Positions 1 through 64,000 of a stretch of DNA of 64,000 nt are shown piece after piece (position 1 is the stretch's first letter; the number at the start of each line of letters is the position of its first letter). Both the position numbers and the translations under genes were made by a program. The notes under the pieces were generated by a model that was not told the DNA's origin, did not search any database, and saw nothing but the letters and a program-made list of their open reading frames with translations. The stretch is from Acidobacteriota bacterium (lineage in GTDB: Bacteria > Acidobacteriota > UBA6911 > RPQK01): contig JBHGBF010000001.1 of assembly GCA_041946865.1 (NCBI GenBank), positions 51,338 through 115,337 on the forward strand. The letters are read 5' to 3'.

Positions 1-147
1 CAGATTCCCATCGTCGAGAATCCCGAACTGGCTCGAGCCCTCTACAGCTCGGCTGACATTGGCGAGGAGGTGCCGGTAGAGCTTTACCGTGCGGTCGCCC
101 AGATCCTGGCTTACGTTTACAGCTTGAAAAGGACCGCCTATCGATAG
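1..147 (+). CDS. flhB: Flagellar export apparatus protein FlhB, C-terminal fragment (gene starts upstream of window)
   Basis: Frame 1 translation [48 protein letters not shown] matches the conserved FlhB C-terminus (IPIxENPxLARALY...VPxELYxAVAE[IV]LA[WY]VY). It lies directly upstream of flhA. Confidence 0.8.
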
Positions 148-219
148 GGGATTCCGAGCCCGTCGTCTTTCTTTTCGCGCTTTGTATTCCGGGTACCGGG
201 AACAAGGCGGAACGACTGA

Positions 220-236
220 TTGGCATATCGATTGCT
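220..236 (+). promoter_or_regulatory. Candidate sigma54 (RpoN) promoter for the flhA operon: TGGCAT-ATCGA-TTGCT
   Basis: tggcatatcgattgct at ~221-236 matches -24/-12 consensus TGGCAC-N5-TTGCW (GG and GC correctly spaced). It sits ~50 nt upstream of the flhA ATG at 288. Confidence 0.45.
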
Positions 237-287
237 CATTAGACTTTCAGGGCTCCGGTAGGGGGCAAAAACAGTCAAAGAAGTGAC

Positions 288-2369
288 ATGAGAAGCAGCG
301 CTACTGGACTGGCGATCAGTCAATTCGAGACACCGAAGCGGCTGGACCTTGCGGTAGGTCTGGCAGTCCTGACGATCATCGGGGTGATGTTGGTCCCTGT
401 CCCGCCCTTTGTGCTTGATTTTCTGATCGCCATTAATGTGACAGCCTCCGTCATACTTTTGCTGATTTCCCTGTACGTGACGGAGCCGATCGCTTTCTCG
501 GTGTTCCCCACCGTGCTTCTCCTGATGACCCTTTACAGGCTTTCGCTGAATGTGGCGAGCACTCGTCTGATTCTGCTCGAGGGGGGATCGGGGACGTCGG
601 CGGCAGGACGCGTTATTGAGTCATTCGGACAGTTCGTGGTGGGCGGGAACTACGTGGTCGGCGCCGTGGTTTTTTTGGTGCTGATCGCCATCCAGTACAT
701 CGTGGTGAATCACGGGGCGGTGAGGACATCGGAAGTGACGGCGCGATTCACCCTGGATGCGATGCCGGGCAAGCAGATGAGCATTGACGCCGACCTGAAC
801 GCCGGTCTGATCGATGAAGAGCAGGCCCGGGAGAGGCGGAAGCGAGTGAGCCAGGAGGCCGAGTTTTACGGATCCATGGACGGGGCTGTGAGGTTCACTC
901 AACGGGACGCCGTGGCCAGCATCATCATCGTCGCCATCAACATCATTGCCGGCTTCCTGATCGGAGTCGTCAGCCATGGAATGCCGTTGATGGAAGCGAT
1001 GAAGACCTACACGATCCTGACCATTGGAGATGGACTGGTCACAGCGATCCCCGCCCTGCTGGTTTCTGTCACCGCCGGTATCATGACGACGCGAGCGGCC
1101 TCCGAGTCGGATCTGGGCGAAGAAGTCTCGACACAGATGTTCTCTGACCCGAAACCGATGGCCATCGGCGCCGCTGTGCTGATGCTGATCGCGGTCATCC
1201 CAGGACTCCCCTTTCTATCCTTCTTCCTGCTGGGTGCCAGCACGGGTGCCGTGACCTGGTACATGAGCAGGCGCAGAAAGACCGCAGCCCAGATCGTGCG
1301 AAATGAGGCGATCGCGGAAACCAGGCCACCGGAAGAAAAGATGGAGACCCTGCTGCGAGTCGACCCGCTGGGGCTCGAGCTCGGCTATCAGCTCATTCAC
1401 CTGGTCGAGAACAAACCAGGCACCGACTTCCTGTCGCACATCAAATCGATCCGCCGCCAACTGGCTTCGGAGCTGGGCGTGATAGTTCCGCCCATTCACA
1501 TCACCGACAACCTGCAACTCAAGCCCAAGGAGTATCGGATCTTGCTCAAGGGGGTCGACCTGGTCCACGGGGAACTGAACCCGGGCTTTTTGATGGCGAT
1601 CGACCCGGGCCAGGTGACCAAGGCCGTGGAGGGCATTCCTGCGCGTGAGCCGGCTTTCCAGCTCGACGCGGTCTGGATCAGGCCGGAGGACCGAGAAAAA
1701 GCTCAGCTGGCCGGCTACACGGTGGTCGAAAACACCACCGTTCTGGCCACTCACCTCACGGAGACCATCAAGGGGGTCATGCATGAGCTGCTCAGCCGGC
1801 AAGAAGTGAAAGGCCTCATCGATGCCGTCAACGAGACGCACCCGAAGGTCGTAGAGGAACTGATCCCCTCGGTGATGCGCATCGGCGAAGTCCAAAAGGT
1901 GCTTCAGAACCTCCTGCGCGAACGAGTCTCGATTCGAGACATGGTGACGATCCTGGAAACCTTGGCCGACTTCGCACCACGCACCAAGAACACTGCCTTG
2001 TTGACGGAGTACACCCGCCAGGCCCTCGGCCGGTCGATCTGTCGCCCGTTTATCGATGAGGAAGGGACTCTTCGAGTCCTTACCCTCGCCCATGATCTCG
2101 AAAGGCTTTTCGCGGATTCAATCACCGTGACGGAAGCCGACAATTTTCTGACGCTGGCTCCAGCGCACGCCAAGAACTTCATCGTCAAGCTCCAGAAGGC
2201 CCTGTCAGAAAAGCCGTTTGACGGCTATCCGATTCTGCTCGTCACGAGCAACATCCGCCTCCACGTCAGGCGCTTGGTTGAAGACGTGATCAGCAATCTC
2301 GTTGTGCTCTCTCACAACGAGATTCCTCCACACGTGAAGCTGATCAGCCTGGGAGAAGTTTCCTTATGA
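288..2369 (+). CDS. flhA: Flagellar biosynthesis protein FlhA (type III export gate)
   Basis: 693 aa. N-terminal multi-TM region and the conserved FHIPEP motifs are present. C-terminal cytoplasmic domain is present. Position is flhB-flhA-flhF. Confidence 0.95.
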   Translation: MRSSATGLAISQFETPKRLDLAVGLAVLTIIGVMLVPVPPFVLDFLIAINVTASVILLLISLYVTEPIAFSVFPTVLLLMTLYRLSLNVASTRLILLEGGSGTSAAGRVIESFGQFVVGGNYVVGAVVFLVLIAIQYIVVNHGAVRTSEVTARFTLDAMPGKQMSIDADLNAGLIDEEQARERRKRVSQEAEFYGSMDGAVRFTQRDAVASIIIVAINIIAGFLIGVVSHGMPLMEAMKTYTILTIGDGLVTAIPALLVSVTAGIMTTRAASESDLGEEVSTQMFSDPKPMAIGAAVLMLIAVIPGLPFLSFFLLGASTGAVTWYMSRRRKTAAQIVRNEAIAETRPPEEKMETLLRVDPLGLELGYQLIHLVENKPGTDFLSHIKSIRRQLASELGVIVPPIHITDNLQLKPKEYRILLKGVDLVHGELNPGFLMAIDPGQVTKAVEGIPAREPAFQLDAVWIRPEDREKAQLAGYTVVENTTVLATHLTETIKGVMHELLSRQEVKGLIDAVNETHPKVVEELIPSVMRIGEVQKVLQNLLRERVSIRDMVTILETLADFAPRTKNTALLTEYTRQALGRSICRPFIDEEGTLRVLTLAHDLERLFADSITVTEADNFLTLAPAHAKNFIVKLQKALSEKPFDGYPILLVTSNIRLHVRRLVEDVISNLVVLSHNEIPPHVKLISLGEVSL

Positions 2370-3700
2370 GGATCAAAACCTACAACTCGGATTCAGTGCC
2401 GAAGGCCCTCAAGAAGATTCAGAAGGAACTGGGCCCGGGCGCTGTCATTCTCAAGACGAACCGCACGATCAAGAGGAGATTCCTCGGGCTCGTTCCCTCG
2501 CTGGCCTACGAAATCACGGCAGCTGCCGACACAGAGGCCACCGGCCTCGAAGGGGAGCCACGACCCGTCCCTGATGCGCCGGGTGCAAAGGCTCGGTCGA
2601 CGCCAACTCGAGACGGGCAGCCGGATTCGTTGCGCCCTTCAACTCGCCCGATAGAGACCTATGAGATTGCGCAGACGCCGGTCACCGACCGGAAAAGGGA
2701 CGTCCGGCTGCGAGCGAATCCGGAACGTCCCGCGGGCAAGTCGCAGGACGAAGACTGGATAAAGCAGTTTGACAAGTTAAACCATGAGATCCGGGACTTG
2801 ATCCGGCTGGTCCATCAGCACAACGCTTTCGACGCTATGCGTGCCCTCTTGCTTCGCAACGATCCCGCGTCGGAGCGGCTCCGTGATCTGATATGGGGCG
2901 GAAACCGGAACGAACCGCGCCTGGCTTCCGCTCTGTACTCGGCCTTCGCCTCCCTGGTCGAGCAGGGAGTCGAGGAGGAGTTCGCTCTCCTGCTTGTTCA
3001 GAGGGCCGCTCAGAATCTCCCTTGTGATGAGGACCTTTCCACTCGCATCCGCGTTCGCCTGAGCAGGGCTATCTCCTCGATGGTGAGCCTGGAGCCGTTT
3101 GTCCCTTCTCCCGAGAAAAGCGCCTGTATTCTCCTGGGGCCGACCGGGGTGGGGAAGACGACGACCATCGCGAAGCTGGCGGCCCGCTTTGCCTTACGCG
3201 ACAAAAAGACGGTCCGCCTGCTTACGGTGGACACTTACAGGGTCGCGGCAGTCGAGCAACTCCAGGCCTACGGTGAGATCATCGGGACCCCGGTAAGCGT
3301 GGTCTTTTCTGTCGACGAACTGGACGCTCGCCTGCGAAAACCGGATAGCGCCGAAATCACATTGATCGACACCACGGGACACAGCCATCGGAGAATATCG
3401 GAGTACTCGTCACTGGCCGCCTATCTCTGCGACAACACCCGGCTTGAAAAGCATCTGGTTCTCAGTGCGACGACCCGGCAGAAGGACCTGCGTGACATCG
3501 TGACCTGCTTCGAGGCCTTCCGACCGGACAAGCTGCTGTTTACGAAACTCGACGAGTCTTCGACGTTCGGGGCGCTTTTCAACGAGCTGGTGCGTACCAA
3601 GAAGCCCCTTGCGTATCTGACTGAGGGCCAGGCCGTGGCGAAAGATTTGGTCGTCCCGACCCAATCAACGTTGCCGGATCTGCTCATACCAATTGAATGA
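2366..3700 (+). CDS. flhF: Flagellar biosynthesis GTPase FlhF (SRP-type)
   Basis: 444 aa. P-loop LLGPTGVGKTTTIAKLA, DTxG motif LIDTTGHS and TKLDE motif FTKLDESSTFG are typical of SRP/FtsY-family FlhF. ATGA overlap with the flhA stop. Confidence 0.85.
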   Translation: MRIKTYNSDSVPKALKKIQKELGPGAVILKTNRTIKRRFLGLVPSLAYEITAAADTEATGLEGEPRPVPDAPGAKARSTPTRDGQPDSLRPSTRPIETYEIAQTPVTDRKRDVRLRANPERPAGKSQDEDWIKQFDKLNHEIRDLIRLVHQHNAFDAMRALLLRNDPASERLRDLIWGGNRNEPRLASALYSAFASLVEQGVEEEFALLLVQRAAQNLPCDEDLSTRIRVRLSRAISSMVSLEPFVPSPEKSACILLGPTGVGKTTTIAKLAARFALRDKKTVRLLTVDTYRVAAVEQLQAYGEIIGTPVSVVFSVDELDARLRKPDSAEITLIDTTGHSHRRISEYSSLAAYLCDNTRLEKHLVLSATTRQKDLRDIVTCFEAFRPDKLLFTKLDESSTFGALFNELVRTKKPLAYLTEGQAVAKDLVVPTQSTLPDLLIPIE

Positions 3701-4596
3701 ATAACCAAGAGGCTTGCGTTCAGATGACTGATATTCAAACCACGGGTGAGAGAGGAACCTTGATGCAGCACCTGGGATGCCGGCGCACTGGCGGAAAGCC
3801 CGGGTCGAGCTCCAGTTGTCAACTGCTGGCGGTTACCAGCGGGAAGGGGGGTGTCGGAAAGACCTACGTCGTCGTCAACCTCGCTCTGGCCCTCAGCCGG
3901 GCGGGGAAGAGAGTCGCGATTCTGGATGCCGACTACGGGCTGGCCAACGTGGACGTGGTACTCGGGTTGACTCCTGAGTACCACCTGGGTCACGTGCTCG
4001 AAGGAAAGAAGAGCCTGAGATCGATCATCGTCACGGGGCCCGAAGGAATCCACCTCATCCCTGCCAGCTCGGGAGTTCAGGGCCTCACGGAAATGGGGAA
4101 CCACCGCTTGTCTTTGCTCTGGGAGGAGATCGCAGACCTGCGGCGAGACTACGATTACATCCTGGTTGACACCGCTGCCGGGATTTCAGACAACGTCATC
4201 GGGACTCTGAGCCTCTGTGACCGGGTCATCGTGATGCTGGCGCCTGAACCGACCGCGATCGTTGACGCCTATGCCCTGATCAAAGTCCTGCTTCGAAGGA
4301 ATGCACCCCAGGAAATCCTGCTTTTGGTCAACGCCGCCGAGGATGCCCGTGAAGCGGAAGGAGTGCATCGCCAGCTCGCCTGTGCGGTTGAGCGGTTCCT
4401 GGGCCGCCAGCTCGGTTATCTTGGCTGTATTCCCCGCGACCGGAAGGTCGCAGTCTCCGTGCGCAGGCAACAACCTCTGCTCATCACCCACCCGAAAAAT
4501 CTGGCGGCGCGGTACGTCCTGCGGATCGCCGACCAGTTGATGAAGCGGGATGAAGCTGCAACCGGACGGGCCAGATCAATGCTGGAGGTGAACTAA
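3697..4596 (+). CDS. flhG: MinD/ParA-type ATPase FlhG (FleN/YlxH), flagellar number regulator
   Basis: Deviant Walker A VTSGKGGVGKT followed by ILDADYGLANVDVVLG. Position flhF-flhG-fliA. True start may be an internal Met (M10 or M23); ATGA overlap with flhF. Confidence 0.85.
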   Translation: MNNQEACVQMTDIQTTGERGTLMQHLGCRRTGGKPGSSSSCQLLAVTSGKGGVGKTYVVVNLALALSRAGKRVAILDADYGLANVDVVLGLTPEYHLGHVLEGKKSLRSIIVTGPEGIHLIPASSGVQGLTEMGNHRLSLLWEEIADLRRDYDYILVDTAAGISDNVIGTLSLCDRVIVMLAPEPTAIVDAYALIKVLLRRNAPQEILLLVNAAEDAREAEGVHRQLACAVERFLGRQLGYLGCIPRDRKVAVSVRRQQPLLITHPKNLAARYVLRIADQLMKRDEAATGRARSMLEVN

Positions 4597-4601
4597 GCGG
4601 C

Positions 4602-5378
4602 ATGTTACCCAATCCGTCATCCAAAGCCGAGGCCTACGAAGCCCAGAGCCGAGCCGATCGTGATCAGGTCATCCTGGAGCATCTCCCCCGCGTCAGGTAC
4701 ATCGCCCAGAGAATTGCTGCACGGCTCCCCCGGGGGGTCCAGCTTGATGACCTGGTCAGCTCAGGAATACTCGGACTCCTCGACGCCTACGAGAAGTTCG
4801 ACCCTGAAAAGGGCGTCAGTTTCCGAACGTACGCCAGCCTCCGGATAAAAGGGGCGATACTGGACAGCCTGCGTGGACTCGACTGGGCCCCTCGAGAGCT
4901 GAGAAGCAGGAGCCGTGAGATTGAACAGGCTTACGCGCGCCTGGAACAGAAGCTGAGTCGCGCGGCCACGGACGAGGAAGTGGCCGCCGAGCTGGAGATC
5001 GACCTCAAGACCTTCCATACGCTGCTTGAACGGCTCAACGGTTTGTCTGTCGGCCACTTCAGCAGCGTAGAGGGTGATCCCAGCGCCGTCGACGCCAACA
5101 ACAACGCCTTCTGGTACTCCCCGGTTTCTCCCGGAGACTCTCCCTTCGAGAGTGTCAGCAAGGCGGAACTCAGGAGACTGCTGGCGGGCATCATCGAGCA
5201 ATTGCCCAGACGCGAGCAGTTGCTGCTCAGCCTCTACTACAAAGAGGAACTGACCATGAAGGAAATCGGGCCGATTCTGGGCGTCAAGGAATCCCGTGTG
5301 TCCCAGCTTCATACCCGCGCGGTGCTCAGAATTCGTGCCAGGCTGCAATCGATCCTGAAACGGAAGCATGATTTATGA
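4602..5378 (+). CDS. fliA: RNA polymerase sigma factor FliA (sigma28)
   Basis: 258 aa. Sigma70 region 2 (DLVSSGILGLLDAYEKFDPEKGVSFRTYASLRIKGAILD) and region 4 HTH (LTMKEIGPILGVKESRVSQLHTRAV). Position after flhG. Confidence 0.9.
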   Translation: MLPNPSSKAEAYEAQSRADRDQVILEHLPRVRYIAQRIAARLPRGVQLDDLVSSGILGLLDAYEKFDPEKGVSFRTYASLRIKGAILDSLRGLDWAPRELRSRSREIEQAYARLEQKLSRAATDEEVAAELEIDLKTFHTLLERLNGLSVGHFSSVEGDPSAVDANNNAFWYSPVSPGDSPFESVSKAELRRLLAGIIEQLPRREQLLLSLYYKEELTMKEIGPILGVKESRVSQLHTRAVLRIRARLQSILKRKHDL

Positions 5379-6382
5379 GCGAGAAAGTCCTGTCGCAAGA
5401 AGAGATCAGTGCTCTCCTCGACAGTGTCAACCAGGACACTTTCAGCGAGGAGATGGTTCGAAGGCGCAGAAAGGGCAGAAGGATCCAACTCGTCGGAGAG
5501 GGGGGATACCTGTTCCCCATCTCTAAAACCACTGCGCTCAATCGGGAGGTGGAGTCGGCGCTAGGCCTGATCTTTGACGCTTTTTCCCACAAGGCGGCGG
5601 CAACCCTTTCCACGACGCTGCGAACCCAGGTCAGCTTCAAGCTTCACGACGTGGAGCAGGTGGGCTACGCCGACTACCTGGAAAGTCTGCCCGAACCTTC
5701 GTCCATGTGGTACCTGGAGGTCGAACCACACAAGTTGCATGTGGCCGTCTGTCTGGAGCCGAAACTCGTCCACACTTTGATCTCCGTCATGTTAGGTGGC
5801 GGACACATGACCCCGGCCAAGAACCGGCCATACATCACTGATCTGGAACAGACGGTCATCGAAAGCATCATCGTCTGTTTCTGTAAAGAACTGCGGCACG
5901 CCTGGAGTCGGGTTTCCGAGGTCGATATCAAAATAGATAACCGAGAGACCCGTCCCCGACTGCTCCGGATTTACCCCCCGAGCGAGACCATGGTGGTGGT
6001 AGGGATGTCGATGGAGACTGGATCCACGGAGGCGGACATGTACTGGGGAGTGCCGGGTTCGCTTCTCCGCACCCTGCAACGGGCCGTGAGTCAGCAACGC
6101 CAGGTCGAAAGCCGCGAGAAGCTGGTCGAGGTGGTCCGGCAGATGGCCAGTCTGGCCCTCAGATTCGATACTGCAGTCGAAGTGAACCTCGGCGTAACCA
6201 AGGTTTCCGTCGGAGATCTGCTCAGCCTCAAGCGGGGAGATGTCCTGACGGTCGACCACCCCATCAGAAGACCGGTTCTGGTGACTGTGAACAAGAGTCT
6301 CAAGTACACCGGAGAGCTGGTCGCATCCAACGACCACAAAGCGGTTCGAATCGGCGCCCGCCATGACAGGCGGGTGTGTTGA
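5375..6382 (+). CDS. fliM: Flagellar motor switch protein FliM
   Basis: N-terminal CheY-P binding motif LSQEEISALL. C-terminal SpoA domain (GDLLSLKRGDVLTVDH...VNKSLKYTGELV). 335 aa. Confidence 0.9.
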   Translation: MSEKVLSQEEISALLDSVNQDTFSEEMVRRRRKGRRIQLVGEGGYLFPISKTTALNREVESALGLIFDAFSHKAAATLSTTLRTQVSFKLHDVEQVGYADYLESLPEPSSMWYLEVEPHKLHVAVCLEPKLVHTLISVMLGGGHMTPAKNRPYITDLEQTVIESIIVCFCKELRHAWSRVSEVDIKIDNRETRPRLLRIYPPSETMVVVGMSMETGSTEADMYWGVPGSLLRTLQRAVSQQRQVESREKLVEVVRQMASLALRFDTAVEVNLGVTKVSVGDLLSLKRGDVLTVDHPIRRPVLVTVNKSLKYTGELVASNDHKAVRIGARHDRRVC

Positions 6383-6408
6383 ACGAAGAGCCCGGATGAT
6401 TCCAGCCG

Positions 6409-6828
6409 GTGCAGACAACTATCAGTCGCGGAGCGAACAACATGGAAGAACCAAGACAAGACCAGACAAACGACGAGGATGTGCCGCCTGACCCCGACTG
6501 TACGTCGGATGATGCCTGTTCAGGTCTCGAGACGGACGATCCAGACGATCATTCTTATTCCAGGAACATCCAACGAATTCTGGATATCCATCTGCCTGTG
6601 ACAGTCAGCTTCGGCACGACGACCCTGACCCTGAACGAGGTGTTGAAGCTCGCCCCCGGCAGCCTGCTGGAATTGGACAGGTCGTCGGACGACCCGGTAC
6701 TTCTGAAGGTGAACGACAAGGCCTTCGCATGGGGCCGGGTCGTGGACGTGGACGGCTATTACGGCGTCGAGATAACCGACATTCTCAATCGCAGCGACCG
6801 AATTGCGTCGCTCGGAGGTGAGGTATGA
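6409..6828 (+). CDS. fliN: Flagellar motor switch protein FliN (SpoA domain)
   Basis: C-terminal SpoA/FliN domain LPVTVSFGTTTLTLNEVLKLAPGSLLELDRSSDDPVLLKVNDKAFAWGRVVDVDGYYGVEI. Acidic N-terminus. Start may be the internal ATG ~6442. Confidence 0.85.
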   Translation: MQTTISRGANNMEEPRQDQTNDEDVPPDPDCTSDDACSGLETDDPDDHSYSRNIQRILDIHLPVTVSFGTTTLTLNEVLKLAPGSLLELDRSSDDPVLLKVNDKAFAWGRVVDVDGYYGVEITDILNRSDRIASLGGEV

Positions 6829-7289
6829 CCAGCATCCAGGTTTGGGGATTGCAGGTGCGCTGGTGGTATCTGGTGGCCGCTGGGCTCGGCCTGGCATTTT
6901 TGTCCCAAATGCTCTTAATTTACTGCGCGATGATCTGCCAGCGGAGGTGGATCGTTCGGGAGTGCAAGGCGCTGGAGAAACGGCTGCAGGCCTCGGTGCA
7001 AGCCGCAGCCTCCAGTTTTCCGGAGTGCTCGAAAGAGGTCCACGAAGAGTTGATCAGGAAGCTGGCCCAGTGGGAAATGAGGAAGATGGCAAGCACCGAA
7101 AGGGAGCTGACCGCCAAAGCCGGAAGGTTGGAGAAGAAACACCAGGTGCTGTTGCTGGCCCGCTCGGGCCTGAACAACCATGAGATCTCCAACAAGCTGC
7201 GATTGCCGCGCGGCGAAACAGAGTTGCTTCTCGACCTGGCACGAGCCGAGTCTCAGGTCATGGCGGCAGGAAATGCCGGGACCCGATAG
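6825..7289 (+). CDS. Hypothetical membrane-anchored protein with coiled-coil and C-terminal LuxR/GerE-like HTH
   Basis: 154 aa. ATGA-coupled to the fliN stop. One N-terminal TM helix (WWYLVAAGLGLAFLSQMLLIYCAMI). Central heptad-like region. C-terminal LLLARSGLNNHEISNKLRLPRGETELLLDLA resembles the LuxR-type HTH (G-L-s-n-k-E-I-a..L). No recognised flagellar family. Confidence 0.5.
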   Translation: MTSIQVWGLQVRWWYLVAAGLGLAFLSQMLLIYCAMICQRRWIVRECKALEKRLQASVQAAASSFPECSKEVHEELIRKLAQWEMRKMASTERELTAKAGRLEKKHQVLLLARSGLNNHEISNKLRLPRGETELLLDLARAESQVMAAGNAGTR

Positions 7290-7376
7290 GCAAAGATTGC
7301 CTGCCTCGCCCGCCCCGCCAGGCCTCAAAGTCGCGAGCAGGGGTTGTTTCAAGGGGGCCTCACGAGCGGCGCGAAG

Positions 7377-7392
7377 TGGCATCCAACTTGCT
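7377..7392 (+). promoter_or_regulatory. Candidate sigma54 promoter upstream of flgF: TGGCAT-CCAAC-TTGCT
   Basis: tggcatccaacttgct matches TGGCAC-N5-TTGCW. Same hexamers as the flhA site. The predicted TSS is only a few nt before the flgF ATG (7407), which is unusual. Confidence 0.4.
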
Positions 7393-7406
7393 AAGACCCA
7401 GAGTGT

Positions 7407-8144
7407 ATGAGCCATACGATCTACACCGCCTACGCGGCCTTGCAGAGCAGAGGAGAGGCGCTCGATGTCGTGAGCAACAATCTGGCCAACATCCACACGC
7501 CGGGGTTCAAGGAGAAGCAGTTTCACTTTCGTTCGCTTGTGGGCCGGATGGCGTCAGAGATGAGCGGCCTGGGGAGTGCCATCAGCGCTCAGCAGGTCAA
7601 AACCTTTACCCACAGTGAATTTCAGCCGGGTGTTCTAACGGAGACGGGTAATCCGCTGGATCTGGCGCTGGAAGGTGACGGGTTCTTTGCCGTCAGGACT
7701 CCTGACGGAACGTACTACACCCGCAACGGACACTTCTCTCTCTCGCCGAACGGAACACTCACTACGCCGGACGGTTACCCGGTCGTGTCTGCGGCGGGGC
7801 GGCCGATCGTCTTGCCGGACGGCCGAGTAGAGGTCTCCGAGAACGGCCAGATCAGCGTCGACGGAATCCAGACGGCGCAGCTCCAAATTGTCTCCTTCCC
7901 GGACGTCAGGCAACTGACTCCGGTCGGGGAGTCGCTGTTTTCACCTCCTCAAGGCGTACAGCCTCTGCCTCCCGCCCGCGTGGCCGTCCTCCAGGGCCGG
8001 CTGGAGGAGTCAAACGTCGACCCGCTCAAGAACGTGGCGCGGATGGTGGCCCTGGTAAGGAGTTTCGAAATGTTGACTCAGGCGGTGCGATCTCTGACGA
8101 GGGATATCGACGGGAAACTGATTAACGAAGTGGGAAGGATATAG
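7407..8144 (+). CDS. flgF: Flagellar basal-body rod protein FlgF
   Basis: 245 aa. N-terminal flg_bb_rod motif (ALDVVSNNLANIHTPGFK) and C-terminal rod domain (LQGRLEESNVDPLKNVARMV). Confidence 0.9.
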   Translation: MSHTIYTAYAALQSRGEALDVVSNNLANIHTPGFKEKQFHFRSLVGRMASEMSGLGSAISAQQVKTFTHSEFQPGVLTETGNPLDLALEGDGFFAVRTPDGTYYTRNGHFSLSPNGTLTTPDGYPVVSAAGRPIVLPDGRVEVSENGQISVDGIQTAQLQIVSFPDVRQLTPVGESLFSPPQGVQPLPPARVAVLQGRLEESNVDPLKNVARMVALVRSFEMLTQAVRSLTRDIDGKLINEVGRI

Positions 8145-8153
8145 GAGGTCGCG

Positions 8154-8942
8154 ATGCTCAGGTCACTCTACAGCGCAGCCAGCGGCATGGAAGCCATACA
8201 GCTGAATATCGACAACATTGCCAACAATCTGGCCAACGTTAACACCACGGGCTTCAAACAGCGGAGGACGCAGTTCCAGGATCTGCTCTATCAGAACCTC
8301 GTGTCGCCAGGCAGTAACGCCTCCAGTTCCACCGAAGTTCCCACGGGTCTTCAGATCGGTCTGGGCACGCGCGCGGTGTCTAATGAGATAGTCTTCCTCC
8401 AAGGCGACTACATCGAGACCGGCAACGAGTTGGACGTGGTGATCGAAGGGAGAGGCTTTTTCCAGGTGCGTCTCCCAGACGGCCAAATCGCCTACACCAG
8501 GGGCGGCGCCTTCCATCTGAACCGGGAGGGAAACCTTGTCACCTCGGCTGGCGATCCCCTCGAGCCTCAGATCTCGATTCCTCGTGAGGCCACGAAGATC
8601 AGCATTGCTTCTGACGGAACCATCTCGGTGAACCTGCCTGGCCAGGTGGAACCCCAACAGGTCGGAAGAATTGAGCTCGCGGCCTTTGCGAACCCTGCTG
8701 GTCTGAACAGCATCGGCAGAAACCTGTTTCTGCAGTCCGCTTCGAGCGGGGACCCGGTGACGGGAAGTGCCGGTGAGAACGGCAACGGCACTCTGCTTCA
8801 ATGCTTTCTGGAACAATCCAACGTCAATGTCGTGAAGGAGATGATCAACCTGATCGTCAGCCAACGGGCCTACGAATCGAACTCAAAAGTAGTCAAGACC
8901 GCAGACCAGATGTACCAGCAGGTCGTCAACATGGTGAGGTAG
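8154..8942 (+). CDS. flgG: Flagellar distal rod protein FlgG
   Basis: 262 aa. MLRSLYSAASGMEAIQLNIDNIANNLANVNTTGFK is a typical FlgG N-terminus. C-terminus reads FLEQSNVNVVKEMINLIVSQRAYESNSKVVKTADQM. Confidence 0.9.
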   Translation: MLRSLYSAASGMEAIQLNIDNIANNLANVNTTGFKQRRTQFQDLLYQNLVSPGSNASSSTEVPTGLQIGLGTRAVSNEIVFLQGDYIETGNELDVVIEGRGFFQVRLPDGQIAYTRGGAFHLNREGNLVTSAGDPLEPQISIPREATKISIASDGTISVNLPGQVEPQQVGRIELAAFANPAGLNSIGRNLFLQSASSGDPVTGSAGENGNGTLLQCFLEQSNVNVVKEMINLIVSQRAYESNSKVVKTADQMYQQVVNMVR

Positions 8943-8945
8943 CGC

Positions 8946-9896
8946 ATGAGCCGAGTTCGCACCGCCATCCTGGCTTTGACGACGGTCTGCTCGCTGGGGG
9001 CCTTCCTGTGGGGCCGGACACTTCGAATTCCAGACCGGGTTGAGGTTTGCGCAGACATCCTCGTGCTGCAGGACCTGTGCGGTGAAGCGCTGCCTGAAAC
9101 CCTGGGCTCTGTTTCGCTCGGCTACGCTCCTTACCCGGGTCACTATCGTTGGATCTCTCGGGCTGAACTGAAGCGCGCGCTGCGCAATCAGGGACTCGAC
9201 GAAGGCCTGCACCTCCAGATGAATGACCGGATTCTCTTGACGAGGAAGAACCGGATACTGGAATCCAAGGAGGTTCATGAGGCCGTGCAGGCCTACCTGT
9301 CAAGGCTGTGTCCCGGCTTTGAGATCGAGATTCTGCACCTGACGTTACCTCAAGGGTTGACGGCCCTGCCGGGCAGGATCCGGATCCAGGTGGACGAGAA
9401 GGCTCGCCTGAGCCGGTTGGACAATGCCCCGCTGAAACTCGACGTCGTCAGCGAAGGACGGTCCAGGAGGAGTCATTGGGTCAGGCTGAAGGCCAGAGCC
9501 AAGGGGAGAGTGGCCATTCTTAAGCGAGACATCCGCTGGGGTCAGCCGATCAGCGACTCGGACGTTGAGCTGGAGACGAGGGAGGTCGATGCTCTCGAGG
9601 GGTTCTTTCAAGATCCGAGTCACGTTCAGGATATGGTTGCCAAGAGGGATCTCCGAGCGGGAGCAGTTCTGCATCGGGATGACGTCCGGAAACCGCTGCT
9701 CGTGGACCGGGGTGACATCGTCAAGCTGCTGGCCAGGGGGACGGCTTTCGTCCTGGAGACGGCGGCCAAGGCCCGTGATGCAGGTGCACGAGGAGATGTC
9801 GTGACTGTTCAGAATCTGGACAGCAAGCAGCTGGTGAAGGCCCGCGTCACCCGTCCAGGGACTGTCGAAATTGATCTTCACAGGGGGACACGGTGA
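8946..9896 (+). CDS. flgA: Flagellar P-ring assembly chaperone FlgA (SAF domain)
   Basis: Signal peptide MSRVRTAILALTTVCSLGAF. C-terminal SAF-like region (VKLLARGTAFVLETAAKARDAGARGDVVTVQNLDSKQLVKARV). Position flgG-flgA-flgH. Longer than typical FlgA (316 aa). Confidence 0.7.
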   Translation: MSRVRTAILALTTVCSLGAFLWGRTLRIPDRVEVCADILVLQDLCGEALPETLGSVSLGYAPYPGHYRWISRAELKRALRNQGLDEGLHLQMNDRILLTRKNRILESKEVHEAVQAYLSRLCPGFEIEILHLTLPQGLTALPGRIRIQVDEKARLSRLDNAPLKLDVVSEGRSRRSHWVRLKARAKGRVAILKRDIRWGQPISDSDVELETREVDALEGFFQDPSHVQDMVAKRDLRAGAVLHRDDVRKPLLVDRGDIVKLLARGTAFVLETAAKARDAGARGDVVTVQNLDSKQLVKARVTRPGTVEIDLHRGTR

Positions 9897-10573
9897 GAAA
9901 TCAGTGGTTGCTGGTGCTGGCCGCAGCACTTCTGGCGGGATGTGGGCCGGAAAGAAAAGCGGGGGTCGCACGCGGTCTGGACGAGTATGCCCGCCAGGCA
10001 CGGGCGCTCCAGACAAATCAAGGCGACATGGATGGTTCGCTCTGGACCGAACAGGCAGGGTACGCGGATGGGTTCCGGGACGTGAAGGCGAGACGGCTGG
10101 CAGATATCGTTACCATCGAAGTCCTGGAGTCAACCAGCGCGGTTACGGAGGCGACAACCCAGACCGTCAGGGAATCGGACATCACAAAATCAGCGCCCGC
10201 TCTGTTTGGGTTGGAGAAACGGGTTGCCGAGCTGCCTAATCTGGCGAGCCTCTCCCAGTCATCGACCTTTGCCGGAGACGGCGCGACCAGCCGCACCAGC
10301 GTACTGGCCACCCAGCTGACCGCTCGTGTCATCGAGGTGTTTCCTAATCGAAATCTCCTCATCGAGGCAAACCGGGAAATCACGCTCAATGGCGAGCGAC
10401 AGATCATGATCCTGCGGGGCGTAATTCGCCCCGCGGATATCTCTCCGGCCAACACTGTCAGCTCGTCGCGCATCGCCGAAATGGAGTTGTCGGTGACCGG
10501 ACGGGGGACAATTTCGGACGCCCAAAAACCCGGACTCCTGTTCAAGCTTCTGTCCGGCATCTGGCCATTTTGA
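9893..10573 (+). CDS. flgH: Flagellar L-ring lipoprotein FlgH
   Basis: GTG start overlapping the flgA stop. Lipobox LLAGC. Conserved FlgH core (SLW...RRLADIVTIEV...IMILRGVIRPADIS...ELSVTGRG). Confidence 0.9.
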   Translation: MRNQWLLVLAAALLAGCGPERKAGVARGLDEYARQARALQTNQGDMDGSLWTEQAGYADGFRDVKARRLADIVTIEVLESTSAVTEATTQTVRESDITKSAPALFGLEKRVAELPNLASLSQSSTFAGDGATSRTSVLATQLTARVIEVFPNRNLLIEANREITLNGERQIMILRGVIRPADISPANTVSSSRIAEMELSVTGRGTISDAQKPGLLFKLLSGIWPF

Positions 10574-11751
10574 GAGGCAATATGAGCCTGCTGCAACGAT
10601 CTGACACCGAGGCCGGTCCAGGAGCGCGGCGGCGGTCCTCCCTCCCCGCCGCCCGCGCTTGCCGGGCTTCGGCCTTGCTCCTGCTCTCCCTGCCGGTGCT
10701 GGTTTCAGCCGGCGTCCCCTCGCGGATCAAGGATGTGGCGCGCATTCAAGGCGTTCGCGAGAATCAGCTCATCGGATACGGACTCGTGGTCGGCCTGGAC
10801 GGCTCGGGAGACAGTCGCCAGACGTACTTCACCACCCAGACGCTCGCCAATCTCCTCACACTGGAAGGGATCGTCGTGTCGCCTCGTGCAATCCAGGTCT
10901 CCAACACGGCCGCTGTCATGGTTACCGCCGACCTGCCGGCATTTGCCCGAACCGGTTCACGAATTGATGTCACCGTGTCCTCCATCGGAGATGCCGAAAG
11001 TCTGCAGGGCGGAACCCTGTTGATGACGCCGTTGAAAGCGGCCAACGGCGAGGTCTACGCCGTGGCTCAAGGCCCGGTTTCCATCGGCGGTTTCGCCGCA
11101 CGGTCTTCGACGCAGGCCATCCAGAAGAATCAGCCGACTGCAGGCCGCGTGCCGCAAGGCGCCATCGTGGAGCGGGAAGTCACGTTTCAGCTTCAGGACA
11201 AGCCGAACCTTCGCCTGGTCTTGAATCAGGCGGACTTCACGACGGCGTCCCGGGTGGCATCGGCCATCAACCAGAAAGTAGGAACAAACCTGGCGCAGCC
11301 TCTGGACAATCGGACGGTTGAGGTTCAGGTCCCGGCCACTTTCCGCAACAATGTAGTGGCTTTTATAAGCCAGATAGAGAACCAACCCTTGGAAGTGGAT
11401 CGCCCTGCCAAGGTCGTCCTGAATGAAAAAACAGGGACCATCGTGTTTGGCGGTGACGTCCGGATCGCGCCGGTAACCATCGTTCACGGCTCCCTGACGG
11501 TCCAGATAGGAACTCAGTTTGCCGTTTCCCAGCCTCCTGCCCTTTCTGCCGGGCAGACGGTCGTGGTCCCCGAAGAGACCGTCAGCGTTGAGGAGCCGGT
11601 GACTCGGCCGGTCGCGGTTAAGGATGGAAGCAGCATCGAGTCCGTCGTCCGGGCCCTGAACTCCATCGGGGCAACTCCCCGGGACATTCTCGCCATACTT
11701 CAGGCGATCAAGGCCGCCGGAGCGCTTCAATCTGAGCTGGAGATCATTTAG
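10570..11751 (+). CDS. flgI: Flagellar P-ring protein FlgI
   Basis: Signal peptide followed by RIKDVARIQGVRENQLIGYGLVVGLDGSGDS, the FlgI signature. 393 aa. Start is TTG at 10570 or ATG at 10582. Confidence 0.9.
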   Translation: MRGNMSLLQRSDTEAGPGARRRSSLPAARACRASALLLLSLPVLVSAGVPSRIKDVARIQGVRENQLIGYGLVVGLDGSGDSRQTYFTTQTLANLLTLEGIVVSPRAIQVSNTAAVMVTADLPAFARTGSRIDVTVSSIGDAESLQGGTLLMTPLKAANGEVYAVAQGPVSIGGFAARSSTQAIQKNQPTAGRVPQGAIVEREVTFQLQDKPNLRLVLNQADFTTASRVASAINQKVGTNLAQPLDNRTVEVQVPATFRNNVVAFISQIENQPLEVDRPAKVVLNEKTGTIVFGGDVRIAPVTIVHGSLTVQIGTQFAVSQPPALSAGQTVVVPEETVSVEEPVTRPVAVKDGSSIESVVRALNSIGATPRDILAILQAIKAAGALQSELEII

Positions 11752-11760
11752 GGAGGTTGC

Positions 11761-12555
11761 ATGACAGCGCCCGTCGACCTGGCCGGATCGGCCACACCGT
11801 TGATGAGCCGAAGGGACGTGAGCAGGAACGAGAACCCTTCCATCGAGGAAGTGGCCCAGGAGTTCGAGTCGCTCTTCCTGGCTCAGCTCCTGTCTGCGCT
11901 GCGAGGGGATCCCGATGGTGAGGGTTTCTTTGAGGGGAATACGGGGCAGGAGATCTACACTTCCATGATGGATCAGGCCCTGGCGAGAGCCCTCGCTGCC
12001 AAGGGAGGGATCGGACTGGCTCGACCGATCTCGGACCATCTACAGCGAATCGAGCGCCCCCCGGCCGCCTCCGCCGTTGCCGAGCCAACAATAGGACCTC
12101 AGGGCGATCCCGCTAAAGCGAGCCACCGGGAGGATGGGGGCGGCGCAAAGAATTTTGATAGCTCTCCGCTTGCCGCCGTCCTCTCAGGAGCCGTCGGCAG
12201 TGTTTTCCGTATCAGCTCACGGCCCGGCTGGCGAAACGACCCCTTTTCCGGCAAGTTACAGCACCACAAAGGAATTGACCTGGCAGCCCCGATCGGCACG
12301 GAAGTCTCCTCTCTGACCAGGGGGAGAGTCGTCTTCGCGGGAGCCCAAGGGGGTTACGGCAACACCATCGTTGTCGAGTCAGCAGACGGCCTCCGTGTCC
12401 GGTACGCGCACCTTGGTGAGATCCTGGTGAAGCCTGGAGAAAAGCTGGAAAAAGGTCAGAACATCGGGCTGGTTGGGAGCACGGGACGCTCGACAGGGCC
12501 TCACCTTCATATCGAATGGGAGAAAGCGGGGCGTCTGCTCGACTCCTTCAGCTGA
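11761..12555 (+). CDS. flgJ: FlgJ-like rod-binding domain fused to M23 (LytM) peptidase
   Basis: N-terminal half EVAQEFESLFLAQLLSALRGD...FEGNTGQEIYTSMMDQALARALAAKGGIGLA is the FlgJ Rod-binding domain. C-terminal half HKGIDLAAPIGTEV...GYGNTIVVESADGLRVRYAHLG...GSTGRSTGPHLHIEW is peptidase M23 (HxxxD, HxH). Confidence 0.8.
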   Translation: MTAPVDLAGSATPLMSRRDVSRNENPSIEEVAQEFESLFLAQLLSALRGDPDGEGFFEGNTGQEIYTSMMDQALARALAAKGGIGLARPISDHLQRIERPPAASAVAEPTIGPQGDPAKASHREDGGGAKNFDSSPLAAVLSGAVGSVFRISSRPGWRNDPFSGKLQHHKGIDLAAPIGTEVSSLTRGRVVFAGAQGGYGNTIVVESADGLRVRYAHLGEILVKPGEKLEKGQNIGLVGSTGRSTGPHLHIEWEKAGRLLDSFS

Positions 12556-12580
12556 TACCCCGTGACGTGCGAAAGAAGAC

Positions 12581-12607
12581 TAAAGTTTCGCGAGGATCTG
12601 CCGATGA
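12581..12607 (+). promoter_or_regulatory. Sigma28 (FliA) class-III promoter for flgM operon: TAAAGTTT-N11-GCCGATGA
   Basis: ctaaagttt cgcgaggatct gccgatga. -35 TAAAGTTT (8/8) and -10 GCCGATGA (7/8 to GCCGATAA) with an 11-nt spacer, ~45 nt upstream of the flgM ATG. Confidence 0.6.
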
Positions 12608-12649
12608 GCATTATGACTGGATGATTCCTTTTAAAGACGACGAGGCCCC

Positions 12650-12946
12650 ATGAAGATAGACGGCAATAATCCGTACATAAATTCCGAGGTTCACCTTCGC
12701 CCCCGAGATGTCTCGACCACGCCGGCCTCAGGCCGGCCGGTTGGGCCTCAGGTTGATCGTATTGAGCTCTCTGTTACCGCCAAGGAACTGCAGGCGCTTT
12801 ACCGGGAGAACGGCGAGAGTGAGGAGATTCGCAGTGAACGGGTCGAGGAGATCAGGTCGCAGGTGGAGGCAGGAACCTACGATATTCGGGCTGAAGAGAT
12901 TGCTGAAGCGATTATCACCGGGCATCTGATCGACAAGAGCGCCTAG
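12650..12946 (+). CDS. flgM: Anti-sigma28 factor FlgM
   Basis: 98 aa. C-terminal EEIRSQVEAGTYDIRAEEIAEAIITG matches the FlgM sigma28-binding helix (kvdaLKaaIasGtYkVdaekiAdkLl). Confidence 0.85.
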   Translation: MKIDGNNPYINSEVHLRPRDVSTTPASGRPVGPQVDRIELSVTAKELQALYRENGESEEIRSERVEEIRSQVEAGTYDIRAEEIAEAIITGHLIDKSA

Positions 12947-13010
12947 TGAGGGCGCACCTGGTGCAGCGCCGCGCCGCGGCCCGAACTGCGTTCGGTGTCC
13001 GGTCGTCACC

Positions 13011-13586
13011 GTGCGGGTTTTGGAGATTTCCCGTGAGTCAAGGGATGGCCGGTCCCCTGCGGATTTCGGACGTGCCCGGGTTCTCTTCGCGCCGGGCTGC
13101 GCCGTCCTTGGGTGGGATATGGCGGTCGACCCCAGAAAAGAGTTGGAACCTATCCGCAACTCCCTGGCCGGACTGGTGGATACTTGTCGTACCCTCTTGA
13201 CGGAACAGGGACGAGTGATCGACTGCTATCTGGAGGGCAAGCTCGACGAGGTCGCACATCTGCAATCGCGCCAGGAGCGCTTGCTGAGAGAAGCCCGGGG
13301 CTTCCATGACACCCTGGCCCGCACGCTCGCCGGCGGCCCGCTGTCCGAGGTAGCACGCCTCCTGGAAGCTCCCCAAAGCGAGCAGCTGGAGCAAACCATC
13401 ACCGATCTCCACCGCCTGCTCCGCGAACTTCACCTGGTGAATCTGCGAAATCGGCGGTTCATCCAGAGTTCACTTTGTTACTCGCAGGCCTTACTCCAGG
13501 AGGTCTTTTCGACCCAGGCCGCATACAACGGCGGGGGAGTTATCGGAGTGAGGATGTCGGGCCTGAAAAGGGACTTGAGAGTGTGA
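13011..13586 (+). CDS. Probable FlgN-family export chaperone for hook-associated proteins (start uncertain; in-frame ATG at 13119 gives 156 aa)
   Basis: Position between flgM and flgK is the canonical flgN slot. Helical, Q/L/R-rich (LLREARGFHDTLARTLAG...LHRLLRELHLVNLRNRRFIQSSL). No strong motif, so the call is positional. Confidence 0.4.
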   Translation: MRVLEISRESRDGRSPADFGRARVLFAPGCAVLGWDMAVDPRKELEPIRNSLAGLVDTCRTLLTEQGRVIDCYLEGKLDEVAHLQSRQERLLREARGFHDTLARTLAGGPLSEVARLLEAPQSEQLEQTITDLHRLLRELHLVNLRNRRFIQSSLCYSQALLQEVFSTQAAYNGGGVIGVRMSGLKRDLRV

Positions 13587-13587
13587 T

Positions 13588-14958
13588 ATGGGCGGTATTT
13601 TCGGTGCGCTTCAGATCGGCCTGAAAAACCTGTCGAACATGCGGGAAGGCCTGGCCGTCGTCAACGAGAACGTAGCGAATGTCAACACTCCCGGTTACAG
13701 CCGCAAACGGATGATCCTCCAGAGCGGTCCTGCCGACTATCGACCATACGGCAGCGTGGGCACCGGGGCCGACATTCAGCGGATCGAGTCGGTGCGAGAC
13801 TATTTCCTGGAGAGCCGGCTGCGAGCCGAGTACGAGACCAAGGGCTTTTTCGAAGGGCAGCAGTCGGGTACGGCCCAGCTGGAGTCTCTCCTGTCGACTG
13901 GAGATGAGGCCGGGCTGCCCGAGCAGATGTCCCGCTTCTTCAACTCGTTCCTGGAGCTTTCGGCAAGCCCCTCGTCGATCCCGCTGAGACAGGCGGTGAT
14001 CTCGGAAGGAGAGCAACTCGCTTCCTGGTTTCAACGGACCTCAAGTCAGGTGGACTCGCTGCAGCTGAATAACCATGTCCGGGTCAAGGACTCGGTGGAC
14101 AACATCAACTTCCTTCTGTCACGCATTTCGGTGATCAATTCCAGGCTGGAGCCCCTGCTGGCTAGAGGCCAGGATGGAGGCAGTCTGTTTGACGAACGCC
14201 AGGAATTGCTCAAGGAGCTCTCCACCGAGATTGGAATACAGGTCACCACCGACCAGACGGGCAGCCAGACCATCTCCACCACGAACGGGCGCCTCCTTCT
14301 CGCCGGAAGCGACTACAGACAATTGAGCGCCGAGGAGACATCGTCCGGGATGGTGGTCAGGTCCGGAAGCGCCGACATCACCTCCGAACTGAAGACCGGC
14401 CGGCTGGGCGGCCTGCTCAGTTTTGAAGACACGGTGCTGGCGTCGTTCAGGACATCTTTGAATTCTCTGACCAAACAACTGGCCGAAGCGGTGAACTCGA
14501 CCCATCGCAACGGAGTCGACCTTGACGGGAATGCCGGGCAGGATTTTTTCCAGTTCTCGGCCGGGGCAGAGGCAGGCACCATCTCGGTCGTCATCTCGGA
14601 CCCCAGAGCCATTGCGGCTGCAACCTCCGGAGGAGTCGGCGATGGACGCAATGCCCAGACCCTGGCCGATATTCGGGAGCAGTCCTTCGCGGGGCTGGAG
14701 GGCCAGAGCGTCCACGGCTTTTACTCTCAGATGGCCTTCGAGGTCGGTCTGGCAATGCGGGGCGTGAAGGCTAACGCGGAGCTCCAAGACAAGATACTGC
14801 GCGAGCTGCAGAACCAGCGGGAGGCGGTCTCCGGCGTCTCTCTGGATGAAGAAGCGGTCAACCTTCTTCAGTACCAACGCTCTTACCAGGCCAGTTCCAG
14901 GCTCATCAAGGTTTTGGATCAGCTCCTGGAAGAGACCCTCGGTCTGGTCCGCAGTTGA
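13588..14958 (+). CDS. flgK: Flagellar hook-associated protein 1 FlgK
   Basis: 456 aa. N-terminal LAVVNENVANVNTPGYSRK and C-terminal VSLDEEAVNLLQYQRSYQASSRLIKVLDQLLEETL. Confidence 0.9.
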   Translation: MGGIFGALQIGLKNLSNMREGLAVVNENVANVNTPGYSRKRMILQSGPADYRPYGSVGTGADIQRIESVRDYFLESRLRAEYETKGFFEGQQSGTAQLESLLSTGDEAGLPEQMSRFFNSFLELSASPSSIPLRQAVISEGEQLASWFQRTSSQVDSLQLNNHVRVKDSVDNINFLLSRISVINSRLEPLLARGQDGGSLFDERQELLKELSTEIGIQVTTDQTGSQTISTTNGRLLLAGSDYRQLSAEETSSGMVVRSGSADITSELKTGRLGGLLSFEDTVLASFRTSLNSLTKQLAEAVNSTHRNGVDLDGNAGQDFFQFSAGAEAGTISVVISDPRAIAAATSGGVGDGRNAQTLADIREQSFAGLEGQSVHGFYSQMAFEVGLAMRGVKANAELQDKILRELQNQREAVSGVSLDEEAVNLLQYQRSYQASSRLIKVLDQLLEETLGLVRS

Positions 14959-14969
14959 GGTGCGATGCC

Positions 14970-15857
14970 ATGAGAATATCGGAAAACAGCATGGTCCAGG
15001 ACTTCCTCCGGAACCTGGAAAACACACGCCAGCGCTGGCTGCGCTATAACCAGGAGATAAGCACCGGCAAGCGGCTCCATCGTCCTTCGGACAATCCGGC
15101 TGAAAGCGCCCGGGTCCTGCGGATCAGGGACGAGGTCTCACGGGCCAATCAGTATTTTCGAAACATTACCGCCGCCCGGGCCCGGTTGGGAGCAACCGAC
15201 TCCGCCCTGAACACCCTGAGGAACAGCATTCTGTCGATCGCCGACAGAGTGGCCTTTGCCCTGAACGGAACGACCGACGAACAGGGACGCCGGGCCATAG
15301 CAGGCGATCTCCGCGGGACACTGGACGCCCTCTACCAGACGGCGTCGACCACGGTGGACGGATACTACATTTTCTCAGGCAGTCTGATCGACACGGCGCC
15401 TCTTGTGGTGTCGGGTGGTTCGTATTCCTACCAGGGGGACGACCTGGCCTTGGAGATTGAGGTCATGGACGGCGAGGCGGTGAGGACCAACGTGTCGGGC
15501 CGAGAAGTGTTCGCCGAGCCGGCCTCGGATCTGCTTAATTCGCTGGCCGCCCTCATTGAGCAGCTCGAATCGGGTGATCTGGAGGCGGCGCGGGGTCCCC
15601 TGCAGAAGGTCCAGGACGCGGGCAGAGTAATTGACACCGCCCGTTTCAAGGTGGGTCATAGCATCAAGCGTCTCGAGAACGCCCAATTTCGATTGGAAGA
15701 CCGGCTTTTTCAGTTGACTTCGGAGATCTCCGGGCTGGAGGATGCTAATCTGGCAGAGTCGATTTCGAGGATGGTTCAGGCGGAAACGGCTCTGCGGGCC
15801 GCGGTCGGCGCCGGTTCACGCCTGCGCCAGCCGAACCTGTTCGACATGCTGGGATGA
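14970..15857 (+). CDS. flgL: Flagellar hook-associated protein 3 FlgL
   Basis: MRISENSMVQDFLRNLENTRQRWLRYNQEISTGKRLHRPSDNPAESARVLRIRDE is a flagellin-N-like FlgL start. An in-frame TTG at 14955 is the alternative start. Confidence 0.85.
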   Translation: MRISENSMVQDFLRNLENTRQRWLRYNQEISTGKRLHRPSDNPAESARVLRIRDEVSRANQYFRNITAARARLGATDSALNTLRNSILSIADRVAFALNGTTDEQGRRAIAGDLRGTLDALYQTASTTVDGYYIFSGSLIDTAPLVVSGGSYSYQGDDLALEIEVMDGEAVRTNVSGREVFAEPASDLLNSLAALIEQLESGDLEAARGPLQKVQDAGRVIDTARFKVGHSIKRLENAQFRLEDRLFQLTSEISGLEDANLAESISRMVQAETALRAAVGAGSRLRQPNLFDMLG

Positions 15858-15871
15858 GAGGATCGCAAGCC

Positions 15872-16303
15872 ATGTCCAGAGAGGTCGCCACCGGACGTTT
15901 CGGCAATGTCCGGTATGAAGACCGTGACGTGATCAGGATGGTAGCGGGCATGCCTGGGTTCGAATCTCTCAGGCAGTTTCTGCTCATTGACAGCACGGAG
16001 TATGAGCCGGTCAAGTTCCTGCAGTCCCTGGAGGAACCACGCATCTCTTTCCCGCTCATCGACCCGCGGCTGGTCCGAAGCGATTACCGGGTGTCGCTCG
16101 ATGCCGCCCAGCAGGAGAGCCTCGGATTGGACCATCCCGGGGAGGGACTGGTCTACTCCATTCTGACGCTGGGTGACAACCCCGCGGAGGTGACAGCGAA
16201 TCTGTTTGCTCCGGTGGTGATCAACCTCGCGACGATGAAGGCCGCACAGATCATCTTGTTTGAGAGCGAATACTCGGTCGAGGAGCCCGTGCTGGGAGGC
16301 TAA
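15872..16303 (+). CDS. fliW: Flagellar assembly factor FliW (CsrA antagonist)
   Basis: [31 protein letters not shown]...FLLID aligns to the FliW N-terminus (MIIDTKYHGQMDVKEQDIIVFPNGLPGFE). An upstream in-frame ATG at 15854 is also possible. Confidence 0.85.
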
Positions 16304-17760
16304 TGCTCGTTTTCACCCGAAAGCCCGGCGAGAGTCTGATGGTCGGTGACGCCGTCGAGATCAGGATCTTGTCCGTTGGCCACGATCAGGTTCGGATAGG
16401 GATCAGCGCCCCGCGAGAGGTCCCGGTCCACCGCCGGGAAATCTACGACTCCATCACGCGCCAGAACCGCCTGGCCTCCAGTTCGGCGACTCCTCCCAGA
16501 GAACTGCTGGAAAGACTCAAGAGGAGTTAAGCCCTTCCGGCCGGATCCCGTGACCCATTCCGTAACGCTTGTTGCCCGGATGATCGACTCTTCGCGAGTG
16601 GCGCCGAGCGTGATCACGAATCCGGAACGCTTGGTGTGGTCGGTGACTGCCGGTGCGGCGTTCCCCGGCGCCAGTAACAGCTCGCAGCGATGGATCCAGG
16701 AAAAAGCTGCCAGCTGCCGGGGATCGGGAAGGCGCAAGATCTGCCCGATACGCGGAAAGAAGTACCGGATTGCCACTGCCTTTTCGGCGCGCGGCTGGAT
16801 CTCCCACGGCTCGACCCGGTTGCCGAGCGCCAGGCGGATGGCAATGCCGAGCATGTCCACTCCGGTCGCCAAGGGAATCTGATCGGTGGCAAACCAGCCG
16901 CCGGACAGGCGCGCCGCCATCTCGATGACCTTGGGACCCTGCGCTGTCAAGACCATGTCTCCTTTGGCTGTCCCCCAGTTGATCCCCAGCACGCGAGCCG
17001 CCTTTTCCGCCAAGGCAACAACCTTCTGCCGGGGAGAGGGCCCGAGAACGCTGGGCATTGTTCCGCCGTTCTCCACGATGAAAGGAGAGAAACGCTCCAA
17101 GTACTCGTAGTTGCGGTCGCTGAATCCGGGCGTGGACGCGAGGGCGCCCAAGAATATCGATTCGGTGCTGATCTGCGGTCCGGCGAGATACTCCTCGACC
17201 ATGAGCCGCCCGGAAGGCGAAAACGCCCGGGAATGCCGGATAGCCCACTCCAGGTTCAGGCCGCGTGTGATCCGGAGAACACCTCGGGCGCCGCGGCTGT
17301 CGACCGGTTTGAGCACGACCGGAAGCCCCCATTCGTGAATGGCCGACACCAGATCGGACACGCAGTTGACGGGCTTGAAGCGGGGAATCGGGATGCCGGC
17401 CCTCAGGAAGTGTTCCTTCATCGCCAGCTTGTCGGTTGCCAGCCTGGCGGTCTCCCAGGAAGGACCGGGCAGGTCCAGAGCCTGCGCCACTGCTGCGACA
17501 GTCCTGGGCACATCGGCAGCCACGCAGAGAATTCCGTCAAGCCGCCGGCGCTTGGAAAATTCGCGCGCCGCCTGCAGGTGGCCCTGCTCATCGTAGGTAT
17601 CGAGCACGCAGGCATGGTCGGCAAGCTTCAGACCTGGCGCCTGGGGATTGCCATCACTCACCACCACGTAGAGGCCCATCTCTTTGGCGCGGCGGATGCC
17701 TGGCACAGCCTCAATCCCCCCACTTACGATCCATAGCGTCTTGGGCTTGCGTGCGGTCAT
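16300..17760 (-). CDS. ATP-grasp domain enzyme, terminal gene of the glycosylation operon; 3' ~230 nt runs antisense across csrA
   Basis: Start [15 protein letters not shown] at 17760 (ATGA overlap with the upstream gene). ATP-grasp fold features ([35 protein letters not shown]). No in-frame stop until 16300. Confidence 0.6.
16303..16530 (+). CDS. csrA: Carbon storage regulator CsrA
   Basis: [48 protein letters not shown] is a near-canonical CsrA. The TAATG junction overlaps the fliW stop. Confidence 0.9.
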
Positions 17761-19013
17761 ACAGCCTCTCTTCGAGCGGCCGGGCATCCGGCCAGTTCTG
17801 ACGCCATCCTTCCGTGCTCTGCCGCCTTGCGGCGCAGGCCAGGGAGCGCCGCGAGGATGCCGGCACGGATCGAGCCGCGATCCCCCCAGATCTCTTGGGC
17901 CCGGCGCTGCAAGAGCGGGAGGTCGAAATCCTCGAGTCTCATGAAGCGGTCTCCGATTGACAGCTCGTCCATGGCCGGTCTGATGTGCCACTCTCCGCCG
18001 GAGGCGAACGGCACCACTCCGTGAATCGCGGCAAAAATCAAGGAGTGCCGGCGGTTGGAGAAGTGCATGTCCAGCAGCGGGAACAACGACAGGATCTGGG
18101 GCAGAGTGTACTTCCCCTGAATCCGATGGGCCGCGCGCGCGTTTCGCATCGCGGCTACGATCTCGTCCGCCACCGGACGGTCGTCCTCATACCGATGGTC
18201 GATGTTGTAGGTGCAGTTGGGGATGAAAAGCAGCTCGGCCCCGAACTCCTCGACCATGTAATCGCACAGCCCGGCCAGCAGCCCTCGGTAGTGGTGCCAG
18301 GTCGCCTCGTCCCAGCTCCAGTAGTGATGGCGGAAATTGATCCCGACCCTGCGGCTGGACCGGAATTGAATTCCTTCGCGTTGCAGAATTGCCCATCCCG
18401 GCGCCGTGTCAAGGACCGGATCGAGTCCGAAGGCGGCGTCGGCAAGGACGGCCGTATTAGCCGTAGGAATCCCCATCTGGTCGAGCACGTCTCGCGAAAA
18501 ACCCTCGCGCAGGGTCACGAGGTCCGCGTTAGTGACGCAGAAGCGCGTCAGCTCCCGGCCCAGCGGCGTCTCGAGTCTGCGCCCCATGTGGATGCAGTAG
18601 AGCATGACCGGCTTCTGCAAAAACCTGGCCAGGGTGATGAGCAACGCGGCGTACGGGGCCAGTCCCCGGTTGAAAGCCAGCGAGATCTCCTGGAAAGGAT
18701 CACCCCCGATGATCAGAAGATCGCACTGCTCGATAGCCTTCCAGATCTTCCTCAGATGCTCGGTCGAGTCGTTCGGATTCAGCCCCCAGAACCAGCGGCC
18801 CAGGCTCTGCGCCTTGCTGTCATGCTCGAGGTTCTTGATCGACTCTACCCGGAAGAACTCGTCCAGCTTGGGACCAGGGTGGCGAGCGAGGAGCGTCAGG
18901 TGGACTTCCGGCATAGCCTCATGAAGCTCCCGGCAGAGCACACTGAGCAGCGCCTCGTCGCCTTGATTCTCAATTCCATACACGCTCGTACCGGCAATGA
19001 CCACTCTCTTCAT
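17757..19013 (-). CDS. Polysaccharide pyruvyl transferase-like protein (PS_pyruv_trans family), paralog 1
   Basis: 418 aa. MKRVVIAGTSVYGIENQGDEALL...CDLLIIGGDPF...RHSLIFAAIHGVVPF. ~45% identical by eye to the adjacent paralog. Family assignment from motif memory. Confidence 0.55.
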   Translation of the reverse strand: MKRVVIAGTSVYGIENQGDEALLSVLCRELHEAMPEVHLTLLARHPGPKLDEFFRVESIKNLEHDSKAQSLGRWFWGLNPNDSTEHLRKIWKAIEQCDLLIIGGDPFQEISLAFNRGLAPYAALLITLARFLQKPVMLYCIHMGRRLETPLGRELTRFCVTNADLVTLREGFSRDVLDQMGIPTANTAVLADAAFGLDPVLDTAPGWAILQREGIQFRSSRRVGINFRHHYWSWDEATWHHYRGLLAGLCDYMVEEFGAELLFIPNCTYNIDHRYEDDRPVADEIVAAMRNARAAHRIQGKYTLPQILSLFPLLDMHFSNRRHSLIFAAIHGVVPFASGGEWHIRPAMDELSIGDRFMRLEDFDLPLLQRRAQEIWGDRGSIRAGILAALPGLRRKAAEHGRMASELAGCPAARREAV

Positions 19014-19030
19014 TAGAAACCTCCGTTGAC

Positions 19031-20272
19031 TCAGGATTCCCTCGCTCGTTGAATAACAAGATCGGCCGCGCGGGCCGAGTGTTCGCGTGCTTTTTGCCGC
19101 AAAGCCGGCAGGACGGGGCGGAGCCGGTCCGACAGGGTGGCGCGCTTGACCCAGGCGTCCAGGCAGAGGGATTCCAGCTTTCCAGGGCCGAATTCGTCGT
19201 AAGGGATGAAGAACTCGCTCAATCCCAGTTCATCCATAAACGGGGTCATATGCCACGCCTCCCCGATTCCTACACCGGGAATTCCGTGGATGGCGCCGAA
19301 AATGACCGAGTGCCTGCGATTGGCGATAACCAACGAAAGAAGCGAGAACAGTGAAACCATTGCGTCTACACAATGGCGGCCCTTTATTTGAAAAGCCCGA
19401 TCCTGGCGCCGCATCTGCCGCACAATTTCTTCGGCCGCCGGGCGGTCGTCCTCGTACTTGTGATCCAGATCATAGGTGCAGTGAGGGATGAACAGGATGT
19501 CGGCGCCGGCCTTTTCAACCAGCGCGTCACAGACGGCTGCTATCGTCCGGGAGTGGAAATTCCAGTCGCCCTGGTTCCACTTCCAATACATATGCCGGAA
19601 AGTCACCCCGATCAGAGGCCTGGCAGGAACGGGGATGCTCTCCTTTTCCAAAACCAGAAGCGCTTGTTGCGGTGTTCCGGGCGCCAGACCGAAGGCCGGG
19701 TCCGCCAGGGCGACAATATTCTCGCCGGTCAGCCCCAGCGTCTCCAGCACGCGTTTGGAAAACTCCTCTCTGACCGTTACCAGACTGGCGTTCCCGGCGC
19801 AGAATCTGGCGATCTGTCTTCCGTACTCGGTCTGCAAAGGACGCCCGACATGGATGCCCAGAAACATCACGGGGATTCCCAGGAACTTCGCCAGCGTAAC
19901 GAGGAGCGCCGCATACGGCGCGGGGCCCCGGTATAGATCGAGGGTGACTTCCAAAAACGGGTCCGCCCCGATCACCAGCAGGTCTGAGGAACCGATGGTG
20001 TCGGCAATTCGGCGCAAGTGATCGGTCGAGTCTCCGGCGTTCAACCCTCGAAACCATCTCCCCAGGCTTGACTTCTTGTTGGCGTGATCAAGATTGGGGG
20101 TTGACTTCACTCCGAAGGCCTCATCAACCTCGGGCCCCGGGTGTCTGGCGAGCAGTACGAACTCTGCCTCCGGCACTGCCTCGCGAAGCCCCCGGGTGAA
20201 GACGGTGAGCATGGCATCGTCGCTCAAGTTGTTGAGGCCATACACGCTAGGCCCCGCTATCGTTATTCTCAT
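19031..20272 (-). CDS. Polysaccharide pyruvyl transferase-like protein, paralog 2
   Basis: 413 aa. MRITIAGPSVYGLNNLSDDAMLTVF...SDLLVIGADPF...RHSVIFGAIHGIPGVGI. Tandem duplicate of 17757..19013. Confidence 0.55.
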   Translation of the reverse strand: MRITIAGPSVYGLNNLSDDAMLTVFTRGLREAVPEAEFVLLARHPGPEVDEAFGVKSTPNLDHANKKSSLGRWFRGLNAGDSTDHLRRIADTIGSSDLLVIGADPFLEVTLDLYRGPAPYAALLVTLAKFLGIPVMFLGIHVGRPLQTEYGRQIARFCAGNASLVTVREEFSKRVLETLGLTGENIVALADPAFGLAPGTPQQALLVLEKESIPVPARPLIGVTFRHMYWKWNQGDWNFHSRTIAAVCDALVEKAGADILFIPHCTYDLDHKYEDDRPAAEEIVRQMRRQDRAFQIKGRHCVDAMVSLFSLLSLVIANRRHSVIFGAIHGIPGVGIGEAWHMTPFMDELGLSEFFIPYDEFGPGKLESLCLDAWVKRATLSDRLRPVLPALRQKAREHSARAADLVIQRARES

Positions 20273-21446
20273 GTCGTCTCCGGTTCCCTCTCGCTTGCTT
20301 TTCCCCTTGGCCCCTTTGCTCCTTGACCCCTTTTGTCCCTCGAAAGCAACTTGCAGCTATATCTGCACGGTTGATACCGTACGCGCGCGGCGTGCCCCCG
20401 TGAGAGACCTGATTCCGCACGGCCAGTCGTGACTCTATGCTGCGACGGATCCTTTCCGCCCCTCGTCCGTCAATCAGCCTGCTCGCGCGCGCAGACATGT
20501 CGCGCCGCCTTTTGGAATGGCTGCAGAGCTCGCTGACAAGCCCGACCAGCTTCCCTTCCTCCAGCTCGGAGTACAGTCCTGCCCCCACGGTCGCTCCTGC
20601 CTCCACCATGAACTGCCCCGATATCTGGTGGTCCAGCGACCAGTAAATGTGGATTGCGGGAACTCCGAACGAGGCCAGTTCCAGGGCTGTGACACCGTAT
20701 GAAGCCACCGCCAGGTCGGCGCCCTCCATCAGCTCTGCCGGTTCTTCCGGGGACTCGATGATCCGAGCTGGAAGCGGACAATCCCCTATTGCCCTTCGAA
20801 GCTTTGCATGGTCTCGGAAGCCTGGCCCGATCATCACATCCAAGGCGGCAGAAACCGACAGGCGCGACAGCAAGGCGACGGTGCGGGCGCTCATGCCATA
20901 AGGGTCACTGCCACCCATCGTGATCAGGATCCTGCTCACACGGGTGAAATCCGCTTGCGGTGTGCGAGCCCGGGGGACCAACCCCAACAGCGCGTACTCG
21001 GGGCCTGCGAACAGTTCGCCCCGGTATCCTCCCCACTCGAGGGCGTCAGCCCCGTGATGGGAAGCGTAGAAAGCCAGATCACAATTCAGCCGCCTTGGTG
21101 AAGGGTCATCAATCGTGACCACGAGGATGCCGCGCTCACTGGCCCAGGAAATGATCGAGGCGGGCAAATCGTCGCGAACATCGAGGACCAGGACCCCCGG
21201 TTGGCCTTCGGCCAAGACTCCTTGAAACCAGCCGGAGTACGCGTCGGGGGGTGCCGGGACGACGGGGAGCCCCTTTCTTTGCAGCCACTCCAAGCCCTCG
21301 GCGCTGTCCCGCACGACAAAGGAAATCTCGACTCCAGGCCAGTGTTGCTGCATCTCGCGAGCAAGGGAGGAGCACCGGGTCAGATGCCCCATCCCCAATC
21401 GGAAAGAACCGTCACATCTGAATAGGACCTTCGCCCGAGTGTTCAT
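20247..21446 (-). CDS. pseG: PseG-like UDP-sugar hydrolase (pseudaminic acid pathway, MurG-like fold)
   Basis: N-terminal FRCDGSFRLGMGHLTRCSSLA matches the PseG signature (RADASxxIGxGHxMRCLxLA). C-terminal glycosyltransferase-28 domain. Confidence 0.6.
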   Translation of the reverse strand: MNTRAKVLFRCDGSFRLGMGHLTRCSSLAREMQQHWPGVEISFVVRDSAEGLEWLQRKGLPVVPAPPDAYSGWFQGVLAEGQPGVLVLDVRDDLPASIISWASERGILVVTIDDPSPRRLNCDLAFYASHHGADALEWGGYRGELFAGPEYALLGLVPRARTPQADFTRVSRILITMGGSDPYGMSARTVALLSRLSVSAALDVMIGPGFRDHAKLRRAIGDCPLPARIIESPEEPAELMEGADLAVASYGVTALELASFGVPAIHIYWSLDHQISGQFMVEAGATVGAGLYSELEEGKLVGLVSELCSHSKRRRDMSARASRLIDGRGAERIRRSIESRLAVRNQVSHGGTPRAYGINRADIAASCFRGTKGVKEQRGQGEKQARGNRRRHENNDSGA

Positions 21447-22417
21447 AGCGCCTGCCAGGTTGAGGGATTGACCAGATCCGGGTCATCGACACGAAGAACT
21501 TGTGAGATCTGGGTCGAGAGTGTAAGCGGCCCCTTTCGCAGGGCCGCCAGCGCAGCTCGGAGCTCGCAAACTGTTCTCGGGCCTGCCAGAACGGTGGAAA
21601 TCGACGAGACACCGAGGCAATAGCGGACGGCCACCTCCGGTAGGTCCTTCCATCCGGTCTCCAGCAGCTTCAGAACGCGTTCGACCGCCAGCTGCAGAGG
21701 CCGCAGCTGCGGCCCCAGCCACCGGCCCTTTGGAGAAAGAACCCCCTTGAGAAGCGCCGAGCGGGCCATAATCCCTACGCCGGATTGAAAGGCCCTGGGC
21801 AAGACTCGCTCAGCCATCTGCTGGTCCAACAGATTGAACGCAACCTGCAGGACTCGAATCCGGGGATCGCAGAGAGCGGCGAGCGCGTTGTGCTCGCCGT
21901 AGACTGAGGCCCCGATAAGCCCGATTTTTCCCTGCTCGCTAAGCCGGGAAAGGGTCTCGAGCATGTCCCCGCGCTGAATCACCTCCCCGGTTGCGTTGTG
22001 GATTTGAACGATGTCGAGGAAATCGCGCCGCAGCTTCCTGAGGCTGGATTCTACCGAGCTCTCGAGCGATTTGCGGAGGTCCCGCGGATCGATCCGGCAA
22101 CCGGCCGGGTTCGGGCCAGCGGGTACTGCCACCTTGGTGGCGAAGTGACAGCCCCGGTTGTCCCCCAGGGCTTCACCCAGCAGTTCCTCGCTCATCCCGT
22201 AGGCAGGGGCGGTGTCGAACAGAGTGATCCCCGCGTCAGCGGCGATCTTCAGCAACCGGATCGCCTGTTGGCGCGAGGGTCGCCTCCAGCCGCCCGGCTG
22301 GCGGATTCCATAGTCTAGCCCGAGGGAGACGGTTCCCATCGAAAGGGCGGAAACCATGAGCCCTGTCTCTCCCAGGGGTCGGTACTGTATTGTCGGACCA
22401 GGCGCCGGTGTGTTCAT
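21443..22417 (-). CDS. Aldo/keto reductase family oxidoreductase
   Basis: Start MNTPAPGPTIQYRPLGETGLMVSALSMGT. AKR motifs (GITLFDTAPAYG, IGASVYGE). ATGA-type coupling on both sides. Confidence 0.7.
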   Translation of the reverse strand: MNTPAPGPTIQYRPLGETGLMVSALSMGTVSLGLDYGIRQPGGWRRPSRQQAIRLLKIAADAGITLFDTAPAYGMSEELLGEALGDNRGCHFATKVAVPAGPNPAGCRIDPRDLRKSLESSVESSLRKLRRDFLDIVQIHNATGEVIQRGDMLETLSRLSEQGKIGLIGASVYGEHNALAALCDPRIRVLQVAFNLLDQQMAERVLPRAFQSGVGIMARSALLKGVLSPKGRWLGPQLRPLQLAVERVLKLLETGWKDLPEVAVRYCLGVSSISTVLAGPRTVCELRAALAALRKGPLTLSTQISQVLRVDDPDLVNPSTWQAL

Positions 22418-23736
22418 GTCAGGCGATAGAAACCTCTTTCCGCGGCGGTCTCCGCTGGTTGGAGCTCCCCGGAGGCGAGCAGCAACAAGGCCTCGGCTAC
22501 TGCCTCCACGTATCGGTCCACATCGGCGTCGGTATGGGCGAAACAAGGCTTGAACTGCGAGTACGCCAGGAATCCCCGGTCGAGCATCAGTCTGGTGAAA
22601 AGCGTGCGAAGCACGTGGCTGTTCGGATGACGGAAGCTGAAGTGACTCAGGCTGGGCAGTCCGCCGACCTCGATCTCCAGGCCGGCGGCGGCTGCCGCCC
22701 GTCCCCAGCCCTGCTGGACCCGACGCCCAATCCTCTTCAGGTGCTCCGCGACCTTCTCCCGGCGGTGTTTTCTGATTGTGGCCAGGGCGGCTGCAGGACC
22801 GATCCGTTCCGTCCAGTTGGTACTGCTGATGAAGGTAGTCTTGGCCGCCTCCATGACGTCGGTCCTGCCGATGACTGCGGCCATGGCGTATCCGTTCGCC
22901 ATGGCCTTGGCAAAGACAGCGACGTCGGGCTCGATCCCCAGCAGGAGGTGAATTCCACCCGAGGTCATCCGAAAGCCGGTCGTGATCTCATCGAAGACGA
23001 GCACGGCCCCCACCCTCTGGGCAATCTGGCGGACGCGCTGGATGAAACCATTTTCAGGGGGGTGTTCACGCTGCGGTTCCATGACGATAGCGGCCAGCTC
23101 GGATCCGTGGGCAGCGACGATTTCCTCCAACTCTTCGATCCGGTTGTAGTGGAACGGAAAGGCCGTTCCTTTCAGCGAGCGGGGCACTCCGCGAGGGTCG
23201 AGTCCCGGCAGGAGATGCCCGTCCAGGGCGTCGTGGTCGCCCAGGTTGGCGGCGAGGTACCAGTCGGTCCAGCCGTGGTACCCGCAAAAGGCCACCTTGT
23301 CCCGGCCAGTGGACGCGCGGGCGAGGCGCACGGCGATGGACATCGCCTCCCCGCCGGAGCGGGCAAAACGAACCATTCCGGCCCAGGGGTGGATCTCGCA
23401 CAGCAGCTCCGCCAGCTCCACTTCTTCGGGGGCATTGAGAGTGCAGAGGACGCCGCGGCGAAGGGCAGAGATGGCCGCCTCGTCCACCTCCGGATCGGCG
23501 TAGCCGAGAACGCAAGCCCCGATGCCCATCATGCTCATGTCGGTAAAGACTCGTCCGTCCAGATCGGTGACCCGCACCCCCTGGGCGGACTGATAGTAAG
23601 CCGGCCATCCCTCGGGGAGGTACAGCTCGGGACGCTTGGACAGAAGCTGCGTTCCGCCCGGGATCAACTGCCTGGCGCGCTGGTAGAGTCTTTCTCCCGC
23701 CGTTCCTTTCTGCCGGCCCTCGTTCGTTGACCTCAT
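22414..23736 (-). CDS. Class-III (glutamate-1-semialdehyde aminomutase-like) PLP aminotransferase
   Basis: Start MRSTNEGRQ at 23736. Class-III aminotransferase features (GYHGWTDWY, VFDEITTGFR, VAVFAKAMANGYAMAAVIG). Such GSA-AT homologs are common in flagellin-glycosylation islands. Confidence 0.7.
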   Translation of the reverse strand: MRSTNEGRQKGTAGERLYQRARQLIPGGTQLLSKRPELYLPEGWPAYYQSAQGVRVTDLDGRVFTDMSMMGIGACVLGYADPEVDEAAISALRRGVLCTLNAPEEVELAELLCEIHPWAGMVRFARSGGEAMSIAVRLARASTGRDKVAFCGYHGWTDWYLAANLGDHDALDGHLLPGLDPRGVPRSLKGTAFPFHYNRIEELEEIVAAHGSELAAIVMEPQREHPPENGFIQRVRQIAQRVGAVLVFDEITTGFRMTSGGIHLLLGIEPDVAVFAKAMANGYAMAAVIGRTDVMEAAKTTFISSTNWTERIGPAAALATIRKHRREKVAEHLKRIGRRVQQGWGRAAAAAGLEIEVGGLPSLSHFSFRHPNSHVLRTLFTRLMLDRGFLAYSQFKPCFAHTDADVDRYVEAVAEALLLLASGELQPAETAAERGFYRLT

Positions 23737-23752
23737 CAGTTCCCTCTTCCTG

Positions 23753-24574
23753 TCACCGTGTCGCACCGCCTTCCCACACGCGGTCATAGCCTTCGCGTCC
23801 GATGAACTGAGCGTTTAATGCCGCCAACTCAGGCCGTCGCTCGATCAATTTCAGGATGTCGTGCATGGAAAAGGCTGGGTTCTTGGCGTAAAGCTCGCGA
23901 TAGATCTCCCTCGCCAGGTCCAGATCGGCTCCATTGTCCACCGTCCACCGGTATCGGGAGTAGTCGGCAGGAGCAGTCAAGGCGGCGGTACGAAAGCGTC
24001 CAGGGACGCGCCAGATGTAAGGCGTCACGTGCTCCCGGTCCGAAGGCTCAATAGCCTCTTCCCAGGCGCGACGAAGCGCGTTGAAACTGAAGCATTCGGC
24101 GTCCAATCCGTCCGGATAGCGGCCTGAGTCGAGGAAGACGGCGCCGGCGCCGGTCGCCACTCCCAGGTGTTCCCAATTCCCTTCGCCGTAGAACCGGATC
24201 AACTCAGAAATCAGTGGCCCGTCAACGAAGGGGCAATCCCCCGTGACGCGGATGATCGGGTCTGCGTCGAATATTCGGGCTGCCTGGTAAAAACGATCCA
24301 GGACATCGTCCTCGGACCCCCTGAAAACAGGTATGGTTTCGCGCCGGCAGTAGTCCGCAAGCGGTTGGTTGGCGACATGGGTGGACGTGGCCACGACGAC
24401 CAGTCCCACCTCCGGTACCTGGCGAAGACGCGTTACGATGTGCCAGATCATGGGTTTTCCGAGGATCTCCGCCATGACCTTGCCTTTGAGGCGGGTCGAC
24501 CCCATGCGCGCTTGAACCATGGCTACTGACGGCATCGGGCCTCCCTTTCCCACTGTTGTCGCACTTGACGACAA
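23753..24574 (-). CDS. pseF: Acylneuraminate cytidylyltransferase-family protein (PseF/SpsF-like CMP-sugar synthetase)
   Basis: VAMVQARMGSTRLKGKVMAEILGKPMIWH is the SpsF/NeuA-type nucleotidyltransferase N-terminus. 273 aa. Confidence 0.65.
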   Translation of the reverse strand: MSSSATTVGKGGPMPSVAMVQARMGSTRLKGKVMAEILGKPMIWHIVTRLRQVPEVGLVVVATSTHVANQPLADYCRRETIPVFRGSEDDVLDRFYQAARIFDADPIIRVTGDCPFVDGPLISELIRFYGEGNWEHLGVATGAGAVFLDSGRYPDGLDAECFSFNALRRAWEEAIEPSDREHVTPYIWRVPGRFRTAALTAPADYSRYRWTVDNGADLDLAREIYRELYAKNPAFSMHDILKLIERRPELAALNAQFIGREGYDRVWEGGATR

Positions 24575-25455
24575 GGACGAAGTCCATCGGCTGGATCAGC
24601 ACGCCACTGCCGGTCGGCCAGCTCCGCCCCGGCGGGAGTCTTGGCGCCGCTGCCATCAGCGGCCAGGCCGTCGCGGACCAGTCGAATGGCCTTTTCAGCG
24701 TCCCGGGGCAGCCAGCAGTGACCGTGCGCGTACTCGGGGCCCCTTCCATCCAGATCCAGGTGGAATTCGAGCAGGCTGACCTGCCACCGGTGGACAGCCC
24801 TGAGCCAGACAGCGGTCTGTGCCGTGTGATCCGACCAGCCAACCGGACAACGGTAGCGTTTCCGGAGGGTTTCGATAGCCGAAAGATTCGCTTCCTGGAT
24901 GGGGGTCGGATATCCGGAAACGCAGTGCAGCAGGAGCAGGTCCGAGCAGCCCGCGCAGCGGAGCGCCTGCACCGCGTGGTCGATCTCACCGCAATCCGCC
25001 ATGCCGGTAGAGAGGACCACTGGCTTGCCAGTCCTTGCGCACGTCTCGAGCAGCTCATCCCAGAGGAGTTCGTAGGATGCGATTTTCAGAAAATCGACCC
25101 AGGGGACAAGCTCGGCCACGCCTTCCAGATCGAAGGCCGTGCAGGAGAACAGGAGCCCTCTGCGGCGAGCCAGCTCCGCCAGTTCAGGGATAAACGACAC
25201 CGGGAGCTCCCACTCCCGGCGCTGCCGATGGTCCTTACTCGCTGCGAGGATTTCCGGTGCGAACAGGCGATCCAAGCGGAAGAGCTGGAATTTGACCGCA
25301 TCACAGCCGATCCGCGCGGCCGTCTCGACGAACTCGAGGCAGCGCCCAAGGTCCTGGCGGTGATTGCTGGACACTTCTGCAACGAGCATCGGACCTTTGA
25401 CTGCGTCTATCCAGGATTGGCTGCTATCGAGCACTTCAGTGTGATCGGTAGGCAT
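24523..25455 (-). CDS. pseI: NeuB-family nonulosonate synthase (PseI-like), apparently lacking the C-terminal SAF domain
   Basis: LVAEVSSNHRQDLGRCLEFVETAARIGCDAVKFQLF...KIASYEL...VGWSDHT is the NeuB TIM-barrel domain. 310 aa. No SAF/antifreeze-like tail recognised. Confidence 0.7.
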   Translation of the reverse strand: MPTDHTEVLDSSQSWIDAVKGPMLVAEVSSNHRQDLGRCLEFVETAARIGCDAVKFQLFRLDRLFAPEILAASKDHRQRREWELPVSFIPELAELARRRGLLFSCTAFDLEGVAELVPWVDFLKIASYELLWDELLETCARTGKPVVLSTGMADCGEIDHAVQALRCAGCSDLLLLHCVSGYPTPIQEANLSAIETLRKRYRCPVGWSDHTAQTAVWLRAVHRWQVSLLEFHLDLDGRGPEYAHGHCWLPRDAEKAIRLVRDGLAADGSGAKTPAGAELADRQWRADPADGLRPCRQVRQQWEREARCRQ

Positions 25456-26632
25456 GGGTCACCTTTCGAACGGCTTCGATGACATCGCAGACGTCGCGCT
25501 CGGTCATGGCCGGAAAAATCGGCAGGGAAATGATTTCCGAATACGCTTTTTCGGCTACCGGGCAGTCACCCGGACGCGTGCCAAACCGTTTCTGGTAGTA
25601 GGGATGGAGGTGCACCGGGATATAGTGGACATTCACCCCGATTCCTTCTGCCCTCAGGGCTTTGAAGATCTGGTCCCGGCTCGCTCGGAAGAAATTCGGA
25701 TCCAGGCGGATCACATACAGGTGATGAGCATGATTCGCCCAGGGCGCCCGGCCGGGCAAACGGACCCCCGCAATTTCACGAAAGGCCTCGTCATAGCGGC
25801 CGGCAATCTCGCGTCTTCTCGAAATGTAGGCCGCCGCCCGCTCGAGCTGTACCCGTGCCAAGGCGCACTGAAAGTCGGTAAGCCGGTAGTTGAAACCCAG
25901 ATCCACCATTTCGTAAAACCAGGTGCCGTTCTCCATCCGCTGCCGGTGATCCTGATCGATTCCGTGGTTGCGAAACCGGCGAATCGTTCGGGCCAGATCC
26001 GGTTCATCCGTGGTGACCACTCCGCCCTCGCCCGAAGTGATCAGCTTCACGGGATGCATGCTGAATGCCGTGGCCCGCGCCAGTGTCCCTACGGGGACAT
26101 CGCGATAGCCGGCGCCGAGCGAGTGACAAGCGTCGGCGATGAGAAACAGGGAATGGGACCGGGCCAGGTCGTGTAACACGCCGTAGTCGCAGGGCTGGCC
26201 GGCGTAGTCCACCGGAATCACGGCTTTGGTACGCTGCGTGATGCGCCTCTCGACGTCGCGCGGGTCGATCAGCAAGGTGTCGTCCAACACGTCGGCAAAC
26301 ACCGGTCTTCCTCCTTGGAAGACTACTGCGTTGGCCGTCGCCGCAAACGTCATCGAAGGGACGATCACTTCATCTCCTTCGCCGATTCCAGTTGCCTTGA
26401 CACAGGCGTGAAGCGCCGCCGTTCCGCTGCTGACAGCAACCGCATGCAGGGCCCCCGTCAGCCGCGAAAATTGGGTTTCGAAGGCGTCCACGTCGGGCCC
26501 GGTAGTCAACCATTCCGAGCGCAGCACGCGAGAAACCTGGTCAATCTCACCGTCTCCCAGCCAGGGTCTCCCGTAGGGGAGAAACGCCTCCCGGACCGGT
26601 TTACCTCCCTGCAGAGCTAATCGGGATGACAT
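25436..26632 (-). CDS. pseC: DegT/DnrJ/EryC1-family aminotransferase, PseC-like (UDP-4-keto-6-deoxy-sugar transaminase)
   Basis: Start MSSRLALQGGKPVREAFLPYGRPWLGDGEI at 26632. PLP-lysine region AFSMHPVKLITSGEGG. 398 aa. Immediately downstream of pseB. Confidence 0.8.
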   Translation of the reverse strand: MSSRLALQGGKPVREAFLPYGRPWLGDGEIDQVSRVLRSEWLTTGPDVDAFETQFSRLTGALHAVAVSSGTAALHACVKATGIGEGDEVIVPSMTFAATANAVVFQGGRPVFADVLDDTLLIDPRDVERRITQRTKAVIPVDYAGQPCDYGVLHDLARSHSLFLIADACHSLGAGYRDVPVGTLARATAFSMHPVKLITSGEGGVVTTDEPDLARTIRRFRNHGIDQDHRQRMENGTWFYEMVDLGFNYRLTDFQCALARVQLERAAAYISRRREIAGRYDEAFREIAGVRLPGRAPWANHAHHLYVIRLDPNFFRASRDQIFKALRAEGIGVNVHYIPVHLHPYYQKRFGTRPGDCPVAEKAYSEIISLPIFPAMTERDVCDVIEAVRKVTHAYRSH

Positions 26633-27653
26633 TGGTCTTCTCTCCCACCAGCCGTAACAGTTCGTCTTCCGACAACCACCGCTCGTTGGTGTCACTGGTG
26701 AAGGTGAAACCGGCTGGTGTGGGCTGACCGTGGACTCTCTCGGTCCTTCCCCAGCCGGAATACTGCGGCTCGATCACGAACAGATCGTCGGTGGCGACCG
26801 TGTGCCGAGCCTCGTCGAAAGAAATGAGGACTTCGTGCAGTTTTTCGCCCGGCCGGATGCCCGTGTACTCGATCCGACAGTCAGGTGCGATTGCCCGCAC
26901 GATGTCAATCACGCGCATGCTTGGAATGCGGGGAACAAACACTTCGCCGCCTTTCATCAGCCCCAGGGAGCGCACCACCACGTCCACCGCCTGCTCCAGC
27001 GTCATCCAAAAACGGGTCATCCGGGGATCGGTGACGGTGATCCTGCCGGTCGCCCGTTGCGCCGTGAGCAGGGGAATGAAACTCCCGCGACTCCCGATCA
27101 CGTTTCCGTACCTCACGCAGCTGAACCTGGTAATCTTCCCCCCGGCATAGGCATTCCCCTGGACAAAGAGCTTTTCCGCGCACAGCTTGGTGGCCCCGTA
27201 CAGGTTGACGGGGTTTACCGCCTTGTCGGTACTGAGGGCGATGACCTTGGGAATCCGGCAGTCGATGGCAGCATCGATGATGTTCTGGGCGCCGATGACA
27301 TTCGTCTTCACCGCCTCAAACGGGTTGTACTCGCAGGCGGGCACCTGTTTGAGAGCGGCGGCATGGACGATAACGTCGATTTCTGCCTGAAAGGCACGAT
27401 ACAGGCGGTCCTTGTCCCGGACATCGCCCAGAAAGAAGCTCACCCGGGGGTCCTGCAGCTGCAATGCCAGCTCGTGTTGTTTCAACTCGTCCCGGCTGAA
27501 AACGATGATTCTCTTGGCGCGATGCCTCTCCAAGGCAAGCCGAATGAATTCGCGTCCGAACGATCCGGTCCCCCCCGTCAAGAGCACGGTCTTCCCCCAA
27601 AGGGGCTTTTCTGAAGGGCCATGGACTTTGGTGGTAGTCGTTGCCTTTTTCAT
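26601..27653 (-). CDS. pseB: UDP-GlcNAc 4,6-dehydratase (inverting), PseB-like
   Basis: KTVLLTGGTGSFGREFIRLAL...STDKAVNPVNLYGATKLCAEK is the PseB/FlaA1 SDR signature. 350 aa. Confidence 0.85.
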   Translation of the reverse strand: MKKATTTTKVHGPSEKPLWGKTVLLTGGTGSFGREFIRLALERHRAKRIIVFSRDELKQHELALQLQDPRVSFFLGDVRDKDRLYRAFQAEIDVIVHAAALKQVPACEYNPFEAVKTNVIGAQNIIDAAIDCRIPKVIALSTDKAVNPVNLYGATKLCAEKLFVQGNAYAGGKITRFSCVRYGNVIGSRGSFIPLLTAQRATGRITVTDPRMTRFWMTLEQAVDVVVRSLGLMKGGEVFVPRIPSMRVIDIVRAIAPDCRIEYTGIRPGEKLHEVLISFDEARHTVATDDLFVIEPQYSGWGRTERVHGQPTPAGFTFTSDTNERWLSEDELLRLVGEKTNVIPISSAGR

Positions 27654-27676
27654 CCTGTTCGCTTGGAAACCTCCGG

Positions 27677-29602
27677 CTAAATCCAGGCCTGCCGTGGGCC
27701 CCCTTGCTGTCCCTGCAAAGCGCGAATCGCCTGGTTCAGCAACGGGAGAAACCGGCGCAGGTTCCTGGAGACTTCCAGATAGAACTGGTGTGATTGACGG
27801 CTGGTCTCCGAGTCCGAACCATCCGTCTCCTGGTTGCTCAGGATCCCGTAAATGGTCGAAAGCACGTAATGAAGCGGTTGCTGGTACTCCTTTGAGCGTT
27901 TCAGTGAACGGTCCACGGCGCTGAGCTGGCGGAGAAGGCTCGAAACGTTGCAGGGCTTTTGGTGCTCGACATGTTCGACCAGAACGGAGCTGAGACGGGC
28001 AGCCTTAGTACACTGTCCAGCCAGCCGATTCAGACGCCGCTCGACGTCCTTGAGGAAGTTCACGAGTCCTTCAATGTTGAAGTGATGTCCTGCGAAGAGG
28101 GTTTGCTCCGCTTCCGTGATCCTCGCGGAAATGTCATTGACACAATGCCGGGAGAGTGCCTCCTTCAATGAAAGGAGGAGCGTTCCTTTGATCCGTGCGC
28201 CCCCTTCCGTTGCATCAATGACGGTCCGTTCAGGGCCGATCGCCCGGATCACGCTCTCAAACCAATGCAGAAAAGATAGGAGTTGCCGGTCCGTCAGCAC
28301 CGGATTCCCGTCGATACCCTCAACCCAGGCCTGGTGCCGGCCCGACCAGACGCGCCAGTCCTTCTCGTCGGGATCACTTTCCCCCGACGCCTGTCCGTCA
28401 GTCCATCGGCGGGGGATCTTGTAACGGAAATCTTTCCCGTGGGTCCCGCGCGCGTGGCTGAGCCCCCCTGTGTACGCCAGGTCTTGCCCGATCAGAATGA
28501 TGGGATCACAGCCGAAGCGGTAGGCCAGAGAGAGACACACGTTGGCCACCGAGGGCCCGATCTTCACCAGTCCGACCGCCGTGCTGCTGAAGCGCTCCAG
28601 CCAGAGATTGCCCTCATTGATCAGCATCAGCGCCTTTCGACCCTGATACTCTTCCGCTACCCGGTAATGAACGGCTGGATCGAAAACAAGGACGGGCTCC
28701 CTGACGGTGAGGCCCCGAAAATGCGACTCGTAGTTGGCCTCGTTTCCATCGAGAGTGACGATGAAATCAGGAGCGATCGACTTCTCAGCGAGAAGCCGGG
28801 AAGTCGTTCCGGTGGCGATGATAACCGCCTTGCCTTTGGCCTGGTGCAGCAAATCCACGTTCCTGCTCAGGGAAGGGCCGGCCGAGACGATAATGGCTGG
28901 CAGACCCGCAAAGCAGCCGAAGATCGCACCCACCGGCGCCGCTTCGGCGAGGCGTGGCAGATTCCTGAGCAAGTTGGTCTGCCAGAGCCAGGCTGCGCTC
29001 AGCACCGTCGCCCGGTCTACCAGCAGGCTGTTCAATTCGCGGCTGATCTCCGTCGAAAAAGCCTGGAATTCACCGGCCAGAAGCCTGGTATAAACCGGAA
29101 GCTTGAGATACCGGATGTTTTTCCACCGGCTGCCGTGAACCACGTATTGTTCTTTGAAAGAATCCCAGTCACGGCACAGGACGACGCGCGGATCGGCCAG
29201 GGCACGTTGAGCCACTGGAAGGGCACGGGCCTCCGCCAGGATCTCGTCATCGGGTTCAACGACAAACACTACGTTCCCGGTCCCAGCCTTCCTCAGCAAC
29301 GCCTCGAGGTGGTAGCCTGACCCCAGCCCGAAGAGCACCAGCAGTTCCTTCTCGCCGAAACTCTGGCTCGACGCCCACTGCGATGCTTCCTCTTGGGGAT
29401 CGTAGCTGCTGTTCAGGAAGACCGACTGACCGCCACGGCTGACTCTTAGTACCGGGTCACCATTCCGAGCGCTGACAACTTTGCATGTCCCCGCAAGCAT
29501 CTCAGTTTGTCCCTTTAGCGAATTCGGCCGACCAGCTGTCAAGCAGCGGCCGCAGCTCGTAGCAGACAATGTCGCCGGCCAGGCCATAGTCCTGATGCTC
29601 AA
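27677..29602 (-). CDS. maf: Motility accessory factor (Maf/DUF115) flagellin nonulosonate glycosyltransferase-like protein
   Basis: 641 aa. DUF115/MAF_flag10-like core (GLPAIIVSAGPSLSRNVDLL...AVIIATGT...PDFIVTLDGNEANYE...ILIGQDLAYTGG). Adjacent to pse genes and flagellins. N-terminal ~35 aa may not be translated. Confidence 0.6.
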   Translation of the reverse strand: MSIRTMAWPATLSATSCGRCLTAGRPNSLKGQTEMLAGTCKVVSARNGDPVLRVSRGGQSVFLNSSYDPQEEASQWASSQSFGEKELLVLFGLGSGYHLEALLRKAGTGNVVFVVEPDDEILAEARALPVAQRALADPRVVLCRDWDSFKEQYVVHGSRWKNIRYLKLPVYTRLLAGEFQAFSTEISRELNSLLVDRATVLSAAWLWQTNLLRNLPRLAEAAPVGAIFGCFAGLPAIIVSAGPSLSRNVDLLHQAKGKAVIIATGTTSRLLAEKSIAPDFIVTLDGNEANYESHFRGLTVREPVLVFDPAVHYRVAEEYQGRKALMLINEGNLWLERFSSTAVGLVKIGPSVANVCLSLAYRFGCDPIILIGQDLAYTGGLSHARGTHGKDFRYKIPRRWTDGQASGESDPDEKDWRVWSGRHQAWVEGIDGNPVLTDRQLLSFLHWFESVIRAIGPERTVIDATEGGARIKGTLLLSLKEALSRHCVNDISARITEAEQTLFAGHHFNIEGLVNFLKDVERRLNRLAGQCTKAARLSSVLVEHVEHQKPCNVSSLLRQLSAVDRSLKRSKEYQQPLHYVLSTIYGILSNQETDGSDSETSRQSHQFYLEVSRNLRRFLPLLNQAIRALQGQQGGPRQAWI

Positions 29603-29891
29603 GCGCCTCGACCAGAGGCTTCAAGGTCAGGGGCAACGCGGAGAGATCCAGCGACAATCCCTTTTCAGCCTGCACGGGATGGGTCAGCTGGATGGCCTCT
29701 GACACGGTTCCCAGACCTTCGAGGAGTCGCTTCAGCAGTGCGATTCCTTCATCGAATTGCCCCAACTGGAAGTGGGTGTGAACTTCTACACACGCCCGAC
29801 TCAGCTCCTGGTTGTAAACCTGCGCCTCCGAGATCGCCTGGAGCATCAGTTCTGTATCGTTCTGATTTCCCATCGCCATTGCCCTTCGCAA
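29502..29891 (-). CDS. Hypothetical protein, first ORF of the glycosylation operon (overlaps maf 5' end by ~100 nt in another frame)
   Basis: 129 aa helical ORF with no recognised motif. Coding status uncertain. Confidence 0.35.
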   Translation of the reverse strand: MRRAMAMGNQNDTELMLQAISEAQVYNQELSRACVEVHTHFQLGQFDEGIALLKRLLEGLGTVSEAIQLTHPVQAEKGLSLDLSALPLTLKPLVEALEHQDYGLAGDIVCYELRPLLDSWSAEFAKGTN

Positions 29892-30010
29892 GCCGCGTGC
29901 CAGCTTTACGGCGGACGCTGGTAACCGCGCACTGCCGCCATAAAATCTTCGGAATTAAACATTTGTCGCGGCTCTTTAGGACAGGTGGGAGCTTTGGCTC
30001 GCAATGACAG

Positions 30011-30040
30011 ATTCTTGACGCTTTCGCTGGAGTTCTTGAC
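30011..30040. promoter_or_regulatory. Direct repeat TTCTTGACG x2 (21-nt spacing) in the divergent promoter region between glycosylation operon and Fe-ADH/NeuB operon
   Basis: Reads attcttgacgctttcgctggagttcttgacgatttcatgac. Repeat starts are two helical turns apart. Contains TTGACG -35-like hexamers. Confidence 0.3.
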
Positions 30041-30148
30041 GATTTCATGACCCGACGTGCCTTTAACCGCTTGTGTCTGAGGTGGCCTCCTGGCGGCCAA
30101 TCCTGTGCGGAGGGATTCTAAGCGGGGTGGGGGCGTTGCCTCGGCAAT

Positions 30149-30166
30149 TAGGGCAAGGATTTTGCA
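30149..30166 (+). promoter_or_regulatory. Possible sigma54-type promoter (gGGCAaG-N4-TTGCA) immediately upstream of Fe-ADH gene
   Basis: Reads agggcaaggattttgcat. GG and GC are spaced 12 nt apart as in the TGGCACG-N4-TTGCW consensus. The -24 hexamer is imperfect. Coordinates approximate (+/-2). Confidence 0.3.
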
Positions 30167-30180
30167 TCGTACCATCTCGC

Positions 30181-31356
30181 ATGAGTACACACGACCCTTT
30201 TCGCTCGAATCTTCCCGGCATGCCGGCGTTGTACGTTCCCACCCGGATATACGCGGGGGCCGGGGCATCCGAGGGTCTGACAGCGATCCTTCGCTCCCTG
30301 GGCCGGAGCAGAGTTCTTCTGCTGTCCGGAAAACATTTCTCTCGAAACCTGGCGGAGCAGATCCAGGAGCGCCTGAAGAGTCCGGGCATATCGTGCGAGT
30401 TGCTGTCAGGGATTGATTCGGAGCCGGATTCGGACAGCCTCGACCGAATGTCGAGCGAGGTGAAGGCCCGGTGTCCTGACGCGATGATCGCCGTAGGCGG
30501 GGGCAGTGTCATGGACGCGGGAAAATACCTCGCCGCCTGGACGGCCAACGGCGGCGGGTGTGTCGATTACGAGAAGGGCCGTTCCTTCGATCGACCCGGC
30601 GTCCCTTTGATTACGGTCCCCACCGTGGCGGGAAGCGGCAGTGAAGTGACGCCTTACAGTGTCATCAACTCGAGCGCCACGGGAAGAAAGTTCACTCTGC
30701 GCAGCGCGCGACTCTGGCCCTTCGCCGCCTGGGTAGACGCCGGGCTGACCGCCGGGGCGGGGGCAAACGTGACTATCCCGCCCGCTCTGGATGCCTGGAC
30801 ACATTGCCTTGAATGCCGGCTTAGCCGGGAGTCGACCGGTTTTTCCGACCTGTTCGCGGGTGAGGGTATGGCGCTGATTCAGCAGTGGCTCGGGAAGACG
30901 CTCCATGACGGCGCCGACCTCGAAGGCCGGAGTGCTCTCTCCCGGGCGTCGATCCTCGGAGGGATCGCCATCTCCCACGTCCGTACCGGCATGGTCCACA
31001 CCCTTTCGGTGGCGCTGGCGCCGCATGTAAAGCTGGCGCATGGCTGGTTGAACGCGATCATCCTTCCCCATGTTTTGAACTTCAATAAGGGATGCTACGG
31101 GATGAAGCTGCGGAGAATCGCGGCGGACTTGTCGGGCCAGCCGGCCGGGGACGACGACCGTGCCATTGCGGCCATCCGGGAATGGCTCGACACACTGCAG
31201 GTGCCCAGAGATCTGGCCTCGCATCGGCCACCCGGCCTTTCAGTCGTGAGGGATCGAATCCTCGAGGATCAAGGCCTGCCCGCGGTCAGCATGAGGCCGT
31301 TCACAGCCGGAGACGTCGAAGAGATTGTCAATTCCGTTCTTGGCAGGAGCAGATGA
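30181..31356 (+). CDS. Iron-containing (group III) alcohol dehydrogenase family protein
   Basis: Start MSTHDPFRS. Fe-ADH motifs (AVGGGSVMDAGKYLA, PTVAGSGSEVTPYSVIN) and metal-binding His region HVRTGMVHTLS. The upstream part of the listed ORF (30073) is probably untranslated. Confidence 0.75.
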   Translation: MSTHDPFRSNLPGMPALYVPTRIYAGAGASEGLTAILRSLGRSRVLLLSGKHFSRNLAEQIQERLKSPGISCELLSGIDSEPDSDSLDRMSSEVKARCPDAMIAVGGGSVMDAGKYLAAWTANGGGCVDYEKGRSFDRPGVPLITVPTVAGSGSEVTPYSVINSSATGRKFTLRSARLWPFAAWVDAGLTAGAGANVTIPPALDAWTHCLECRLSRESTGFSDLFAGEGMALIQQWLGKTLHDGADLEGRSALSRASILGGIAISHVRTGMVHTLSVALAPHVKLAHGWLNAIILPHVLNFNKGCYGMKLRRIAADLSGQPAGDDDRAIAAIREWLDTLQVPRDLASHRPPGLSVVRDRILEDQGLPAVSMRPFTAGDVEEIVNSVLGRSR

Positions 31357-31898
31357 ACACAATCGTCAAACCATCAGGAGGCACTGGGCGAACCGATCAG
31401 AAAGGACGCAGGCTGAGACCGTTCATCGGCTCGGCCCGTGAACTCGCCGCCGGACTTGGGCGCTACTGCGACTGGTATTCCGGAGTGCCGGACAGCATGT
31501 TTCGCCGGGTCCTGCCTTCTCTTGTCCCGTACTATCGCGCGGCGAGGGAAAACCATGCTCTGGGCATGGCATTTGGTGCGCGCCTGGGGGGCAGCCGCCC
31601 CTGCGTGCTGATGCAGAACAGCGGGCTGGGGCTGTCTTTGGACGTGGCTTTGGGGCTGTTCGGGCTCTACCGCCTCGGTGCCCTCGTCGTGGTGGCTCAG
31701 CGTGGCGAACTCGAATGGGAAGAGCCTCAGCATAAAGATTGGGGCGAAAAGACAGTCCCCGTATTGAGGGCCATGGATATACCCGTGTATGACTTCGAAC
31801 AGGGTAGACTTGACGCCCTGGCTCTGGCTGCCGGGACTGCGTTTGAGGATGACCGGATAGCGGTGCTTCTGATTCACAGGGGAAACATCGATGAATAG
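31353..31898 (+). CDS. TPP-dependent decarboxylase, alpha (N-terminal PYR-domain) subunit; sulfopyruvate/phosphonopyruvate decarboxylase-like
   Basis: Start MNTIVKPSGG, overlapping the Fe-ADH stop (ATGA). 181 aa. Has the split-decarboxylase architecture (ALGMAFGARLGGSRPCVLMQNSGLGLSLDVALGLFG). Confidence 0.6.
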   Translation: MNTIVKPSGGTGRTDQKGRRLRPFIGSARELAAGLGRYCDWYSGVPDSMFRRVLPSLVPYYRAARENHALGMAFGARLGGSRPCVLMQNSGLGLSLDVALGLFGLYRLGALVVVAQRGELEWEEPQHKDWGEKTVPVLRAMDIPVYDFEQGRLDALALAAGTAFEDDRIAVLLIHRGNIDE

Positions 31899-32367
31899 GA
31901 TGGAAGCAATCCGCTACATCCTGGCCAGGCACCCCGGTGCAGCAGTGATTTTCTGTAACGGGCTGAACTCGAGAGAAGCGAGTCATCTAGCCCACCGGCC
32001 AGGGAACTTCTATCTGTTGCACGGGATGGGCGAAGCCTTGTCAGTGGGATTGGGCCTTCGCCAATCCCGGCCGGATCTCGAGGTCGTGGTTGTTGACGGA
32101 GACGGGAATGCGGCCATGGGGCTGGGTGCATGGACGAGCCTTCCCTGCGACGGCGTCCATTACTACGTGCTGAAGAACTCGTGCTACGAGACCACTGGCG
32201 GCCAGGCCGTCCCCGATCTTCCTTTCAGTCACGATGCGGTCCAGGTCATGGTGGTCGACCCGGGGATCACTGGGACCCCTAATCCACCACCCGCAGCACA
32301 GATCAAACTTGAGTTCCAACAATGGCTGGCCGATAGAGGCCGGCAGGAGAAGGGAATCAATGAGTGA
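31891..32367 (+). CDS. TPP-dependent decarboxylase, beta (TPP-binding) subunit
   Basis: 158 aa. TPP-binding motif GDGNAAMGLG and LHGMGEALSVGLG. 8-nt overlap with the alpha subunit. Confidence 0.6.
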   Translation: MNRMEAIRYILARHPGAAVIFCNGLNSREASHLAHRPGNFYLLHGMGEALSVGLGLRQSRPDLEVVVVDGDGNAAMGLGAWTSLPCDGVHYYVLKNSCYETTGGQAVPDLPFSHDAVQVMVVDPGITGTPNPPPAAQIKLEFQQWLADRGRQEKGINE

Positions 32368-33508
32368 AAAGCGTTTCACGGTCGGCCACGTGGAGATCGG
32401 GGAAGGACTTCCCTGTCTGTTGGTGGCAGAGATCGGCCTGAATCATAACGGCAGCCTGTCGCTGGCGCATCAACACATCAGTGCCGCCGCCCTCGCGGGC
32501 GCCAGCATGGTGAAGTTCCAGAAAAGGTGTCCTTCCGAACTGGCCACCGCGCCGTTTCTGGACGCCCCCTTCCCCAAATCACCGCTCTTCGGCAGGACCC
32601 AGCGGGAAGTACGCCAGCGACTGGAGTTTTCGGAGGTGCAACTGAAAGAATTGCAGGAGCATGCTGCCGAGCTGGGGCTGATGTTCTCCATGTCGGTCTT
32701 CGACATGCCGAGTCTTCAGGCGGCACTGAACCTGAAGCTTCCAGTCCTTAAAATCGCCAGCCACAGTATAACCAACGCTCCTTTGCTGGAAGCGGCTGCC
32801 CGGTCGGGTGTGCCGATCATTCTGAGCATGGGGGCTGCCACCTGGGAAGAAAGGGACCAGGCCTTCGAAGTACTCAGGGATTGCGAGTTGGCTCTTCTCC
32901 ATTGTGTCAGCGCTTATCCTTGCCCAGACTCGCTGGTGAAGCTGGACACGATCGCGGAGCTGAAACGGCGGTACGGAAGGGTGACCGGCTACAGCGGTCA
33001 TGAGACCGGCGTCGATGTGTCTGTCGCGGCGGCACTCCTGGGTGCGTCGCTGATCGAGCGACACTTCACGCTGAACCGGTCCATGGTTGGGCTGGACCAC
33101 GGAATGAGCGTGGAACCGGCCGAATTCGCCGAGATGGCACGCCGGATCAGGCGAGTCGAGAAAGTCCGCGGAGTGTCGGAGGGCATCGTTTATGAAGAGC
33201 TGGCCTCGCGGAGGAACTACCACGTCTCGATCTGTACGCGTCGCGCGCTTTCGAGCGGACGCGTGCTGCGGCCTTCGGATCTCGTTTGCAAGCAGCCTCT
33301 GATCGACGACCGACAGTATTTCACAGGGCTCGAAATCAAGCACGTGGTCGGTCGGCGGCTCACCCGGAATCTGCCTGCCGATACGCCAATCCCCCGGGAC
33401 GCAGTCGCTGATGGGGATGAGATGGCGCCCCTTGACCGAATCGGCGCATACCCCGTCACGGCAATGCGGGCCAATGGAGAAGGGCTGCGGGCTCGGGGCG
33501 CCAAGTAA
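32360..33508 (+). CDS. neuB: NeuB-family nonulosonic acid synthase with C-terminal SAF domain (second paralog in window)
   Basis: Start MSEKRFTVGHVEIGEGLPCLLVAEIGLNHNGSLSLAHQHISAAALAGASMVKFQKR, the NeuB signature. Also KIASHSITN and GYSGHETG. C-terminal ~70 aa is SAF-like. 8-nt overlap with the upstream gene. Confidence 0.75.
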   Translation: MSEKRFTVGHVEIGEGLPCLLVAEIGLNHNGSLSLAHQHISAAALAGASMVKFQKRCPSELATAPFLDAPFPKSPLFGRTQREVRQRLEFSEVQLKELQEHAAELGLMFSMSVFDMPSLQAALNLKLPVLKIASHSITNAPLLEAAARSGVPIILSMGAATWEERDQAFEVLRDCELALLHCVSAYPCPDSLVKLDTIAELKRRYGRVTGYSGHETGVDVSVAAALLGASLIERHFTLNRSMVGLDHGMSVEPAEFAEMARRIRRVEKVRGVSEGIVYEELASRRNYHVSICTRRALSSGRVLRPSDLVCKQPLIDDRQYFTGLEIKHVVGRRLTRNLPADTPIPRDAVADGDEMAPLDRIGAYPVTAMRANGEGLRARGAK

Positions 33509-33513
33509 CCTGG

Positions 33514-33870
33514 TCAGGCGGAATGGTTGACCCGGGGAGAGGGCGGCTCGCTCTTGACGAGCGCGGCGATGTAGTGCCTTCCGCGTTGGAGCTTCTGGCT
33601 TTCGCGGCCTGTCTCATCCAAGATCGCCTGCCATTCCTGGCGCACCGCGTCGGCTTGCTGGTTGAGATCTTGAAGGAGCCTGGCCAGCCTGCTGCTGTCG
33701 GCGGTGCTGAGCGAGGCGAGATCGGCCGGCGGGCGGGAAATCACAGCAGACAGCGCTCGGACTTGCCGTTGGAGGCGATGGGCTTCCTCCAGAGACCTCT
33801 CCTCCAGAGCGACCCGCAGCTGCGCCAACGTCTGGTAAAGCCTTTCATAGTTTGCGAACATGGCCCTCAT
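33514..33870 (-). CDS. Hypothetical helical protein downstream of fliS (possible FliT-like export chaperone)
   Basis: 118 aa, all-helical, Q/R/L-rich. Occupies the fliD-fliS-fliT position. No motif-level support. Confidence 0.3.
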   Translation of the reverse strand: MRAMFANYERLYQTLAQLRVALEERSLEEAHRLQRQVRALSAVISRPPADLASLSTADSSRLARLLQDLNQQADAVRQEWQAILDETGRESQKLQRGRHYIAALVKSEPPSPRVNHSA

Positions 33871-33873
33871 CTC

Positions 33874-34332
33874 TCAACGCATCGATAGTGTGGACTGGTG
33901 AACGCTGAGGGTGTCTGGATAAGCCGAGGGGACTCTCGGGGCTTTCTGGGTCATCCGATAGGTCTGACGCGCTTCTTCCCAGCCGGAAAGGAGTGTCGAG
34001 AGCAGTCGCACGACTTCCTCGACTGGTTGTGGGTCCTGCTGTGCGTTGGCCTGCGAGATGCGCCGCAGCATATAGGTATAGAGCCGATCAAGCGAGGCTG
34101 CAATCTCTCCGCCCTTCTCAAAATTCAGCGAAGTCTGAAGCTCCGAGATCATAGCGATCGCCTTGTTGATTCGGGCCACGCGTTTTTCAATGTCACCACT
34201 GGCGAAATAAGCGCTTGCCTGACCCAGTTCGCGAATTGCGCCTTTGTAAAGGATCAGGATCAGGTCGAAGGGATCGGCCGTATGGACCTCCATTTCCTGG
34301 TAGCGCAGCGCGTAGTTGTTTGTCAGACCCAT
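33874..34332 (-). CDS. fliS: Flagellin-specific export chaperone FliS
   Basis: NYALRYQEMEVHTADPFDLILILYKGAIRELGQA...RVARINKAIAMISELQTSLNFEKGGEIAASLDRLYTYM is a typical FliS. Confidence 0.9.
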   Translation of the reverse strand: MGLTNNYALRYQEMEVHTADPFDLILILYKGAIRELGQASAYFASGDIEKRVARINKAIAMISELQTSLNFEKGGEIAASLDRLYTYMLRRISQANAQQDPQPVEEVVRLLSTLLSGWEEARQTYRMTQKAPRVPSAYPDTLSVHQSTLSMR

Positions 34333-34363
34333 TGCCTTCTGCTCCTTTCAACTCGGTACGTAA

Positions 34364-36304
34364 TTAGCTTCGGAAAGCGGTCAACTGGCTCAACTGCAGG
34401 GCCAGGCTTGCCTGCAGGGAGTTCAGCTCCTGGAGAGCCTGGCTAGCCCTCGAAAATTGTTCGGTCAGATATTGTTCCCGCAGGGAGAGTCGGTTTTCAA
34501 TTTCATCGATATCGTGCCGGAAAGAACGGATTGTTCCTTCCAGGTTCGTGATGGTGCCGTTGATGGGTCCCTCCAGCGAATCCGTAAAACCGTCAACAAG
34601 GCGCGCCAGCTGCTCCGTGTAACCCAGGGTCACATCAACACTGCCAAAAGTCCCCGTGCCGGCGCCGGTGAACTGCACTCGCAGTCCCTTGACCGGTCCT
34701 TGATCTCCGGTGAGGACGTCGCCGGTTCCCGTTGCGGCGTAGGAGATCGAGGTGACTGTATCCGTGAAGCTGCCCGCTATGTCGAGGCCGCTATCGGAAA
34801 GTCCGGCAGTGCCAATCCCTGTCCCCGCGCCGTCCAGGCTCGAAGTCACGGAAAAGGCCGCGGCCGATCCCTTTTCAACTGAGGTGATGACGAGGTTGTT
34901 CGAGGCTTTCGAGGCGCTTAAGGCCAATCCATCGGCGGCAAGCTGATCGTTGAGGGCCTCGACGACGGCGTCCAGATCCATATCACTGGTGAGATGGACC
35001 ACCGAAGAGCTGGCGCCCCTGGTGAAGGTCAGTGTCTCATCGACGCCGAGGGTTGGACCGATGGCGTTGGGCGAGCTGATACGGGCGGCTTCGGGGGCGG
35101 TCGTGATGTTGACTTGATAGTTGCCCGCCTCGGTGTCGCCGGTCAGACCCAGAAAGCTGACCATGGCATGACTGGTTTCGCCGTTGGCGAGGAACAGCTG
35201 CCTTATCTCGCCGAAGCGCTCATCCAGGTTCTCGTCCAGCGTGGCGGAGTCGATCGTCAGCGTTCCGTCGTTTTCGAGCTTGATGCCGGCGGCGGCGAGA
35301 TTCGTAAGATCACCGGAGAGACCACTGACGGCGCCGCTGACAATGCGGGACATCTGAATCTGAATTGATCGCAGGAGGCTCTCACCCGCCAAGGGTCCGG
35401 CAGCTTTGGCCGCTTCGTTGTATTCGAACTGGCCGTTAATTAAGGTGTAGGCTTTGTTGTAGGCTTCAACGAATTGGGTGATGCTCTCCCGGACACGATC
35501 GGCATCGTTCTCGACGGTGAGGATGACTGGGCCGGTCGTGGTGTCGTGCAGGTCGATCTGGACTCCTTCAATCACGTCCTGGACCTGGTTGCTGCTGCTT
35601 GTAACGGTGAGCCCGTTCACGGTCAGGAGGGCATCCAGTTCGCTGGTTGACCCGATCAGATGCGTCCTCGACAGGGAGAAAGGAGTCAAGCCATCCGACA
35701 GGGTGAGAGTGTTGTTCGAGATCGACAGGGCGTTCGCGGCGCCGGACTCGGAACTGGTGATGGTCAGGCGGTAGCCTGTTCCATCGTTGACGATGGCCGC
35801 CGTCGCCTGTGCCCCGGAGGTGTTGATTGCTCTCTTCAGACCCTCGAGAGTATTGTTGGAGCTGTCTATGGTAATGGTAGTGGTGACATCTCCGACGGTC
35901 AGATCAAAACTGCCGACTCCGATGGCGCTGCTGGAAGAGGCGAAACTCGATGCCGAGGCGAAGTTGTCAAACAAGGCCAGGCGCGTGATCTGCAACTGGT
36001 AGGTCCCCGGTTGCGACTCGCTGGAAGCCGTTGCCGTCAGTTTGGCCTCGTCCGAAGAGATCGCCTTCATGGCTGAGAAGCTCTCCGGGTCATTCAGCCC
36101 ATCCAGGGCGGAAGCCAGTGAACTCAGCTCGGAGTTGAGCTTGTTGAAAGCCTCGATCTTGGCCTGGTAGGTGTTGATCTTCTGGTCGAGCCGGCGGATG
36201 GGCTCGCGCTCCACGTACATGATCTGCTGGACCAGTCCATAGACGTCCAGACCGCCGGCTCCTCCAAGAATCGAGCTGATTCCTCCCACAGTGTCCTCCT
36301 TCAA
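34364..36304 (-). CDS. fliD: Flagellar filament cap protein FliD (hook-associated protein 2)
   Basis: 646 aa. N-terminal GISSILGGAGGLDVYGLVQQIMYVEREPIRRLDQKINTYQAKIEAFNKL and C-terminal QELNSLQASLALQLSQLTAF coiled-coil. T/S-rich central region. Confidence 0.85.
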   Translation of the reverse strand: MKEDTVGGISSILGGAGGLDVYGLVQQIMYVEREPIRRLDQKINTYQAKIEAFNKLNSELSSLASALDGLNDPESFSAMKAISSDEAKLTATASSESQPGTYQLQITRLALFDNFASASSFASSSSAIGVGSFDLTVGDVTTTITIDSSNNTLEGLKRAINTSGAQATAAIVNDGTGYRLTITSSESGAANALSISNNTLTLSDGLTPFSLSRTHLIGSTSELDALLTVNGLTVTSSSNQVQDVIEGVQIDLHDTTTGPVILTVENDADRVRESITQFVEAYNKAYTLINGQFEYNEAAKAAGPLAGESLLRSIQIQMSRIVSGAVSGLSGDLTNLAAAGIKLENDGTLTIDSATLDENLDERFGEIRQLFLANGETSHAMVSFLGLTGDTEAGNYQVNITTAPEAARISSPNAIGPTLGVDETLTFTRGASSSVVHLTSDMDLDAVVEALNDQLAADGLALSASKASNNLVITSVEKGSAAAFSVTSSLDGAGTGIGTAGLSDSGLDIAGSFTDTVTSISYAATGTGDVLTGDQGPVKGLRVQFTGAGTGTFGSVDVTLGYTEQLARLVDGFTDSLEGPINGTITNLEGTIRSFRHDIDEIENRLSLREQYLTEQFSRASQALQELNSLQASLALQLSQLTAFRS

Positions 36305-36639
36305 GCGATCGTGTCAAGGACTCGGCCGTTAAGTTGTTCCACCAACTCACGAAGTTTGCGAAGCTCCTCAGGAGGGATTTCACGCAGCACTTCTCCGGTC
36401 TCGCGGTCGACTACCTGGACGTACAAGCGGTTGGTTTTCTCATCTATCACGACCTGGAGAAGCTCCTTCAACTGAACCGGCTCGACCGGCTTGCGTGCCT
36501 GTTTCGCCCGTTCCGGCATGCCCGGCCAGGCCTTAGGTTCGTCCTCCTGCCTGGATCGCTCCGGCGCGCTCAGACCGACAACACGCCGGGCATCGACCGT
36601 CGAGAACCGTTCAATGTCAAGCTTTACGGGTTCAGACAT
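36301..36639 (-). CDS. flaG: Flagellar protein FlaG
   Basis: 112 aa. C-terminal QVVIDEKTNRLYVQVVDRETGEVLREIPPEELRKL matches the FlaG family. ATGA-coupled to fliD. Confidence 0.8.
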   Translation of the reverse strand: MSEPVKLDIERFSTVDARRVVGLSAPERSRQEDEPKAWPGMPERAKQARKPVEPVQLKELLQVVIDEKTNRLYVQVVDRETGEVLREIPPEELRKLRELVEQLNGRVLDTIA

Positions 36640-36777
36640 GTTCGTATCTCTCGAAATCTTTGAGGGGTCTCAGGGGAAGGATGAAGGGGTCCCAGCCGGC
36701 ATCCGCCCGTTCCCGGCTCGATCCGGCTGGTCGTCACCTTCGTCCTTCCTCCCTCATTCCTCGTGGCTAAGCTGTCG

Positions 36778-37641
36778 CTAACGCAGGAGCGACAGGATCC
36801 CCTGCGGAACGGAATTGGCCTGTGCCATGGCAGCCGTACCAACCTGCGACAGGATCTGGAATTTGGTCAGGTTGGCGATTTCGGCAGCCATGTCTGCGTC
36901 CCGGATCTGAGACTCGGCTGCCGTCAGGTTCTGGATCTGAGACTGCATGATCGAGACGGAATTCTCCAGGCGGTTCATCCGCGCACCCAGCCGGCCGCGA
37001 CGAGTGGCGACCTCATCGATCGCCGCCTCGACGTCGGCAAGCATCTTGGCGGCGGAAGCGGCCCCTGAGGGGTTGATGTTCACCGTGATAGACGAACCGC
37101 TGCTGGTGACGCCGTCGGATAGACCCAGGTCACTGACGTTCAGTGCGCTGGTGTCGAAGCTGATCTGGGCGTTGGCCGGACTCAGGTTCTGAGTGTCTCC
37201 GACGAAGATGTCCCGGGCGCCGGACGAAAAGACCGCGACACCGTTGTACTGCGTGGCCGTGCCGATCCGGTCAATTTCCTGGTAAATCTGAGCCAGCTCC
37301 GTCTCGATCGCCGACTCGCTGCTGCTGTTCGTCGACGATGCGGCCTGAGTCAGAAGCGAGGCGGCACGAGTGAGCAGATTGGACACCTGCCCCAGGGCGC
37401 TGTCAGCGACCTGGATGAAGCCGATGCCGTCGTTGGCATTCCTGACGGACTGCTGCAAAGTCCGGATCTGGCCCCTCAAGCCGTCAGCGATGGCCAGGCC
37501 GGCTGCGTCATCTCCCCCGCGATTGACGCGAGAGCCCGACGACAAACGAAACAGTGTCTTCTGCAGGCTCAGCTGGTTCGCGCTGGATTGCTGTTGCGCC
37601 ACCAGGCTCGATAAGTTGTTGAGAACGCTAAATGCACCCAT
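36778..37641 (-). CDS. fliC: Flagellin (FliC/FlaA paralog 1)
   Basis: 287 aa. N-terminal MGAFSVLNNLSSLVAQQQSSANQLSLQKTLFRLSSGSRVNRGGDDAAGLAIADGLRGQIRTLQQSVRNANDGI and C-terminal QILSQVGTAAMAQANSVPQGILSLLR. S/T-rich variable middle. Confidence 0.95.
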   Translation of the reverse strand: MGAFSVLNNLSSLVAQQQSSANQLSLQKTLFRLSSGSRVNRGGDDAAGLAIADGLRGQIRTLQQSVRNANDGIGFIQVADSALGQVSNLLTRAASLLTQAASSTNSSSESAIETELAQIYQEIDRIGTATQYNGVAVFSSGARDIFVGDTQNLSPANAQISFDTSALNVSDLGLSDGVTSSGSSITVNINPSGAASAAKMLADVEAAIDEVATRRGRLGARMNRLENSVSIMQSQIQNLTAAESQIRDADMAAEIANLTKFQILSQVGTAAMAQANSVPQGILSLLR

Positions 37642-37680
37642 TTTCTTCCTCCTTGAAAGACTCTGGCTTCCTTGCCTGAA
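37642..37680 (-). promoter_or_regulatory. Flagellin-1 5'UTR: GGCAAGGAAGCC hairpin plus GGA-containing SD (CsrA-site architecture)
   Basis: mRNA sense reads CAGGCAAGGAAGCCAGAGUCUUUCAAGGAGGAAGAAA-AUG. Identical GGCAAGGAAGCC element in all three flagellin leaders. Confidence 0.5.
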
Positions 37681-37782
37681 TCGTGTCGACCCGACAATGG
37701 TGATTTACGATCCATGATCCAGGTGCCCCAGCCCCAAGCCCAAGCCGATCATCAATCACCAGCGTCAGGCCAGGGCCCGCGC

Positions 37783-38640
37783 CTACCCGAGCAGAGACAA
37801 GATGCTCTGAGGCACGGAATTGGCCTGGGCCATGGCCGCCGTCCCTACTTGTGAGAGAATCTGGAACTTGGTCAGGTTGGCGATCTCCTCCGCCATGTCG
37901 GCGTCCCGGATCTGTGACTCTGCCGCCGTCAGATTCTGGATCTGGGCCTGCATAATCGAGACGGAATTCTCCAACCGGTTCATACGGGCACCCAGCCGGC
38001 CGCGCCTGGTGGCGACATCGTCGATGGCCGCCTCGACCTCGGTCAGCATGGCGGTGGCGGTCTGCGAGGCGCTGATGGCCACGGTAATGCTGGTTCCGCT
38101 TCCCCCGATTCCGGCCGAGATGCTCAGATTGGCCACACTAAGAGTGCTGGTCGTAAAGCTGATCTCGGCGTTTGCCGCCGTGAGGTTCTGCGTGTCCCCG
38201 ACGAAAATGTTCATCGCCGTGTCGGAGAAGACAGAAACTCCGTTGTACTTGGTGGCCGAACCGATCCGGTTGATCTCGGAGTAGATCTGCCCGAGCTCTG
38301 TCTCGATGGCCGCTTCGCTGCTGCTGTTCGTTGACGAAGCCGCCTGCGTCAGGAGCGAAGCGGCGCGCGTGAGCAGGTTCGAGACCTGGCCCAAGGCGCT
38401 GTCCGCCACCTGGATGAAGCCGATACCGTCGTTGGCATTCCTGACGGATTGCTGCAGAGTGCGAATCTGACCCTTCAACCCGTCGGCGATGGCCAGCCCA
38501 GCCGCATCGTCTCCGCCGCGATTGACCCGAGAGCCTGAAGACAACCGGAACAACGTTTTCTGCAGGCTCAGTTGGTTGGTGCTGGATTGCTGCTGGGCAA
38601 CCAGGCTCGCCAGATTGTTGAGAACGCTAAATCCTCCCAT
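37783..38640 (-). CDS. fliC: Flagellin (paralog 2)
   Basis: 285 aa. Termini nearly identical to paralog 1. Divergent central domain. Confidence 0.95.
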   Translation of the reverse strand: MGGFSVLNNLASLVAQQQSSTNQLSLQKTLFRLSSGSRVNRGGDDAAGLAIADGLKGQIRTLQQSVRNANDGIGFIQVADSALGQVSNLLTRAASLLTQAASSTNSSSEAAIETELGQIYSEINRIGSATKYNGVSVFSDTAMNIFVGDTQNLTAANAEISFTTSTLSVANLSISAGIGGSGTSITVAISASQTATAMLTEVEAAIDDVATRRGRLGARMNRLENSVSIMQAQIQNLTAAESQIRDADMAEEIANLTKFQILSQVGTAAMAQANSVPQSILSLLG

Positions 38641-38680
38641 AGTTTTTTCCTCCTTGAATGAGATAGGCTTCCTTGCCTTC
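38641..38680 (-). promoter_or_regulatory. Flagellin-2 5'UTR: GGCAAGGAAGCC hairpin plus GGA-containing SD
   Basis: mRNA sense reads GAAGGCAAGGAAGCCUAUCUCAUUCAAGGAGGAAAAAACU-AUG. Confidence 0.5.
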
Positions 38681-38714
38681 TATCAGCACGTTAGTCAGAC
38701 GATTCTGCTAACGG

Positions 38715-39572
38715 TTACTGCCCGAGCAACGACAGGATCCCCTGGGGCACGCTGTTGGCTTGCGCCATCGCGGCAGTGCCCACCTGGGAAAGGATCTGGA
38801 ATTTCGTCAGGTTGGCGATCTCGGCCGCCATGTCGGCGTCTCGAATCTGCGATTCCGCCGCAGTGAGGTTCTGAATCTGCGCCTGCATGATCGAGACCGA
38901 ATTCTCGAGGCGGTTCATACGGGCACCGAGGCTTCCGCGCGTCTCTGCCACTTTATCGATGGCGGCTTCGACCTCGACCAGTTGGGCCGCGGGCGAGGCG
39001 GCGCTGAGGCTGACGGCGATGGTCGAACCCGAGCCTGAGACTCCGCTGGCCACGTTCAAGGCGCTCATGCTCAGAACTCCGGTCGTGAAGCTGATTTGAG
39101 CCGTCGAGGCCGCAAGGTTCTGAGTGTCCCCCAGAAAGATGGTCTGTGCCGTGGTCGAAAACACCGCCACCCCGTTGTACTTCGTGGCTGAGCCGATCCG
39201 GTCAATTTCCTGGTAGATCTGGCCCAGTTCCGTCTCAATCGCGGTGGTGCTGCTGCTGTTGGTCGACGAAGCCGCCTGTGTAAGCAGCGAGGCGGCCCGG
39301 GTCAGGAGATTGGAAACCTGCCCCAACGCACTGTCGGCCACCTGAATGAAGCCGATGCCGTCGTTGGCGTTTCTGACCGACTGCTGAAGCGTGCCAATCT
39401 GTCCTTTCAATCCGTCGGCAATGGCCAGCCCCGCCGCGTCGTCCCCACCGCGGTTGACGCGAGAACCGGAGGAGAGCCGGAACAACGTCTTCTGCAGGTT
39501 CAACTGATTGGTGCTCGACTGCTGCTGAGCCACGATACTGGCGAGATTGTTGAGAACGCTGAATCCACCCAT
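38715..39572 (-). CDS. fliC: Flagellin (paralog 3); start taken at the internal Met preceded by AGGGAGGAAAAGACA
   Basis: Begins MGGFSVLNNLASIVAQQQSSTNQL. The listed ORF has a 17-aa N-terminal extension (MKPRARKPEVIFREEKT) that covers the Shine-Dalgarno sequence and is rejected. Confidence 0.9.
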   Translation of the reverse strand: MGGFSVLNNLASIVAQQQSSTNQLNLQKTLFRLSSGSRVNRGGDDAAGLAIADGLKGQIGTLQQSVRNANDGIGFIQVADSALGQVSNLLTRAASLLTQAASSTNSSSTTAIETELGQIYQEIDRIGSATKYNGVAVFSTTAQTIFLGDTQNLAASTAQISFTTGVLSMSALNVASGVSGSGSTIAVSLSAASPAAQLVEVEAAIDKVAETRGSLGARMNRLENSVSIMQAQIQNLTAAESQIRDADMAAEIANLTKFQILSQVGTAAMAQANSVPQGILSLLGQ

Positions 39573-39615
39573 TGTCTTTTCCTCCCTGAAGATCACCTCA
39601 GGCTTCCTTGCCCTC
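39573..39615 (-). promoter_or_regulatory. Flagellin-3 5'UTR: GGCAAGGAAGCC hairpin plus GGA-containing SD
   Basis: mRNA sense reads GAGGGCAAGGAAGCCUGAGGUGAUCUUCAGGGAGGAAAAGACA-AUG. Confidence 0.5.
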
Positions 39616-39648
39616 GGTTTCACTGCCGGTGAATTTCACACACCTTTC

Positions 39649-39656
39649 TTATCGGC
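39649..39656 (-). promoter_or_regulatory. Sigma28-type -10 element GCCGATAA upstream of flagellin 3 (-35 not convincing)
   Basis: Minus-strand CACCGGCCGATAAGAAAGG is a perfect match to the sigma28 -10 consensus, ~75 nt upstream of the flagellin-3 ATG. The upstream -35 (ACAGAATC) is poor. Confidence 0.4.
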
Positions 39657-39775
39657 CGGTGTCCCAGGATTCTGTAGAGGAAAATGCGCAGCAACGGGAA
39701 AAACACCCTCCCTGCTTGTGCTTACTTCTCGCAAAACTCTTCCAAAAGAGAATCACGAGTCGTTGAGAAATCGGC

Positions 39776-39802
39776 TAAATATTCCCACCGATCCTCCGAT
39801 AT
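39776..39802 (+). promoter_or_regulatory. Sigma28 promoter for response-regulator/cheX operon: TAAATATT-N11-TCCGATAT
   Basis: Reads ctaaatatt cccaccgatcc tccgatat. -35 is 6/8 and -10 is 7/8 relative to TAAAGTTT-N11-GCCGATAA. Also fits the Bacillus-type TAAA-N15-GCCGATAT. ~30 nt upstream of the ATG at 39835. Confidence 0.55.
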
Positions 39803-39834
39803 AGGAAAAGGGTATGTATGCGCAGGGAGGGTGT

Positions 39835-40590
39835 ATGAAAGTCCTTACGGTTGATGACAGTCGCATGATTCGCACTCTGGTCAGAAAGTACCTGTCATCT
39901 TTCCCCCTAAACATCATTGAAGCTGCGGATGGAAAGCAAGCGCTCGAGCAGGTGAGGGCGGAGCGGCCTGATCTCGTCATCCTGGACATCAACATGCCGG
40001 TCATGGACGGCGCGGCGGTCCTCAGAGAACTGCGACGCGATCCGGAGTTGAAGGAAGTCCGTGTCCTGATGCTGACAGCAGAATCCTCCGAAAGAATGGT
40101 GCTGGAGGTGATCAAACTGGGCATCTCCGACTACATCGTCAAGCCCTTTCAGCAGGAACTCCTTCTGAGGAAAGTCGCTAAAATCCTGCAGCTCTCACCG
40201 ACCGGAAGGCCGCAGGTCGCATCCCCGGTGACAAACACGCGGCGCGTACTGGTGGTCGACGACAATGAGAGCATCCTGCTGGTGGCCCGGAGGTTTCTCA
40301 CCGGAATTGCTGAGGTGGTGACGACAACCCGGCCGGAAAAAGCCCTTCAGCTCGCCTGTCAGCACGCGCCTCAGGTGGTTTTGCTGGATCTGAAAGCGGA
40401 CGGCCTCAGCGTGCTGCGCACTCTACAGAAGGAATCCGGGCTGTCCTCTTCCCGCTTTGTGGGGCTGGCCACCACGTCGATGGCGGAACAGGCCGACAAG
40501 GCCCGAATGGCGGGCTTTTCCGACGTTCTCTTTAAGCCGTTCGACAGGGAATCCCTGACTCGAGTGGTCATAGGCGAGTCAGCCGCATGA
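39835..40590 (+). CDS. Response regulator with two tandem receiver (CheY-like) domains, no output domain
   Basis: Start MKVLTVDDS preceded by AGGGAGGG. REC1 DLVILDINMP...KP; REC2 RVLVVDDNE...VVLLDLKADG...KP. An upstream ATG at 39814 lacks an RBS. Confidence 0.8.
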   Translation: MKVLTVDDSRMIRTLVRKYLSSFPLNIIEAADGKQALEQVRAERPDLVILDINMPVMDGAAVLRELRRDPELKEVRVLMLTAESSERMVLEVIKLGISDYIVKPFQQELLLRKVAKILQLSPTGRPQVASPVTNTRRVLVVDDNESILLVARRFLTGIAEVVTTTRPEKALQLACQHAPQVVLLDLKADGLSVLRTLQKESGLSSSRFVGLATTSMAEQADKARMAGFSDVLFKPFDRESLTRVVIGESAA

Positions 40591-40641
40591 CGGCAAAGTC
40601 GGCCAGGCCAGGCTTCTGACTTCTGCTCGCGAGGACCGAAA

Positions 40642-41115
40642 ATGAGCGATGAAAAAACCGAGGCAATTACCCGGGCCATTCAACAAGTCTTCAAATCTAT
40701 GCTCAGACTCGAGCTCGTTGGGGCAAACGGCCACGGCTTGCCCGATTTCCCTCCCGGGCGAAGAGTGTCCGCCGCTGTCGGAATCAGTGGAGACTGGAAC
40801 GGAGCTGTGATCTTCGAGTGTGGAGCTCCTACGGCCTGCTTCCTCACCGCAACCATGCTCGGCCAGGAACCTCCCGAGACGGTCGACGAAGTCGTGAAAG
40901 ACGTCATCGGCGAAATCACCAACATGGTGGCCGGCAACTTCAAAAACAGCCTGCCCGGGAATTCCTCGCTGACACTGCCCTGCCTCATCGAGGGATCGGA
41001 CTACTCGATGGATATCGTGCAGGGGCGCCGAGTGGTCAGTCAGCCCCTCATCTGCGGCGGCAGAGGGATTCTCTTGTCCGTAGTCCAGGCCAATACTCAA
41101 CCGCGGAGGAGCTAG
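40642..41115 (+). CDS. cheX: CheX/CheC-family CheY-P phosphatase
   Basis: 157 aa. Signature GEITNMVAGNF (CheC/CheX/FliY E-x-x-N motif). Confidence 0.8.
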   Translation: MSDEKTEAITRAIQQVFKSMLRLELVGANGHGLPDFPPGRRVSAAVGISGDWNGAVIFECGAPTACFLTATMLGQEPPETVDEVVKDVIGEITNMVAGNFKNSLPGNSSLTLPCLIEGSDYSMDIVQGRRVVSQPLICGGRGILLSVVQANTQPRRS

Positions 41116-41195
41116 TGCTTAAGGACAGAGGGTGCTCAGGCCAAAACAACAGCGGACTGAAGGTCGCCAGTTCCGAACTGAGTGACACTTCACCG

Positions 41196-41528
41196 ATGAA
41201 CGGCCCCATGTCCTCCCCAGGAGGAAGCCGCTGGCTGAATCCGGCCGGACGCTCGAAGCTGGAAGATCTAGCGGCGCGTTTCTTTCAGATCCCACTAGGC
41301 CATATCGGAGACCTCGAGGAGCTTCGAAAGACTTTTTTCGAGCTGGCCAGTGCAACGACGCAGCCGGACGCCGTCCGGAGCCTGATCGCAGAGGCACTCT
41401 TGCGCCTGGACGACTATCTTTACCGCGGTTCCACCGAAGCCGAACCGATTCTGGAGGAGGTAGCGACTTTTATCGTGGAGGCGAGTCATCTCTCAGCAAA
41501 CCATCCGGTCAGTCCGAAGCTCCCGTAA
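41196..41528 (+). CDS. Hypothetical protein
   Basis: 110-aa ORF (MNGPMSSPGG...) downstream of cheX in the same orientation. No motif. Coding status uncertain. Confidence 0.3.
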   Translation: MNGPMSSPGGSRWLNPAGRSKLEDLAARFFQIPLGHIGDLEELRKTFFELASATTQPDAVRSLIAEALLRLDDYLYRGSTEAEPILEEVATFIVEASHLSANHPVSPKLP

Positions 41529-41647
41529 GGCGTCAGGCGAGTCACGAAGGTCCGCACTTCTTCCCGCTTCTTCGAAAGGTATCGTGAAGGCTCCCCGCGA
41601 GGCTTGGCCTGCTCGGAAGGAGCTGCTTTGCCTGGTGCCGTACGCGG

Positions 41648-42889
41648 CTAACAAAACACAGCCTGAGCCGACTTCACCGATGCCACGTAAAGAGCGGTGA
41701 TCATGGCAAGTGGGATCCCGTTCAGCGACGCCTGAATGGCCACGTTGTTCCAGTCGCCCCTTTCGTGGGCGAGGATCAGGTCCAGGATGCCCCTGAGCGG
41801 GTTAGGCTCTCCGCACAGGGCCGCTTTAACATCCGCCGGCAGTGCGATCTGAGACAGGGCTTCCTCCAGAGGCAAGTCGAGCAGAGCATCGATCAGAGAG
41901 AACATACCGAGGAGAAACAGGTCGAGCTGACGATGACTGAGGCTGCCCTGTCCCGCCAGGCTCTCCGCAAAACGGGCCCGAACTACCGAAGCCAGCGCCA
42001 ATTCCGGCGGTTTGTCCTGCACCAAACCCGACAGGGCAATCAGTGAGAGCAGACGCCTGACGTCGTCCTCGCCGAGCAGCACCAACGCGTGGCGAATGGA
42101 ATCGATTTGGTCCGTCCAAGCGTGAGCGGCTGAATTGACGAACCTCAGCAGTTTGTACGACAGCGAGAGGTCGCACTTGACGATCTGTTCTACAGCGCGA
42201 AAGTCCAACTCCGGTTCTCGAAGGATCTTGGTCATTTCCAGGTGACGGAGTCTCGATCCGGGAATGGCGCGCCCTCGGGCAATCGCCGGGCGGGCAAAAA
42301 AATAGCCTTGCAGGTAGGAATATCCCGAGTCAAGTGCCTCCGCGGCTTGTTCAGGGGTTTCCACCTTCTCCGCCAGCATCTTCTTACCCTGCGCTGCGAG
42401 GGCACGACCCAGTTCTCGTCGCTGACGCGGAGTTGTGGCGAGGAAATCGACCTTGATGAAATCCGCGATCTCAACCAGGGGCTGATTGCCTTCAATTTCC
42501 ACGAAGTCATCGAGCGCAAGCAAATATCCCTGTTTTCTGAGACCACGACAGGCGTCGATGACCGCCTGGTCAGGCGCGATCCCCTCCAGAACCTCGATGA
42601 CTGTCTGTTCCCTCGGAAGCAGAGCGGCAGCGCCGCTTACGAGCAGATCGTGCGTAAGATTGACGAAAACCCTCTTGCCGCCGGAGAGCGTATCCAAGCC
42701 GAAGTTGACCAGAGCGCCGACGATGACGTTCGCCGCAGCCAGATTGCGCTCGATGTCGCGGCTGCAGAAGTTGTCCATGCTCGAGCGAAAGAGGAGTTCG
42801 TAACCGAAGACCTTCTGCAGCCTCGTGAAAATTGGTTGACGGGCAACAAAAACATCCATGCGGTCTCTCTGCTTGTCCCTCGCCCAGGT
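41648..42889 (-). CDS. EAL-domain (c-di-GMP phosphodiesterase-like) plus HDOD domain protein
   Basis: Start MDVFVARQPIFTRLQKVFGYELLFRS (EAL start). EAL motifs EVLE, ALDDFV, KVD. C-terminal HDOD (LSYKLLRFVNSAAH...ALVLLGEDDVRRLLSLIAL). The listed ORF has an R-rich 47-aa N-extension that is rejected. Confidence 0.75.
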   Translation of the reverse strand, partial: TWARDKQRDRMDVFVARQPIFTRLQKVFGYELLFRSSMDNFCSRDIERNLAAANVIVGALVNFGLDTLSGGKRVFVNLTHDLLVSGAAALLPREQTVIEVLEGIAPDQAVIDACRGLRKQGYLLALDDFVEIEGNQPLVEIADFIKVDFLATTPRQRRELGRALAAQGKKMLAEKVETPEQAAEALDSGYSYLQGYFFARPAIARGRAIPGSRLRHLEMTKILREPELDFRAVEQIVKCDLSLSYKLLRFVNSAAHAWTDQIDSIRHALVLLGEDDVRRLLSLIALSGLVQDKPPELALASVVRARFAESLAGQGSLSHRQLDLFLLGMFSLIDALLDLPLEEALSQIALPADVKAALCGEPNPLRGILDLILAHERGDWNNVAIQASLNGIPLAMITALYVASVKSAQAVFC

Positions 42890-42890
42890 C

Positions 42891-43706
42891 TCAGGGCTCG
42901 TCCCTCGCAGCCGCCTGATTGAGCACGACGATATCGACGCGGCGGTTGAGCGCCCGGCCTTCTGCGGTGCTGTTGTCTGCGACCGGGTGGAATTGCCCGT
43001 AGCCGGCGGCGGAGAGCAGGGCCGGGTCAAAATCGTATCTGCTCAGCAGATAAGCGATGACCTGAGTCGCGCGGGCCGTGGACAGCTCCCAGTTGGACGG
43101 AAACCTCGCGTTGTGAATCGGCACGTCGTCGGTGTGTCCTTCCACTCTCACGTGATTCCTGATTTTGCGAATTTCCTCGGCAATCGTATCCAGGATCACG
43201 AGCGAGTCCGGTCGTAGTTCGGCTGATCCGGAGTCGAAAAAAGCCGCCTCAGCCAGGCTGATCACCAATCCCCTGCGATCATTCCCGATACGGACCTTGT
43301 GCAGCACGTTCTCCCGCCGGAGCCTTTCCAGAATGCGTTCCCCGGTAGCCCGCAGCACGTCCTCGCCTGCCATCACGCCGATCGGCTCCACAAACCGATA
43401 CGTTTCCTCCGGAGAGGCGGCCTTGTCGGAAACCGCCATCGCGTGCGAGCCGAGTTCGAACAACCCCAGGTGTTCGATAGCCGCTCGAAAGGACTCTGAA
43501 AACCGTTCGACCTTGCGCTGGTCGACGTGAGAGGACGCGAACATCACGACAAAAAAGGCGAACAGCAGGGTGATGAAGTCAGCGTAAGACACCAGCCATC
43601 GCTCATGGCTGGGATGCCCTTCCTTTTTGCGTTTTCTGACCGGTGCCTCAAGCCGCCTCGCTCTCCTCCTCGCTGCTCGGCTCGGTTCTATCTTGGGACT
43701 GTTCAT
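42891..43706 (-). CDS. motB: Flagellar stator protein MotB (OmpA-like C-terminal domain)
   Basis: TM plus plug region WLVSYADFITLLFAFFVVMFA. OmpA-family C-terminus (VEGHTDDVPI...NWELSTARATQVIAYL...NRRVDIVVL). Confidence 0.85.
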   Translation of the reverse strand: MNSPKIEPSRAARRRARRLEAPVRKRKKEGHPSHERWLVSYADFITLLFAFFVVMFASSHVDQRKVERFSESFRAAIEHLGLFELGSHAMAVSDKAASPEETYRFVEPIGVMAGEDVLRATGERILERLRRENVLHKVRIGNDRRGLVISLAEAAFFDSGSAELRPDSLVILDTIAEEIRKIRNHVRVEGHTDDVPIHNARFPSNWELSTARATQVIAYLLSRYDFDPALLSAAGYGQFHPVADNSTAEGRALNRRVDIVVLNQAAARDEP

Positions 43707-44442
43707 CTAAGAACGCTCGCAGTTTGGTCTCGATGAGGCGTGGATTCATGCCTTCCAGGATGGAGATGACGCCCTCCAGCATGAGTTGTCTGAGGATCGT
43801 GCCGGACCGGTTGATCAGCTTCATCTTGGCGGCGGCGGGGAGGAAGAAGACATTGGCGGAGCCGACCCCGTAAATCGTGGCCACAAATGCGACCGCAATC
43901 CCTTTGCCGACCTCCTCAATATCGTCCAGATGCTGCATGACCTGGATCAGTCCCAAGACAGCCCCGATAATGCCGATCGTGGGGGCAAATCCCCCCGCTG
44001 CCTCCCACACCTGCGGGAGGCGATCCTGGCGCTCCTCATCGCAGGCCAGTTTGAGTTCCATGGTCTCCCGCAAGTCGGCCGGGTCGGTGCCGTCCACCGC
44101 CATCTGCAGTGCCTGTTTCAGGAACGGGTCTTGCACCTGATCCGCATCGGATTCCAGCGAAATGATCCCTTTTCGCCTGGCCTTTTGCGCAAAAGCGACA
44201 ATTTGCGCGATCACCTCGCCCGGGTCTGTCTTGGAGCGAATAAAAACTCCGATGAGGCCCTTGGACGCACTAAGGAACACCGGCAAAGGGAAGGCGATAA
44301 GGGTGGCGCCCAGAGTGCCTCCGAACACGATCAGCGCGGCGGTTGGCTGAAGGATCTGGCTGATACTCCCTCCCTCCAGCGTCAACCCCAGGCCGATTCC
44401 GGCGAGGGCGATCAGAATTCCGACAAGAGTCCCGAGATCCAT
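43648..44442 (-). CDS. motA: Flagellar stator protein MotA
   Basis: Start MDLGTLVGILIALAGIGL. 4 TM helices with a conserved cytoplasmic loop. ATGA-coupled to flbD. 3' end overlaps the annotated motB start by ~59 nt. Confidence 0.85.
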   Translation of the reverse strand: MDLGTLVGILIALAGIGLGLTLEGGSISQILQPTAALIVFGGTLGATLIAFPLPVFLSASKGLIGVFIRSKTDPGEVIAQIVAFAQKARRKGIISLESDADQVQDPFLKQALQMAVDGTDPADLRETMELKLACDEERQDRLPQVWEAAGGFAPTIGIIGAVLGLIQVMQHLDDIEEVGKGIAVAFVATIYGVGSANVFFLPAAAKMKLINRSGTILRQLMLEGVISILEGMNPRLIETKLRAFLDEQSQDRTEPSSEEESEAA

Positions 44443-44444
44443 GA

Positions 44445-44735
44445 TCACTCCACCAGCGACCCTGGAGGCTGCGGCCCGGCAGCCGCCGGGCATGGCTGTG
44501 TGAGCAACGGCCGTTCCTCTATCACAGCCGACTGTGAATGCACGATCCGGAAGTAGGGAAAAATCCTTCGACGGAACTCTACTACCTTGTCGATGACGTC
44601 GTCGGCCGCCTCGGCTACGATGATCTTCTGGCCTGTCGTCAACGTCAGCACCGTATCAGGCGTGGTCTCAATAAACTCGATCAAATCCGAGTTCACCACC
44701 ACCTGTGTCTCGTTCAACCGCCGCAATTTGATCAT
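44445..44735 (-). CDS. flbD: Flagellar protein FlbD
   Basis: MIKLRRLNETQVVVNSDLIEFIETTPDTVLTLTTGQKIIVAEAADDVIDKVVEFRRRI matches the FlbD family (MIKLTRLNG..NPDLIEFIE.TPDTVITL.NG.K..V.ES..EVI.KI). The listed ORF is extended N-terminally by 29 aa. Confidence 0.7.
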   Translation of the reverse strand: MIKLRRLNETQVVVNSDLIEFIETTPDTVLTLTTGQKIIVAEAADDVIDKVVEFRRRIFPYFRIVHSQSAVIEERPLLTQPCPAAAGPQPPGSLVE

Positions 44736-44863
44736 AGGATCTCTATCCGGTCTTCTTATCGGCGGGAGGTGAGAAGGACTTGAGGGTTTTTCGAAGGCTA
44801 CGTCAACGCTGCTGTCAGACAACTTCGAAAGACCAGACGTCAGCGTCGCTCTTGCATCCTTCC

Positions 44864-46639
44864 TCAGCTGTCTTTCGAGTCAAGATGGTCGCGGATGGCC
44901 CTGGCCAGGACTTTCGCCGTGAAGGGCTTGGACAGATAGGCGACACCGCGGTGAGCATGACGAACAAGTTCGGGGTTGTACCCGCTCATGAGCATGACTT
45001 TCAGATTCCGGTTTTCGCGACACAACTGCTCAGCCAGCTCCAGGCCGGTCATCCCCTCGGGCATAACCATATCGGTGAGCAGCAGGTCGATGCGTCCTTG
45101 TCGCTGTCGCCACATTCCAAGCGCCATCTGGCCGTTTGCCGCCTCCATGACGTGATAGCCACAACGGTGCAGCGCTCGGGCAATGACAGATCTCACAGAC
45201 GGCTCGTCCTCGACAACCAGGATGGTCTCCCGCCCCCCCGTGCAGGGCTCGTTTGCCTCGTCTGCTTCCAGTTTGGCCGCCTGCGGGTGTTCCGGGAGGA
45301 AGACCCGAAAGGTGCTTCCTTTTCCGACTGTGCTCTCCGCTTCTACCCATCCCCCGTGCTGCCTGAGGATTCCGTACACGGTGGCTAAACCCAGGCCGGT
45401 TCCCCTGCCCGGCTCTTTGGTCGTGAAGAACGGTTCAAAGATGTGCTTGACGGTTGCCTCATCCATCCCGACTCCCGTGTCGGCCACGGAGAGGCAGACA
45501 AAACGGCCGCCGCGACCTTCCGGATTTTGCTTTGAGTAGCTCTCATCCAGAACGACGCTTCTGGTTGCCAGGGTCAGGCGACCGCCATGGGGCATTGCAT
45601 CGCGCGCGTTTACAACCAGGTTCATCACGACCTGCTCGAGCATGCCCGGATCAGCTTCCACCCAAAGCGCCGCTGCTTCGCCCTTGAATTCGAGACCGAT
45701 GTCTTCACCGATCAAACGGCGCAGCATCTTGAGGAGGTTACCGAGCAGCGAGTTCAGATCGAACACCTGCGTCTGCATCACCTGTCGCCGGCTGAACATC
45801 AGCAACTGCCGGGTCAGGCCGGCGGCGCGGTTTGCCTGGGTCTCCAAGTCCCCCAGCACGCTACGCATTTCCGAGTTGATATCAGGCTCGGCCTGCAACA
45901 GGCCCAGATACATTAGAATCGCGGCCAAAATGTTGTTGAAGTCGTGGGCCACCCCACTCGCGAGTTGTCCTACGGCCTCCATTTTCTGAGCTTGGACGAG
46001 CTGGGCCTGAAGCCGCTGCCTCTCATCCTCGGCCTGCCTCAGCTCAGCCATCTGCTGCTCCAGTCGAGCGGCGTAGGCCCGAGTCCGCTCCAGCAGTCGC
46101 GCATTGGATATGCCAACCGCCAGGTGATCACCGGCTGTCTCCAGGAATCGCGCCCTTCGCGCAAAATCGCGCTCGTTCACCGATGCCAGGCCGAGGACCC
46201 CAATCAATTCGTCAGCCAGGATCATCGGAACCGCGACGAACGAGCGGAAGCCGAATTCCTGGCATTGCGTTTCAGCGCATGAGCCATAGGATATGATGTC
46301 GCCTGAATAGACGGGGCGCCGCTCGCGTGCCGCCCGCCCACAGATACAGTCACCAGGCCGAACCCCCGGCATCGCCTGAACCTCAGCACTGGCGACGGTC
46401 TCTGCGCGCCGTGCACAGCCTCTCAAGACAAGAGCCTCGCCGTCTTTGACATAAAGCACGGCCATATCCAACTCCAGTGCGCTTAGCAGTTCGTGTACGG
46501 CCGCATCGCAGGCGTCCGCGAGGGATTGTTGAGCCGTGACTTTTTGCGTCAGGCCATTCAAAACCGACAGTTCTTTGTCACGCCGGCTCAGGTACTCCTC
46601 GACCAACGTGCCGCGAGTGGAGTGACCGGCCATGTTCAT
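44864..46639 (-). CDS. Hybrid sensor histidine kinase (GAF - HisKA - HATPase_c - REC)
   Basis: Start taken at MNMAGHST (46639). GAF region, then coiled-coil, H-box SGVAHDFNNILAAI, ATPase G-boxes (DTGVGM, GTGLGL), C-terminal receiver (ILVVEDEPSVR...LLLTDMVMP...KP). The 90-aa R-rich N-extension of the listed ORF is not credible. Confidence 0.75.
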   Translation of the reverse strand: MNMAGHSTRGTLVEEYLSRRDKELSVLNGLTQKVTAQQSLADACDAAVHELLSALELDMAVLYVKDGEALVLRGCARRAETVASAEVQAMPGVRPGDCICGRAARERRPVYSGDIISYGSCAETQCQEFGFRSFVAVPMILADELIGVLGLASVNERDFARRARFLETAGDHLAVGISNARLLERTRAYAARLEQQMAELRQAEDERQRLQAQLVQAQKMEAVGQLASGVAHDFNNILAAILMYLGLLQAEPDINSEMRSVLGDLETQANRAAGLTRQLLMFSRRQVMQTQVFDLNSLLGNLLKMLRRLIGEDIGLEFKGEAAALWVEADPGMLEQVVMNLVVNARDAMPHGGRLTLATRSVVLDESYSKQNPEGRGGRFVCLSVADTGVGMDEATVKHIFEPFFTTKEPGRGTGLGLATVYGILRQHGGWVEAESTVGKGSTFRVFLPEHPQAAKLEADEANEPCTGGRETILVVEDEPSVRSVIARALHRCGYHVMEAANGQMALGMWRQRQGRIDLLLTDMVMPEGMTGLELAEQLCRENRNLKVMLMSGYNPELVRHAHRGVAYLSKPFTAKVLARAIRDHLDSKDS

Positions 46640-47388
46640 GGTGGGCTGTCCGCCAGTACCTCGCAGCACAAGAACCCGGTTCCCCAACCACTTTCTGCCA
46701 TCCGGCAGTCTAGGCGCCTCTTCTTCGCGACCATCCTCACCGGTGGAATTCACGCAGGGTATCTGCTCCAGACGGCGCCCAGGAATTCCCGCCTGGGACC
46801 GCTCTTCCTGGCGCCTTTCAGCAGGGGCCAATTGGCTTCTTGCCGAAGGGCGGCGCTCCGAACACCTCGCCTTGCCGAGCACCCGCTGAGCGAACTCGGG
46901 ACGAATCATAGGGCTCTACCTCTCGGACCTGACAATCCACAGTGTTCAATCGGCAGATTGGTCTGGAAACTTAAGAGGAAAATCGAATCCTCTTCAAGAA
47001 CAACCGTCGAGGTACAATAGCTATAGGGCAGCGCTTCACGCTCCGGACCAAAGTGCTCACCTGATTGATCCTGAACACTTCTTTCGGCTTACGGCGAATC
47101 GGGAGACCGCGTGTGAGTCAGGGATTGTGAGCTCCTAATGCGTATGCTCTCTCACGACAGGATCTCATTCCTGCCGTATCGTTCTCACGCTTGGCTTGCG
47201 GACAGGGACCTGGTCGAAAGCTACGGTCCGACAGTTAGCTACGGGCGGCGGGAAAGTCACACGCTCACGAAAGGAAGCGGTGAAGAAAGCGAAAGAAGCC
47301 AAAGAGGAGTACAGCAGGTCTCGGATCAAAGGCAAGAGCCGGCGCCCTGCCAAAGCGTGAGACATCTGAAAAGGGGGGATAAAAGCAT

Positions 47389-48735
47389 ATGCCCGAGGTC
47401 GGGGAACAGGCTGTCATAAAGGCGCTCAACAACTCTGCGCTGCCGCTCAGGCACGGAGCTGAAGAGCATGACATCCTGATCGACCGGATGGCTGAAGCTT
47501 CCTTTGTTTTTATTGGGGAAGCCAGCCATGGGACGCACGAGTTCTACCAGCAGCGTGCGGAAATCACGAAGCGCTTGATCAAAGAAAAGGGCTTTCAGGG
47601 AGTTGCCATTGAGGCCGATTGGCCGGACGCGTATCGGGTCCATCGCTACGTCACGAACATGGATGCCATGCCAAGCACGACGGCCTCGCTCAGCCGTTTC
47701 AGACACTTCCCAACGTGGATGTGGCGTAACCGGGTCGTCGAGGCTTTTGTCGAGTGGCTTCGGGCACACAACAACTCGCTCCCGCCCGATCGGCCAAAAG
47801 TCGGGGTCTTCGGCCTGGACCTCTATGGTCTCTACGGGTCGATCAAAAGCGTCCTCGAGTACCTGCAGAAAGTCGATCCTAAGGCGGAGGCCAGGGCGCG
47901 CTTTCGATACTCCTGCTTCGACCATTTCGGCGAGAACACGGAAGCTTACGGTTACGCGGCCAGTTTTGACCTGGAGGAGTCCTGCGAGAAAGAAGTGATC
48001 AAGCAACTCGTCGATCTGCGCAAGAACGCTCTCGACTACCTGCGCCGTGACGGACAGGTTGCCGAAGAGGAGTATTTCCAGATCGTGCAAAACGCGCGCC
48101 TCGTGAAAAACGCCGAGAAATACTATCGGGAAATGTTCACAGGGAGGGTGTCGTCCTGGAACATACGCGATACGCACATGGCGGAGACCCTGGAAGAGCT
48201 GGAAGCACATCTCAGACAGCAGCGGGGCGCTCCGCCAAAACTGGTGATTTGGGCGCACAACTCTCACATCGGCGACGCCTCAGCGACCGAGCTCGGCCAG
48301 CAGGGGGAGATCAATGTCGGTCAGCTGATCCGGCAGAAGTACCCAAACGACTGCTTCCTCCTCGGTTTTACCACCTACGAGGGGGAGGTCACTGCTGCCT
48401 CTGACTGGGGAGGGCCGGCGGAGACCAAACGCGTCCGGCCAGCCCTGCGTGCAAGCTACGAAGAGCTGTTCCACCGAACCGGGATTCCCCGCTTCCTGAT
48501 AACCCTCTGGGATTACGAGGCGGCCACCGGCGAGCTGAAGCAGGCCCGTTTGGAGCGGGGGATCGGAGTCATCTACCGACCGGAGAGCGAGCGAATCAGC
48601 CACTACTTCTACGCGAGGCTCTCGGATCAGTTCGACGCCGTGATCCACCTCGACCGAACCACCGCCGTCCAGCCCCTCGACAAAACTGCTGACACGCTCG
48701 TAACAAGCGTGCAATTGATTGAAAATAAAGGATAG
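47389..48735 (+). CDS. Erythromycin esterase (Ere/ChaN-like) family protein
   Basis: 448 aa. VFIGEASHGTHEFYQQRAEITKRLIKEKGFQGVAIEADWPDA and WAHNSHIGD are characteristic of PF05139 erythromycin-esterase homologs. Confidence 0.75.
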   Translation: MPEVGEQAVIKALNNSALPLRHGAEEHDILIDRMAEASFVFIGEASHGTHEFYQQRAEITKRLIKEKGFQGVAIEADWPDAYRVHRYVTNMDAMPSTTASLSRFRHFPTWMWRNRVVEAFVEWLRAHNNSLPPDRPKVGVFGLDLYGLYGSIKSVLEYLQKVDPKAEARARFRYSCFDHFGENTEAYGYAASFDLEESCEKEVIKQLVDLRKNALDYLRRDGQVAEEEYFQIVQNARLVKNAEKYYREMFTGRVSSWNIRDTHMAETLEELEAHLRQQRGAPPKLVIWAHNSHIGDASATELGQQGEINVGQLIRQKYPNDCFLLGFTTYEGEVTAASDWGGPAETKRVRPALRASYEELFHRTGIPRFLITLWDYEAATGELKQARLERGIGVIYRPESERISHYFYARLSDQFDAVIHLDRTTAVQPLDKTADTLVTSVQLIENKG

Positions 48736-48918
48736 AAAAGCAGGTCTGAGCACCTTTTTAGTTTTGCCTGTTGCCTCGATCAACCTAACGCTCGGCAACG
48801 GGTGGAACGGCGCGCACCAACGGGGTGCGCCATGCGGAAGAATTTGTCCTTTTTTGATGCCCTTCCATCAAAGTCGGTCAGCTGCCGAAACATAGAGCCA
48901 AGCTGCGTAAATAATTAG

Positions 48919-49063
48919 CCATTTTGCGAACAATCGCGGGCCCGCGACCAGCGATCAGCCATTTCCGGGCACATTCGTCAGGATCATACAGAGAACACGG
49001 ATTCGCAAAATGGGTACTGCATTCCGCAAATTGGTGATACTCTGGCTCCAAAGCGGCTATAAT
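48919..49063 (+). promoter_or_regulatory. Promoter/operator upstream of the AraC-family regulator: inverted copy CCATTTTGCGAA (48919), direct repeats TTCGCAAAATGG (49002) and TCCGCAAATTGG (49023), -10 TATAAT (49058)
   Basis: The two direct half-sites start 21 nt apart. The downstream one abuts the -35 position of a TATAAT promoter. The same motif pair recurs at 52365-52427. Confidence 0.45.
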
Positions 49064-49142
49064 CAGGCTTCCGAGAGATGGAGGGCATGCACTACGACGC
49101 GCCGCATCCCGGCACGTCCTTGAGTTGCATCGAGGAGCTCCT

Positions 49143-50276
49143 ATGCGCATCCTGCTTCATATCGAATCCTCGCGTGCTTCGGGGCGGGACTTGCTGAAGG
49201 GAATTGCCGGTTACTCCAGGCTTCACGGCGATGTGACCTTCCATTGGGAACCGAGAGGGCTTCAGCCGACTCCGCTGCATCTCACGTCCTGGAAACCGGA
49301 CGGCATCATCACGCGCGATCCGGACATCGGCGAGATGATGGGTTATGGTGTTCCTCTCATAGTCGTTGGCCACAGGTACACCGCGATACCGGGCGTGGTA
49401 AATATCATCACCGACTCGGCGAGTATCGGCCGAATGGCGGCAGAGCACTTGCTTGCCTGCGGTTTGAAGCGCTTTGCGTTCTGTGGATTTCAGGACAAGC
49501 CGTGGTCGGGAGAACGGCTGGCCAGCTTTTCGGGCACGGTCGCCAAGGCCGGTTATGAGACCAGCTGCTACGAATCGCCGGAACCTACCGAGTCGGCTCT
49601 GCTCGAGACTGGTCTTACTGAACTGGCCCAGTGGCTGTTAACCCTTCCGAAGCCGGTCGGCGTTATGGCCTGTAATGATGACCGTGCGCAACAGGTGAGC
49701 GAGGCCTGCCAGATGGCCGGAATTCGGGTCCCCGAGCAGGTCGCACTCGTCGGGGCGGACAACGATGAATTGATTTGCGAGTTCTCTGCGCCTCCTATAT
49801 CCAGCGTTGCGATCAATTTCGAACGCGCCGGTTATGAGGCGGCCGAAGTGATGAGACAACTTGTGGCGGGCGAGAGAGCGGCGCGGGAAGTCATTTTCGT
49901 CCCCCCAACCCACCTTGTCACTCGGCAGTCGACGGATATCGTAGCGGTCGGCGATGAGGCCGTCGCCAAGGGTCTGCGGTTTATAAGAAGTCGTTACCGG
50001 GACGGTATCCGAGTCGAGGATGTCGCCCGCGCCGCCGGCGTATCCCGGCGGGTTCTCGAAAAGCGCTTTCAAAGCGTCCTGGGCCGCTCGGTCCTGAAGG
50101 AAATTCGCAGAGTACGGGTGGATCATATCAGCCGCCTCCTCGCGGAAAAGGAGATGTCGATCCTGCAGATTGCCCTTACGAGCGGGTTTGACGGTGTGGG
50201 CCATTTCGCGCGCTACTTCCGGGAAGAAAAAGGCATGAGCCCGCTGGCCTATCGCCGCCTCTACACGGCTCGGTGA
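49143..50276 (+). CDS. AraC/XylR-family transcriptional regulator (periplasmic-binding-protein-like sensor domain plus AraC HTH)
   Basis: Start MRILLHIESS after GAGGAG. The N-terminal ~270 aa resembles an LacI/PBP-type sugar-binding fold. C-terminal AraC HTH pair (VEDVARAAGVSRRVLEKRFQSVLG...ILQIALTSGFDGVGHFARYFREEKGMSPLAYRR). Confidence 0.8.
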   Translation: MRILLHIESSRASGRDLLKGIAGYSRLHGDVTFHWEPRGLQPTPLHLTSWKPDGIITRDPDIGEMMGYGVPLIVVGHRYTAIPGVVNIITDSASIGRMAAEHLLACGLKRFAFCGFQDKPWSGERLASFSGTVAKAGYETSCYESPEPTESALLETGLTELAQWLLTLPKPVGVMACNDDRAQQVSEACQMAGIRVPEQVALVGADNDELICEFSAPPISSVAINFERAGYEAAEVMRQLVAGERAAREVIFVPPTHLVTRQSTDIVAVGDEAVAKGLRFIRSRYRDGIRVEDVARAAGVSRRVLEKRFQSVLGRSVLKEIRRVRVDHISRLLAEKEMSILQIALTSGFDGVGHFARYFREEKGMSPLAYRRLYTAR

Positions 50277-50333
50277 TACCTCGGCGGGTTTGACGTGGCT
50301 CACAGACCTGCGAAACGTGCAGCGGAGGACTCC

Positions 50334-52337
50334 ATGAAACAAGCTGCTTTCTGTCTCCTCTTTTCCCTCTTCCTGACTTCGGCTTACGTGGCGGCTCAGG
50401 ATTACGATGTCGTTGTTTACGGAGCGACCGGCGGCGGGGTCGTGGCCTCCGTCGCCGCCGCCCGAGAGGGGAGCACTGTCCTGCTACTCGAGCCGGGCCG
50501 GCATGTGGGCGGGATGGTCACTGGCGGTTTGTCGCACACCGACTACGGAGACAGGACGGTGATCGGCGGACTGGCCATGGAGTTCTACAAGAAAGTCGCC
50601 GATCACTACAAGACACACGTGTTCTACTGGAGAGGACCAGAGCCGCACGTCGGGGAGAAGACCCTGAAGGACTGGCTTCAGGAGTCCAAGGTGGTAGTAC
50701 GGTTCGCAAGCCGCGTGGACCGCGTCGTCAAGCAAGAGCGGACGATCAGGAAAATCATTCTGGTAGATGGGACGGAGGTGTCAGGCAAGGTCTTTGTTGA
50801 CGCGGGATATGAGGGCGACCTGATGGCCCGAGCCGGGGTCAGCTACACCTGCGGTCGAGAAGGGAAAAAAGACTACAACGAGTCGTGGGCCGGGCGGCAA
50901 CCGATCATGCAGACGAGCCACCAGATTGATGCCAGGCTCAATCCCTTCACAAACGATAAAGAAAAAAAGCTGTTGCCGTTGATCAACCCCAGGCCCATGG
51001 TGGAGATCGGCGAAGGTGACAAGGGAATTCAGGCCTACTGCTTTCGGATGATCACCACCAATCGACCCGAAAATATGGTTCCCTGGCCGAAACCCGCTAA
51101 CTACGACCCCTCTGTTTTCGAGCTGGCGAGAAGATATTACCAGGCCCGCCCGGACGCCGGCCCGCTGATTCACTACTGGCCCACTCTTCCAAACGGGAAA
51201 TCGGACATCAATTCCTCAGCAGGCATCTCCACTAATCTCCTGGATGGCTCCAGTTGGGACTATCCGGAAGCGGACTACGCAGAGCGTGATCGAATCTGGC
51301 AGTGGCATAAGGACTACACCCTCGGCCTGGCCTGGTTCCTGGCCCACGACCCGGCGGTTCCTCAGAAGGTCAGGGAGGAAATGAAGACCTTCGGGCTCTG
51401 CAAGGACGAGTATGTAGACAACGATCATTTTCCACATCAACTCTACGTCCGAGTGGCGAGAAGGATGAAAGGCGAGTACTTTCTGACCCAGCATGACCTC
51501 ATCGAACAAACGGAAAAATACGATTCTATCGGCATGGGCTCCTACAACATCGACGTGCGTGAGATGCAGCGTGTCCACATTCCGATCAGCAGATTTCCCG
51601 ACTTGAAGTATGAGGTGTACAACGAAGGGTATCTGTCGATACCGGTCGAACTGTACCAGATACCCTATCGCTCGCTTGTACCGAGGTATTCAGAATGCCA
51701 GAACCTGCTGGTTCCAGTCTGCGTTTCGGGGACACACCTCGCTGTCGCATCCATCCGAATGGAACCGCAGTACATGATCATGGGCCACTCGGCCGGGGTC
51801 GCCGCCGCCGTGGCCGCGAAGACCGGGAGGCCGGTCCAGAAGATCGACACCTATGAGCTCCAGGAGAAGCTGAAAGGCCAGCGGCAGATTCTGTCACTTA
51901 GAGAAAACCCTTACGGGCTGTGGAGCAACGAAAAGGAAATCGTCATCGACAATAACATGAAGGGATTTGTGTCCTTTACCGGCGACTGGTTGGAAGAGGA
52001 GACGGTTCACGCCGGGCGTTACGAGATGAATTTTCGAGTGAAGCGGCCAGGCAGGAGCGGGACCTTCGAATACACTCCCTACTTTTTCAAGTCGGGTAAT
52101 TACAAGGTCTACTCCTGGCATCCCGCTTCAAAAGAGTACGCCGCAGATGTAAGCGTGCAGATCCATCACGCCGGAGGCACGCAAAAGATCAAGCTGAACC
52201 AGCAACAAGGCGGCGGGCGATGGCAGGAAGTGGGCGTATTCAGGTTTGAGCAGGGGCGACGTCTGGCGGTCGAGATCGAGGCGGGAGAGGACCAGCAAGT
52301 CGTCGCCGACGCCTTCAAGTTCCAATTGCTCCAGTAA
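50334..52337 (+). CDS. Secreted FAD-dependent oxidoreductase family protein (FAD_oxidored/PF12831-like)
   Basis: Signal peptide MKQAAFCLLFSLFLTSAYVAAQ. Dinucleotide-binding motif DVVVYGATGGGVVASVAAAREG and GGMVTGGL. 668 aa. Confidence 0.65.
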   Translation: MKQAAFCLLFSLFLTSAYVAAQDYDVVVYGATGGGVVASVAAAREGSTVLLLEPGRHVGGMVTGGLSHTDYGDRTVIGGLAMEFYKKVADHYKTHVFYWRGPEPHVGEKTLKDWLQESKVVVRFASRVDRVVKQERTIRKIILVDGTEVSGKVFVDAGYEGDLMARAGVSYTCGREGKKDYNESWAGRQPIMQTSHQIDARLNPFTNDKEKKLLPLINPRPMVEIGEGDKGIQAYCFRMITTNRPENMVPWPKPANYDPSVFELARRYYQARPDAGPLIHYWPTLPNGKSDINSSAGISTNLLDGSSWDYPEADYAERDRIWQWHKDYTLGLAWFLAHDPAVPQKVREEMKTFGLCKDEYVDNDHFPHQLYVRVARRMKGEYFLTQHDLIEQTEKYDSIGMGSYNIDVREMQRVHIPISRFPDLKYEVYNEGYLSIPVELYQIPYRSLVPRYSECQNLLVPVCVSGTHLAVASIRMEPQYMIMGHSAGVAAAVAAKTGRPVQKIDTYELQEKLKGQRQILSLRENPYGLWSNEKEIVIDNNMKGFVSFTGDWLEEETVHAGRYEMNFRVKRPGRSGTFEYTPYFFKSGNYKVYSWHPASKEYAADVSVQIHHAGGTQKIKLNQQQGGGRWQEVGVFRFEQGRRLAVEIEAGEDQQVVADAFKFQLLQ

Positions 52338-52364
52338 GAAATCGCCCTTCGGCGAAAGAGCGTG

Positions 52365-52427
52365 TTCGCAAAATGGTTACAAATTTACGCAAAATGGTGC
52401 TCTTTTTTCAAGCCTGCCGCCTATAAT
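52365..52427 (+). promoter_or_regulatory. Second copy of the AraC-type operator/promoter: TTCGCAAAATGG (52365), TACGCAAAATGG (52386), TATAAT (52422), upstream of the TonB-dependent receptor gene
   Basis: Same 21-nt-spaced direct repeats and same distance to a TATAAT -10 as at 49002-49063. Confidence 0.45.
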
Positions 52428-52664
52428 CAGCTTATCCAAGCTCTCGACAGGTATGTTGCCTCTAGGCCGAAGCGCAATAGCCGGGACCACTGTCCAAATT
52501 CAAATCGGCGAGGGAGAACCTGTCTCTATGGCGCACTTTCATTCCGCCTTCGGGACGACTGGGAGTCTTGTTCGATGGGGCGATTTTCGCGGTGCAGCCC
52601 GCTTCAGGTTGTCAACGGCCTCCTGGTCTGCCCCATGGTGCACTTACCGCGGAGGAGGATACGT

Positions 52665-55600
52665 ATGAAAAGTCCGTCTTTGAGTCTACTGCTCCTATGC
52701 CTGCTGGGAGCTGGAACTCTTCTTTGCCCGTTACCCCTGCATGCGCAGGGAGTGTTCGGGACGATCAGCGGCACCATTCAAGACTCCAAAGGAGCGGCAA
52801 TTCCGGGTGCAGGCGTGACCGTCACGAACGTGAACACTGGCGTAGTGCGCCAGGTGACGACCAATGAAGTAGGGATCTACACCGCAACCAGTTTGATTCC
52901 CGGCGTGTACAGGGTGGAGGCAGAAATGCCCGGCTTCAAGAAGGCGGTTGTCTCCGATGTCACGCTCGAAGTGAACGCCAACCTGAAGATCAACCTGGTC
53001 ATGGAGTTGGGTGAAGTGACGGAGGTCGTCAACGTCACGTCGGAGGCGCCTCTTCTGACCACCCAGCAATCCAATCTTGGTCAGACCGTGACGCAACGGC
53101 AGATCGAGCAGTTGCCCACGGGACGCGACCTGTTCAACCTGCTTCCGCTCTCAGCAGGGGTATCTCAGCAAGCCGGTTGTGACGGGTGTGGGAACAACGG
53201 CAACATGCGCATCAACGGCGACCGGCCACGTACCCAGGATTACATCCTGGATGGCACCACGATCAACGCGCCGGTGTTCGGGGGCCAGGCGCTCAATCCG
53301 GCGATCGATTCCGTTGCCGAATTCAGAGTCGAGACGAACAGCATGTCCGCCGAATACGGCAAAGCCGGCGGCGGTATCATTATCGCCGTGACTAGGTCGG
53401 GCACGAACGAGTTCCACGGGTCCGGCTACTGGTACCATCGCAACGAAAGCCTCAACGCCCGCAACTTCTTCGAAGATCCGACACAACCCAAGAACCCTTT
53501 TAGCCAGCACGAATTCGGTGGAACAATAGGCGGGCCAATCCTGAGGGACAAGCTGTTCTTCTTTACCGACCTCCAGGTATTACGCCTTGACGGGAGCAGC
53601 CCCAGCGTTGATCACGTCGTGCCGAATTCGGCCTTCCGCAGCGGCGACCTTTCCGCTTTGTGTACGGCCGGTTTCGATGCCGCGGGGATTTGTGCGGACC
53701 CCAGCCAGCAGTTCCGGTTCCCGGGGACGGACCAGTTCGTTCCTTTCAATCGAATCCCCGCCTCGCAGATTAACCCCATTTCGCAGCGGGTCATCGACGT
53801 GTGGCCGTCGTCTACGGTCGCTGGGACTGTGCCCGGAACCAATTTGTTCAGCTTCACGAGGGATAACGATAACAGGACGACCCGGTTTAATCCCCGGGTA
53901 GACTACCACCTGTCGGCGTCGGATCTTTTCTTTGGCGTCTTTCACCGGCAAACCGGCCGCCAGACCTCGCATCCGGGCATTATTCCCGGGCCTGCAGGCG
54001 AACAGATCCACCGGCAGAACGACTATGCACTCACGACGGGGTGGACTCACAGCTTCAGCTCAGTATCCCTGAACGATTTTCGGTTTGGGTATATGCACCG
54101 AATCGGTGACCGCAGCAACCACGGCCAGGGTTCCACTTCGCCGTCGGACTTCGGGCTGCAGGGAATCCCGGATTGTCTGTCCACTATTCCCAACACGGAG
54201 AGTGGCAAGAAGTGCGGCACACCCTCGATCAGCGTTGTCGGATTTCAAGGGCTTGGCGGTGCAGGACTTCTCTATGAGCCGGCAGATACGCTCCAGATCA
54301 ACGACACTTTTTCCCGGCTCTTCGGCCGGCACAACCTGAAGATCGGCGGTGAAGCCCGCCGCTATTCCATCGACAACTACCAGCCGGATGCCGTCGCCAG
54401 CTTCAATTTCACCGGCTCACAAACCGACAATGCCTTTGCCGATTTCCTGTTCGGAACCATTCACAGCGGCTCGGCCGGGCTGCAAAACGCCATGCTTTCG
54501 ACACGGGCCTGGAGTTACTCGCTGTTCATTCAGGATGACTTCAAGCTGACTCCAAGACTAACGCTCAACCTGGGACTGCGGTACCAGTATGATCAGTCGT
54601 TCAGTGAAGTGAACGATGGGCTTGCCTTCTTTAATCCGTTCACGGCGGAGTGGGAACAGTTTGGAGTGAACGCCCCGGACACTCCGTTTGATCCGTCACG
54701 GAAAATGTTCGGGCCGCGTCTCGGGTTTGCGTGGAGTCCGATCAGCGATTTCGTCGTCCGCGCCGGTTACGGCATCACGTATCCGGGTGTGGTCGGTCAC
54801 GGCCGCGGAGGGGACGGCGAGCCCAGTCCCAACCTGAAGGCCACCACGCAGTTTCCGAGGGGAACAAACTGGTCCAGTCTGCCCCCGATCACCAACCCGG
54901 ATCCGTCCGCCATCAGGGCGCCCATAGCCGTGGGAAGCAACGTTTCGTTTTCCGCCTGGGCGCCACGCAAGCAAACGCCGACGTATATCCAGAGCTGGAA
55001 TCTGACGGTCGAGAAGCAACTTACAGGCAGCACCCTGGGGCAGCTGGCGTATGTCGGCACCCGCGGCACGCACTTGCCCATCAATTACGCGTACAACATC
55101 TGCCAGCAGACACGGGAAAGCACGGCGCAATTCGGCTATGACGCTACCACCAGCCCGTTTTGTCCGCTGGCCGCCGAAAAGGTGCTGGCGGCAGGCGGCT
55201 CGCTTTATGATCTGATAGTCACTCCAGGCTATTGGGGCCTCTCCAACTCGATTTATCACGCCATGCAGGCGAAGGTCGAGCGTCGCTTCTCGAGGGGCTT
55301 CTCGCTGCTGGGGACCTTCACCTGGAGCAAGCTGATCGACGATTCGTCCTCGGACTGGGGCGGATTCTGGTCTCTTGACACCCTCGGACAGGACTTCTAC
55401 AACCGGAGGGGGGACCGCTCGGTAAGCGCCGGCGACATTCCGGCTCGCCTCTCGGTGGCCTCCATTGTGGAACTCCCGTTCGGCCCCGGAAAAAAGTGGC
55501 TGAACAAGGGGATTGTTGCTCAGGCACTCGGGGGTTGGCATGTGAGCGCAATCTATTCGCTCAGCAGCGGCACTCCCTTTGGAATCCTGGACAACTGTTA

Positions 55601-56039
55601 CGGGTACTGCAATGCCGCGCACACTCTGAGCAATCGTCCGATGATGCTCGGCGATCCGCTTCCGCCGGGCTTCGATCAGACCATCGAGCACTGGTTTGAT
55701 ACTCAGGCCTTTGATTTCTCCGGGAATTTCCCGGCGCCGGGGCTGTTGACTCCCACCGGTCCGGGAGACCCCAACAAGGCGTTCGGCGATGCGCCCCGCT
55801 ACTTCTCAGACATTCGGAATCCAAGGGTGAACAACCTCGATTTCTCGGTGCAGAAAGACGTTGCGCTGCCCATGGGAGAAGAGACGCGCCTGAGGTTCCG
55901 AGGGGATTTCTTCAACTTGCCGAATCATCCGCAATTTGCAGAGTCCAATGGTGACCTGACCAACTCCAACTTCGGAAGGATCACGCGCACCGCCATAAAC
56001 AACCGGACTGTGCAGTTAGGGCTGCATCTTTTCTTCTAG
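52665..56039 (+). CDS. TonB-dependent outer-membrane receptor with N-terminal carboxypeptidase-regulatory-like (CarbopepD_reg) domain
   Basis: Start MKSPSLSLLLLCLLGAGTLLCPLPLHAQG (signal peptide). GTISGTIQDSKGAAIPGAGVTVTNVNTG...YRVEAEMPGFKK is CarbopepD_reg. Plug and beta-barrel follow. C-terminal aromatic residue (...GLHLFF). 1124 aa. The first ~100 codons of the listed ORF overlap the operator and are rejected. Confidence 0.8.
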   Translation: MKSPSLSLLLLCLLGAGTLLCPLPLHAQGVFGTISGTIQDSKGAAIPGAGVTVTNVNTGVVRQVTTNEVGIYTATSLIPGVYRVEAEMPGFKKAVVSDVTLEVNANLKINLVMELGEVTEVVNVTSEAPLLTTQQSNLGQTVTQRQIEQLPTGRDLFNLLPLSAGVSQQAGCDGCGNNGNMRINGDRPRTQDYILDGTTINAPVFGGQALNPAIDSVAEFRVETNSMSAEYGKAGGGIIIAVTRSGTNEFHGSGYWYHRNESLNARNFFEDPTQPKNPFSQHEFGGTIGGPILRDKLFFFTDLQVLRLDGSSPSVDHVVPNSAFRSGDLSALCTAGFDAAGICADPSQQFRFPGTDQFVPFNRIPASQINPISQRVIDVWPSSTVAGTVPGTNLFSFTRDNDNRTTRFNPRVDYHLSASDLFFGVFHRQTGRQTSHPGIIPGPAGEQIHRQNDYALTTGWTHSFSSVSLNDFRFGYMHRIGDRSNHGQGSTSPSDFGLQGIPDCLSTIPNTESGKKCGTPSISVVGFQGLGGAGLLYEPADTLQINDTFSRLFGRHNLKIGGEARRYSIDNYQPDAVASFNFTGSQTDNAFADFLFGTIHSGSAGLQNAMLSTRAWSYSLFIQDDFKLTPRLTLNLGLRYQYDQSFSEVNDGLAFFNPFTAEWEQFGVNAPDTPFDPSRKMFGPRLGFAWSPISDFVVRAGYGITYPGVVGHGRGGDGEPSPNLKATTQFPRGTNWSSLPPITNPDPSAIRAPIAVGSNVSFSAWAPRKQTPTYIQSWNLTVEKQLTGSTLGQLAYVGTRGTHLPINYAYNICQQTRESTAQFGYDATTSPFCPLAAEKVLAAGGSLYDLIVTPGYWGLSNSIYHAMQAKVERRFSRGFSLLGTFTWSKLIDDSSSDWGGFWSLDTLGQDFYNRRGDRSVSAGDIPARLSVASIVELPFGPGKKWLNKGIVAQALGGWHVSAIYSLSSGTPFGILDNCYGYCNAAHTLSNRPMMLGDPLPPGFDQTIEHWFDTQAFDFSGNFPAPGLLTPTGPGDPNKAFGDAPRYFSDIRNPRVNNLDFSVQKDVALPMGEETRLRFRGDFFNLPNHPQFAESNGDLTNSNFGRITRTAINNRTVQLGLHLFF

Positions 56040-56079
56040 GCCGGCAACTGAGAATAAGCATCGGTGGCCTCCTCATCGT

Positions 56080-56110
56080 GGCCGGGCTCCTCGTTCAACG
56101 GAGCCCGGCC
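56080..56110. terminator. Perfect 11-bp stem hairpin (GGCCGGGCTCC-tcgttcaac-GGAGCCCGGCC) between convergent genes; likely bidirectional terminator (no U-tract)
   Basis: Inverted repeat read directly. Located between the TonB-receptor stop (56039) and the regulator stop (56155). Confidence 0.4.
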
Positions 56111-56154
56111 GCCGTGAGTCCGAATCAGAAATAGGGGGACACCCCAGCGGGATC

Positions 56155-58266
56155 TCAGCGGAAATCCTCTACGAGCACGATGTCCGATCCCTCTCTTGGA
56201 TCAGAACCCGAGCAGAGAAACCAGCGGCCGTCGAGGCTGACTCTGAACGTCGCGGGATTCGGTACATTTAGCGTCAGGACTTTTCGTGTCCTCCCGTCTT
56301 CGAAACCGAGAAAGTAGACGTTACGCTCGCGCCTGAAGTAGATCCCCGTTGAGCTCAAGTCCCATTGGGTAAAGGAAAGGTCTTTTTCGAGAATCCGGGT
56401 TTCTGCTCCTCCGCCGGTCGGCATGACCATGATCTGTCCAGGAAAGCCAGTCGCGTAGTACAACTGTGTGCCGTCGACCGATTCCAACCCGCGGAAACCG
56501 CCTTGCCTTGTCACCTGGCGGAGCTCGCTTCCTGCCACAGTTGTCTTCCAGATTTCATATCTTCCAGACCGATTAGAGGAGAAATAGACCCATCGCCCAT
56601 CTCGCGACCAGGTGGGCGTGACATCCGCGGCGGGATGAGTTGTCAGTCGGCGTGGAGTGCCCCCTTCGGCGTTCACCACATAGATCTCTGCATCGTGGTT
56701 CCAACTGTCAAAGCAAATCTGCCGGCCATCCGGCGACCATGTCGGCGAGCCGCTTTCGGCCTTCAGCCAGGTAACCTGCCTCAACCGTGAGCCGTCGCTA
56801 TTGCAGACAAAGATCTCAAAATACCCGGTCCTGTTCGAGGCAAACGCAATCCTGGTTCCATCGGGGGAGAATTGAGGATTGTCATCCGAACGTGTTGAAG
56901 AGATGATGCGCTCGGCTCGTGCTTGACTGCTATCTTGCGTAAGTGGACCAGCGAGTCGCCAGATATCGCGCTGGAAAGGCGGGCCGCCCTGGGTGTAGGC
57001 CATAGGCCTGCCTTTCCTCGACACCGACGGGTATTCCCTTGCGAGATTCTCTCCAGATCCGGTCAAAGGTACCGGGCCATCCCCGGCGATAGTGACCCGC
57101 CAGAGGCGATCTTCGGCGGCGAAGACAATCTGCCTGCCGTCTGGCATCCAGGCCAGTCCGTGCACGCTGCGGAAGCTCTCGAACGTCAACTGCTGCACGG
57201 GACCCTTTGGCAGAGATTGCTGATACAAGTCCCAGACTGCCCAACCCCTGCGTCGAAAGAACCCAATCGTCCCACCGGCGGGTGAAAACTGACCGAAGTA
57301 ATCACCTAGAGTTCCCCCTGGCGGTGAAGTGCATGCCTCCAAATGGCCGGAATCGACATCCAGGAGGTGGCAGCGCGCTTCAATCGCCCCATGAGGGCGA
57401 AACGAAACAGCCAGGTGTCTTCCATCGGGTGACCAGGACAGGTCAGTCAGGCCCTGATCGTAGAGCGCGTCAGTGCGGAGCTCAGCCAGTGTCCGTTCAG
57501 ATCCACCCAGGGCAGGCACCTCGACTATGGCTACTTTGTCTGCAAGCGAGCGCGCGAAAACTATGCGTTGCCCATCAGGAGACCATCGTGGGCACCACTC
57601 CGGGTTCGAGTCCGACGTCAGCCTGAGAGGCTCCCCGAGGCCGATCTGCTTGACGTAGATGTCCGAGTTCCCGTTCTTGTCGTCTTTTGCCGTCCACTGA
57701 TAGGCGATGCGGTCTCCCTGAGGCGAAAAGTCCGGGCGCTCCTCAGACCCGGGGTAGCTGGTGAACGGAACGGCCCGGAGTGTTGGAGCTTCAGTTGGGG
57801 CCAGCGTCGTTCGCGGAAACCAGATGGCGATGGCCAGGACTACGCCAAGCAGGACAAAGCCCACTGCGAGGCCCAGGGCCCGGCGACGCGCTCGCGGCTG
57901 GATGGCTGCCTTTCGGACGTTGGATCCATCTCGATGCTCTGAAGCGACACCAGGGAATTCAACCGGCGCGATCAACCTGTACCCACGTCGCGGGAGCGTT
58001 TCGATATAGCTCGGATGCCTGGAGTCATCGCCCAACGCCTTGCGGAGCAGCCAGATAGCGTTAGAAAGCACCTCGTCTGTGACGAAGGTATCCGGCCAGA
58101 TGGCTTGGATCAAGCGCTCTTTGGGAAGGACTTTCCCGGCGTGCTCTGCGAGGTAAACCAGAAGGTCCATGACCTTCGGTTCGAGCTGGACCTGCTTCTC
58201 GCCGCGGCTCAGCTTTCCTATGTCCGGCTCGACCCGCCACTCGCCGATTCGCAGCTCATCCCTCAT
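56155..58266 (-). CDS. Winged-helix (CadC/OmpR-like) transcriptional regulator with TM segment and TolB-like WD40 beta-propeller
   Basis: N-terminal trans_reg_C-like region (VQLEPKVMDLLVYLAEHAGKVLPKERLIQAIWPDTFVTDEVLSNAIWLLRKAL...PRRGYRL). TM helix LGLAVGFVLLGVVLAIAIW. Repeated SPDG[QR]..[FA] propeller blades. Confidence 0.75.
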   Translation of the reverse strand: MRDELRIGEWRVEPDIGKLSRGEKQVQLEPKVMDLLVYLAEHAGKVLPKERLIQAIWPDTFVTDEVLSNAIWLLRKALGDDSRHPSYIETLPRRGYRLIAPVEFPGVASEHRDGSNVRKAAIQPRARRRALGLAVGFVLLGVVLAIAIWFPRTTLAPTEAPTLRAVPFTSYPGSEERPDFSPQGDRIAYQWTAKDDKNGNSDIYVKQIGLGEPLRLTSDSNPEWCPRWSPDGQRIVFARSLADKVAIVEVPALGGSERTLAELRTDALYDQGLTDLSWSPDGRHLAVSFRPHGAIEARCHLLDVDSGHLEACTSPPGGTLGDYFGQFSPAGGTIGFFRRRGWAVWDLYQQSLPKGPVQQLTFESFRSVHGLAWMPDGRQIVFAAEDRLWRVTIAGDGPVPLTGSGENLAREYPSVSRKGRPMAYTQGGPPFQRDIWRLAGPLTQDSSQARAERIISSTRSDDNPQFSPDGTRIAFASNRTGYFEIFVCNSDGSRLRQVTWLKAESGSPTWSPDGRQICFDSWNHDAEIYVVNAEGGTPRRLTTHPAADVTPTWSRDGRWVYFSSNRSGRYEIWKTTVAGSELRQVTRQGGFRGLESVDGTQLYYATGFPGQIMVMPTGGGAETRILEKDLSFTQWDLSSTGIYFRRERNVYFLGFEDGRTRKVLTLNVPNPATFRVSLDGRWFLCSGSDPREGSDIVLVEDFR

Positions 58267-58584
58267 GGCTTAGACGTCTCTCGGAAGGTGACCCAGAGTA
58301 TAACGCCGGCCGCTGATCCGCTCAATATCGTCCTCAGGTCCTAATGACTATGTAAGAAAGGGATCAAGCCCGTGACCGGTTGGTGCGTGGATCAATGGGT
58401 ATGTCTGAAGCCCCCGATCTCGCAGCCACGTAAAAGCATCGTGACGATTTCTTGAGGAGAAGCTGAATCAAACCAGAGGCCGCCCTGAAGACTCCCTGAG
58501 CTCCGGACTGCCATGCTGGCCCTGCGAATCGACGTGGCACAAGCAGGCAGGATGCCTCCGCTCCCAGGGGGAATGGGACCGACT

Positions 58585-59856
58585 ATGGGATTCTTCGGGC
58601 ATTTGGTTGAGATTGTACGCCAGGGTGTTGGCGAGCTGATGCGCCACAAGCTGCGCAGCTTGCTGACGATGTTCGGCATCGGCTGGGGGGTTGTCGCTCT
58701 GGCTCTCGTTTCCGCCTCCGGCAATGGTTTCGAACAGGGGCAGCGCGAGAATTGGAAGCAGCTGGGCGATCGCATCGTCATGATATTCTCCGGCCGGACC
58801 GAAATGCAGGCGGGCGGCCGGCGTGCCGGGCGTGAGATCCGGCTCTACGAGTCAGATGTGAAAGCTATTCGTGAGCAATGTCCGGCGGTCGAGCTGGCAG
58901 CGGCCGAAATCAAGAGGTTTGCCGTTCCTGTCGCCAGCGGTTGGAACGCCGGCCGCTTCCTGGTTCTCGGCGTTGATCCGGACTATTTGCGCATGCGCAA
59001 CCTGCCAGTCAGCGGGGGACGCGCCATCAACTGGAGCGACTTGAACAATCGGTCACGCGTGTGCGTCCTGGGTGACTCTGTCCGCAAACAGCTATTTGAG
59101 AATCGCCGCGACCCGATCGGCAACACAGTATCAATCTGCGGCTACCGCTACATAGTTGTTGGCGTGATGCCCGAGAAGAATCAAAACTCGAATTACGATG
59201 GGTTTGACAACGACAAAGTCGTAATCCCGGGCCCTCTGGTCCGCTCCGACTGCCCGCCGAATCCAGGGGTGGCAAAGGAGGGCCGGGTGAGCGCAATCAT
59301 TTATCGGCCGAGGTCGGTTCACGAGTGGAGACTGGCGCAGGAACAGGTGCGCCGCACCCTCGGCCGAATTCATGGTTTTGATCCTCGCGATGAAGCCGCT
59401 GCTCCGATGTGGGACACGATTGAGACGGCTGCCTTGTTCGATGATACTTTCCGCGCCCTGGGGGTCTTTCTTGGGTCCGTCGCCATCATCACGCTGTCTC
59501 TGGGCGGTATTGGCGTCATGAACACGATGATGACGTCGGTGACAGAGCGAACGGCTGAGATCGGGTTGCGCAAAGCTCTCGGCGCGACTCGGCGCCGGGT
59601 GCTGCTCGAAATCCTGGCGGAGGGCCTGGTGCTGGCCTTGATCAGCGGGACATGCGGCTTGATGCTGGTAGCGCTCCTGGCGGGTATCGTAAATTCGCTC
59701 CCGATGCCGGCCTTCTTCTCAGGGTTGCCGATCGAGCTCGAAACGGTCCGGCTCGTCATCCTTCTGCTTGGCGCAGTAGCGGTCCTGTCTGCTCTTCCCC
59801 CGGCTTGGCGAGCGGCCCGGATGACGCCCGTCCAGGCACTGCGTTTTGAGAAATAA
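58585..59856 (+). CDS. ABC transporter permease, MacB/FtsX family (MacB_PCD + FtsX)
   Basis: Start MGFFGHLVEIVRQGVGELMRHKLRSLLTMFGIGWGV. 4-TM FtsX C-terminus (GIGVMNTMMTSVTERTAEIGLRKALGATRRRVL). No ATPase gene adjacent. Confidence 0.75.
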   Translation: MGFFGHLVEIVRQGVGELMRHKLRSLLTMFGIGWGVVALALVSASGNGFEQGQRENWKQLGDRIVMIFSGRTEMQAGGRRAGREIRLYESDVKAIREQCPAVELAAAEIKRFAVPVASGWNAGRFLVLGVDPDYLRMRNLPVSGGRAINWSDLNNRSRVCVLGDSVRKQLFENRRDPIGNTVSICGYRYIVVGVMPEKNQNSNYDGFDNDKVVIPGPLVRSDCPPNPGVAKEGRVSAIIYRPRSVHEWRLAQEQVRRTLGRIHGFDPRDEAAAPMWDTIETAALFDDTFRALGVFLGSVAIITLSLGGIGVMNTMMTSVTERTAEIGLRKALGATRRRVLLEILAEGLVLALISGTCGLMLVALLAGIVNSLPMPAFFSGLPIELETVRLVILLLGAVAVLSALPPAWRAARMTPVQALRFEK

Positions 59857-59858
59857 CC

Positions 59859-61121
59859 ATGGTCGTGAAAGCCGTTTTCGAAAATGCTCTGGCTGCGCTG
59901 CGCTTTTATAAGCGGAGGTCGATCATCACTATGATCAGTCTCGCCTGGGCGGTGGCCTCGTTTCTCATCCTGATGAGCTATGGTGAAGGCTTCCACAAGG
60001 CCATGACGCTTGCCTTCCGCGCGGTCGGCCAGGAACTCATTATCATGGATGATGGGCAAACCAGCCTTCAGGCGGGAGGCATGCGATCCGGACGGGCCAT
60101 TCGGCTGGAAGAGAAGGACGCATATATCATTCGCGAAAACGTGCCGCTCGTCGCCGCCATCTCCCCGGAGGTGATGCGCAACGTCTCCGTTGTCCGGGGA
60201 AGCCGTGAAAAGCAGTACCTGGCCCGGGCCGTAGTCCCCGAGTACGAACGTGTCCGCAACATGAAACTCGATGGCGGGCGTTGGCTGAACGACGACGACA
60301 ACCGGTATCGACGCCGGGTGGCCGTCATAGGTGCAAGCGTCTACCGCGAGTTGTTTAAGGGACGGCCGTTCCTGGACGAGGTAATCACTCTGAACGGAGT
60401 CACTTTTACCGTTATCGGACGGTTAGCGACCAAGGTGGAGATTGCCAACTATAACCGCCCCGACAACGAGTGTGTCTTCATTCCTTACCAAACCGGTTCG
60501 TTGTTTGGACAACTCCGTTACCCTAACCTGATTGTTTGGGCGCCGCTTGTGCCCACCATGACGGAAAAAGCCATCGAGCAGGTTCGCGAAACCTTGGCTG
60601 GAACCCACCGTTTTTCGCCTAAAGATGAGAAGGCGGTTTTCATCCTCCCCTTTAGCAAGTTCACAAGCCTGGCCGATGGGATATCTATGGCTCTCAAGAT
60701 GCTGCTCGCCTTCATCGGGACGGTGACACTTGCGGTTGGCGGAGTGGGCCTGGCGAACATCATGTACACGTCGGTCCTGGAGCGGACTACGGAGATCGGG
60801 ATGCAGAAAGCGCTGGGAGCGAGGCGCAGCACGGTCCTGTTTCAATTCCTTTCCGAGGCGGTTGTCATCGTGTTGCTCGGCGCGATCTGCGGCGTCACGC
60901 TTGGAGTAGGGATAGCCTCAGCGGTCGGTTCGCTTCCGTTTCTGGGCGCTCTGATGGGGGAAGAGGTTGCCAAGGAATACGGGCGGCTATACTTCGAAAT
61001 TTCTGCTTCTTCTATCGTTGTCTCGGTCGGCGTCCTGTTCCTGATCGGCTTGGTTGCCGGCATGCTGCCCGCGCTGCGTGCTTCGCGCCTTGATCCGATC
61101 AAAGCGCTTCACTACGAGTAG
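59859..61121 (+). CDS. ABC transporter permease, MacB/FtsX family (second paralog)
   Basis: MVVKAVFENALAALRFYKRRSIITMISLAWAVASF...GLANIMYTSVLERTTEIGMQKALGARRSTVL. Paralog of the preceding gene. Confidence 0.75.
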   Translation: MVVKAVFENALAALRFYKRRSIITMISLAWAVASFLILMSYGEGFHKAMTLAFRAVGQELIIMDDGQTSLQAGGMRSGRAIRLEEKDAYIIRENVPLVAAISPEVMRNVSVVRGSREKQYLARAVVPEYERVRNMKLDGGRWLNDDDNRYRRRVAVIGASVYRELFKGRPFLDEVITLNGVTFTVIGRLATKVEIANYNRPDNECVFIPYQTGSLFGQLRYPNLIVWAPLVPTMTEKAIEQVRETLAGTHRFSPKDEKAVFILPFSKFTSLADGISMALKMLLAFIGTVTLAVGGVGLANIMYTSVLERTTEIGMQKALGARRSTVLFQFLSEAVVIVLLGAICGVTLGVGIASAVGSLPFLGALMGEEVAKEYGRLYFEISASSIVVSVGVLFLIGLVAGMLPALRASRLDPIKALHYE

Positions 61122-61271
61122 TCCACCAGCCAGGTCGCTTCCTATCCACGGAAATAGGGGACGACCCTGCTCTGGCTACCGTGTTGCGGCTGCTCAAGCA
61201 GGAGGTGTGGGCTGAAACCTGGGCCCGGTCTGCAGAGGAATCGAAAGCAGCCACGCCGGCCTGGTATCGGT

Positions 61272-61317
61272 TGGTGGGCCTAAGTGGAGTTGAACCACTG
61301 ACCTCACGCTTATCAGG
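61272..61317 (-). tRNA. Truncated 3' portion (anticodon loop to CCA) of tRNA-Ile(GAU); no 5' half present (putative integrase attachment-site remnant)
   Basis: Minus strand reads CTGATAA-GCGTG-AGGTC-AGTGG-TTCAACT-CCACT-TAGGCCC-A-CCA. This aligns base-for-base in architecture with E. coli tRNA-Ile GAU 3' half (CUGAUAA GGGUG AGGUC GGUGG UUCAAGU CCACU CAGGCCU A CCA). The sequence upstream (AAAGAC) cannot form the anticodon stem, D-arm or acceptor 5' strand. Confidence 0.6.
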
Positions 61318-61426
61318 TCTTTCCCAAGTGTTGATAGTATTGGATTTAAATGACTTGTGGGTGCGTATTCCGGCAAATTAGGGGCATTTTGAAACACTTT
61401 CCGCACCCTGGGCGCACCCTGGTTTT

Positions 61427-61624
61427 CTACCGGGTTCGGCCTTTCCAGATCCTTTCTTCCACTGCATCCAAGATGCCTTCGAAATCTTCTAGCCGCTTAC
61501 GGACATCATCCATTGCCAGCTGTGCCACGCTTTCGGGTGACGCCTCGCTGAGAGTAGTCCCTTGTTCGAGGTATTTCTGAATTTCTGGCATCCGGAGCTT
61601 GACCGTGTTGAAAAGAGCATTCAA
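61427..61624 (-). CDS. Hypothetical small protein
   Basis: 65-aa ORF in the element-proximal region. No motif. Confidence 0.25.
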   Translation of the reverse strand: MNALFNTVKLRMPEIQKYLEQGTTLSEASPESVAQLAMDDVRKRLEDFEGILDAVEERIWKGRTR

Positions 61625-61933
61625 GGCTGGCTCCCAATACTCGAAAAACGTTGTAATCCTGCTTCATGGTTCCTTCCTTTCGGCTTAATCGCCGGTTCCT
61701 TCTTCCGCTGTCCGGGAATCAGCGGGCATCGTCTGACGGTAGTATACGAGTCCGTACCGACACCCCGGATTTGTTCCCGGCAAAACGATCAGTTTTTGTC
61801 AGACCGGTCATGATAGAAGCATGGGCCGAAAGACGGGAATCGGCCTAGTGTTCGCGACACGAAAAGGCCCACTCCGAAGCCCTGGCTGATTTCCCCTTCT
61901 CCGGAGATTGCTTGTTGAACGGGGGACAAGGCC

Positions 61934-62614
61934 ATGACCGATGATCAGCTGATAGAACAGGTGGACCAGGAGCTTCGGCGATATGCCGAGGAGTGCCGAA
62001 AATCTGAAATCAAAAAACAGGCACCAGACCCACTCGGGTTTGTTGGCGAGACGGAGGCCGCAGTCCGGAAAATGGCGGACAGTCTCGGCTTCAGCTTCAC
62101 CCGGCAAAGAGTGGAGTTGGCCGCAAGGAGCGATCCGCGATGGGACAGCATAAAGGGCTTCCATGAAAGCCGGAAGGGGCGGAAAGTGCCGCTTCTCCGG
62201 GCTGAGGAGTATTTTCAGCAGGCATCCCAATACCAGGAGCATGAAGCCCAGGCTGATCCGGGACGCGAATCGATGCGAAAGAGGTTTACGGACATTCTGA
62301 ACCGGGATGGCTGCCAGGGTATCTTCCAGGCCTTTGAAAAGGCTGGCCGGAACTGTGCTAAGGGCGAGAAGCCGACTGCAAAGGCGGTAGCGTTCGAACT
62401 GGACGAGGACCTGAACTTCCGGAGCGGCCAGACGTTCCGAGACTGGCAAGAGGAATTCCCGAAAATCACGAAGCCGAGCGACCTGGCGACCATGAAGGGG
62501 AACAATCCGGCAGAGACACAGGCCATGCGGAAGAAGCTGACCAATTTCGTCCACTATTGCAGGAAGAAGATGGTCAAGGCGGATGTCCTGGAACAGTCTC
62601 GGAAATTGTCTTAA
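61934..62614 (+). CDS. Hypothetical protein (charged, helical)
   Basis: 226-aa ORF with protein-like composition (K/E/R-rich). No recognised domain. Confidence 0.45.
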   Translation: MTDDQLIEQVDQELRRYAEECRKSEIKKQAPDPLGFVGETEAAVRKMADSLGFSFTRQRVELAARSDPRWDSIKGFHESRKGRKVPLLRAEEYFQQASQYQEHEAQADPGRESMRKRFTDILNRDGCQGIFQAFEKAGRNCAKGEKPTAKAVAFELDEDLNFRSGQTFRDWQEEFPKITKPSDLATMKGNNPAETQAMRKKLTNFVHYCRKKMVKADVLEQSRKLS

Positions 62615-62710
62615 AATTCCTGTCTTAATCTTAATGCTGTCTTAAAACGCTTTTTGCAAACCCGCGTCTTTCCTGCCTTTCGAAAGATTTTTGTCTTACT
62701 GCTGTCTTAC
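62607..62710. repeat. Five direct copies of (C/T)TGTCTTA(A/C) within ~100 nt (iteron-like array)
   Basis: TGTCTTA at 62607, 62621, 62638, 62692 and 62704. AT-rich context (ttgtcttaaaattcctgtcttaatcttaatgctgtcttaaaac...ttgtcttactgctgtcttac) immediately upstream of the excisionase-like gene. Confidence 0.5.
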
Positions 62711-62751
62711 TTCCGAACCAGGGGCCTGAACCTGCGACACAATTCCCCGCG

Positions 62752-63048
62752 ATGGCAGGCGAAAGGCCGAAAGGCGTCATCGACATCCAAGACGTTTTGC
62801 AATACCTGGAAAGGGATGCCTGGCTTGATAAGCGCGGCGCCTGCGATTACCTGAAGGTCAAGGAAAGAACCCTTCAGGAGTACATGCACGAGGGCCTTCC
62901 CTATTACCGCCTCAGTCCCAAGCTGCTCCGGTTCAAACGTTCCGAACTAGACCGCTGGATGACTCAATTCCGCTGCCAGGCAGGCGGGACCAGGCGGATT
63001 GTCGAGGACGTTGTGAGCCAGTTCAAGAAAAGGAGAGTCCGCCAATGA
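62752..63048 (+). CDS. Excisionase-family helix-turn-helix DNA-binding protein (HTH_17/AlpA-like)
   Basis: DYLKVKERTLQEYMHEGLPYYRLSPKLLRFKRSELDRWM matches the excisionase-type HTH pattern (sequence, then stv.rwi..g.lP..rig.r.irf....l..wl). Confidence 0.5.
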   Translation: MAGERPKGVIDIQDVLQYLERDAWLDKRGACDYLKVKERTLQEYMHEGLPYYRLSPKLLRFKRSELDRWMTQFRCQAGGTRRIVEDVVSQFKKRRVRQ

Positions 63049-63272
63049 GAGCAAGCCAGGCTAAAACCGTGAAGCTGGACCTCTCGGCTCATTTTGTCGA
63101 ACGTTACGGGGCTGACGCACACCGAATTGCTGAGATTGTCCGCGAACTTGCAGCCCAAGGGGACCGTCGCGGCCTGGAGGATCTGATTGAAGTGTTTTCG
63201 GCTGCCCTGGCCGGAGCGAATCAGGTTCTCAGGATGAGTAACCGACGCACCTTGGACCTGGAGGTTCTGTAA
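63045..63272 (+). CDS. Hypothetical small protein (translationally coupled to preceding gene)
   Basis: 75-aa ORF with ATGA overlap to the excisionase-like gene. No motif. Confidence 0.35.
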   Translation: MRASQAKTVKLDLSAHFVERYGADAHRIAEIVRELAAQGDRRGLEDLIEVFSAALAGANQVLRMSNRRTLDLEVL

Positions 63273-63334
63273 GCAAAGGGAGAAAAAGGCCCGGCAGCCA
63301 GCCAGGACAACCGGGCCAAAACACGGGAGTTGTT

Positions 63335-63715
63335 ATGGGCAAGCGCAAGAGTAGCACATTGATGCCGTTCGGTCGATACAAAGGCCGTCCGCTCTCGAAG
63401 CTGCCCGAGCCTTATTTCCGATGGCTCTTAACCATCGACCTTCGCCCGCCACTTGTTGATGCTGTTTGGAAAGAAGCCGAACGCCGCAATCAGAAGGCCC
63501 TGACCTGCGACTCACCCGGCATCCCGCCTGACCTGGCACCTGCCCTGACCGAAATGGTCACTCGCGGGTTCAGAGCGGCAGCCCGCGAACATCATCCCGA
63601 TGTCGGCGGCGACAGCGAGCTTATGCGCGTCTTCAATGCAGCGCGGGAGTGGTGGGAAAAGCATGTACCCACGGGGAGGGACAGTGGCAGGACTGACCAG
63701 GACGACGCCTCTTGA
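63335..63715 (+). CDS. DUF3820-like protein (MPFGRYKGRPLS...YFRWL motif) with C-terminal J-domain-like HPD segment
   Basis: N-terminus MPFGRYKGRPLSKLPEPYFRWLL resembles the DUF3820 signature (MPFGKYKGk.l.e.p..YL.WL) common in phage/plasmid genes. The C-terminus AAREHHPDVGGDSELMRVFNAAREW resembles the DnaJ helix II-III KYHPDxNxG..eA.ekFkei.eAYevL. Confidence 0.45.
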   Translation: MGKRKSSTLMPFGRYKGRPLSKLPEPYFRWLLTIDLRPPLVDAVWKEAERRNQKALTCDSPGIPPDLAPALTEMVTRGFRAAAREHHPDVGGDSELMRVFNAAREWWEKHVPTGRDSGRTDQDDAS

Positions 63716-63740
63716 GAAACTCCGTCGTTTGGAGGATCTG

Positions 63741-64000
63741 ATGAAGCGGTGGGCAAAATCCAATCGGACCAGTGCCGAACTCCGTATCCTGATCTTGGTG
63801 GGACTCGCGACTGTCCCTTACGGGAAAGATCGCTTCCCGCTTTCGGTTGGGAAGCTGTCGCGGGACAGCGGATTAACCCGACGAACCGTTGAAAAGGCCC
63901 TGAACTCACTGCTCGGAACCGGCTGGCTGGTCAAGCACGGGGTCACCACCGTCAAAGTGGGGAATCAAAATTACAGAGTCTCCGTTTTGAGCATAGGCAC
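63741..64000 (+). CDS. Partial ORF (runs off window), winged-helix-like DNA-binding protein; possible replication/regulatory protein of the element
   Basis: ATG at 63741 preceded by GGAGGA. MKRWAKSNRTSAELRILILVGLATVPYGKDRFPLSVGKLSRDSGLTRRTVEKALNSLLGTGWLVKHG has an HTH-like LSRDSGLTRRTVEKAL. No stop within the window. Confidence 0.4.
   Translation, partial: MKRWAKSNRTSAELRILILVGLATVPYGKDRFPLSVGKLSRDSGLTRRTVEKALNSLLGTGWLVKHGVTTVKVGNQNYRVSVLSIG

Follow-up and report, generated by a model that had tools for sequence, protein, structure and literature searches.

All three tandem flagellin genes in the 64-kb stretch of acidobacterial DNA analyzed in this work (hereafter the window) are probably subject to FliW-CsrA-flagellin translational control. 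This proposal of an earlier sequence-only reading gains computational support from the conservation of a two-site leader element, its specificity for flagellin leaders, its match to validated CsrA sites, the presence of the CsrA/FliW contact residues and synteny. We infer CsrA binding, translational repression and partner switching, and regard the locus, predicted here from genome data, as a new instance of a known CsrA/FliW control circuit, well supported yet ordinary.

The two-site element in the flagellin leaders

The flagellin array is encoded on the minus strand and consists of flaC (38715..39572, 285 aa; Pfam Flagellin_N 1.5e-31 and Flagellin_C 1.8e-24), flaB (37783..38640, 285 aa) and flaA (36778..37641, 287 aa), in this order, the latter two also matching Flagellin_N and Flagellin_C. 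The start of flaC, previously assigned to the GTG at 39623 that opens the reading frame, is corrected to the ATG at 39572, since this codon is preceded by a Shine-Dalgarno (SD) sequence at a distance of 6 nt and gives the product the same MGGF N-terminus that the paralogs have.

Exactly three exact copies of GGCAAGGAAGCC are present in the window, all on the minus strand and one per flagellin leader. Their distance to the start codon downstream is 24-29 nt, and they begin 35 (flaA), 37 (flaB) and 40 nt (flaC) before the ATG. Downstream of each 12-mer, the sequence TTCA(A/G)GGAGGAA overlaps the SD, with GGAGG ending 6-8 nt before the ATG, such that the ANGGA motifs are found at -32/-13 in flaA, -34/-15 in flaB and -37/-15 in flaC. 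The earlier description of three tandem paralogs sharing an identical hairpin and a GGA-containing SD is borne out by the exact 12-mer and SD block at all three genes. The gap of 12-18 nt originally given needs revision, as 9, 9 and 12 nt separate the 12-mer from CA(A/G)GGAGGAA and 12-15 nt separate it from GGAGG.

The upstream site (BS1) occupies positions 39601..39612 in flaC, 38666..38677 in flaB and 37665..37676 in flaA (all minus strand), with its GGA at -35..-33, -32..-30 and -30..-28, respectively. It is an exact match in each case, and RNA structure prediction places the 3-bp GGC/GCC stem with its AAGGAA loop in the minimum free energy (MFE) fold of all three leaders, in agreement with what had been proposed from the letters. 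The stem is extended by a fourth pair in flaB and flaC and by a bulged outer helix in flaA. This is a small hairpin (-2.8 to -4.4 kcal/mol); whole-leader folds of the flagellin genes are not significantly more stable than those of shuffled sequences. In its MFE fold, the flaC leader also pairs at long range with codons 2-5; this pairing lacks significance and has no counterpart in relatives. The second site (BS2) covers the SD and reads UUC-AGGGAG-GAA in flaC (39579..39590, minus strand; TTCAGGGAGGAA) and UUC-AAGGAG-GAA in flaB (38647..38658, minus strand) and flaA (37646..37657, minus strand), both with the sequence TTCAAGGAGGAA; in flaA the MFE structure shows it as a hairpin with a hexaloop. 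Codons 1-3 of flaB are ATG GGA GGA, which places a GGA at codon 2.

The two GGA motifs are spaced by 19, 19 and 22 nt in the window and by 21-26 nt in relatives. Paired ANGGA sites combined with a hairpin occur in no other gene of the window. The only copy of GGCAAGGAAGCC with one mismatch in the window (8184-8195) is coding sequence, corresponding to FlgG codons 11-14 (G-M-E-A), and was rejected as a candidate. The degenerate pattern GCANGGANGC is not enriched in the window (4 found vs 4.3 expected). Because this raw count is not above chance, the element was judged by its placement and conservation, and these are the non-random features of GCANGGANGC.

A putative sigma-28-type promoter assigned by consensus match only (39649..39676, minus strand; TACA-N16-GCCGATAA, with a GCCGATA match) precedes flaC, and relatives share its layout (TACA or TAAA, N15-16, GCCGATA; GTCGATA in L012). 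Genes of the sigma-28 (FliA) class are expected to have TAAA-N15-GCCGATAA upstream and fliA in the genome; fliA is present at 4602..5378 on the plus strand (NCBIfam FliA/WhiG, 244.7 bits vs a cut-off of 189.6). Only degenerate sigma-28 -10-like sequences precede flaB and flaA, GCTGATAG and GTCGACAC, respectively. As the former ends 2 nt ahead of BS1, a flaB transcript starting from it might be devoid of an intact BS1. A scan of the flagellin array for sigma-70 promoters and intrinsic terminators yielded no useful sites. The location of the block just downstream of these weak -10-like sequences in flaB and flaA would fit a function as DNA, either as a transcription factor operator or as part of a sigma-28 promoter or initial transcribed region. 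We consider such a function very improbable, as the -10 element of flaC and the relatives is followed by the block after 35-60 nt, the motif is strand-specific without a true palindrome, and compensatory stem changes with retention of the loop across phyla are indicative of RNA structure rather than a DNA operator.

Conservation among paralogs and relatives

Compared in pairs, the flagellin paralogs have termini that are 91-94% identical and centres (aa 140-203) that are 49-57% identical; serine and threonine make up 26-33% of the residues in the centre compared with 19-21% overall, just as near-identical termini and divergent S/T-rich centres had been noted before. Tandem paralogs with termini this similar could suggest that the identical 12-mers are a functionless remnant of a recent event, either duplication or gene conversion, in which each leader was copied along with its gene. 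This explanation has next to no probability: at four-fold degenerate sites, identity between pairs is no more than 37-51% and only 23% of the positions are the same across the three genes, which is close to saturation, the leaders do not align beyond the two conserved blocks, and the same blocks recur in orthologous leaders (13/13 distinct acidobacterial leaders). Based on the 23% four-fold invariance, the probability for 12 neutral positions in a row to be invariant is ~3e-8. As the blocks are intact while four-fold sites are nearly saturated, they are under purifying selection, and conservation in the leaders is not a remnant of recent duplication.

The 13 distinct leaders comprise the three from the window and ten from relatives that were picked by flagellin homology alone, and GGCA.GGA.GCC as well as TCA.GGAGGA are invariant in every one of them. 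Loss of the element from leaders of close relatives, named beforehand as an outcome that would speak against CsrA control, was not found. A further close relative (L006) has kept the hairpin, but with 67 nt to the ATG, and a more distant relative (L042, 51% identity) carries a BS1 without GGA, though fliW-csrA adjoins its flagellin gene. The outer stem pair covaries in the acidobacterial leaders (GC 5, AU 2, UA 2, GU 1); covariation within the Acidobacteriota is limited to this one pair because the inner three never vary.

A covariance model comprising hairpin and SD was built from the acidobacterial leaders. In the window it detects the three flagellin leaders only (45-52 bits, namely 45 for flaA, 52.3 for flaB and 48.6 for flaC; next best 10 bits). 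Across 65 other loci nearly all of its matches immediately precede flagellin starts, and they come from several phyla, reaching beyond the training set to flagellin leaders of Clostridia, Nitrospinae, Leptospiraceae and others; a weak match at L010:6546-6589 is not beside a flagellin gene. A GGA-loop hairpin is present in 41/65 flagellin leaders vs 20-26% of background controls. Five other loci have fliW-csrA directly upstream of a flagellin gene, and in four of these the leader contains the GGA hairpin. Across phyla the stem varies by compensatory pairs while the A.GGA. loop is kept; this cross-phylum covariation was given less weight because the sequences had been pre-selected by a hairpin scan and are hence biased. 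Rfam returned no matches at gathering threshold in the whole window and noise only in a permissive search of 36600-39850, and a full-text literature search for CAGGGAGGAA retrieved unrelated papers only.

Strong SDs and stabilizing 5' hairpins are common in mRNAs of very highly expressed genes, to which flagellin belongs. The element may therefore be imagined to act independently of CsrA, as a 5' stabilizer or RNase barrier, as a ribosome standby site or enhancer, or as the target of another RNA-binding protein, next to an SD that is simply strong. The relatives indeed possess a further conserved 5' stem-loop without GGA, and the invariant inner stem leaves little covariation. On the other hand, it is the loop sequence (A.GGA.), not just the ability to pair, that is conserved across phyla, this loop equals the CsrA consensus CANGGANG, the SD flanks (UC..GA) are conserved beyond the needs of ribosome binding and coincide with hag C-17, which is required for CsrA control, and the flagellar regulon itself also encodes CsrA and FliW. 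We therefore regard a CsrA-independent role as unlikely and favor a CsrA operator.

CsrA, FliW and the predicted control circuit

The sequence-only reading had located fliW and csrA ~22 kb upstream of the flagellins at 15872..16530. Pfam models corroborate the presence of both genes, and an NCBIfam model also that of csrA: fliW (15854..16303, plus strand; Pfam FliW 2.6e-34) encodes the predicted CsrA antagonist protein and csrA (16303..16530, plus strand) a protein of 75 aa (Pfam CsrA 1.1e-23, 83.3 bits; NCBIfam equivalog 86 bits vs a cut-off of 73). The term upstream does not apply, because the two genes are transcribed from the other strand towards the flagellins, at a distance of 20-23 kb, and fliW more likely starts at 15854 than at 15872, because the ATGA at the former position overlaps the flgL stop. 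The start of csrA overlaps the fliW stop (16303). Both genes belong to a late flagellar operon of the order flgM-flgN-flgK-flgL-fliW-csrA, preceded by a canonical sigma-28 promoter (12581..12607, plus strand; TAAAGTTT-N11-GCCGATGA); FlgM scores above its NCBIfam equivalog cut-off, and FlgN, FlgK and FlgL match Pfam. The genes between csrA and fliS include a Maf/PseD-like gene and those of a nonulosonic-acid pathway, which lends support to the suggestion that the flagellins are glycosylated. FliS (33874..34332, minus strand; Pfam FliS 3.3e-37) is the flagellin export chaperone and a third partner of cytoplasmic flagellin.

CsrA aligns to 5DMB chain D over residues 2-73 and possesses the FliW-type C-terminal extension, R44 and N55. 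FliW aligns to chain A of the same structure, its Q132, N116 and A119 corresponding to Q124, N108 and A111. CsrA N55 and FliW Q124 are reported to form an invariant contact pair (bioRxiv 10.1101/2020.07.02.184341). The FliW-interaction regions of flagellin are known from HDX-MS with B. subtilis proteins (PMC6070490); the termini corresponding to the putatively FliW-binding D1-N/D1-C helices are those that are 91-94% identical among the paralogs.

Both leader sites fit the hexaloop CANGGANG, a high-affinity CsrA/RsmE target (PMC4894983). The mutations G-38A and C-17T in hag abolish CsrA control (PMC11542774, PMC13443453), and the equivalent positions are invariant in the acidobacterial leaders. 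Together with the identical BS2 of flaC, this substantiates the earlier equation of the two-site GGA layout with the CsrA architecture of Bacillus hag. For bridging by a CsrA dimer, 18 nt is cited as the best distance, and C. jejuni flaA has a spacing of 21 nt (PMC4894983); the GGA spacing of 19-26 nt observed here is predicted to be compatible with one dimer bridging both sites. Since some heterologous GGA-recognizing CsrA proteins fail to repress hag (PMC13443453), a motif match is no guarantee of repression.

In the proposed mechanism, each flagellin mRNA would carry a two-site CsrA operator, one per cistron, made up of BS1 as a short GC-clamped hairpin presenting an AAGGAA hexaloop and BS2 (UUCA(A/G)GGAGGAA) as a weak UUC/GAA hairpin presenting A(A/G)GGAG, SD included. 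One CsrA dimer would bridge both GGAs (19-22 nt apart) and occlude the SD, such that 30S binding is blocked and flagellin translation switched off. FliW, presumably produced together with CsrA from their common sigma-28 operon, would bind the C-terminal region of CsrA via the N55/Q132 contact and thereby release the mRNA. Since cytoplasmic flagellin would itself bind FliW through the conserved D1 helices, FliW should be free to antagonize CsrA only during flagellin export. The synthesis of all three flagellins would thus be homeostatically coupled to filament assembly.

Acidobacteriota are abundant in soil, and few members are genetically tractable. To our knowledge, almost nothing has been tested regarding post-transcriptional regulation in this phylum. 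If the prediction is true, an ancestral flagellin-FliW-CsrA homeostasis circuit extends to the Acidobacteriota, with one operator per cistron kept under strong selection in a glycosylated, multi-flagellin filament system. The operator core (CANGGANG hexaloop plus UUCARGGAGGAA) is essentially unchanged from Firmicutes to Acidobacteriota, which supports the idea that flagellin control was the original task of CsrA. In practical terms, the covariance model could serve to annotate CsrA-type flagellin leaders in metagenomes. The understanding of the FliW-CsrA system as such is left unchanged by our finding.

A more far-reaching reading, which we consider rather doubtful, combines three proposals, namely that the three abundant flagellin mRNAs, each with a dual-hexaloop CsrA site of high affinity, together are the main RNA sponge for CsrA, that operator differences establish a de-repression hierarchy and that the element constitutes a new cis-regulatory RNA family. 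A sponge role has been demonstrated for C. jejuni flaA mRNA (PMC4894983); if it held here, the activity of CsrA on a wider acidobacterial regulon would be determined by FliW together with the level of flagellin mRNA. The operators differ in spacing (19 vs 22 nt), in BS2 (AAGGAG vs AGGGAG) and in the outer helix found in flaA only, and a hierarchy among them could tune the composition of the glycosylated multi-flagellin filament. Hairpin and SD may be definable as a new RNA family because they recur before flagellins in several phyla and are not represented by an Rfam family.

Comparison with known systems

In B. subtilis, flagellin synthesis is reportedly governed by a Hag-FliW-CsrA partner switch acting on sites BS1 and BS2 of the hag leader. 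PMC7652899 and PMC8523840 cite Yakhnin 2007 and Mukherjee 2011 for this system. As in hag, there are two GGA sites, the first within an upstream hairpin and the second covering the SD, and the 12 nt of hag BS2 that can be read from primers listed in PMC11542774 all recur in flaC BS2. The gene order flgM-flgN-flgK-flgL-fliW-csrA, sigma-28/sigma-D promoters (predicted here), a short flagellin (~285-300 aa) and the equivalents of CsrA N55 and FliW Q124 are likewise shared. The BS1 GGA is found at -30 to -35 here vs -39 in hag, and the GGC/GCC stem of BS1 differs from that of hag. Unlike B. subtilis with its single hag gene, the acidobacterium, member of a different phylum with a system predicted from sequence, has three flagellin cistrons with one operator apiece, and a ~17 kb glycosylation island splits these from csrA, which is encoded on the other strand. 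The salt bridge between CsrA D41 and FliW K123 of B. subtilis is absent (P41, A131); this bridge has been reported to be specific for Bacillales (bioRxiv 10.1101/2020.07.02.184341).

C. jejuni flaA also carries two adjacent ANGGA hexaloop stem-loops, the second over the ribosome-binding site (Dugar 2016, PMC4894983), with a GGA-to-GGA spacing of 21 nt vs 19-22 nt in the window. Further parallels are a GGA at codon 2 (in flaB) and, as predictions here, sigma-28 dependence (for flaC, from its putative promoter) and flagellins that are glycosylated; the locus includes Maf and pseudaminic-acid-type genes. The C. jejuni flaA leader additionally titrates CsrA, and the mRNA localizes to the poles (PMC4894983). 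Transcription of C. jejuni flaB depends on sigma-54, while the promoter predicted for flaC of the window is of the sigma-28 type. For the single fliC gene of C. difficile, compared with three flagellin genes here, BS1 TGACAAGGATGT and BS2 CTAAGGAGGG have been predicted (PMC8523840), both sites being predictions in that paper; an A-AGGA-U loop is combined with an SD site just as in the acidobacterial relatives.

The CsrB/RsmZ-type sRNA sponges of Gammaproteobacteria are composed of the same CsrA-recognized CANGGANG hairpin unit. In contrast to these systems, the window contains no multi-hairpin sRNA that we or Rfam could find, and the antagonist is predicted to be a protein, FliW, instead of an sRNA sponge.

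The flagellin array and its leaders

Three tandem flagellin genes are located on the minus strand of the window in the transcriptional order flaC (39572..38715), flaB (38640..37783) and flaA (37641..36778). All three products contain the Pfam domains Flagellin_N and Flagellin_C, and the array is followed downstream by flaG, fliD and fliS. Across the 64 kb of the window, the exact sequence GGCAAGGAAGCC has three copies, one in each flagellin leader, which begin 35, 37 or 40 nt ahead of the respective ATG. After 7-10 variable nucleotides it is followed by TTCAAGGAGGAA in flaA and flaB and by TTCAGGGAGGAA in flaC, and the GGAGG of this Shine-Dalgarno (SD) block ends 6-8 nt 5' of the ATG in all cases. 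The upstream element adopts a GGC/GCC stem capped by an AAGGAA hexaloop (BS1) in the minimum-free-energy folds of 3/3 leaders, extended by one extra pair in flaB and flaC and by a bulged outer helix in flaA. The second GGA site (BS2) overlaps the SD; in this block UUC can pair with GAA to enclose an A(A/G)GGAG hexaloop, the conformation taken in the flaA folds. The sequence-only reading, which described a hairpin plus a GGA-containing SD in all three leaders, thus proved right apart from small numerical points: the gap, given as 12-18 nt, measures 9-12 nt to the decamer. flaB starts with ATG GGA GGA (38632-38640) and thus carries two further GGA motifs at codons 2-3, which read GGT GGA in flaC and GGT GCA in flaA; in this respect flaB resembles flaA of C. 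jejuni, where GGA motifs at codons 2-3 have also been noted.

flaC is preceded by a promoter match, TACA-N16-GCCGATAA, in an arrangement common to the relatives, and would be transcribed from this sigma-28-type promoter. Only degenerate -10-like sequences precede flaB and flaA, and these two genes would depend on read-through, on their own weak promoters or on a combination of the two. The interval from the flaB stop to the flaA leader contains a stable stem-loop without a U-tract (37720-37790, minus; z = -2.8) and then TAAA-N13-GTCGACAC, which weakly resembles a sigma-28 promoter. Taken together, flaA may therefore constitute a separate transcription unit. Another very stable, long stem-loop lies just past the flaA stop (36675-36756, minus; -61 kcal/mol for a 150-nt fold, z = -3.9). 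It likewise lacks a U-tract, its GGA-rich 5' arm (GAGGAAUGAGGGAGGAAGGACGAAGG) is buried in the stem, and it could serve as a 3'-end protector or as a non-canonical terminator before flaG-fliD-fliS. The fliD reading frame opens with TTG at 36304, but TTGAAGGAGGACACAGTG suggests GTG 36289 as the real start, which is preceded by the SD AAGGAGGA overlapping the end of flaG.

Conservation and specificity of the leader element

Within the window, the degenerate motif GCANGGANGC is not over-represented (4 found versus 4.3 expected), and the signal therefore resides in its placement and conservation. The identity of the blocks in the three leaders could be a passive remnant of duplication. This explanation is contradicted by saturation at synonymous sites and by conservation in orthologs. 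The conserved termini contain 103 codon positions with four-fold degeneracy, of which only 23% agree across all three paralogs (pairwise identity about 26-51%), and at this rate 12 consecutive invariant neutral positions would be expected with P ~3e-8. Outside the two blocks, the flagellin leaders of the window do not align. The synonymous divergence and the unalignable flanks argue that selection, rather than a recent duplication or gene conversion event, maintains the leader blocks. As judged from these comparisons, the DNA of the paralogs diverged long ago, and their protein termini are 91-94% identical, which together indicates an old duplication, strong constraint at the protein level and no sign of recent gene conversion in the array (36778-39572). 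For flagellin genes in tandem, the lack of such a sign is unusual.

When genome and metagenome collections were searched with the flagellins, the window was placed in the Acidobacteriota, with best matches of 66-79% identity. Every flagellin leader from close acidobacterial relatives was collected irrespective of motif content, yielding 13 distinct leaders together with the three from the window. Loss of the element among these relatives, named in the sequence-only reading as an outcome that would speak against it, was looked for and not found: GGCA.GGA.GCC and TCA.GGAGGA are invariant in 13/13. The BS1 loop reads AAGGAA, AAGGAU, AUGGAU, AUGGAA or ACGGAC, and the GGA-to-GGA spacing ranges from 19 to 26 nt. 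The three inner BS1 pairs do not vary in this set, and the fourth covaries (GC 5, AU 2, UA 2, GU 1). In a further close relative, locus L006, the hairpin is retained and the spacer is longer. The sole exception found is the more distant relative L042 (51% identity; positions 100-760 and 2400-2494), in which fliW-csrA lie directly upstream of the flagellin gene and the BS1-like hairpin reads GGCATGACGCC, without GGA. The GGA may truly have been lost, the sequence may contain an error, or another site may be used instead. Flagellin leaders of relatives (loci L002, L003, L004, L005, L007, L039 and L041) share an extra conserved 5' stem-loop, CYGGU-ACCNNNGA-ACCRG, which lies downstream of the sigma-28 promoter and some 15-45 nt 5' of BS1. 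It is absent or degenerate in the flaC leader of the window, absent from those of flaA and flaB, and may act as a 5' stabiliser.

A covariance model of hairpin and SD (R1) scores 45-52 bits on the three flagellin leaders of the window, the next best match reaching 10.3 bits. The latter (GGCATGGAAGCC, 8184-8195) falls inside flgG at codons 11-14 (G-M-E-A) and was dismissed as a coding coincidence. The flgG leader itself (8125-8153) contains AAGGATATAGGAGG, a possible single CsrA site at the SD. When 65 fetched loci (324 kb) were searched, all matches outside the training set with E<0.1 lay immediately upstream of a flagellin start, Clostridia, Nitrospinae and Leptospiraceae included, except for one of 14.7 bits without an adjoining flagellin gene. 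In a looser scan, 41 of the 65 distinct flagellin leaders had a hairpin presenting GGA in its loop; the background rates were 20% for random windows and 26% for non-flagellin starts anchored on an SD. Rfam searches of the window returned no family for the flagellin leader. An anchored alignment of 25 cross-phylum hairpins revealed compensatory stem changes around a fixed A.GGA. (paired cells 84% versus 54% in shuffled controls; covariation score 0.69 versus 0.16), a result that is supportive only, as the sequences were pre-selected for having a hairpin. The conserved block might alternatively be an operator acting at the DNA level. This is unlikely, since the spacing to the -10 element varies, the motif is specific to one strand and the cross-phylum changes in the stem are compensatory.

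FliW, CsrA and the genomic context

The window encodes FlhA, FlhF, FlhG, FliM, rod and ring proteins, and FliA (sigma-28; NCBIfam 244.7 bits, cut-off 189.6). FlgM, FlgN, FlgK and FlgL are followed by FliW (15854..16303) and CsrA (16303..16530), the csrA start codon overlapping the fliW stop; the same gene order ending in fliW-csrA is found in Bacillus. The two genes, placed about 22 kb upstream of the flagellins in the sequence-only reading, lie on the opposite strand, 20-23 kb away. A canonical sigma-28 promoter, TAAAGTTT-N11-GCCGATGA, ahead of flgM (12581-12607) implies that fliW and csrA would themselves be late, FliA-dependent genes.

CsrA (75 aa) aligns through residue 73 with FliW-bound Geobacillus CsrA (PDB 5DMB chain D) and keeps R44 and N55, while Q132, N116 and A119 of FliW correspond to Q124, N108 and A111 of 5DMB chain A. 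CsrA N55 and FliW Q124 are reported to form an invariant contact pair needed for interaction (bioRxiv 10.1101/2020.07.02.184341). The D41-K123 salt bridge, specific to Bacillales, is absent here, as would be expected of a bacterium from another order. The D1-N and D1-C helices are where flagellin is bound by FliW in B. subtilis (PMC6070490), and the three paralogs share 91-94% identity in these regions.

A predicted flagellin glycosylation island of 17 kb (16300-33500) separates csrA from fliS and contains flagellin-modification and nonulosonic-acid genes. On the minus strand these specify a Maf/PseD-like flagellin-modification protein (27677-29602), a PseB-like dehydratase (26601-27653), a PseC-like aminotransferase (25436-26695), a NeuB synthase (24523-25455; second copy on the plus strand, 32234-33508), a CMP-sugar cytidylyltransferase (23753-24574) and two polysaccharide pyruvyl transferases (17757-20272). 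An ATP-grasp ligase, an aldo-keto reductase, a class-III aminotransferase, an Fe-ADH and a TPP enzyme fragment are also present. Judging by the pyruvyl transferases and the ATP-grasp ligase, the sugar may be an unusual, modified nonulosonic acid. The divergent flagellin centres have 49-57% identity and 26-33% Ser+Thr, and in this context they may be glycosylated, variable surface regions, as suggested in the sequence-only reading.

Predicted control and comparison with characterised CsrA targets

That FliW and CsrA control flagellin synthesis is firmly documented for Firmicutes, Campylobacterota and spirochaetes. Acidobacteria have been named among phyla with FliW-encoding members that may regulate CsrA by FliW (PMC4682653); our literature search found no treatment of FliW-CsrA in Acidobacteria beyond this listing. 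The anatomy of the leaders, its conservation and the partner residues are read directly from the sequences, and the three flagellin mRNAs are probably under FliW-CsrA translational control. If the system works as in B. subtilis, C. jejuni and C. difficile, a CsrA dimer would bridge BS1 and BS2 on each cistron and block the SD, and FliW, when free of cytoplasmic flagellin, would release CsrA, such that translation of all three flagellins would follow export capacity. The prediction is clean and convincing and would not surprise a specialist. It is conceivable, albeit rather doubtful, that the three leaders jointly soak up CsrA as a sponge and that the paralogs are de-repressed in a graded manner.

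High-affinity CsrA/RsmE targets have been described as CANGGANG apical hexaloops, and C. jejuni flaA presents two ANGGA hexaloops 21 nt apart, the optimum for a CsrA dimer being 18 nt (PMC4894983). The consensus fits both BS1 (G-C-AAGGAA-G-C) and BS2 (U-C-A[A/G]GGAG-G-A), and the GGA-to-GGA spacing in the window is 19-22 nt. According to primer sequences in PMC11542774, the hag leader of B. subtilis ends in CAACATATTCAGGGAGGAACAAAACAATG, within which TTCAGGGAGGAA is identical to BS2 of flaC. The GGA of hag BS1 occupies -39..-37, and the mutation G-38A abolishes CsrA binding (PMC11542774, PMC13443453); C-17T, a change of the C that closes the BS2 hexaloop, makes hag insensitive to inhibition by CsrA (PMC13443453). 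The equivalents of both positions are invariant in 13/13 acidobacterial leaders. A CsrA-independent role of the RNA, as a stabiliser, a standby site or the site of another protein, is rather unlikely; it would leave unexplained why the conserved bases are exactly those that hag needs for control by CsrA.

Follow-up and report, generated by a model that had tools for sequence, protein, structure and literature searches.

In the arabinose system, AraC occupies the direct-repeat half-sites of araI1-I2 with a 21-bp periodicity, the proximal half-site reaching the −35 element, and an extra site (O2) lies upstream. XylR of Escherichia coli binds sites of about 37 bp, each made up of two direct repeats beside a weak −35 box (PMC3561964). 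The 64-kb stretch of DNA that we analysed (the window) encodes a relative of XylR followed by two genes that it appears to control:

49143..50276, + strand: XylR-type regulator gene, 377 aa; Pfam Peripla_BP_3 (E = 6.4e-39) and HTH_18 (E = 6.5e-22)
50334..52337, + strand: gene for an enzyme with FAD_oxidored (PF12831) and Golvesin_C domains and a signal peptide
52665..56039, + strand: TonB-dependent receptor gene; CarboxypepD_reg plus OMP_b-brl_4

The regulator joins an N-terminal LacI-like sugar domain of the periplasmic-binding-protein type to a C-terminal AraC-family double helix-turn-helix. This is the architecture of E. coli XylR (4FE4/4FE7), with which it shares full-length homology (E = 5.7e-47, query residues 2-372). 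The domain fusion, the homology and a direct-repeat operator beside a −35 position argue for placing it among the XylR-type one-component regulators, although in the strict sense of xylose targets it is not a XylR: no xyl gene is adjacent to it, and the genes that it appears to target encode a flavoenzyme and a TonB receptor. The operators described below resemble IA and IF of xylAB and xylFGH in being two-repeat elements of about 33-37 bp beside a weak −35, and two of them lie inverted in one intergenic region, as in E. coli (PMC3561964). The half-site CGCAAAWTGG, however, is unrelated to the E. coli consensus gaAa-a-a-AAT, and the second recognition helix, HxaRyF here, is different. E. coli XylR serves xylose catabolism and ABC transport; the regulator here would instead serve a TonB receptor and a secreted flavoenzyme, and its own gene stands behind an operator. 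With araI1-I2 the window pairs share the 21-bp direct-repeat periodicity and the additional upstream site, and their proximal half-sites would likewise reach the −35 position, but AraC binds arabinose through a cupin-type domain, whereas the domain here is LacI-type.

In the SusC/SusD loci of Bacteroidota, too, a TonB-dependent receptor and an enzyme active on glycans answer to a local, sugar-responsive regulator whose output domain is an AraC-type helix-turn-helix. The unit in the window differs in having neither a SusD partner nor a glycoside hydrolase; no SusD domain was found among the genes scanned, so the SusC/SusD pair that marks a Bacteroidota-type polysaccharide utilisation locus is missing. 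It differs also in its cytoplasmic one-component XylR-type regulator, in place of a hybrid two-component or ECF system, and in its Acidobacteria-style receptor of the OMP_b-brl_4 type. Bacteroidota orthologs of the FAD enzyme (66-69% identical) do sit within SusC/SusD glycan-utilisation loci. No NCBIfam equivalog was found for any of the three proteins, and a literature search on PF12831 returned nothing relevant. A PDB sequence search gave no informative solved relative for the catalytic domain of the FAD enzyme; only its C-terminal domain found a match, to the C-terminus of a xanthan lyase.

Probable operators A, B and C and the adjacent predicted promoters

Three 33-bp operators are present in the window, each consisting of two T(T/A/C)CGCAAAWTGG direct repeats exactly 21 bp, or two helical turns, apart; about 5 weaker bases complete the repeat unit. 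With the predicted promoter elements, they lie as follows (scores from a weight matrix trained on sites of other genomes only):

49002..49034, + strand: operator A; TTCGCAAAATGG at 49002-49013, 9-nt spacer, TCCGCAAATTGG at 49023-49034; 31.7 bits
52365..52397, + strand: operator B; TTCGCAAAATGG at 52365-52376, 9-nt spacer, TACGCAAAATGG at 52386-52397; 48.4 bits
48898..48930, − strand: operator C; distal TTCGCAAAATGG at 48930-48919, 9-nt spacer CTAATTATT, proximal TACGCAGCTTGG at 48909-48898; 35.1 bits
49034..49063, + strand: promoter of the regulator-FAD unit; −35-like GTGATA at 49034-49039, 18-nt spacer, −10 TATAAT at 49058-49063; promoter scan, 10/12 matches
52422..52427, + strand: −10 TATAAT of the receptor promoter, 24 nt past operator B
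48867..48872, − strand: weak −10-like hexamer TTTGAT, 25 nt past operator C

Allowing one mismatch, TWCGCAAAWTGG matches five times in 64 kb against 0.76 expected, and five or more matches arose in 0 of 100 shuffles. The paired form, CGCAAAWTGG-N11-CGCAAAWTGG with up to three mismatches, matches the window at A, B and C, where 0.01 matches would be expected. The highest weight-matrix score among shuffles was 9.7 bits, far from those of the three pairs, and a weight-matrix scan of the whole window found no further match above 8 bits, and hence no additional regulon member there. Independently, a repeat finder matched operator C to pairs A and B in inverted orientation, over 33-45 nt. We consider it most likely that the repeated TTCGCAAAATGG motifs are real binding sites of the adjacent XylR-type sugar-sensing regulator.

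The proximal repeats of operators A and B would abut or overlap the predicted −35 position. At A, GTGATA begins on the final base of the proximal repeat, and TATAAT follows 23 nt past that repeat. At B the −35 is unrecognisable, and the promoter scan called no + strand promoter at 52422-52427; lacking a recognisable −35, the receptor promoter looks activator-dependent. An earlier note on this DNA had reported repeats and TATAAT boxes ahead of the regulator and receptor genes, and all of them are where it placed them. Its reading of the 23-24-nt distance as the class-II activator position agrees with the geometry of the regulator family and with the arrangements of E. coli XylR and AraC. It had also listed an inverted copy, which on the forward strand reads CCATTTTGCGAA at 48919-48930; the copy is there, but as the distal half-site of a complete third operator, C.

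The FAD gene is connected to these operators solely through presumed co-transcription with the regulator gene: it starts 57 nt past that gene, no terminator was called between the two on the + strand, and the weight-matrix scan found no operator directly before it. The receptor gene appears to be monocistronic, since the next gene (OmpR/PD40) is convergent.

Operator C faces no gene in the window, the nearby esterase gene (47389-48735) lying on the + strand. In a contig encoding a regulator 91% identical to ours (L120), the same operator faces a divergent gene for a Fucose_iso_C-type isomerase, which we sought in the window and did not find. The hexamer TTTGAT past operator C has its counterpart in the TATGAT that L120 carries at an equal offset; it probably marks a promoter that has decayed. 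The spacer and degenerate proximal half of C look like those of operators from arabinose-type operons. Most likely, operator C is left over from a divergent promoter that served an isomerase gene since lost from this genome, and it may still serve as an auxiliary site.

Conservation in orthologous contigs and in the regulator family

In L120, pairs A and C persist, as does the −10, within otherwise diverged DNA; operator A there reads TTCTCAAAATGG-9-TTCGCCAAATGG and the −10 TATACT. Pair B is retained between the FAD and receptor genes in L201 and L202, where the FAD enzyme is 89% and the receptor 87% identical, and the TATAAT of the receptor promoter is conserved in L201. A further contig, L087 from Acidobacteriota, carries the same trio in another gene order, with a pair before the receptor gene, and the regulator and FAD genes are adjacent both there and in L120 (13-nt gap). 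Across the copies and orthologs compared, the repeats and the −10 alone are conserved while spacers and flanks have diverged, and the operators can be read as phylogenetic footprints. Orthologs of the FAD gene are also found in other genomes with neither regulator nor operator.

A larger sample of metagenome loci was picked solely by regulator homology, 80 in all or 79 without L121, a 91% ortholog. A pair with up to three mismatches is present in 52 of the 80 (51 of the 79), against a single match in the reversed-sequence control, and with spacings of 20-22 allowed, 62 of 63 matches in the 80 loci have exactly 21. In the 79 loci, 49 of 60 pairs lie no more than 200 bp from the regulator gene, in positions that account for 5.2% of the DNA, and all 49 are oriented away from that gene. 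No such pair was found in 22 of the 65 homolog loci with adequate flanks. Taken the other way, a regulator homolog lies within 8 kb in 32 of 119 genome loci selected by motif, among the matches listed, about 27 of which were set aside as unrelated (conserved coding sequence of Betaproteobacteria, tandem arrays). The geometry of the family sites is similar to that in the window: of 52 sites, 35 have TTG at +2 and 38 have TAnnnT between +24 and +26, although both window promoters are missing the TTG and have the −10 at 23-24 nt past the repeat against a family mode of 25. The targets across the family are carbohydrate genes, among them TonB receptors, GH3/31/42/127, fucosidase, arabinofuranosidase, araA and FGGY kinase.

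The residues presumed to form the recognition helices, SRRxLExrF and HxaRyFr, hardly vary throughout the family, near-identical sites accompany relatives of the regulator in several other bacterial phyla, and in three genomes distinct paralogs (46-60% identical) each stand beside a pair with the exact core; flanking and spacer bases vary between ortholog groups. The predicted core motif is thus common to the family and to paralogs of the same genome. Because it is shared by so many paralogs and phyla, the motif alone does not define one regulon, and searching the genome for it would not single out the regulon of this regulator.

These comparisons bear on the remaining proposals of the earlier note. 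Its identification of an AraC/XylR-type direct-repeat operator is supported by the footprints, the family linkage and the promoter geometry. The link that it drew between the three genes is likewise supported, with qualifications: conserved operators precede the regulator and receptor genes, but the FAD gene has none of its own and the core is not regulon-specific. The autoregulation that it predicted fits the presence of operator A and a TATAAT before the regulator gene, and is putative; it is also unusual, as an operator points into the regulator gene in 0 of 79 other loci, and on this comparison autoregulation is peculiar to this clade.

Proposed mechanism and its alternatives

We propose, with a probability of roughly 0.78, that A, B and C are operators of the adjacent XylR-type regulator, which would activate the regulator-FAD unit and the receptor gene in a class-II-like manner. 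The proposal draws on the sequences, their statistical excess, their conservation, the family linkage and the promoter geometry; from these we infer which protein binds, that it activates and does not repress, that the FAD gene is co-transcribed, and the ligand. In a dimer of the regulator, each repeat would be occupied by one DNA-binding domain. With ligand bound, it would recruit RNA polymerase at A and B, in the manner of AraC at I1-I2 and of E. coli XylR at IA and IF; recruitment is suggested by −35 hexamers that are poor or absent. Operator A would drive the regulator-FAD oxidoreductase unit, amounting to positive autoregulation, and operator B the TonB-dependent receptor, so that A and B together would form a small module for glycan uptake and processing, induced by a sugar.

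Since the core is not specific to this regulator, another paralog elsewhere in the genome could bind the window sites. The operators might then be real XylR-family sites forming a shared glycan-utilisation box, read by several paralogs or mainly by one encoded elsewhere. We regard this as unlikely, though it is the alternative that we take most seriously: an identical 10-nt core beside distinct paralogs in three genomes, its occurrence before very different sugar genes in four or more phyla, and the near-invariance of the DNA-contact motifs of the binding domain are what it would lead one to expect. Yet pairs are nearly always less than 200 bp from a regulator gene, which implies local pairing, and the flank and spacer bases that differ between ortholog groups could carry specificity. 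The window contains a single paralog in its 64 kb, no second having been found there, and the set of regulator, FAD enzyme, receptor and operator recurs in three related contigs.

If the regulator worked chiefly by repression or by DNA looping, bridging C and A either without ligand, like AraC between O2 and I1, or for activation, like XylR between IA and IF, this would account for the two full inverted operators that lie 71 bp from each other ahead of the regulator gene, and a XylR dimer has been seen looping between IA and IF (PMC3561964). This reading is nonetheless quite improbable. The distance from C to A is not conserved: it is 71 nt in the window but 100 nt in L120, which changes the helical phase, and conserved spacing gives no support to a looping role for C. 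Operator C in L120 has its own −10 and its own divergent gene, operator B is without a partner, and the family pairs lie upstream of the −35, clear of the −10 and the start site. More improbable by far is that no transcription factor reads the repeats at all, and that they arose by chance, belong to a REP-like or mobile element, or are part of the promoter itself and recognised by RNA polymerase or an alternative sigma factor. The 31-nt pattern does occur also in conserved coding sequence of Betaproteobacteria and in 21-nt tandem arrays of some genomes. Three pairs against 0.01 expected, however, led us to reject a chance origin, and a larger duplicated or mobile element was rejected because promoters A and B have only the repeats and CGSCTATAATCAG in common and the orthologs diverge elsewhere. 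The conservation of repeats and −10 alone, the strict 21-bp spacing and the strong linkage in position and orientation to XylR-type genes speak against such origins too, and a canonical TTG-17-TAnnnT follows the pair, making the pair additional to sigma-70-type elements.

Possible glycan regulation beyond this locus

Acidobacteriota and the Planctomycetota-Verrucomicrobiota group are major degraders of glycans in soil and water, and to our knowledge gene regulation in them is almost uncharted. A literature search of freely accessible papers found no description of the motif and nothing relevant on XylR in these phyla. The operator consensus ttCGCAAAATGGCGAtT-N4-T-CGCAAAgTGGCGTTG, with its fixed promoter geometry, recurs beside XylR-type regulators across phyla. 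It could be used to predict sugar-responsive promoters and regulons straight from metagenomes, to supply inducible promoter parts for bacteria of these groups, which are hard to engineer, and to assign the PF12831/Golvesin_C flavoenzyme to a glycan pathway; the window itself would define a compact receptor-plus-flavoenzyme module with proposed positive autoregulation. We offer more tentatively, as an idea of which we are doubtful, that CGCAAAWTGG-N11-CGCAAAWTGG is a pan-phylum glycan-utilisation box of Acidobacteriota, Planctomycetota, Verrucomicrobiota, Ignavibacteria and others, the same core being read by many XylR-type paralogs of one genome. If so, either promoters integrate several sugar signals, through cross-activation or mixed dimers, or specificity comes from flank and spacer bases combined with strict cis-proximity, a regulatory logic unlike that of the HTCS and ECF systems of Bacteroidota loci.

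The transcript expected from the receptor promoter begins with a leader of about 235 nt:

52428..52664, + strand: leader of the receptor gene

A 46-codon upstream open reading frame within it (52529-52669) was rejected as not conserved, being reduced to 4 codons in L201. An Rfam search of 48700-52700 gave only one sub-threshold chance match, and none in the receptor leader. The first ~115 nt of the leader (52428-52545) are conserved in L201.

Candidate operators in the window

Three copies of a 33-bp direct repeat lie in the window, each composed of two CGCAAAWTGG-type half-sites with 21-bp spacing, and the prediction that they form a genuine operator is well supported.

Predicted operators and neighbouring genes (half-sites read from the sequence, regulator and receptor from domain searches)
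47389-48735, +: erythromycin-esterase family gene, upstream neighbour
48930-48898, -: pair C, TTCGCAAAATGG (48930-48919), 9 nt, TACGCAGCTTGG (48909-48898), 21-nt spacing
48919: inverted copy CCATTTTGCGAA
49002-49034, +: pair A, TTCGCAAAATGG at 49002 and TCCGCAAATTGG at 49023
49058, +: TATAAT, -10 box 23 nt past the second repeat of pair A
49143-50276: regulator, 377 aa, Peripla_BP_3 and HTH_18
50334-52337: FAD_oxidored (PF12831) and Golvesin_C protein with signal peptide (FAD enzyme), starting 57 nt past the regulator
52365-52397, +: pair B, TTCGCAAAATGG at 52365 and TACGCAAAATGG at 52386
52422, +: TATAAT, -10 box 24 nt past the second repeat of pair B
52665-56039: CarboxypepD_reg/OMP_b-brl_4 TonB-dependent receptor

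Every element listed in the earlier note was found in place, including a TATAAT 23-24 nt past each of pairs A and B (49058 and 52422); the inverted copy at 48919 is present as well, and it is no lone half-site, since it forms half of a third complete pair. A repeat finder detected this pair on its own, giving it as an inverted copy, 33-45 nt long, of pairs A and B. The repeat count in the window is far above chance: the single motif (at most one mismatch) occurs five times against 0.76 expected, and the paired pattern (at most three mismatches) three times against 0.01. A weight matrix built from sites of other genomes, with none from the window, gave pairs B, C and A 48.4, 35.1 and 31.7 bits (shuffle maximum, 9.7); no other position in the window scored above 8 bits. 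Since pairs A and B have only the repeats and CGSCTATAATCAG in common, and differ in their 9-nt spacers and in the 23-24 nt ahead of the -10, their likeness is specific to the motif rather than the product of a recent duplication. A promoter scan called GTGATA-18-TATAAT at pair A and made no call on the + strand at pair B, which has no -35; a + strand terminator search called none between the regulator and FAD genes.

The motif and its regulator family

Scanning one genome per species for CGCAAAWTGG-N11-CGCAAAWTGG returned at least 119 loci, where we estimate that chance would give about 4 matches in ~1.2e12 positions of uniform base composition. The 119 matches listed come mostly from Planctomycetota, Verrucomicrobiota, Acidobacteriota and Ignavibacteria; 32 have a XylR-type homolog inside the 8-kb locus, and about 27 are unrelated, consisting of conserved coding sequence from Betaproteobacteria and of tandem arrays. 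At L003, L008, L013, L023, L048, L074, L075, L078, L081, L089, L091, L094, L097 and L117, the 31-nt pattern falls within a conserved stretch (CGCAAAATGGTGCAGCCRTARCGCAAATTGG...) of Neisseriales and Burkholderiales genomes, in long open frames, which appears to be conserved coding sequence and to have no connection with the operator. Tandem 21-nt units with CCGCAAAATGG-like cores, in at least four copies at the operator's periodicity, occupy ~180-300 of L052 (Verrucomicrobiaceae JABTUN010000003.1); similar arrays at L086, L096, L050 and L073, like this one, may represent multi-site operator arrays, or else unrelated repeats.

The converse, unbiased test used metagenome loci picked by regulator homology only (40-56% identity, ~583 kb), taken as 80 loci with L121, a copy of the contig carrying a 91% ortholog, or 79 without it. 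The pair, at up to three mismatches, was present in 52 of 80 loci (51 of 79), and a reversed-sequence control gave one match. Spacing was exactly 21 in 62 of 63 matches from the 80 loci, with 20-22 permitted. Across the 79 loci, 49 of 60 pairs lay no more than 200 bp from the regulator gene, in a zone making up 5.2% of the DNA; 42 of these stood just past the regulator stop codon, directed downstream, and 7 upstream, directed away. The consensus is ttCGCAAAATGGCGAtT.tTTT.CGCAAAgTGGCGTTGt. Among 52 sites, 35 have TTG at +2 and 38 have TAnnnT between +24 and +26 (mode +25), which amounts to a predicted canonical -35/17/-10 promoter directly after, and overlapping, the proximal half-site. We infer that the motif goes with this family of regulators, and the near-invariant SRRxLExrF and HxaRyFr of the two presumed recognition helices fit the conserved DNA core. 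Of the 65 homolog loci whose flanks were long enough, 22 had no pair, so that the motif is subfamily-wide rather than universal.

The earlier note had read the repeats as defining one regulon of regulator, FAD enzyme and receptor. The tie to the adjacent regulator, a predicted one, rests on adjacency and conserved co-occurrence; the 10-nt core, however, is evidently not private to it, as three genomes each carry two distinct paralogs (46-60% identical), both adjoining an exact-core pair. A genome-wide search for the motif would return the targets of all paralogs. Ortholog groups vary chiefly in the two bases before CGC, in those that follow TGG, and at positions 6 and 9. If paralogs do share operators, the system would be of greater interest.

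AraC binds direct half-sites spaced 21 bp apart, the proximal one overlapping the -35. E. coli XylR, to which the window's regulator is homologous along its full length (4FE4, E = 5.7e-47), recognizes ~37-bp sites of two direct repeats adjoining poor -35 boxes and activates with xylose bound (PMC3561964). If transcription starts ~7 nt past the -10, operator A spans ~-68 to -36, the same position as the E. coli XylR and AraC sites; from this likeness, a regulator dimer would occupy the operator, each repeat taking up one DNA-binding domain, and would recruit RNA polymerase, dependent on ligand, at two promoters. The architecture and logic of the window's system match the XylR/AraC kind. A literature search found no description of the motif sequence, its phylum-spanning conservation or its target set, and NCBIfam holds no equivalog.

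Orthologous loci

At L120/L121, loci with a 91% identical regulator and the FAD gene 13 nt beyond it, two pairs are kept amid otherwise poorly alignable intergenic DNA: pair A as TTCTCAAAATGG-9-TTCGCCAAATGG, with a TATACT -10 24 nt past it, and pair C as TTCGCAAAACGG-9-TACGCAACTTGG, with TATGAT at +25 followed by a divergent Fucose_iso_C-type isomerase gene. That gene was absent when sought in the window, where the equivalent offset reads only TTTGAT (48872-48867), and operator C there faces no gene because the esterase-family gene is on the + strand. The best reading of operator C is for these reasons that a divergent promoter once stood here and left it as a remnant. Looping between operators C and A is conceivable but finds no support, since the gap between them is 71 nt in the window and 100 nt in L120. 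An operator directed into the regulator gene occurs in the window and the 91% ortholog only (0 of 79 other loci); positive autoregulation would thus be a clade-specific rearrangement in which the promoter that normally serves target genes has come to transcribe the regulator and FAD genes.

On the receptor side, L201/L202 (FAD enzyme 89%, receptor 87% identical) keep pair B (TTCGCAAAATGG-CGATAACTT-TCCGTAAAATGG) between these two genes, with a differing spacer and TATAAT 24 nt past the pair. The Acidobacteriota contig of L087/L103 (regulator 57%, FAD enzyme 81% identical) has all three genes in a different order; here a pair separates the regulator from a divergent receptor and is directed at the receptor. 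The pair of L206 lies beyond the FAD gene, ahead of an unannotated gene, and some loci have FAD orthologs without regulator or operator. In L087 (640-1000, -), a long REP-/MITE-like inverted repeat is inserted in the ~390 nt that separate its regulator gene from its FAD gene.

The first ~115 nt (52428-52545) of the receptor leader (52428-52664, ~235 nt) are matched by L201 3186-3300, and between these two sequences conservation is much above that of the remaining intergenic spacer; ~110 nt of the window's leader have no counterpart in L201. RNAalifold on the two sequences gave a closing stem, GACAGGT/ACCTGTC, and a few compensatory changes in inner stems, and an Rfam search of the leader returned no match. 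The leader could act as a cis-regulatory RNA, or else contain a second protein site. A 46-codon upstream ORF (52529-52669), whose end overlaps the receptor start codon as ATGA, is probably not coding, being unconserved and 4 codons long in L201.

Target genes and the probable substrate

Carbohydrate genes stand downstream of such pairs elsewhere: TonB receptors; GH3, GH31, GH42 and GH127 enzymes, alpha-L-fucosidase and arabinofuranosidase; L-arabinose isomerase, FGGY kinase and zinc-binding dehydrogenase; and LamG, PATR, PEP-CTERM and pseudopilin-like proteins. A sequence search found no characterised relative of the FAD enzyme; the one match, confined to its C-terminal domain, is to the C-terminal end of a xanthan lyase from Paenibacillus. 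Its Bacteroidota orthologs (66-69% identical) lie inside SusC/SusD loci, one with GH2, three GH29 fucosidases and a hybrid two-component regulator, another with GH27/36, GH42 and GH141-like genes; this setting supports a role on a complex glycan that contains fucose, galactose or arabinose. From the link to an isomerase in L120 comes a weak guess that the regulator's ligand is a pentose or deoxy-hexose.

Window operator C resembles the operator of an arabinose-type group, TGCGCAAAATGG-CTAATAATT-TACGCATTGTGG, which precedes araA or a Fucose_iso_C-type isomerase, FGGY kinase, a class II aldolase-family gene, aldose epimerase and sometimes a GH43 gene. In two such operons, the Fucose_iso_C-type isomerase of L170 (2113-7244) takes the slot held by canonical AraA in L176 (8361-14390), which suggests non-orthologous replacement. 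L165 (Ga0114922_10000470) is an example of a single regulator for several neighbouring transcription units, since its one regulator gene is surrounded, within 15 kb, by four operators that share a subtype (GTCGCAAAATGA-N9-TCCGCAAAATGG; at 209, 3661, 6897 and 8197).

Follow-up and report, generated by a model that had tools for sequence, protein, structure and literature searches.

A tRNA-Ile(GAU) 3' fragment at the edge of a probable phage-derived element in an Acidobacteriota genome

A tRNA gene that is present only as its 3' part raises two questions: how it came to lose the rest of its sequence, and what DNA now lies in its place. Such a fragment is found near the right-hand end of a 64,000-nucleotide stretch of an Acidobacteriota genome (contig JBHGBF010000001.1; hereafter the window), where the original prediction saw the mark of an integrated element.

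The fragment and the DNA on either side

Window positions 61272-61317 read TGGTGGGCCTAAGTGGAGTTGAACCACTGACCTCACGCTTATCAGG, and the reverse complement, CCTGATAAGCGTGAGGTCAGTGGTTCAACTCCACTTAGGCCCACCA, is the 3' part of a tRNA-Ile(GAU) gene, which bears out the identity and minus-strand orientation first assigned to it. The fragment starts with the final base of the anticodon stem's 5' strand and continues through the anticodon loop, which contains GAT, and the 3' strand of that stem; the variable loop, the T-arm, the 3' strand of the acceptor stem and CCA follow. It is identical at all 46 positions to tRNA-Ile(GAU) genes that ARAGORN recognises as intact in two other loci (L009 and L050), and a 38-nt piece of it recurs exactly in 119 further intact tRNA-Ile(GAU) genes on metagenome contigs. 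Judged from sequence, a perfect match of 46 nt cannot have arisen by chance. The identity breaks sharply at 61318, where the window reads TCTTTCCC and the tRNA CGTGCGC, and beyond this point there is neither a D-arm nor an acceptor 5' strand. ARAGORN calls no tRNA in the whole 64 kb window, the Rfam tRNA model has no match with E <= 10 between 60000 and 64000, and the fragment sequence is single-copy within the window; the 5' half is absent from the site, as had been claimed. The features of the locus are as follows, in window coordinates.

61122-61271, no strand: chromosomal flank on the tRNA-downstream side, from the stop codon of a MacB-type permease gene to the fragment (from L002 homology)
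61272-61317, minus: tRNA-Ile(GAU) 3' fragment, 46 nt, anticodon loop to CCA (46/46 identity to intact genes)
61402-61422, plus: two direct copies of CGCACCCTGG at 11 bp spacing, putative arm-type sites, 86 bp inside the element
61427-61624, minus: candidate ORF of 65 aa, the sole candidate leftward gene of the element (ORF list)
61838-61905, plus: stretch resembling the int-alpA RNA motif (RF02996) with a score below threshold (32.7 bits); lies upstream of the rightward genes
61934-62614, plus: ORFan of 226 aa, first gene of the rightward module (ORF without family match)
62752-63048, plus: AlpA/excisionase-type HTH protein, 98 aa (PF12728 HTH_17, phrog_66)
63045-63272, plus: 75-aa protein (ORF list and gene call on contig L001; no family match)
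63335-63715, plus: protein of 126 aa, PF12843 motif at the N-terminus, J-domain-like stretch with HPD at the C-terminus (Pfam, translation)
63684-64000, plus: replication-initiation protein gene, 5' part (phrog_270, HTH_36)
69419-70438 (window-equivalent; 8132-9151 of L001), plus: tyrosine integrase, last gene of the module (PF00589, PF14659, phrog_1)

The genes to the left of the fragment are ordinary Acidobacteriota genes with a GC content typical of the window. The MacB/FtsX permease genes are shared with a locus from a related Acidobacteriota MAG (L002), which is about 91% identical at the nucleotide level through the permease gene and loses homology near 61152, and the permease pair and its regulator are conserved both there and in a further locus (L003). 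Synteny between the window and L002 extends over only about 5 kb and ends roughly 120 bp before the fragment; L002 lacks the element and also lacks a tRNA after the permease gene. A comparison with related genomes that might retain an uninserted site had been suggested, and it yielded none: L002 and L003 have the permease block, no tRNA and no synteny past 61152, and BLAST of both window flanks against 120 contigs carrying tRNA-Ile gave no match.

The DNA to the right of the fragment could be followed beyond the end of the window on a Logan contig (L001), which is identical to the window over 2713 of 2713 bases and adds 6.7 kb, for 9.4 kb recovered in total. This contig begins at 61288, so that its first 31 bases just reach 61318, the first element-specific base. 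Such a start fits a branch of the assembly graph inside shared tRNA sequence, provided that the k of Logan is 31, as we take it to be. GC content is 55.5% over 61318-64000 and 59.8% over 1-61271, and the lowest value among same-size windows elsewhere is 55.9%. The predicted drop toward higher coordinates is thus real and modest in size; the composition of the element (55.5-57.0% GC, against 59.8%) differs from that of the host chromosome by a small margin, and because ordinary genes at 51-53 kb also fall to 55-56% GC, we give the drop little weight as stand-alone evidence.

With foreign DNA on its 5' side and chromosome on its 3' side, the fragment agrees with the prediction of a displaced integration copy whose element lies at higher coordinates. 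We regard as largely right the view that the fragment represents the att core copy of an element at the end away from the integrase, and that one boundary of this element is thereby fixed to base 61317/61318.

Gene content of the element

L001 shows a single co-directional module that runs rightward from 61318. The 226-aa ORFan comes first, followed by an AlpA-like protein and a replication initiator; next are a zinc-ribbon/HNH-like protein, an HK97 capsid protein and a metallopeptidase, and the integrase closes the module. The ORFan is its own only full-length match among 1.84 billion representative proteins. The 98-aa HTH protein matches PF12728 HTH_17 (E 1.6e-8) and phrog_66, ‘excisionase and transcriptional regulator’ (3.4e-6). 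The 126-aa protein matches PF12843, presumably the former DUF3820, at E 1.2e-7, shows weak similarity to the C-terminal segment of DnaQ-type NCBIfam models, and has an HPD motif that was read from the translation. The replication initiator is cut by the window end; the full gene (2397-3365 of L001) runs to window-equivalent 64652 and encodes 322 aa with an HTH_36-type helix-turn-helix and a match to phrog_270, ‘replication initiation protein’ (1e-26). Small phage-like genes had been anticipated here, and profiles match the HTH_17, PF12843 and HTH_36-type genes alike. The 65-aa leftward ORF has no Pfam or PHROG match.

Upstream of the rightward genes, the likeness to the int-alpA RNA is full-length and includes the outer stem and the conserved CUAG, CGAAAAG and CCUGGC stretches; in a circular form of the element, it would sit between the integrase and AlpA-like genes. 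A firm call was rejected because the score (32.7 bits; E 4e-4 with 4 kb searched) misses the gathering score of 35.8, the fold at 61838-61905 is no more stable than shuffled sequence (z = 0), and the motif was not seen in the related loci searched.

Most of the closest homologues of the HK97 major capsid protein bear an S78 protease domain, which is missing here, and a small M41-like metallopeptidase is encoded between the capsid and integrase genes. Searches of the element with Pfam, PHROG and NCBIfam detected neither a portal nor a prohead protease, and no small terminase or recognisable head-tail connector either; the remaining ORFs, with those of 113, 137, 80 and 119 aa on L001 among them, match none of these collections, and none is of portal size. 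The closest capsid homologue anywhere is 52% identical, IMG/VR holds only a capsid protein of 37% identity and integrases of at most 28% identity, and no close relative of the whole element was found. The sequence at the end of the window or of L001 had no exact match in genome, viral or metagenome collections through which the locus might have been extended, and the MacB permease and two further proteins (P0121 and P0197) had no exact protein match. From this gene content, the description of the element as a phage-derived mobile module of roughly 9.5 kb, whose insertion would be an ordinary type of event, appears largely right.

The integrase, its target and the unrecovered junction

The link between the integrase and tRNA-Ile that the original prediction drew is supported by other genomes, where homologues of this integrase (48-78% identity) adjoin tRNA-Ile(GAU) genes in four contexts. 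Three closer homologues share one layout: the integrase gene, GCACCCT repeats, 68-70 bp, and a tRNA-Ile(GAU) gene that is encoded on the other strand and turns its 3' end to the repeats. This layout is seen with integrases of 65% (L009) and 69% (L136) identity and in L050, which retains an integrase fragment of 78% identity and has a 402-aa ORF between this fragment and the GCACCCT repeats. In three contexts the distance from the end of the integrase gene to the tRNA 3' end is 110-130 bp, and two more distant contexts have cargo genes between integrase and tRNA; in L137/L138 (48% identity) a 1086-aa gene separates the integrase from the repeats and the tRNA. The integrase of the present element points rightward, toward the expected tRNA end, as those of its relatives do.

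The CGCACCCTGG pair is the only set of exact copies in the 64 kb window. Its core pattern, GCACCCT-N4-GCACCCT, occurs once in the window, at 61403; each of the eight loci that carry this integrase family has it, without exception on the strand of the integrase gene, and the 135 other loci, 870 kb in total, do not. One family member (L142/L143) has the repeat and no tRNA nearby. From this co-occurrence, we infer that the GCACCCT repeats may be arm-binding sites of the integrase, although they lie on the integrase-proximal arm in the relatives and on the distal arm in the window.

Genomic context also bears on the kind of tRNA gene that was targeted. In 110 of 120 sampled contigs, tRNA-Ile(GAU) adjoins tRNA-Ala, an arrangement typical of rRNA-operon spacers; it stands alone in L137, and we take the target here to have been stand-alone likewise. 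Taken together, we think it very probable that a lambda-type tyrosine integrase inserted a phage-derived element of about 9.5 kb into a tRNA-Ile(GAU) gene that stood alone, and that the fragment is the displaced 3' part of that gene. Hypothetically, the attP of this element would have borne a 46-bp copy of the segment from anticodon loop to CCA, flanked by GCACCCT arm-type repeats 11 bp apart. An integrase binding both core and arm sites would have recombined it into the tRNA gene by strand exchange in or near the anticodon loop, so that an intact tRNA would be rebuilt beside the integrase gene and the original 3' part would stay beside the DNA that had always followed it, where the MacB permease genes lie.

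Of the integrase and intact tRNA that were expected beyond 64000, the former was found, at window-equivalent 69419-70438, and the latter was not found in the recovered sequence. The integrase breaks off after RFHDL, so that some 80 residues of its C-terminus are missing, the catalytic Tyr among them; of the 172 positions in the Pfam integrase profile it covers 4-133, and its alignment with a homologue (P0002) ends at HDL. Where about 250 bp of further integrase gene, a spacer of roughly 110 bp and the tRNA would be expected, there is unrelated sequence. No tRNA and no second core repeat is present in L001, including the 281 bp after the integrase gene; the direct repeat of the 46-nt core that was to be sought downstream is therefore represented by a single att copy. 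Given the truncation and the lack of a tRNA within 281 bp, the integrase-side junction has been deleted or rearranged, or lies beyond the recovered sequence. An IS insertion at the break was considered, and neither the junction sequence nor the L001 tail has a copy in the window or the other loci; Rfam, with which an RNA family was sought at that tail, has no match in L001, L134 or L135. A split integrase of the SSV type was rejected because the break has no similarity to the 46-nt core and no integrase C-terminus lies beside the fragment (61181-61400).

It may be asked whether the truncation is real. If the break and the missing tRNA reflected mis-assembly or a strain variant at the right-hand junction, the element could be intact and mobile. 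L001 does end 281 bp past the integrase stop, within a sequence also present in other genomes, at which assemblies would be expected to break, and the accession and locus-tag numbering suggest that the 122 kb MAG contig also ends soon after; the far end of the element is therefore poorly resolved. However, an identical 339-aa product is annotated in the NCBI MAG and encoded on the Logan contig, and the latter runs through the break point without a branch, which we read as there being no competing intact version of the integrase in that sample. The sequence past HDL, moreover, resembles neither integrase C-termini nor spacers nor tRNA, and we consider an intact element very unlikely. The element as it stands is probably a fixed, non-excisable remnant.

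Two further readings concern the fragment itself, and both seem to us highly improbable, to a similar degree. One holds that it is a decayed or partly duplicated tRNA-Ile pseudogene that lies beside a mobile element by coincidence. Local tandem duplication can indeed yield partial 3' copies of tRNA-Ile, as in the rRNA spacer of L123, and a second att copy was not recovered here. A conservation of 46/46 is nonetheless unlike a decaying pseudogene, and the fragment is bounded at the anticodon loop, a classic sublocation for crossover. It also abuts an element whose integrase family adjoins tRNA-Ile in those four other contexts, with the family-specific repeat 86 bp away, and has no intact tRNA nearby, in contrast to L123. 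The other reading takes the 46 nt as an attP core that lies within mobile DNA, be it a tandem array, a nested one or a larger island that extends to the left as well, so that the true chromosomal boundary would be elsewhere. The 120 bp at 61152-61271 that fall outside the L002 homology, and the shortness of that synteny, leave room for such an arrangement, but the 150 bp left of the fragment (61122-61271) contain no integrase 3' end, no GCACCCT motif and no likeness to the spacers of relatives, and the genes farther left are the ordinary, compositionally typical ones described above, with the permease pair and regulator kept in both related loci.

Relation to known elements and what it may mean

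Elements that target tRNA genes with lambda-type tyrosine integrases reportedly include a class whose sublocation is the anticodon loop. The present element resembles this class in its 46-bp identity block from anticodon loop to 3' CCA, in the displaced 3' fragment at the integrase-distal end, in the integrase gene that, in its relatives, converges on the tRNA 3' end, and in repeated arm-type motifs about 70-90 bp from the core. It differs in its tRNA-Ile(GAU) target, its truncated integrase and an intact-tRNA junction that is missing or unrecovered.

Phage satellites of the PICI type and their capsid-forming variety (cfPICI) are small and share genes for an integrase, an AlpA-like regulator, replication initiation and an HNH-like protein; cfPICI also encode their own capsid. 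The element, at about 9.5 kb, has counterparts of all four, its integrase being of the tyrosine type, and it has its own HK97-fold capsid gene in one co-directional block. The combination of integrase, AlpA and replication module, a cfPICI trait, is represented by the phrog_1, HTH_17/phrog_66 and phrog_270 matches. Unlike in cfPICI, no full head and packaging module (capsid plus portal, protease, small terminase and head-tail connectors) was detected, only the capsid and HNH-like zinc-ribbon proteins being seen; its capsid protein is without the S78 domain, and no close relatives of the whole were found. Cryptic or defective prophage remnants offer another comparison, since an inactivated integrase, the absence of most morphogenesis and lysis genes and a single att scar are shared with them. 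The genes of the element, in contrast, are compact, co-directional and apparently intact, not a patchwork of gene fragments. The element may be what is left of a capsid-encoding phage satellite after degradation, or a prophage that has undergone heavy deletion.

A distant gammaproteobacterial symbiont carries, next to tRNA-Val, a minimal island of integrase, PrimPol and capsid (L140), which hints that a minimal architecture of this kind may be real. We offer as a speculation, one that we consider rather doubtful, that the element belongs to an undescribed Acidobacteriota lineage of minimal, helper-dependent, capsid-encoding satellites specific for stand-alone tRNA-Ile(GAU) genes, whose gene set would consist of an integrase, an AlpA-like regulator and a replication initiator together with an HK97 capsid protein that lacks the protease. 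If this were true, there would be satellites without portal or terminase, with a 46-bp core and GCACCCT arms, for which a helper phage supplies everything except the capsid shell, and the L140 island would be an analogous case in another phylum.

If the element is not a satellite, it represents a textbook integration scar and poses no new mechanistic question. If it is a satellite rather than a remnant, capsid-encoding satellites would reach a new phylum and a smaller gene set. The locus ties an integrase clade both to tRNA-Ile(GAU) as its target and to a motif that is a candidate for the arm sites. For soil Acidobacteriota, in which few mobile elements have so far been described, this may be of use when islands and prophage-like elements are annotated.

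A tRNA-Ile fragment between chromosome and phage-derived genes

The 46 nucleotides at window 61272-61317, TGGTGGGCCTAAGTGGAGTTGAACCACTGACCTCACGCTTATCAGG, are on the minus strand the 3' part of tRNA-Ile(GAU): anticodon loop CTGATAA, 3' anticodon stem, variable loop, T-arm, acceptor 3' strand and CCA. When aligned with intact tRNA-Ile(GAU) genes on two other Acidobacteriota contigs (L009 and L050), the fragment is identical at 46/46 positions, and divergence is abrupt at 61318 (window TCTTTCCC versus CGTGCGC in the tRNA). A 38-nt piece of the fragment was used to retrieve 120 metagenome contigs; in 119 of them the piece lies, without mismatch, within intact tRNA-Ile(GAU) genes. Within the window the fragment sequence occurs only once. 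Given this identity, the sharp end, the exact matches and the single copy, the fragment is real at these coordinates and far beyond chance. ARAGORN detected no tRNA in the whole 64 kb window, and the Rfam tRNA model matched nothing between 60000 and 64000 even at E <= 10, which bears out the original prediction of a tRNA-Ile 3' fragment lacking its 5' half. Its argument from orientation was also correct, as foreign DNA lies on the 5' side of the fragment, at higher coordinates.

To the left lie genes for an FAD oxidoreductase, a TonB-type outer-membrane protein, an OmpR/PD40 regulator and two MacB/FtsX permeases. The regulator and permease block is shared with a locus from a related Acidobacteriota MAG (L002; permease 94% identical) at 84-91% nucleotide identity up to 61152. 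Judged by these ordinary chromosomal genes and by the shared block, the left side is shown to be chromosome. As a candidate insertion-free relative, L002 gives no clean empty site: synteny ends at 61152, the sequences beyond are unrelated, and no tRNA was found within 10 kb. GC content falls past the fragment, as first noted: it is 55.5% for 61318-64000 and 57.0% when the stretch is taken as far as the integrase, whereas the rest of the window has 59.8%. It is below every same-size window elsewhere, but by a small margin. Ordinary genes at 51001-53000 (the FAD oxidoreductase and TonB-type protein) dip to 55-56%, so dips of this size arise here without a mobile element.

A 9432-bp Logan assembly contig from run SRR29307520 (L001), which encodes the 126-aa protein of the window, matches the window at every one of the 2713 overlapping bases (61288-64000) and therefore extends it by 6.7 kb (L001 position x is window position x + 61287). 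It starts at 61288, and its first 31 bases just reach 61318, the first non-tRNA base. If Logan uses k = 31, as we presume, this start implies that purely tRNA-part sequence is common to other DNA in the SRR29307520 sample, and it fits the fragment boundary found by alignment.

Gene content of the element

From the fragment as far as the integrase, every called gene is on the plus strand.

Genes of the phage-derived element, from the tRNA-Ile fragment to the integrase
226-aa ORFan; plus; only full-length match among 1.84 billion representatives is itself
AlpA/excisionase-type HTH protein; plus; PF12728 at 1.6e-8, phrog_66
75-aa protein; plus; no match
126-aa protein; window 63335-63715; plus; PF12843 (former DUF3820) and HPD motif
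322-aa replication initiator; plus; phrog_270 at 1e-26
119-aa protein; plus; no match
178-aa cysteine-rich protein; plus; zinc ribbon, HNH-like
Two small ORFs (70 and 78 aa); plus; no match, coiled-coil-looking on reading the translations
418-aa HK97-fold major capsid protein; plus; PF05065 at 3e-28, phrog_617 at 1e-62, 33-42% identity to phage capsid proteins
Three small ORFs (113, 137 and 80 aa); plus; no match
171-aa stand-alone M41-like metallopeptidase; L001 7540-8055 (window-equivalent 68827-69342); plus; HEAGH motif
Tyrosine integrase; L001 8132-9151; PF00589, phrog_1

Of the phage-like genes first noted at higher coordinates, the AlpA/excisionase-type HTH protein and the PF12843 protein are present, together with a replication initiator and a capsid protein. 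Searches of the element's genes turned up none for portal, terminase, protease, tail or lysis functions. Most of the closest homologues of the capsid protein (<= 52% identity) are prohead protease-capsid fusions; the element copy is without the protease part.

Several smaller features were observed. The 171-aa protein matches only the zinc-binding part of FtsH-type M41 peptidases, and a small soluble protease of this type is unusual cargo. In the 126-aa protein, the N-terminal PF12843 motif also resembles the C-terminal segment of DnaQ-type models, and the C-terminal stretch holds the J-domain signature HPD (REHHPDVGGD). At 61640-61670 (minus strand), upstream of a 65-aa minus-strand ORF, an ATG has a good ribosome-binding site but does not share the frame of the protein-like reading, so this putative gene may be frameshifted or start at an unusual codon. 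The int-alpA RNA motif (RF02996) matches in full length at 61838-61905 (plus strand) below threshold (32.7 bits, gathering 35.8); in a circular form of the element this would lie between the integrase and AlpA-like genes. Folding thermodynamics lend this candidate no support, and it was absent from the related loci searched. A weak D12-methyl RNA match inside the coding sequence of the 126-aa protein (63626-63684, plus strand; 28 bits, gathering 57, E 0.026) is most likely due to chance.

The integrase family, tRNA-Ile and GCACCCT repeats

The integrase has 664 homologues at E <= 1e-20, and we inspected the genomic contexts of four, together with a fifth locus, L050, from the tRNA scan. In the first (P0002 on L009, 65% identity), an intact tRNA-Ile(GAU) lies 108 bp beyond the integrase stop, on the opposite strand, with its 3' end facing the integrase and its 3' 46 nt equal to the window fragment. 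P0003 (69%, L136) has the same layout, the contig ending inside the tRNA. Near the same tRNA-Ile in L050 is the C-terminal remnant of an integrase (78% identity to P0002), and a 402-aa ORF lies between this remnant and the GCACCCT repeat. For P0007 (48%, L137/L138) the order is integrase, duplicated integrase C-terminal fragment, 1086-aa gene and tRNA-Ile(GAU), with the tRNA oriented relative to the integrase as before; because purine-synthesis genes come next, this tRNA stands alone and does not belong to an rRNA spacer. No tRNA lies near P0018 (48%, L142/L143). The integrase-family C-terminal fragments at L137 11240-11400 and L050 1499-1762, between the integrase gene or contig end and tRNA-Ile, suggest that, in several Acidobacteriota lineages, elements have integrated at this tRNA and decayed more than once.

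The repeat GCACCCT-N4-GCACCCT occurs in 8/8 loci with this integrase family, always on the integrase strand, and in none of the 135 other loci compared (870 kb in total). Where relatives have the tRNA, the pair is 68-70 bp from its CCA end on the integrase side. The window has one pair (61403-61420), located differently: within the element, 86 bp from the fragment's anticodon-loop end. The 64 kb hold only two exact copies of CGCACCCTGG, both in this pair region. From their position and co-occurrence with the integrase family, we infer that the repeats, on both arms of a ~240-bp attP, are candidate arm-type binding sites for the integrase.

The element's integrase covers positions 4-133 of the 172-position Pfam catalytic-domain profile. 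Its alignment to P0002 stops at RFHDL and is followed by nine unrelated residues and a stop codon, a shortfall of about 83 codons that includes the catalytic Tyr. Relative to L009, the missing stretch comprises ~250 bp of integrase gene, the ~108 bp spacer and the 77-bp tRNA; past the break L001 has ~310 bp of unrelated sequence before it ends. The truncation is probably real and not an assembly error, because the same 339-aa product is annotated in a 122,265-bp NCBI Acidobacteriota MAG contig (MFB3901923; next protein MFB3901924, ACE15E_00585) and L001 crosses the break without interruption. By our estimate from locus-tag number and gene density, the NCBI contig ends soon after the integrase. 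Of the integrase and intact tRNA expected past 64000, the former was found, in truncated form, and L001 holds no tRNA. An SSV-type integrase, split by its own attP, was excluded.

In different Acidobacteriota contigs, contexts that otherwise have nothing in common share a ~90% conserved block of ~100 nt, perhaps as long as 330 nt (L001 9343-9432, window-equivalent ~70630-70719 and outside the window; L134 ~1-340; L135 ~720-890), and L001 ends inside it. Annotated or translated as spurious small proteins (P0121-P0126; common peptide GAAEDPALLSYAGLKRETPDRPEPGVPQV), it has a terminator-like hairpin, a second stable hairpin and no Rfam match, and may be an undescribed small RNA or miniature repeat.

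Origin and kind of element

A perfect tRNA 3' fragment at the junction of chromosome and phage-derived module, a tyrosine integrase at the module's far end and integrase relatives adjoining tRNA-Ile(GAU) are well explained by a textbook process of integration. We propose that an attP with a 46-bp tRNA copy underwent core-type recombination with the chromosomal tRNA-Ile gene, in the anticodon loop or close to it, that the GCACCCT arm sites directed the integrase, and that the AlpA-like protein probably acted in directionality or regulation. A later deletion or insertion would have taken away the integrase C-terminus and the reconstituted tRNA junction, fixing in place an element of an estimated original length of about 9.45 kb.

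Partial tRNA copies can have another origin. In the 120th metagenome contig (L123), the 38-nt piece is confined to a partial copy adjoining intact tRNA-Ile; at 290-600, in rRNA-spacer context, the intact gene is followed by two further partial 3'-half copies, in tandem units of about 120-125 bp, and then tRNA-Ala. This is local duplication, not an integration scar. A pseudogene of that kind does not fit the window fragment, which is perfectly conserved, adjoins a mobile element and is accompanied by the family-specific GCACCCT repeat. A larger island with the fragment as an embedded attP is unlikely, as the left side has chromosomal genes and is conserved; this support reaches 61152 and does not cover the 120 bp at 61152-61271.

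With its integrase, AlpA-like protein, replication initiator, HNH-like protein and own capsid gene, the integrated element resembles PICI/cfPICI satellites. By the features known for cfPICIs it falls outside their definition, as portal, protease, small terminase and connector genes were not detected in it. It could equally be a heavily deleted prophage, as would be suggested by the broken integrase, the capsid protein's loss of its protease domain and the 234-bp gap that precedes the capsid gene. A comparable island of ~8 kb in a gammaproteobacterial tubeworm symbiont (L140 4462-12381) carries a P4-type integrase, an IS, a PrimPol and a protease-capsid fusion whose capsid protein is, at 52%, the closest homologue of the element's; the island ends at tRNA-Val(GAC), and no further phage gene was detected in it. 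Such minimal gene sets therefore recur. Three points are of moderate interest: that the element may be a minimal capsid-encoding satellite; that its target is tRNA-Ile(GAU), which adjoins tRNA-Ala in the rRNA-spacer arrangement in 110 of the 120 sampled contigs; and that an Acidobacteriota integrase clade has a candidate arm-site motif.
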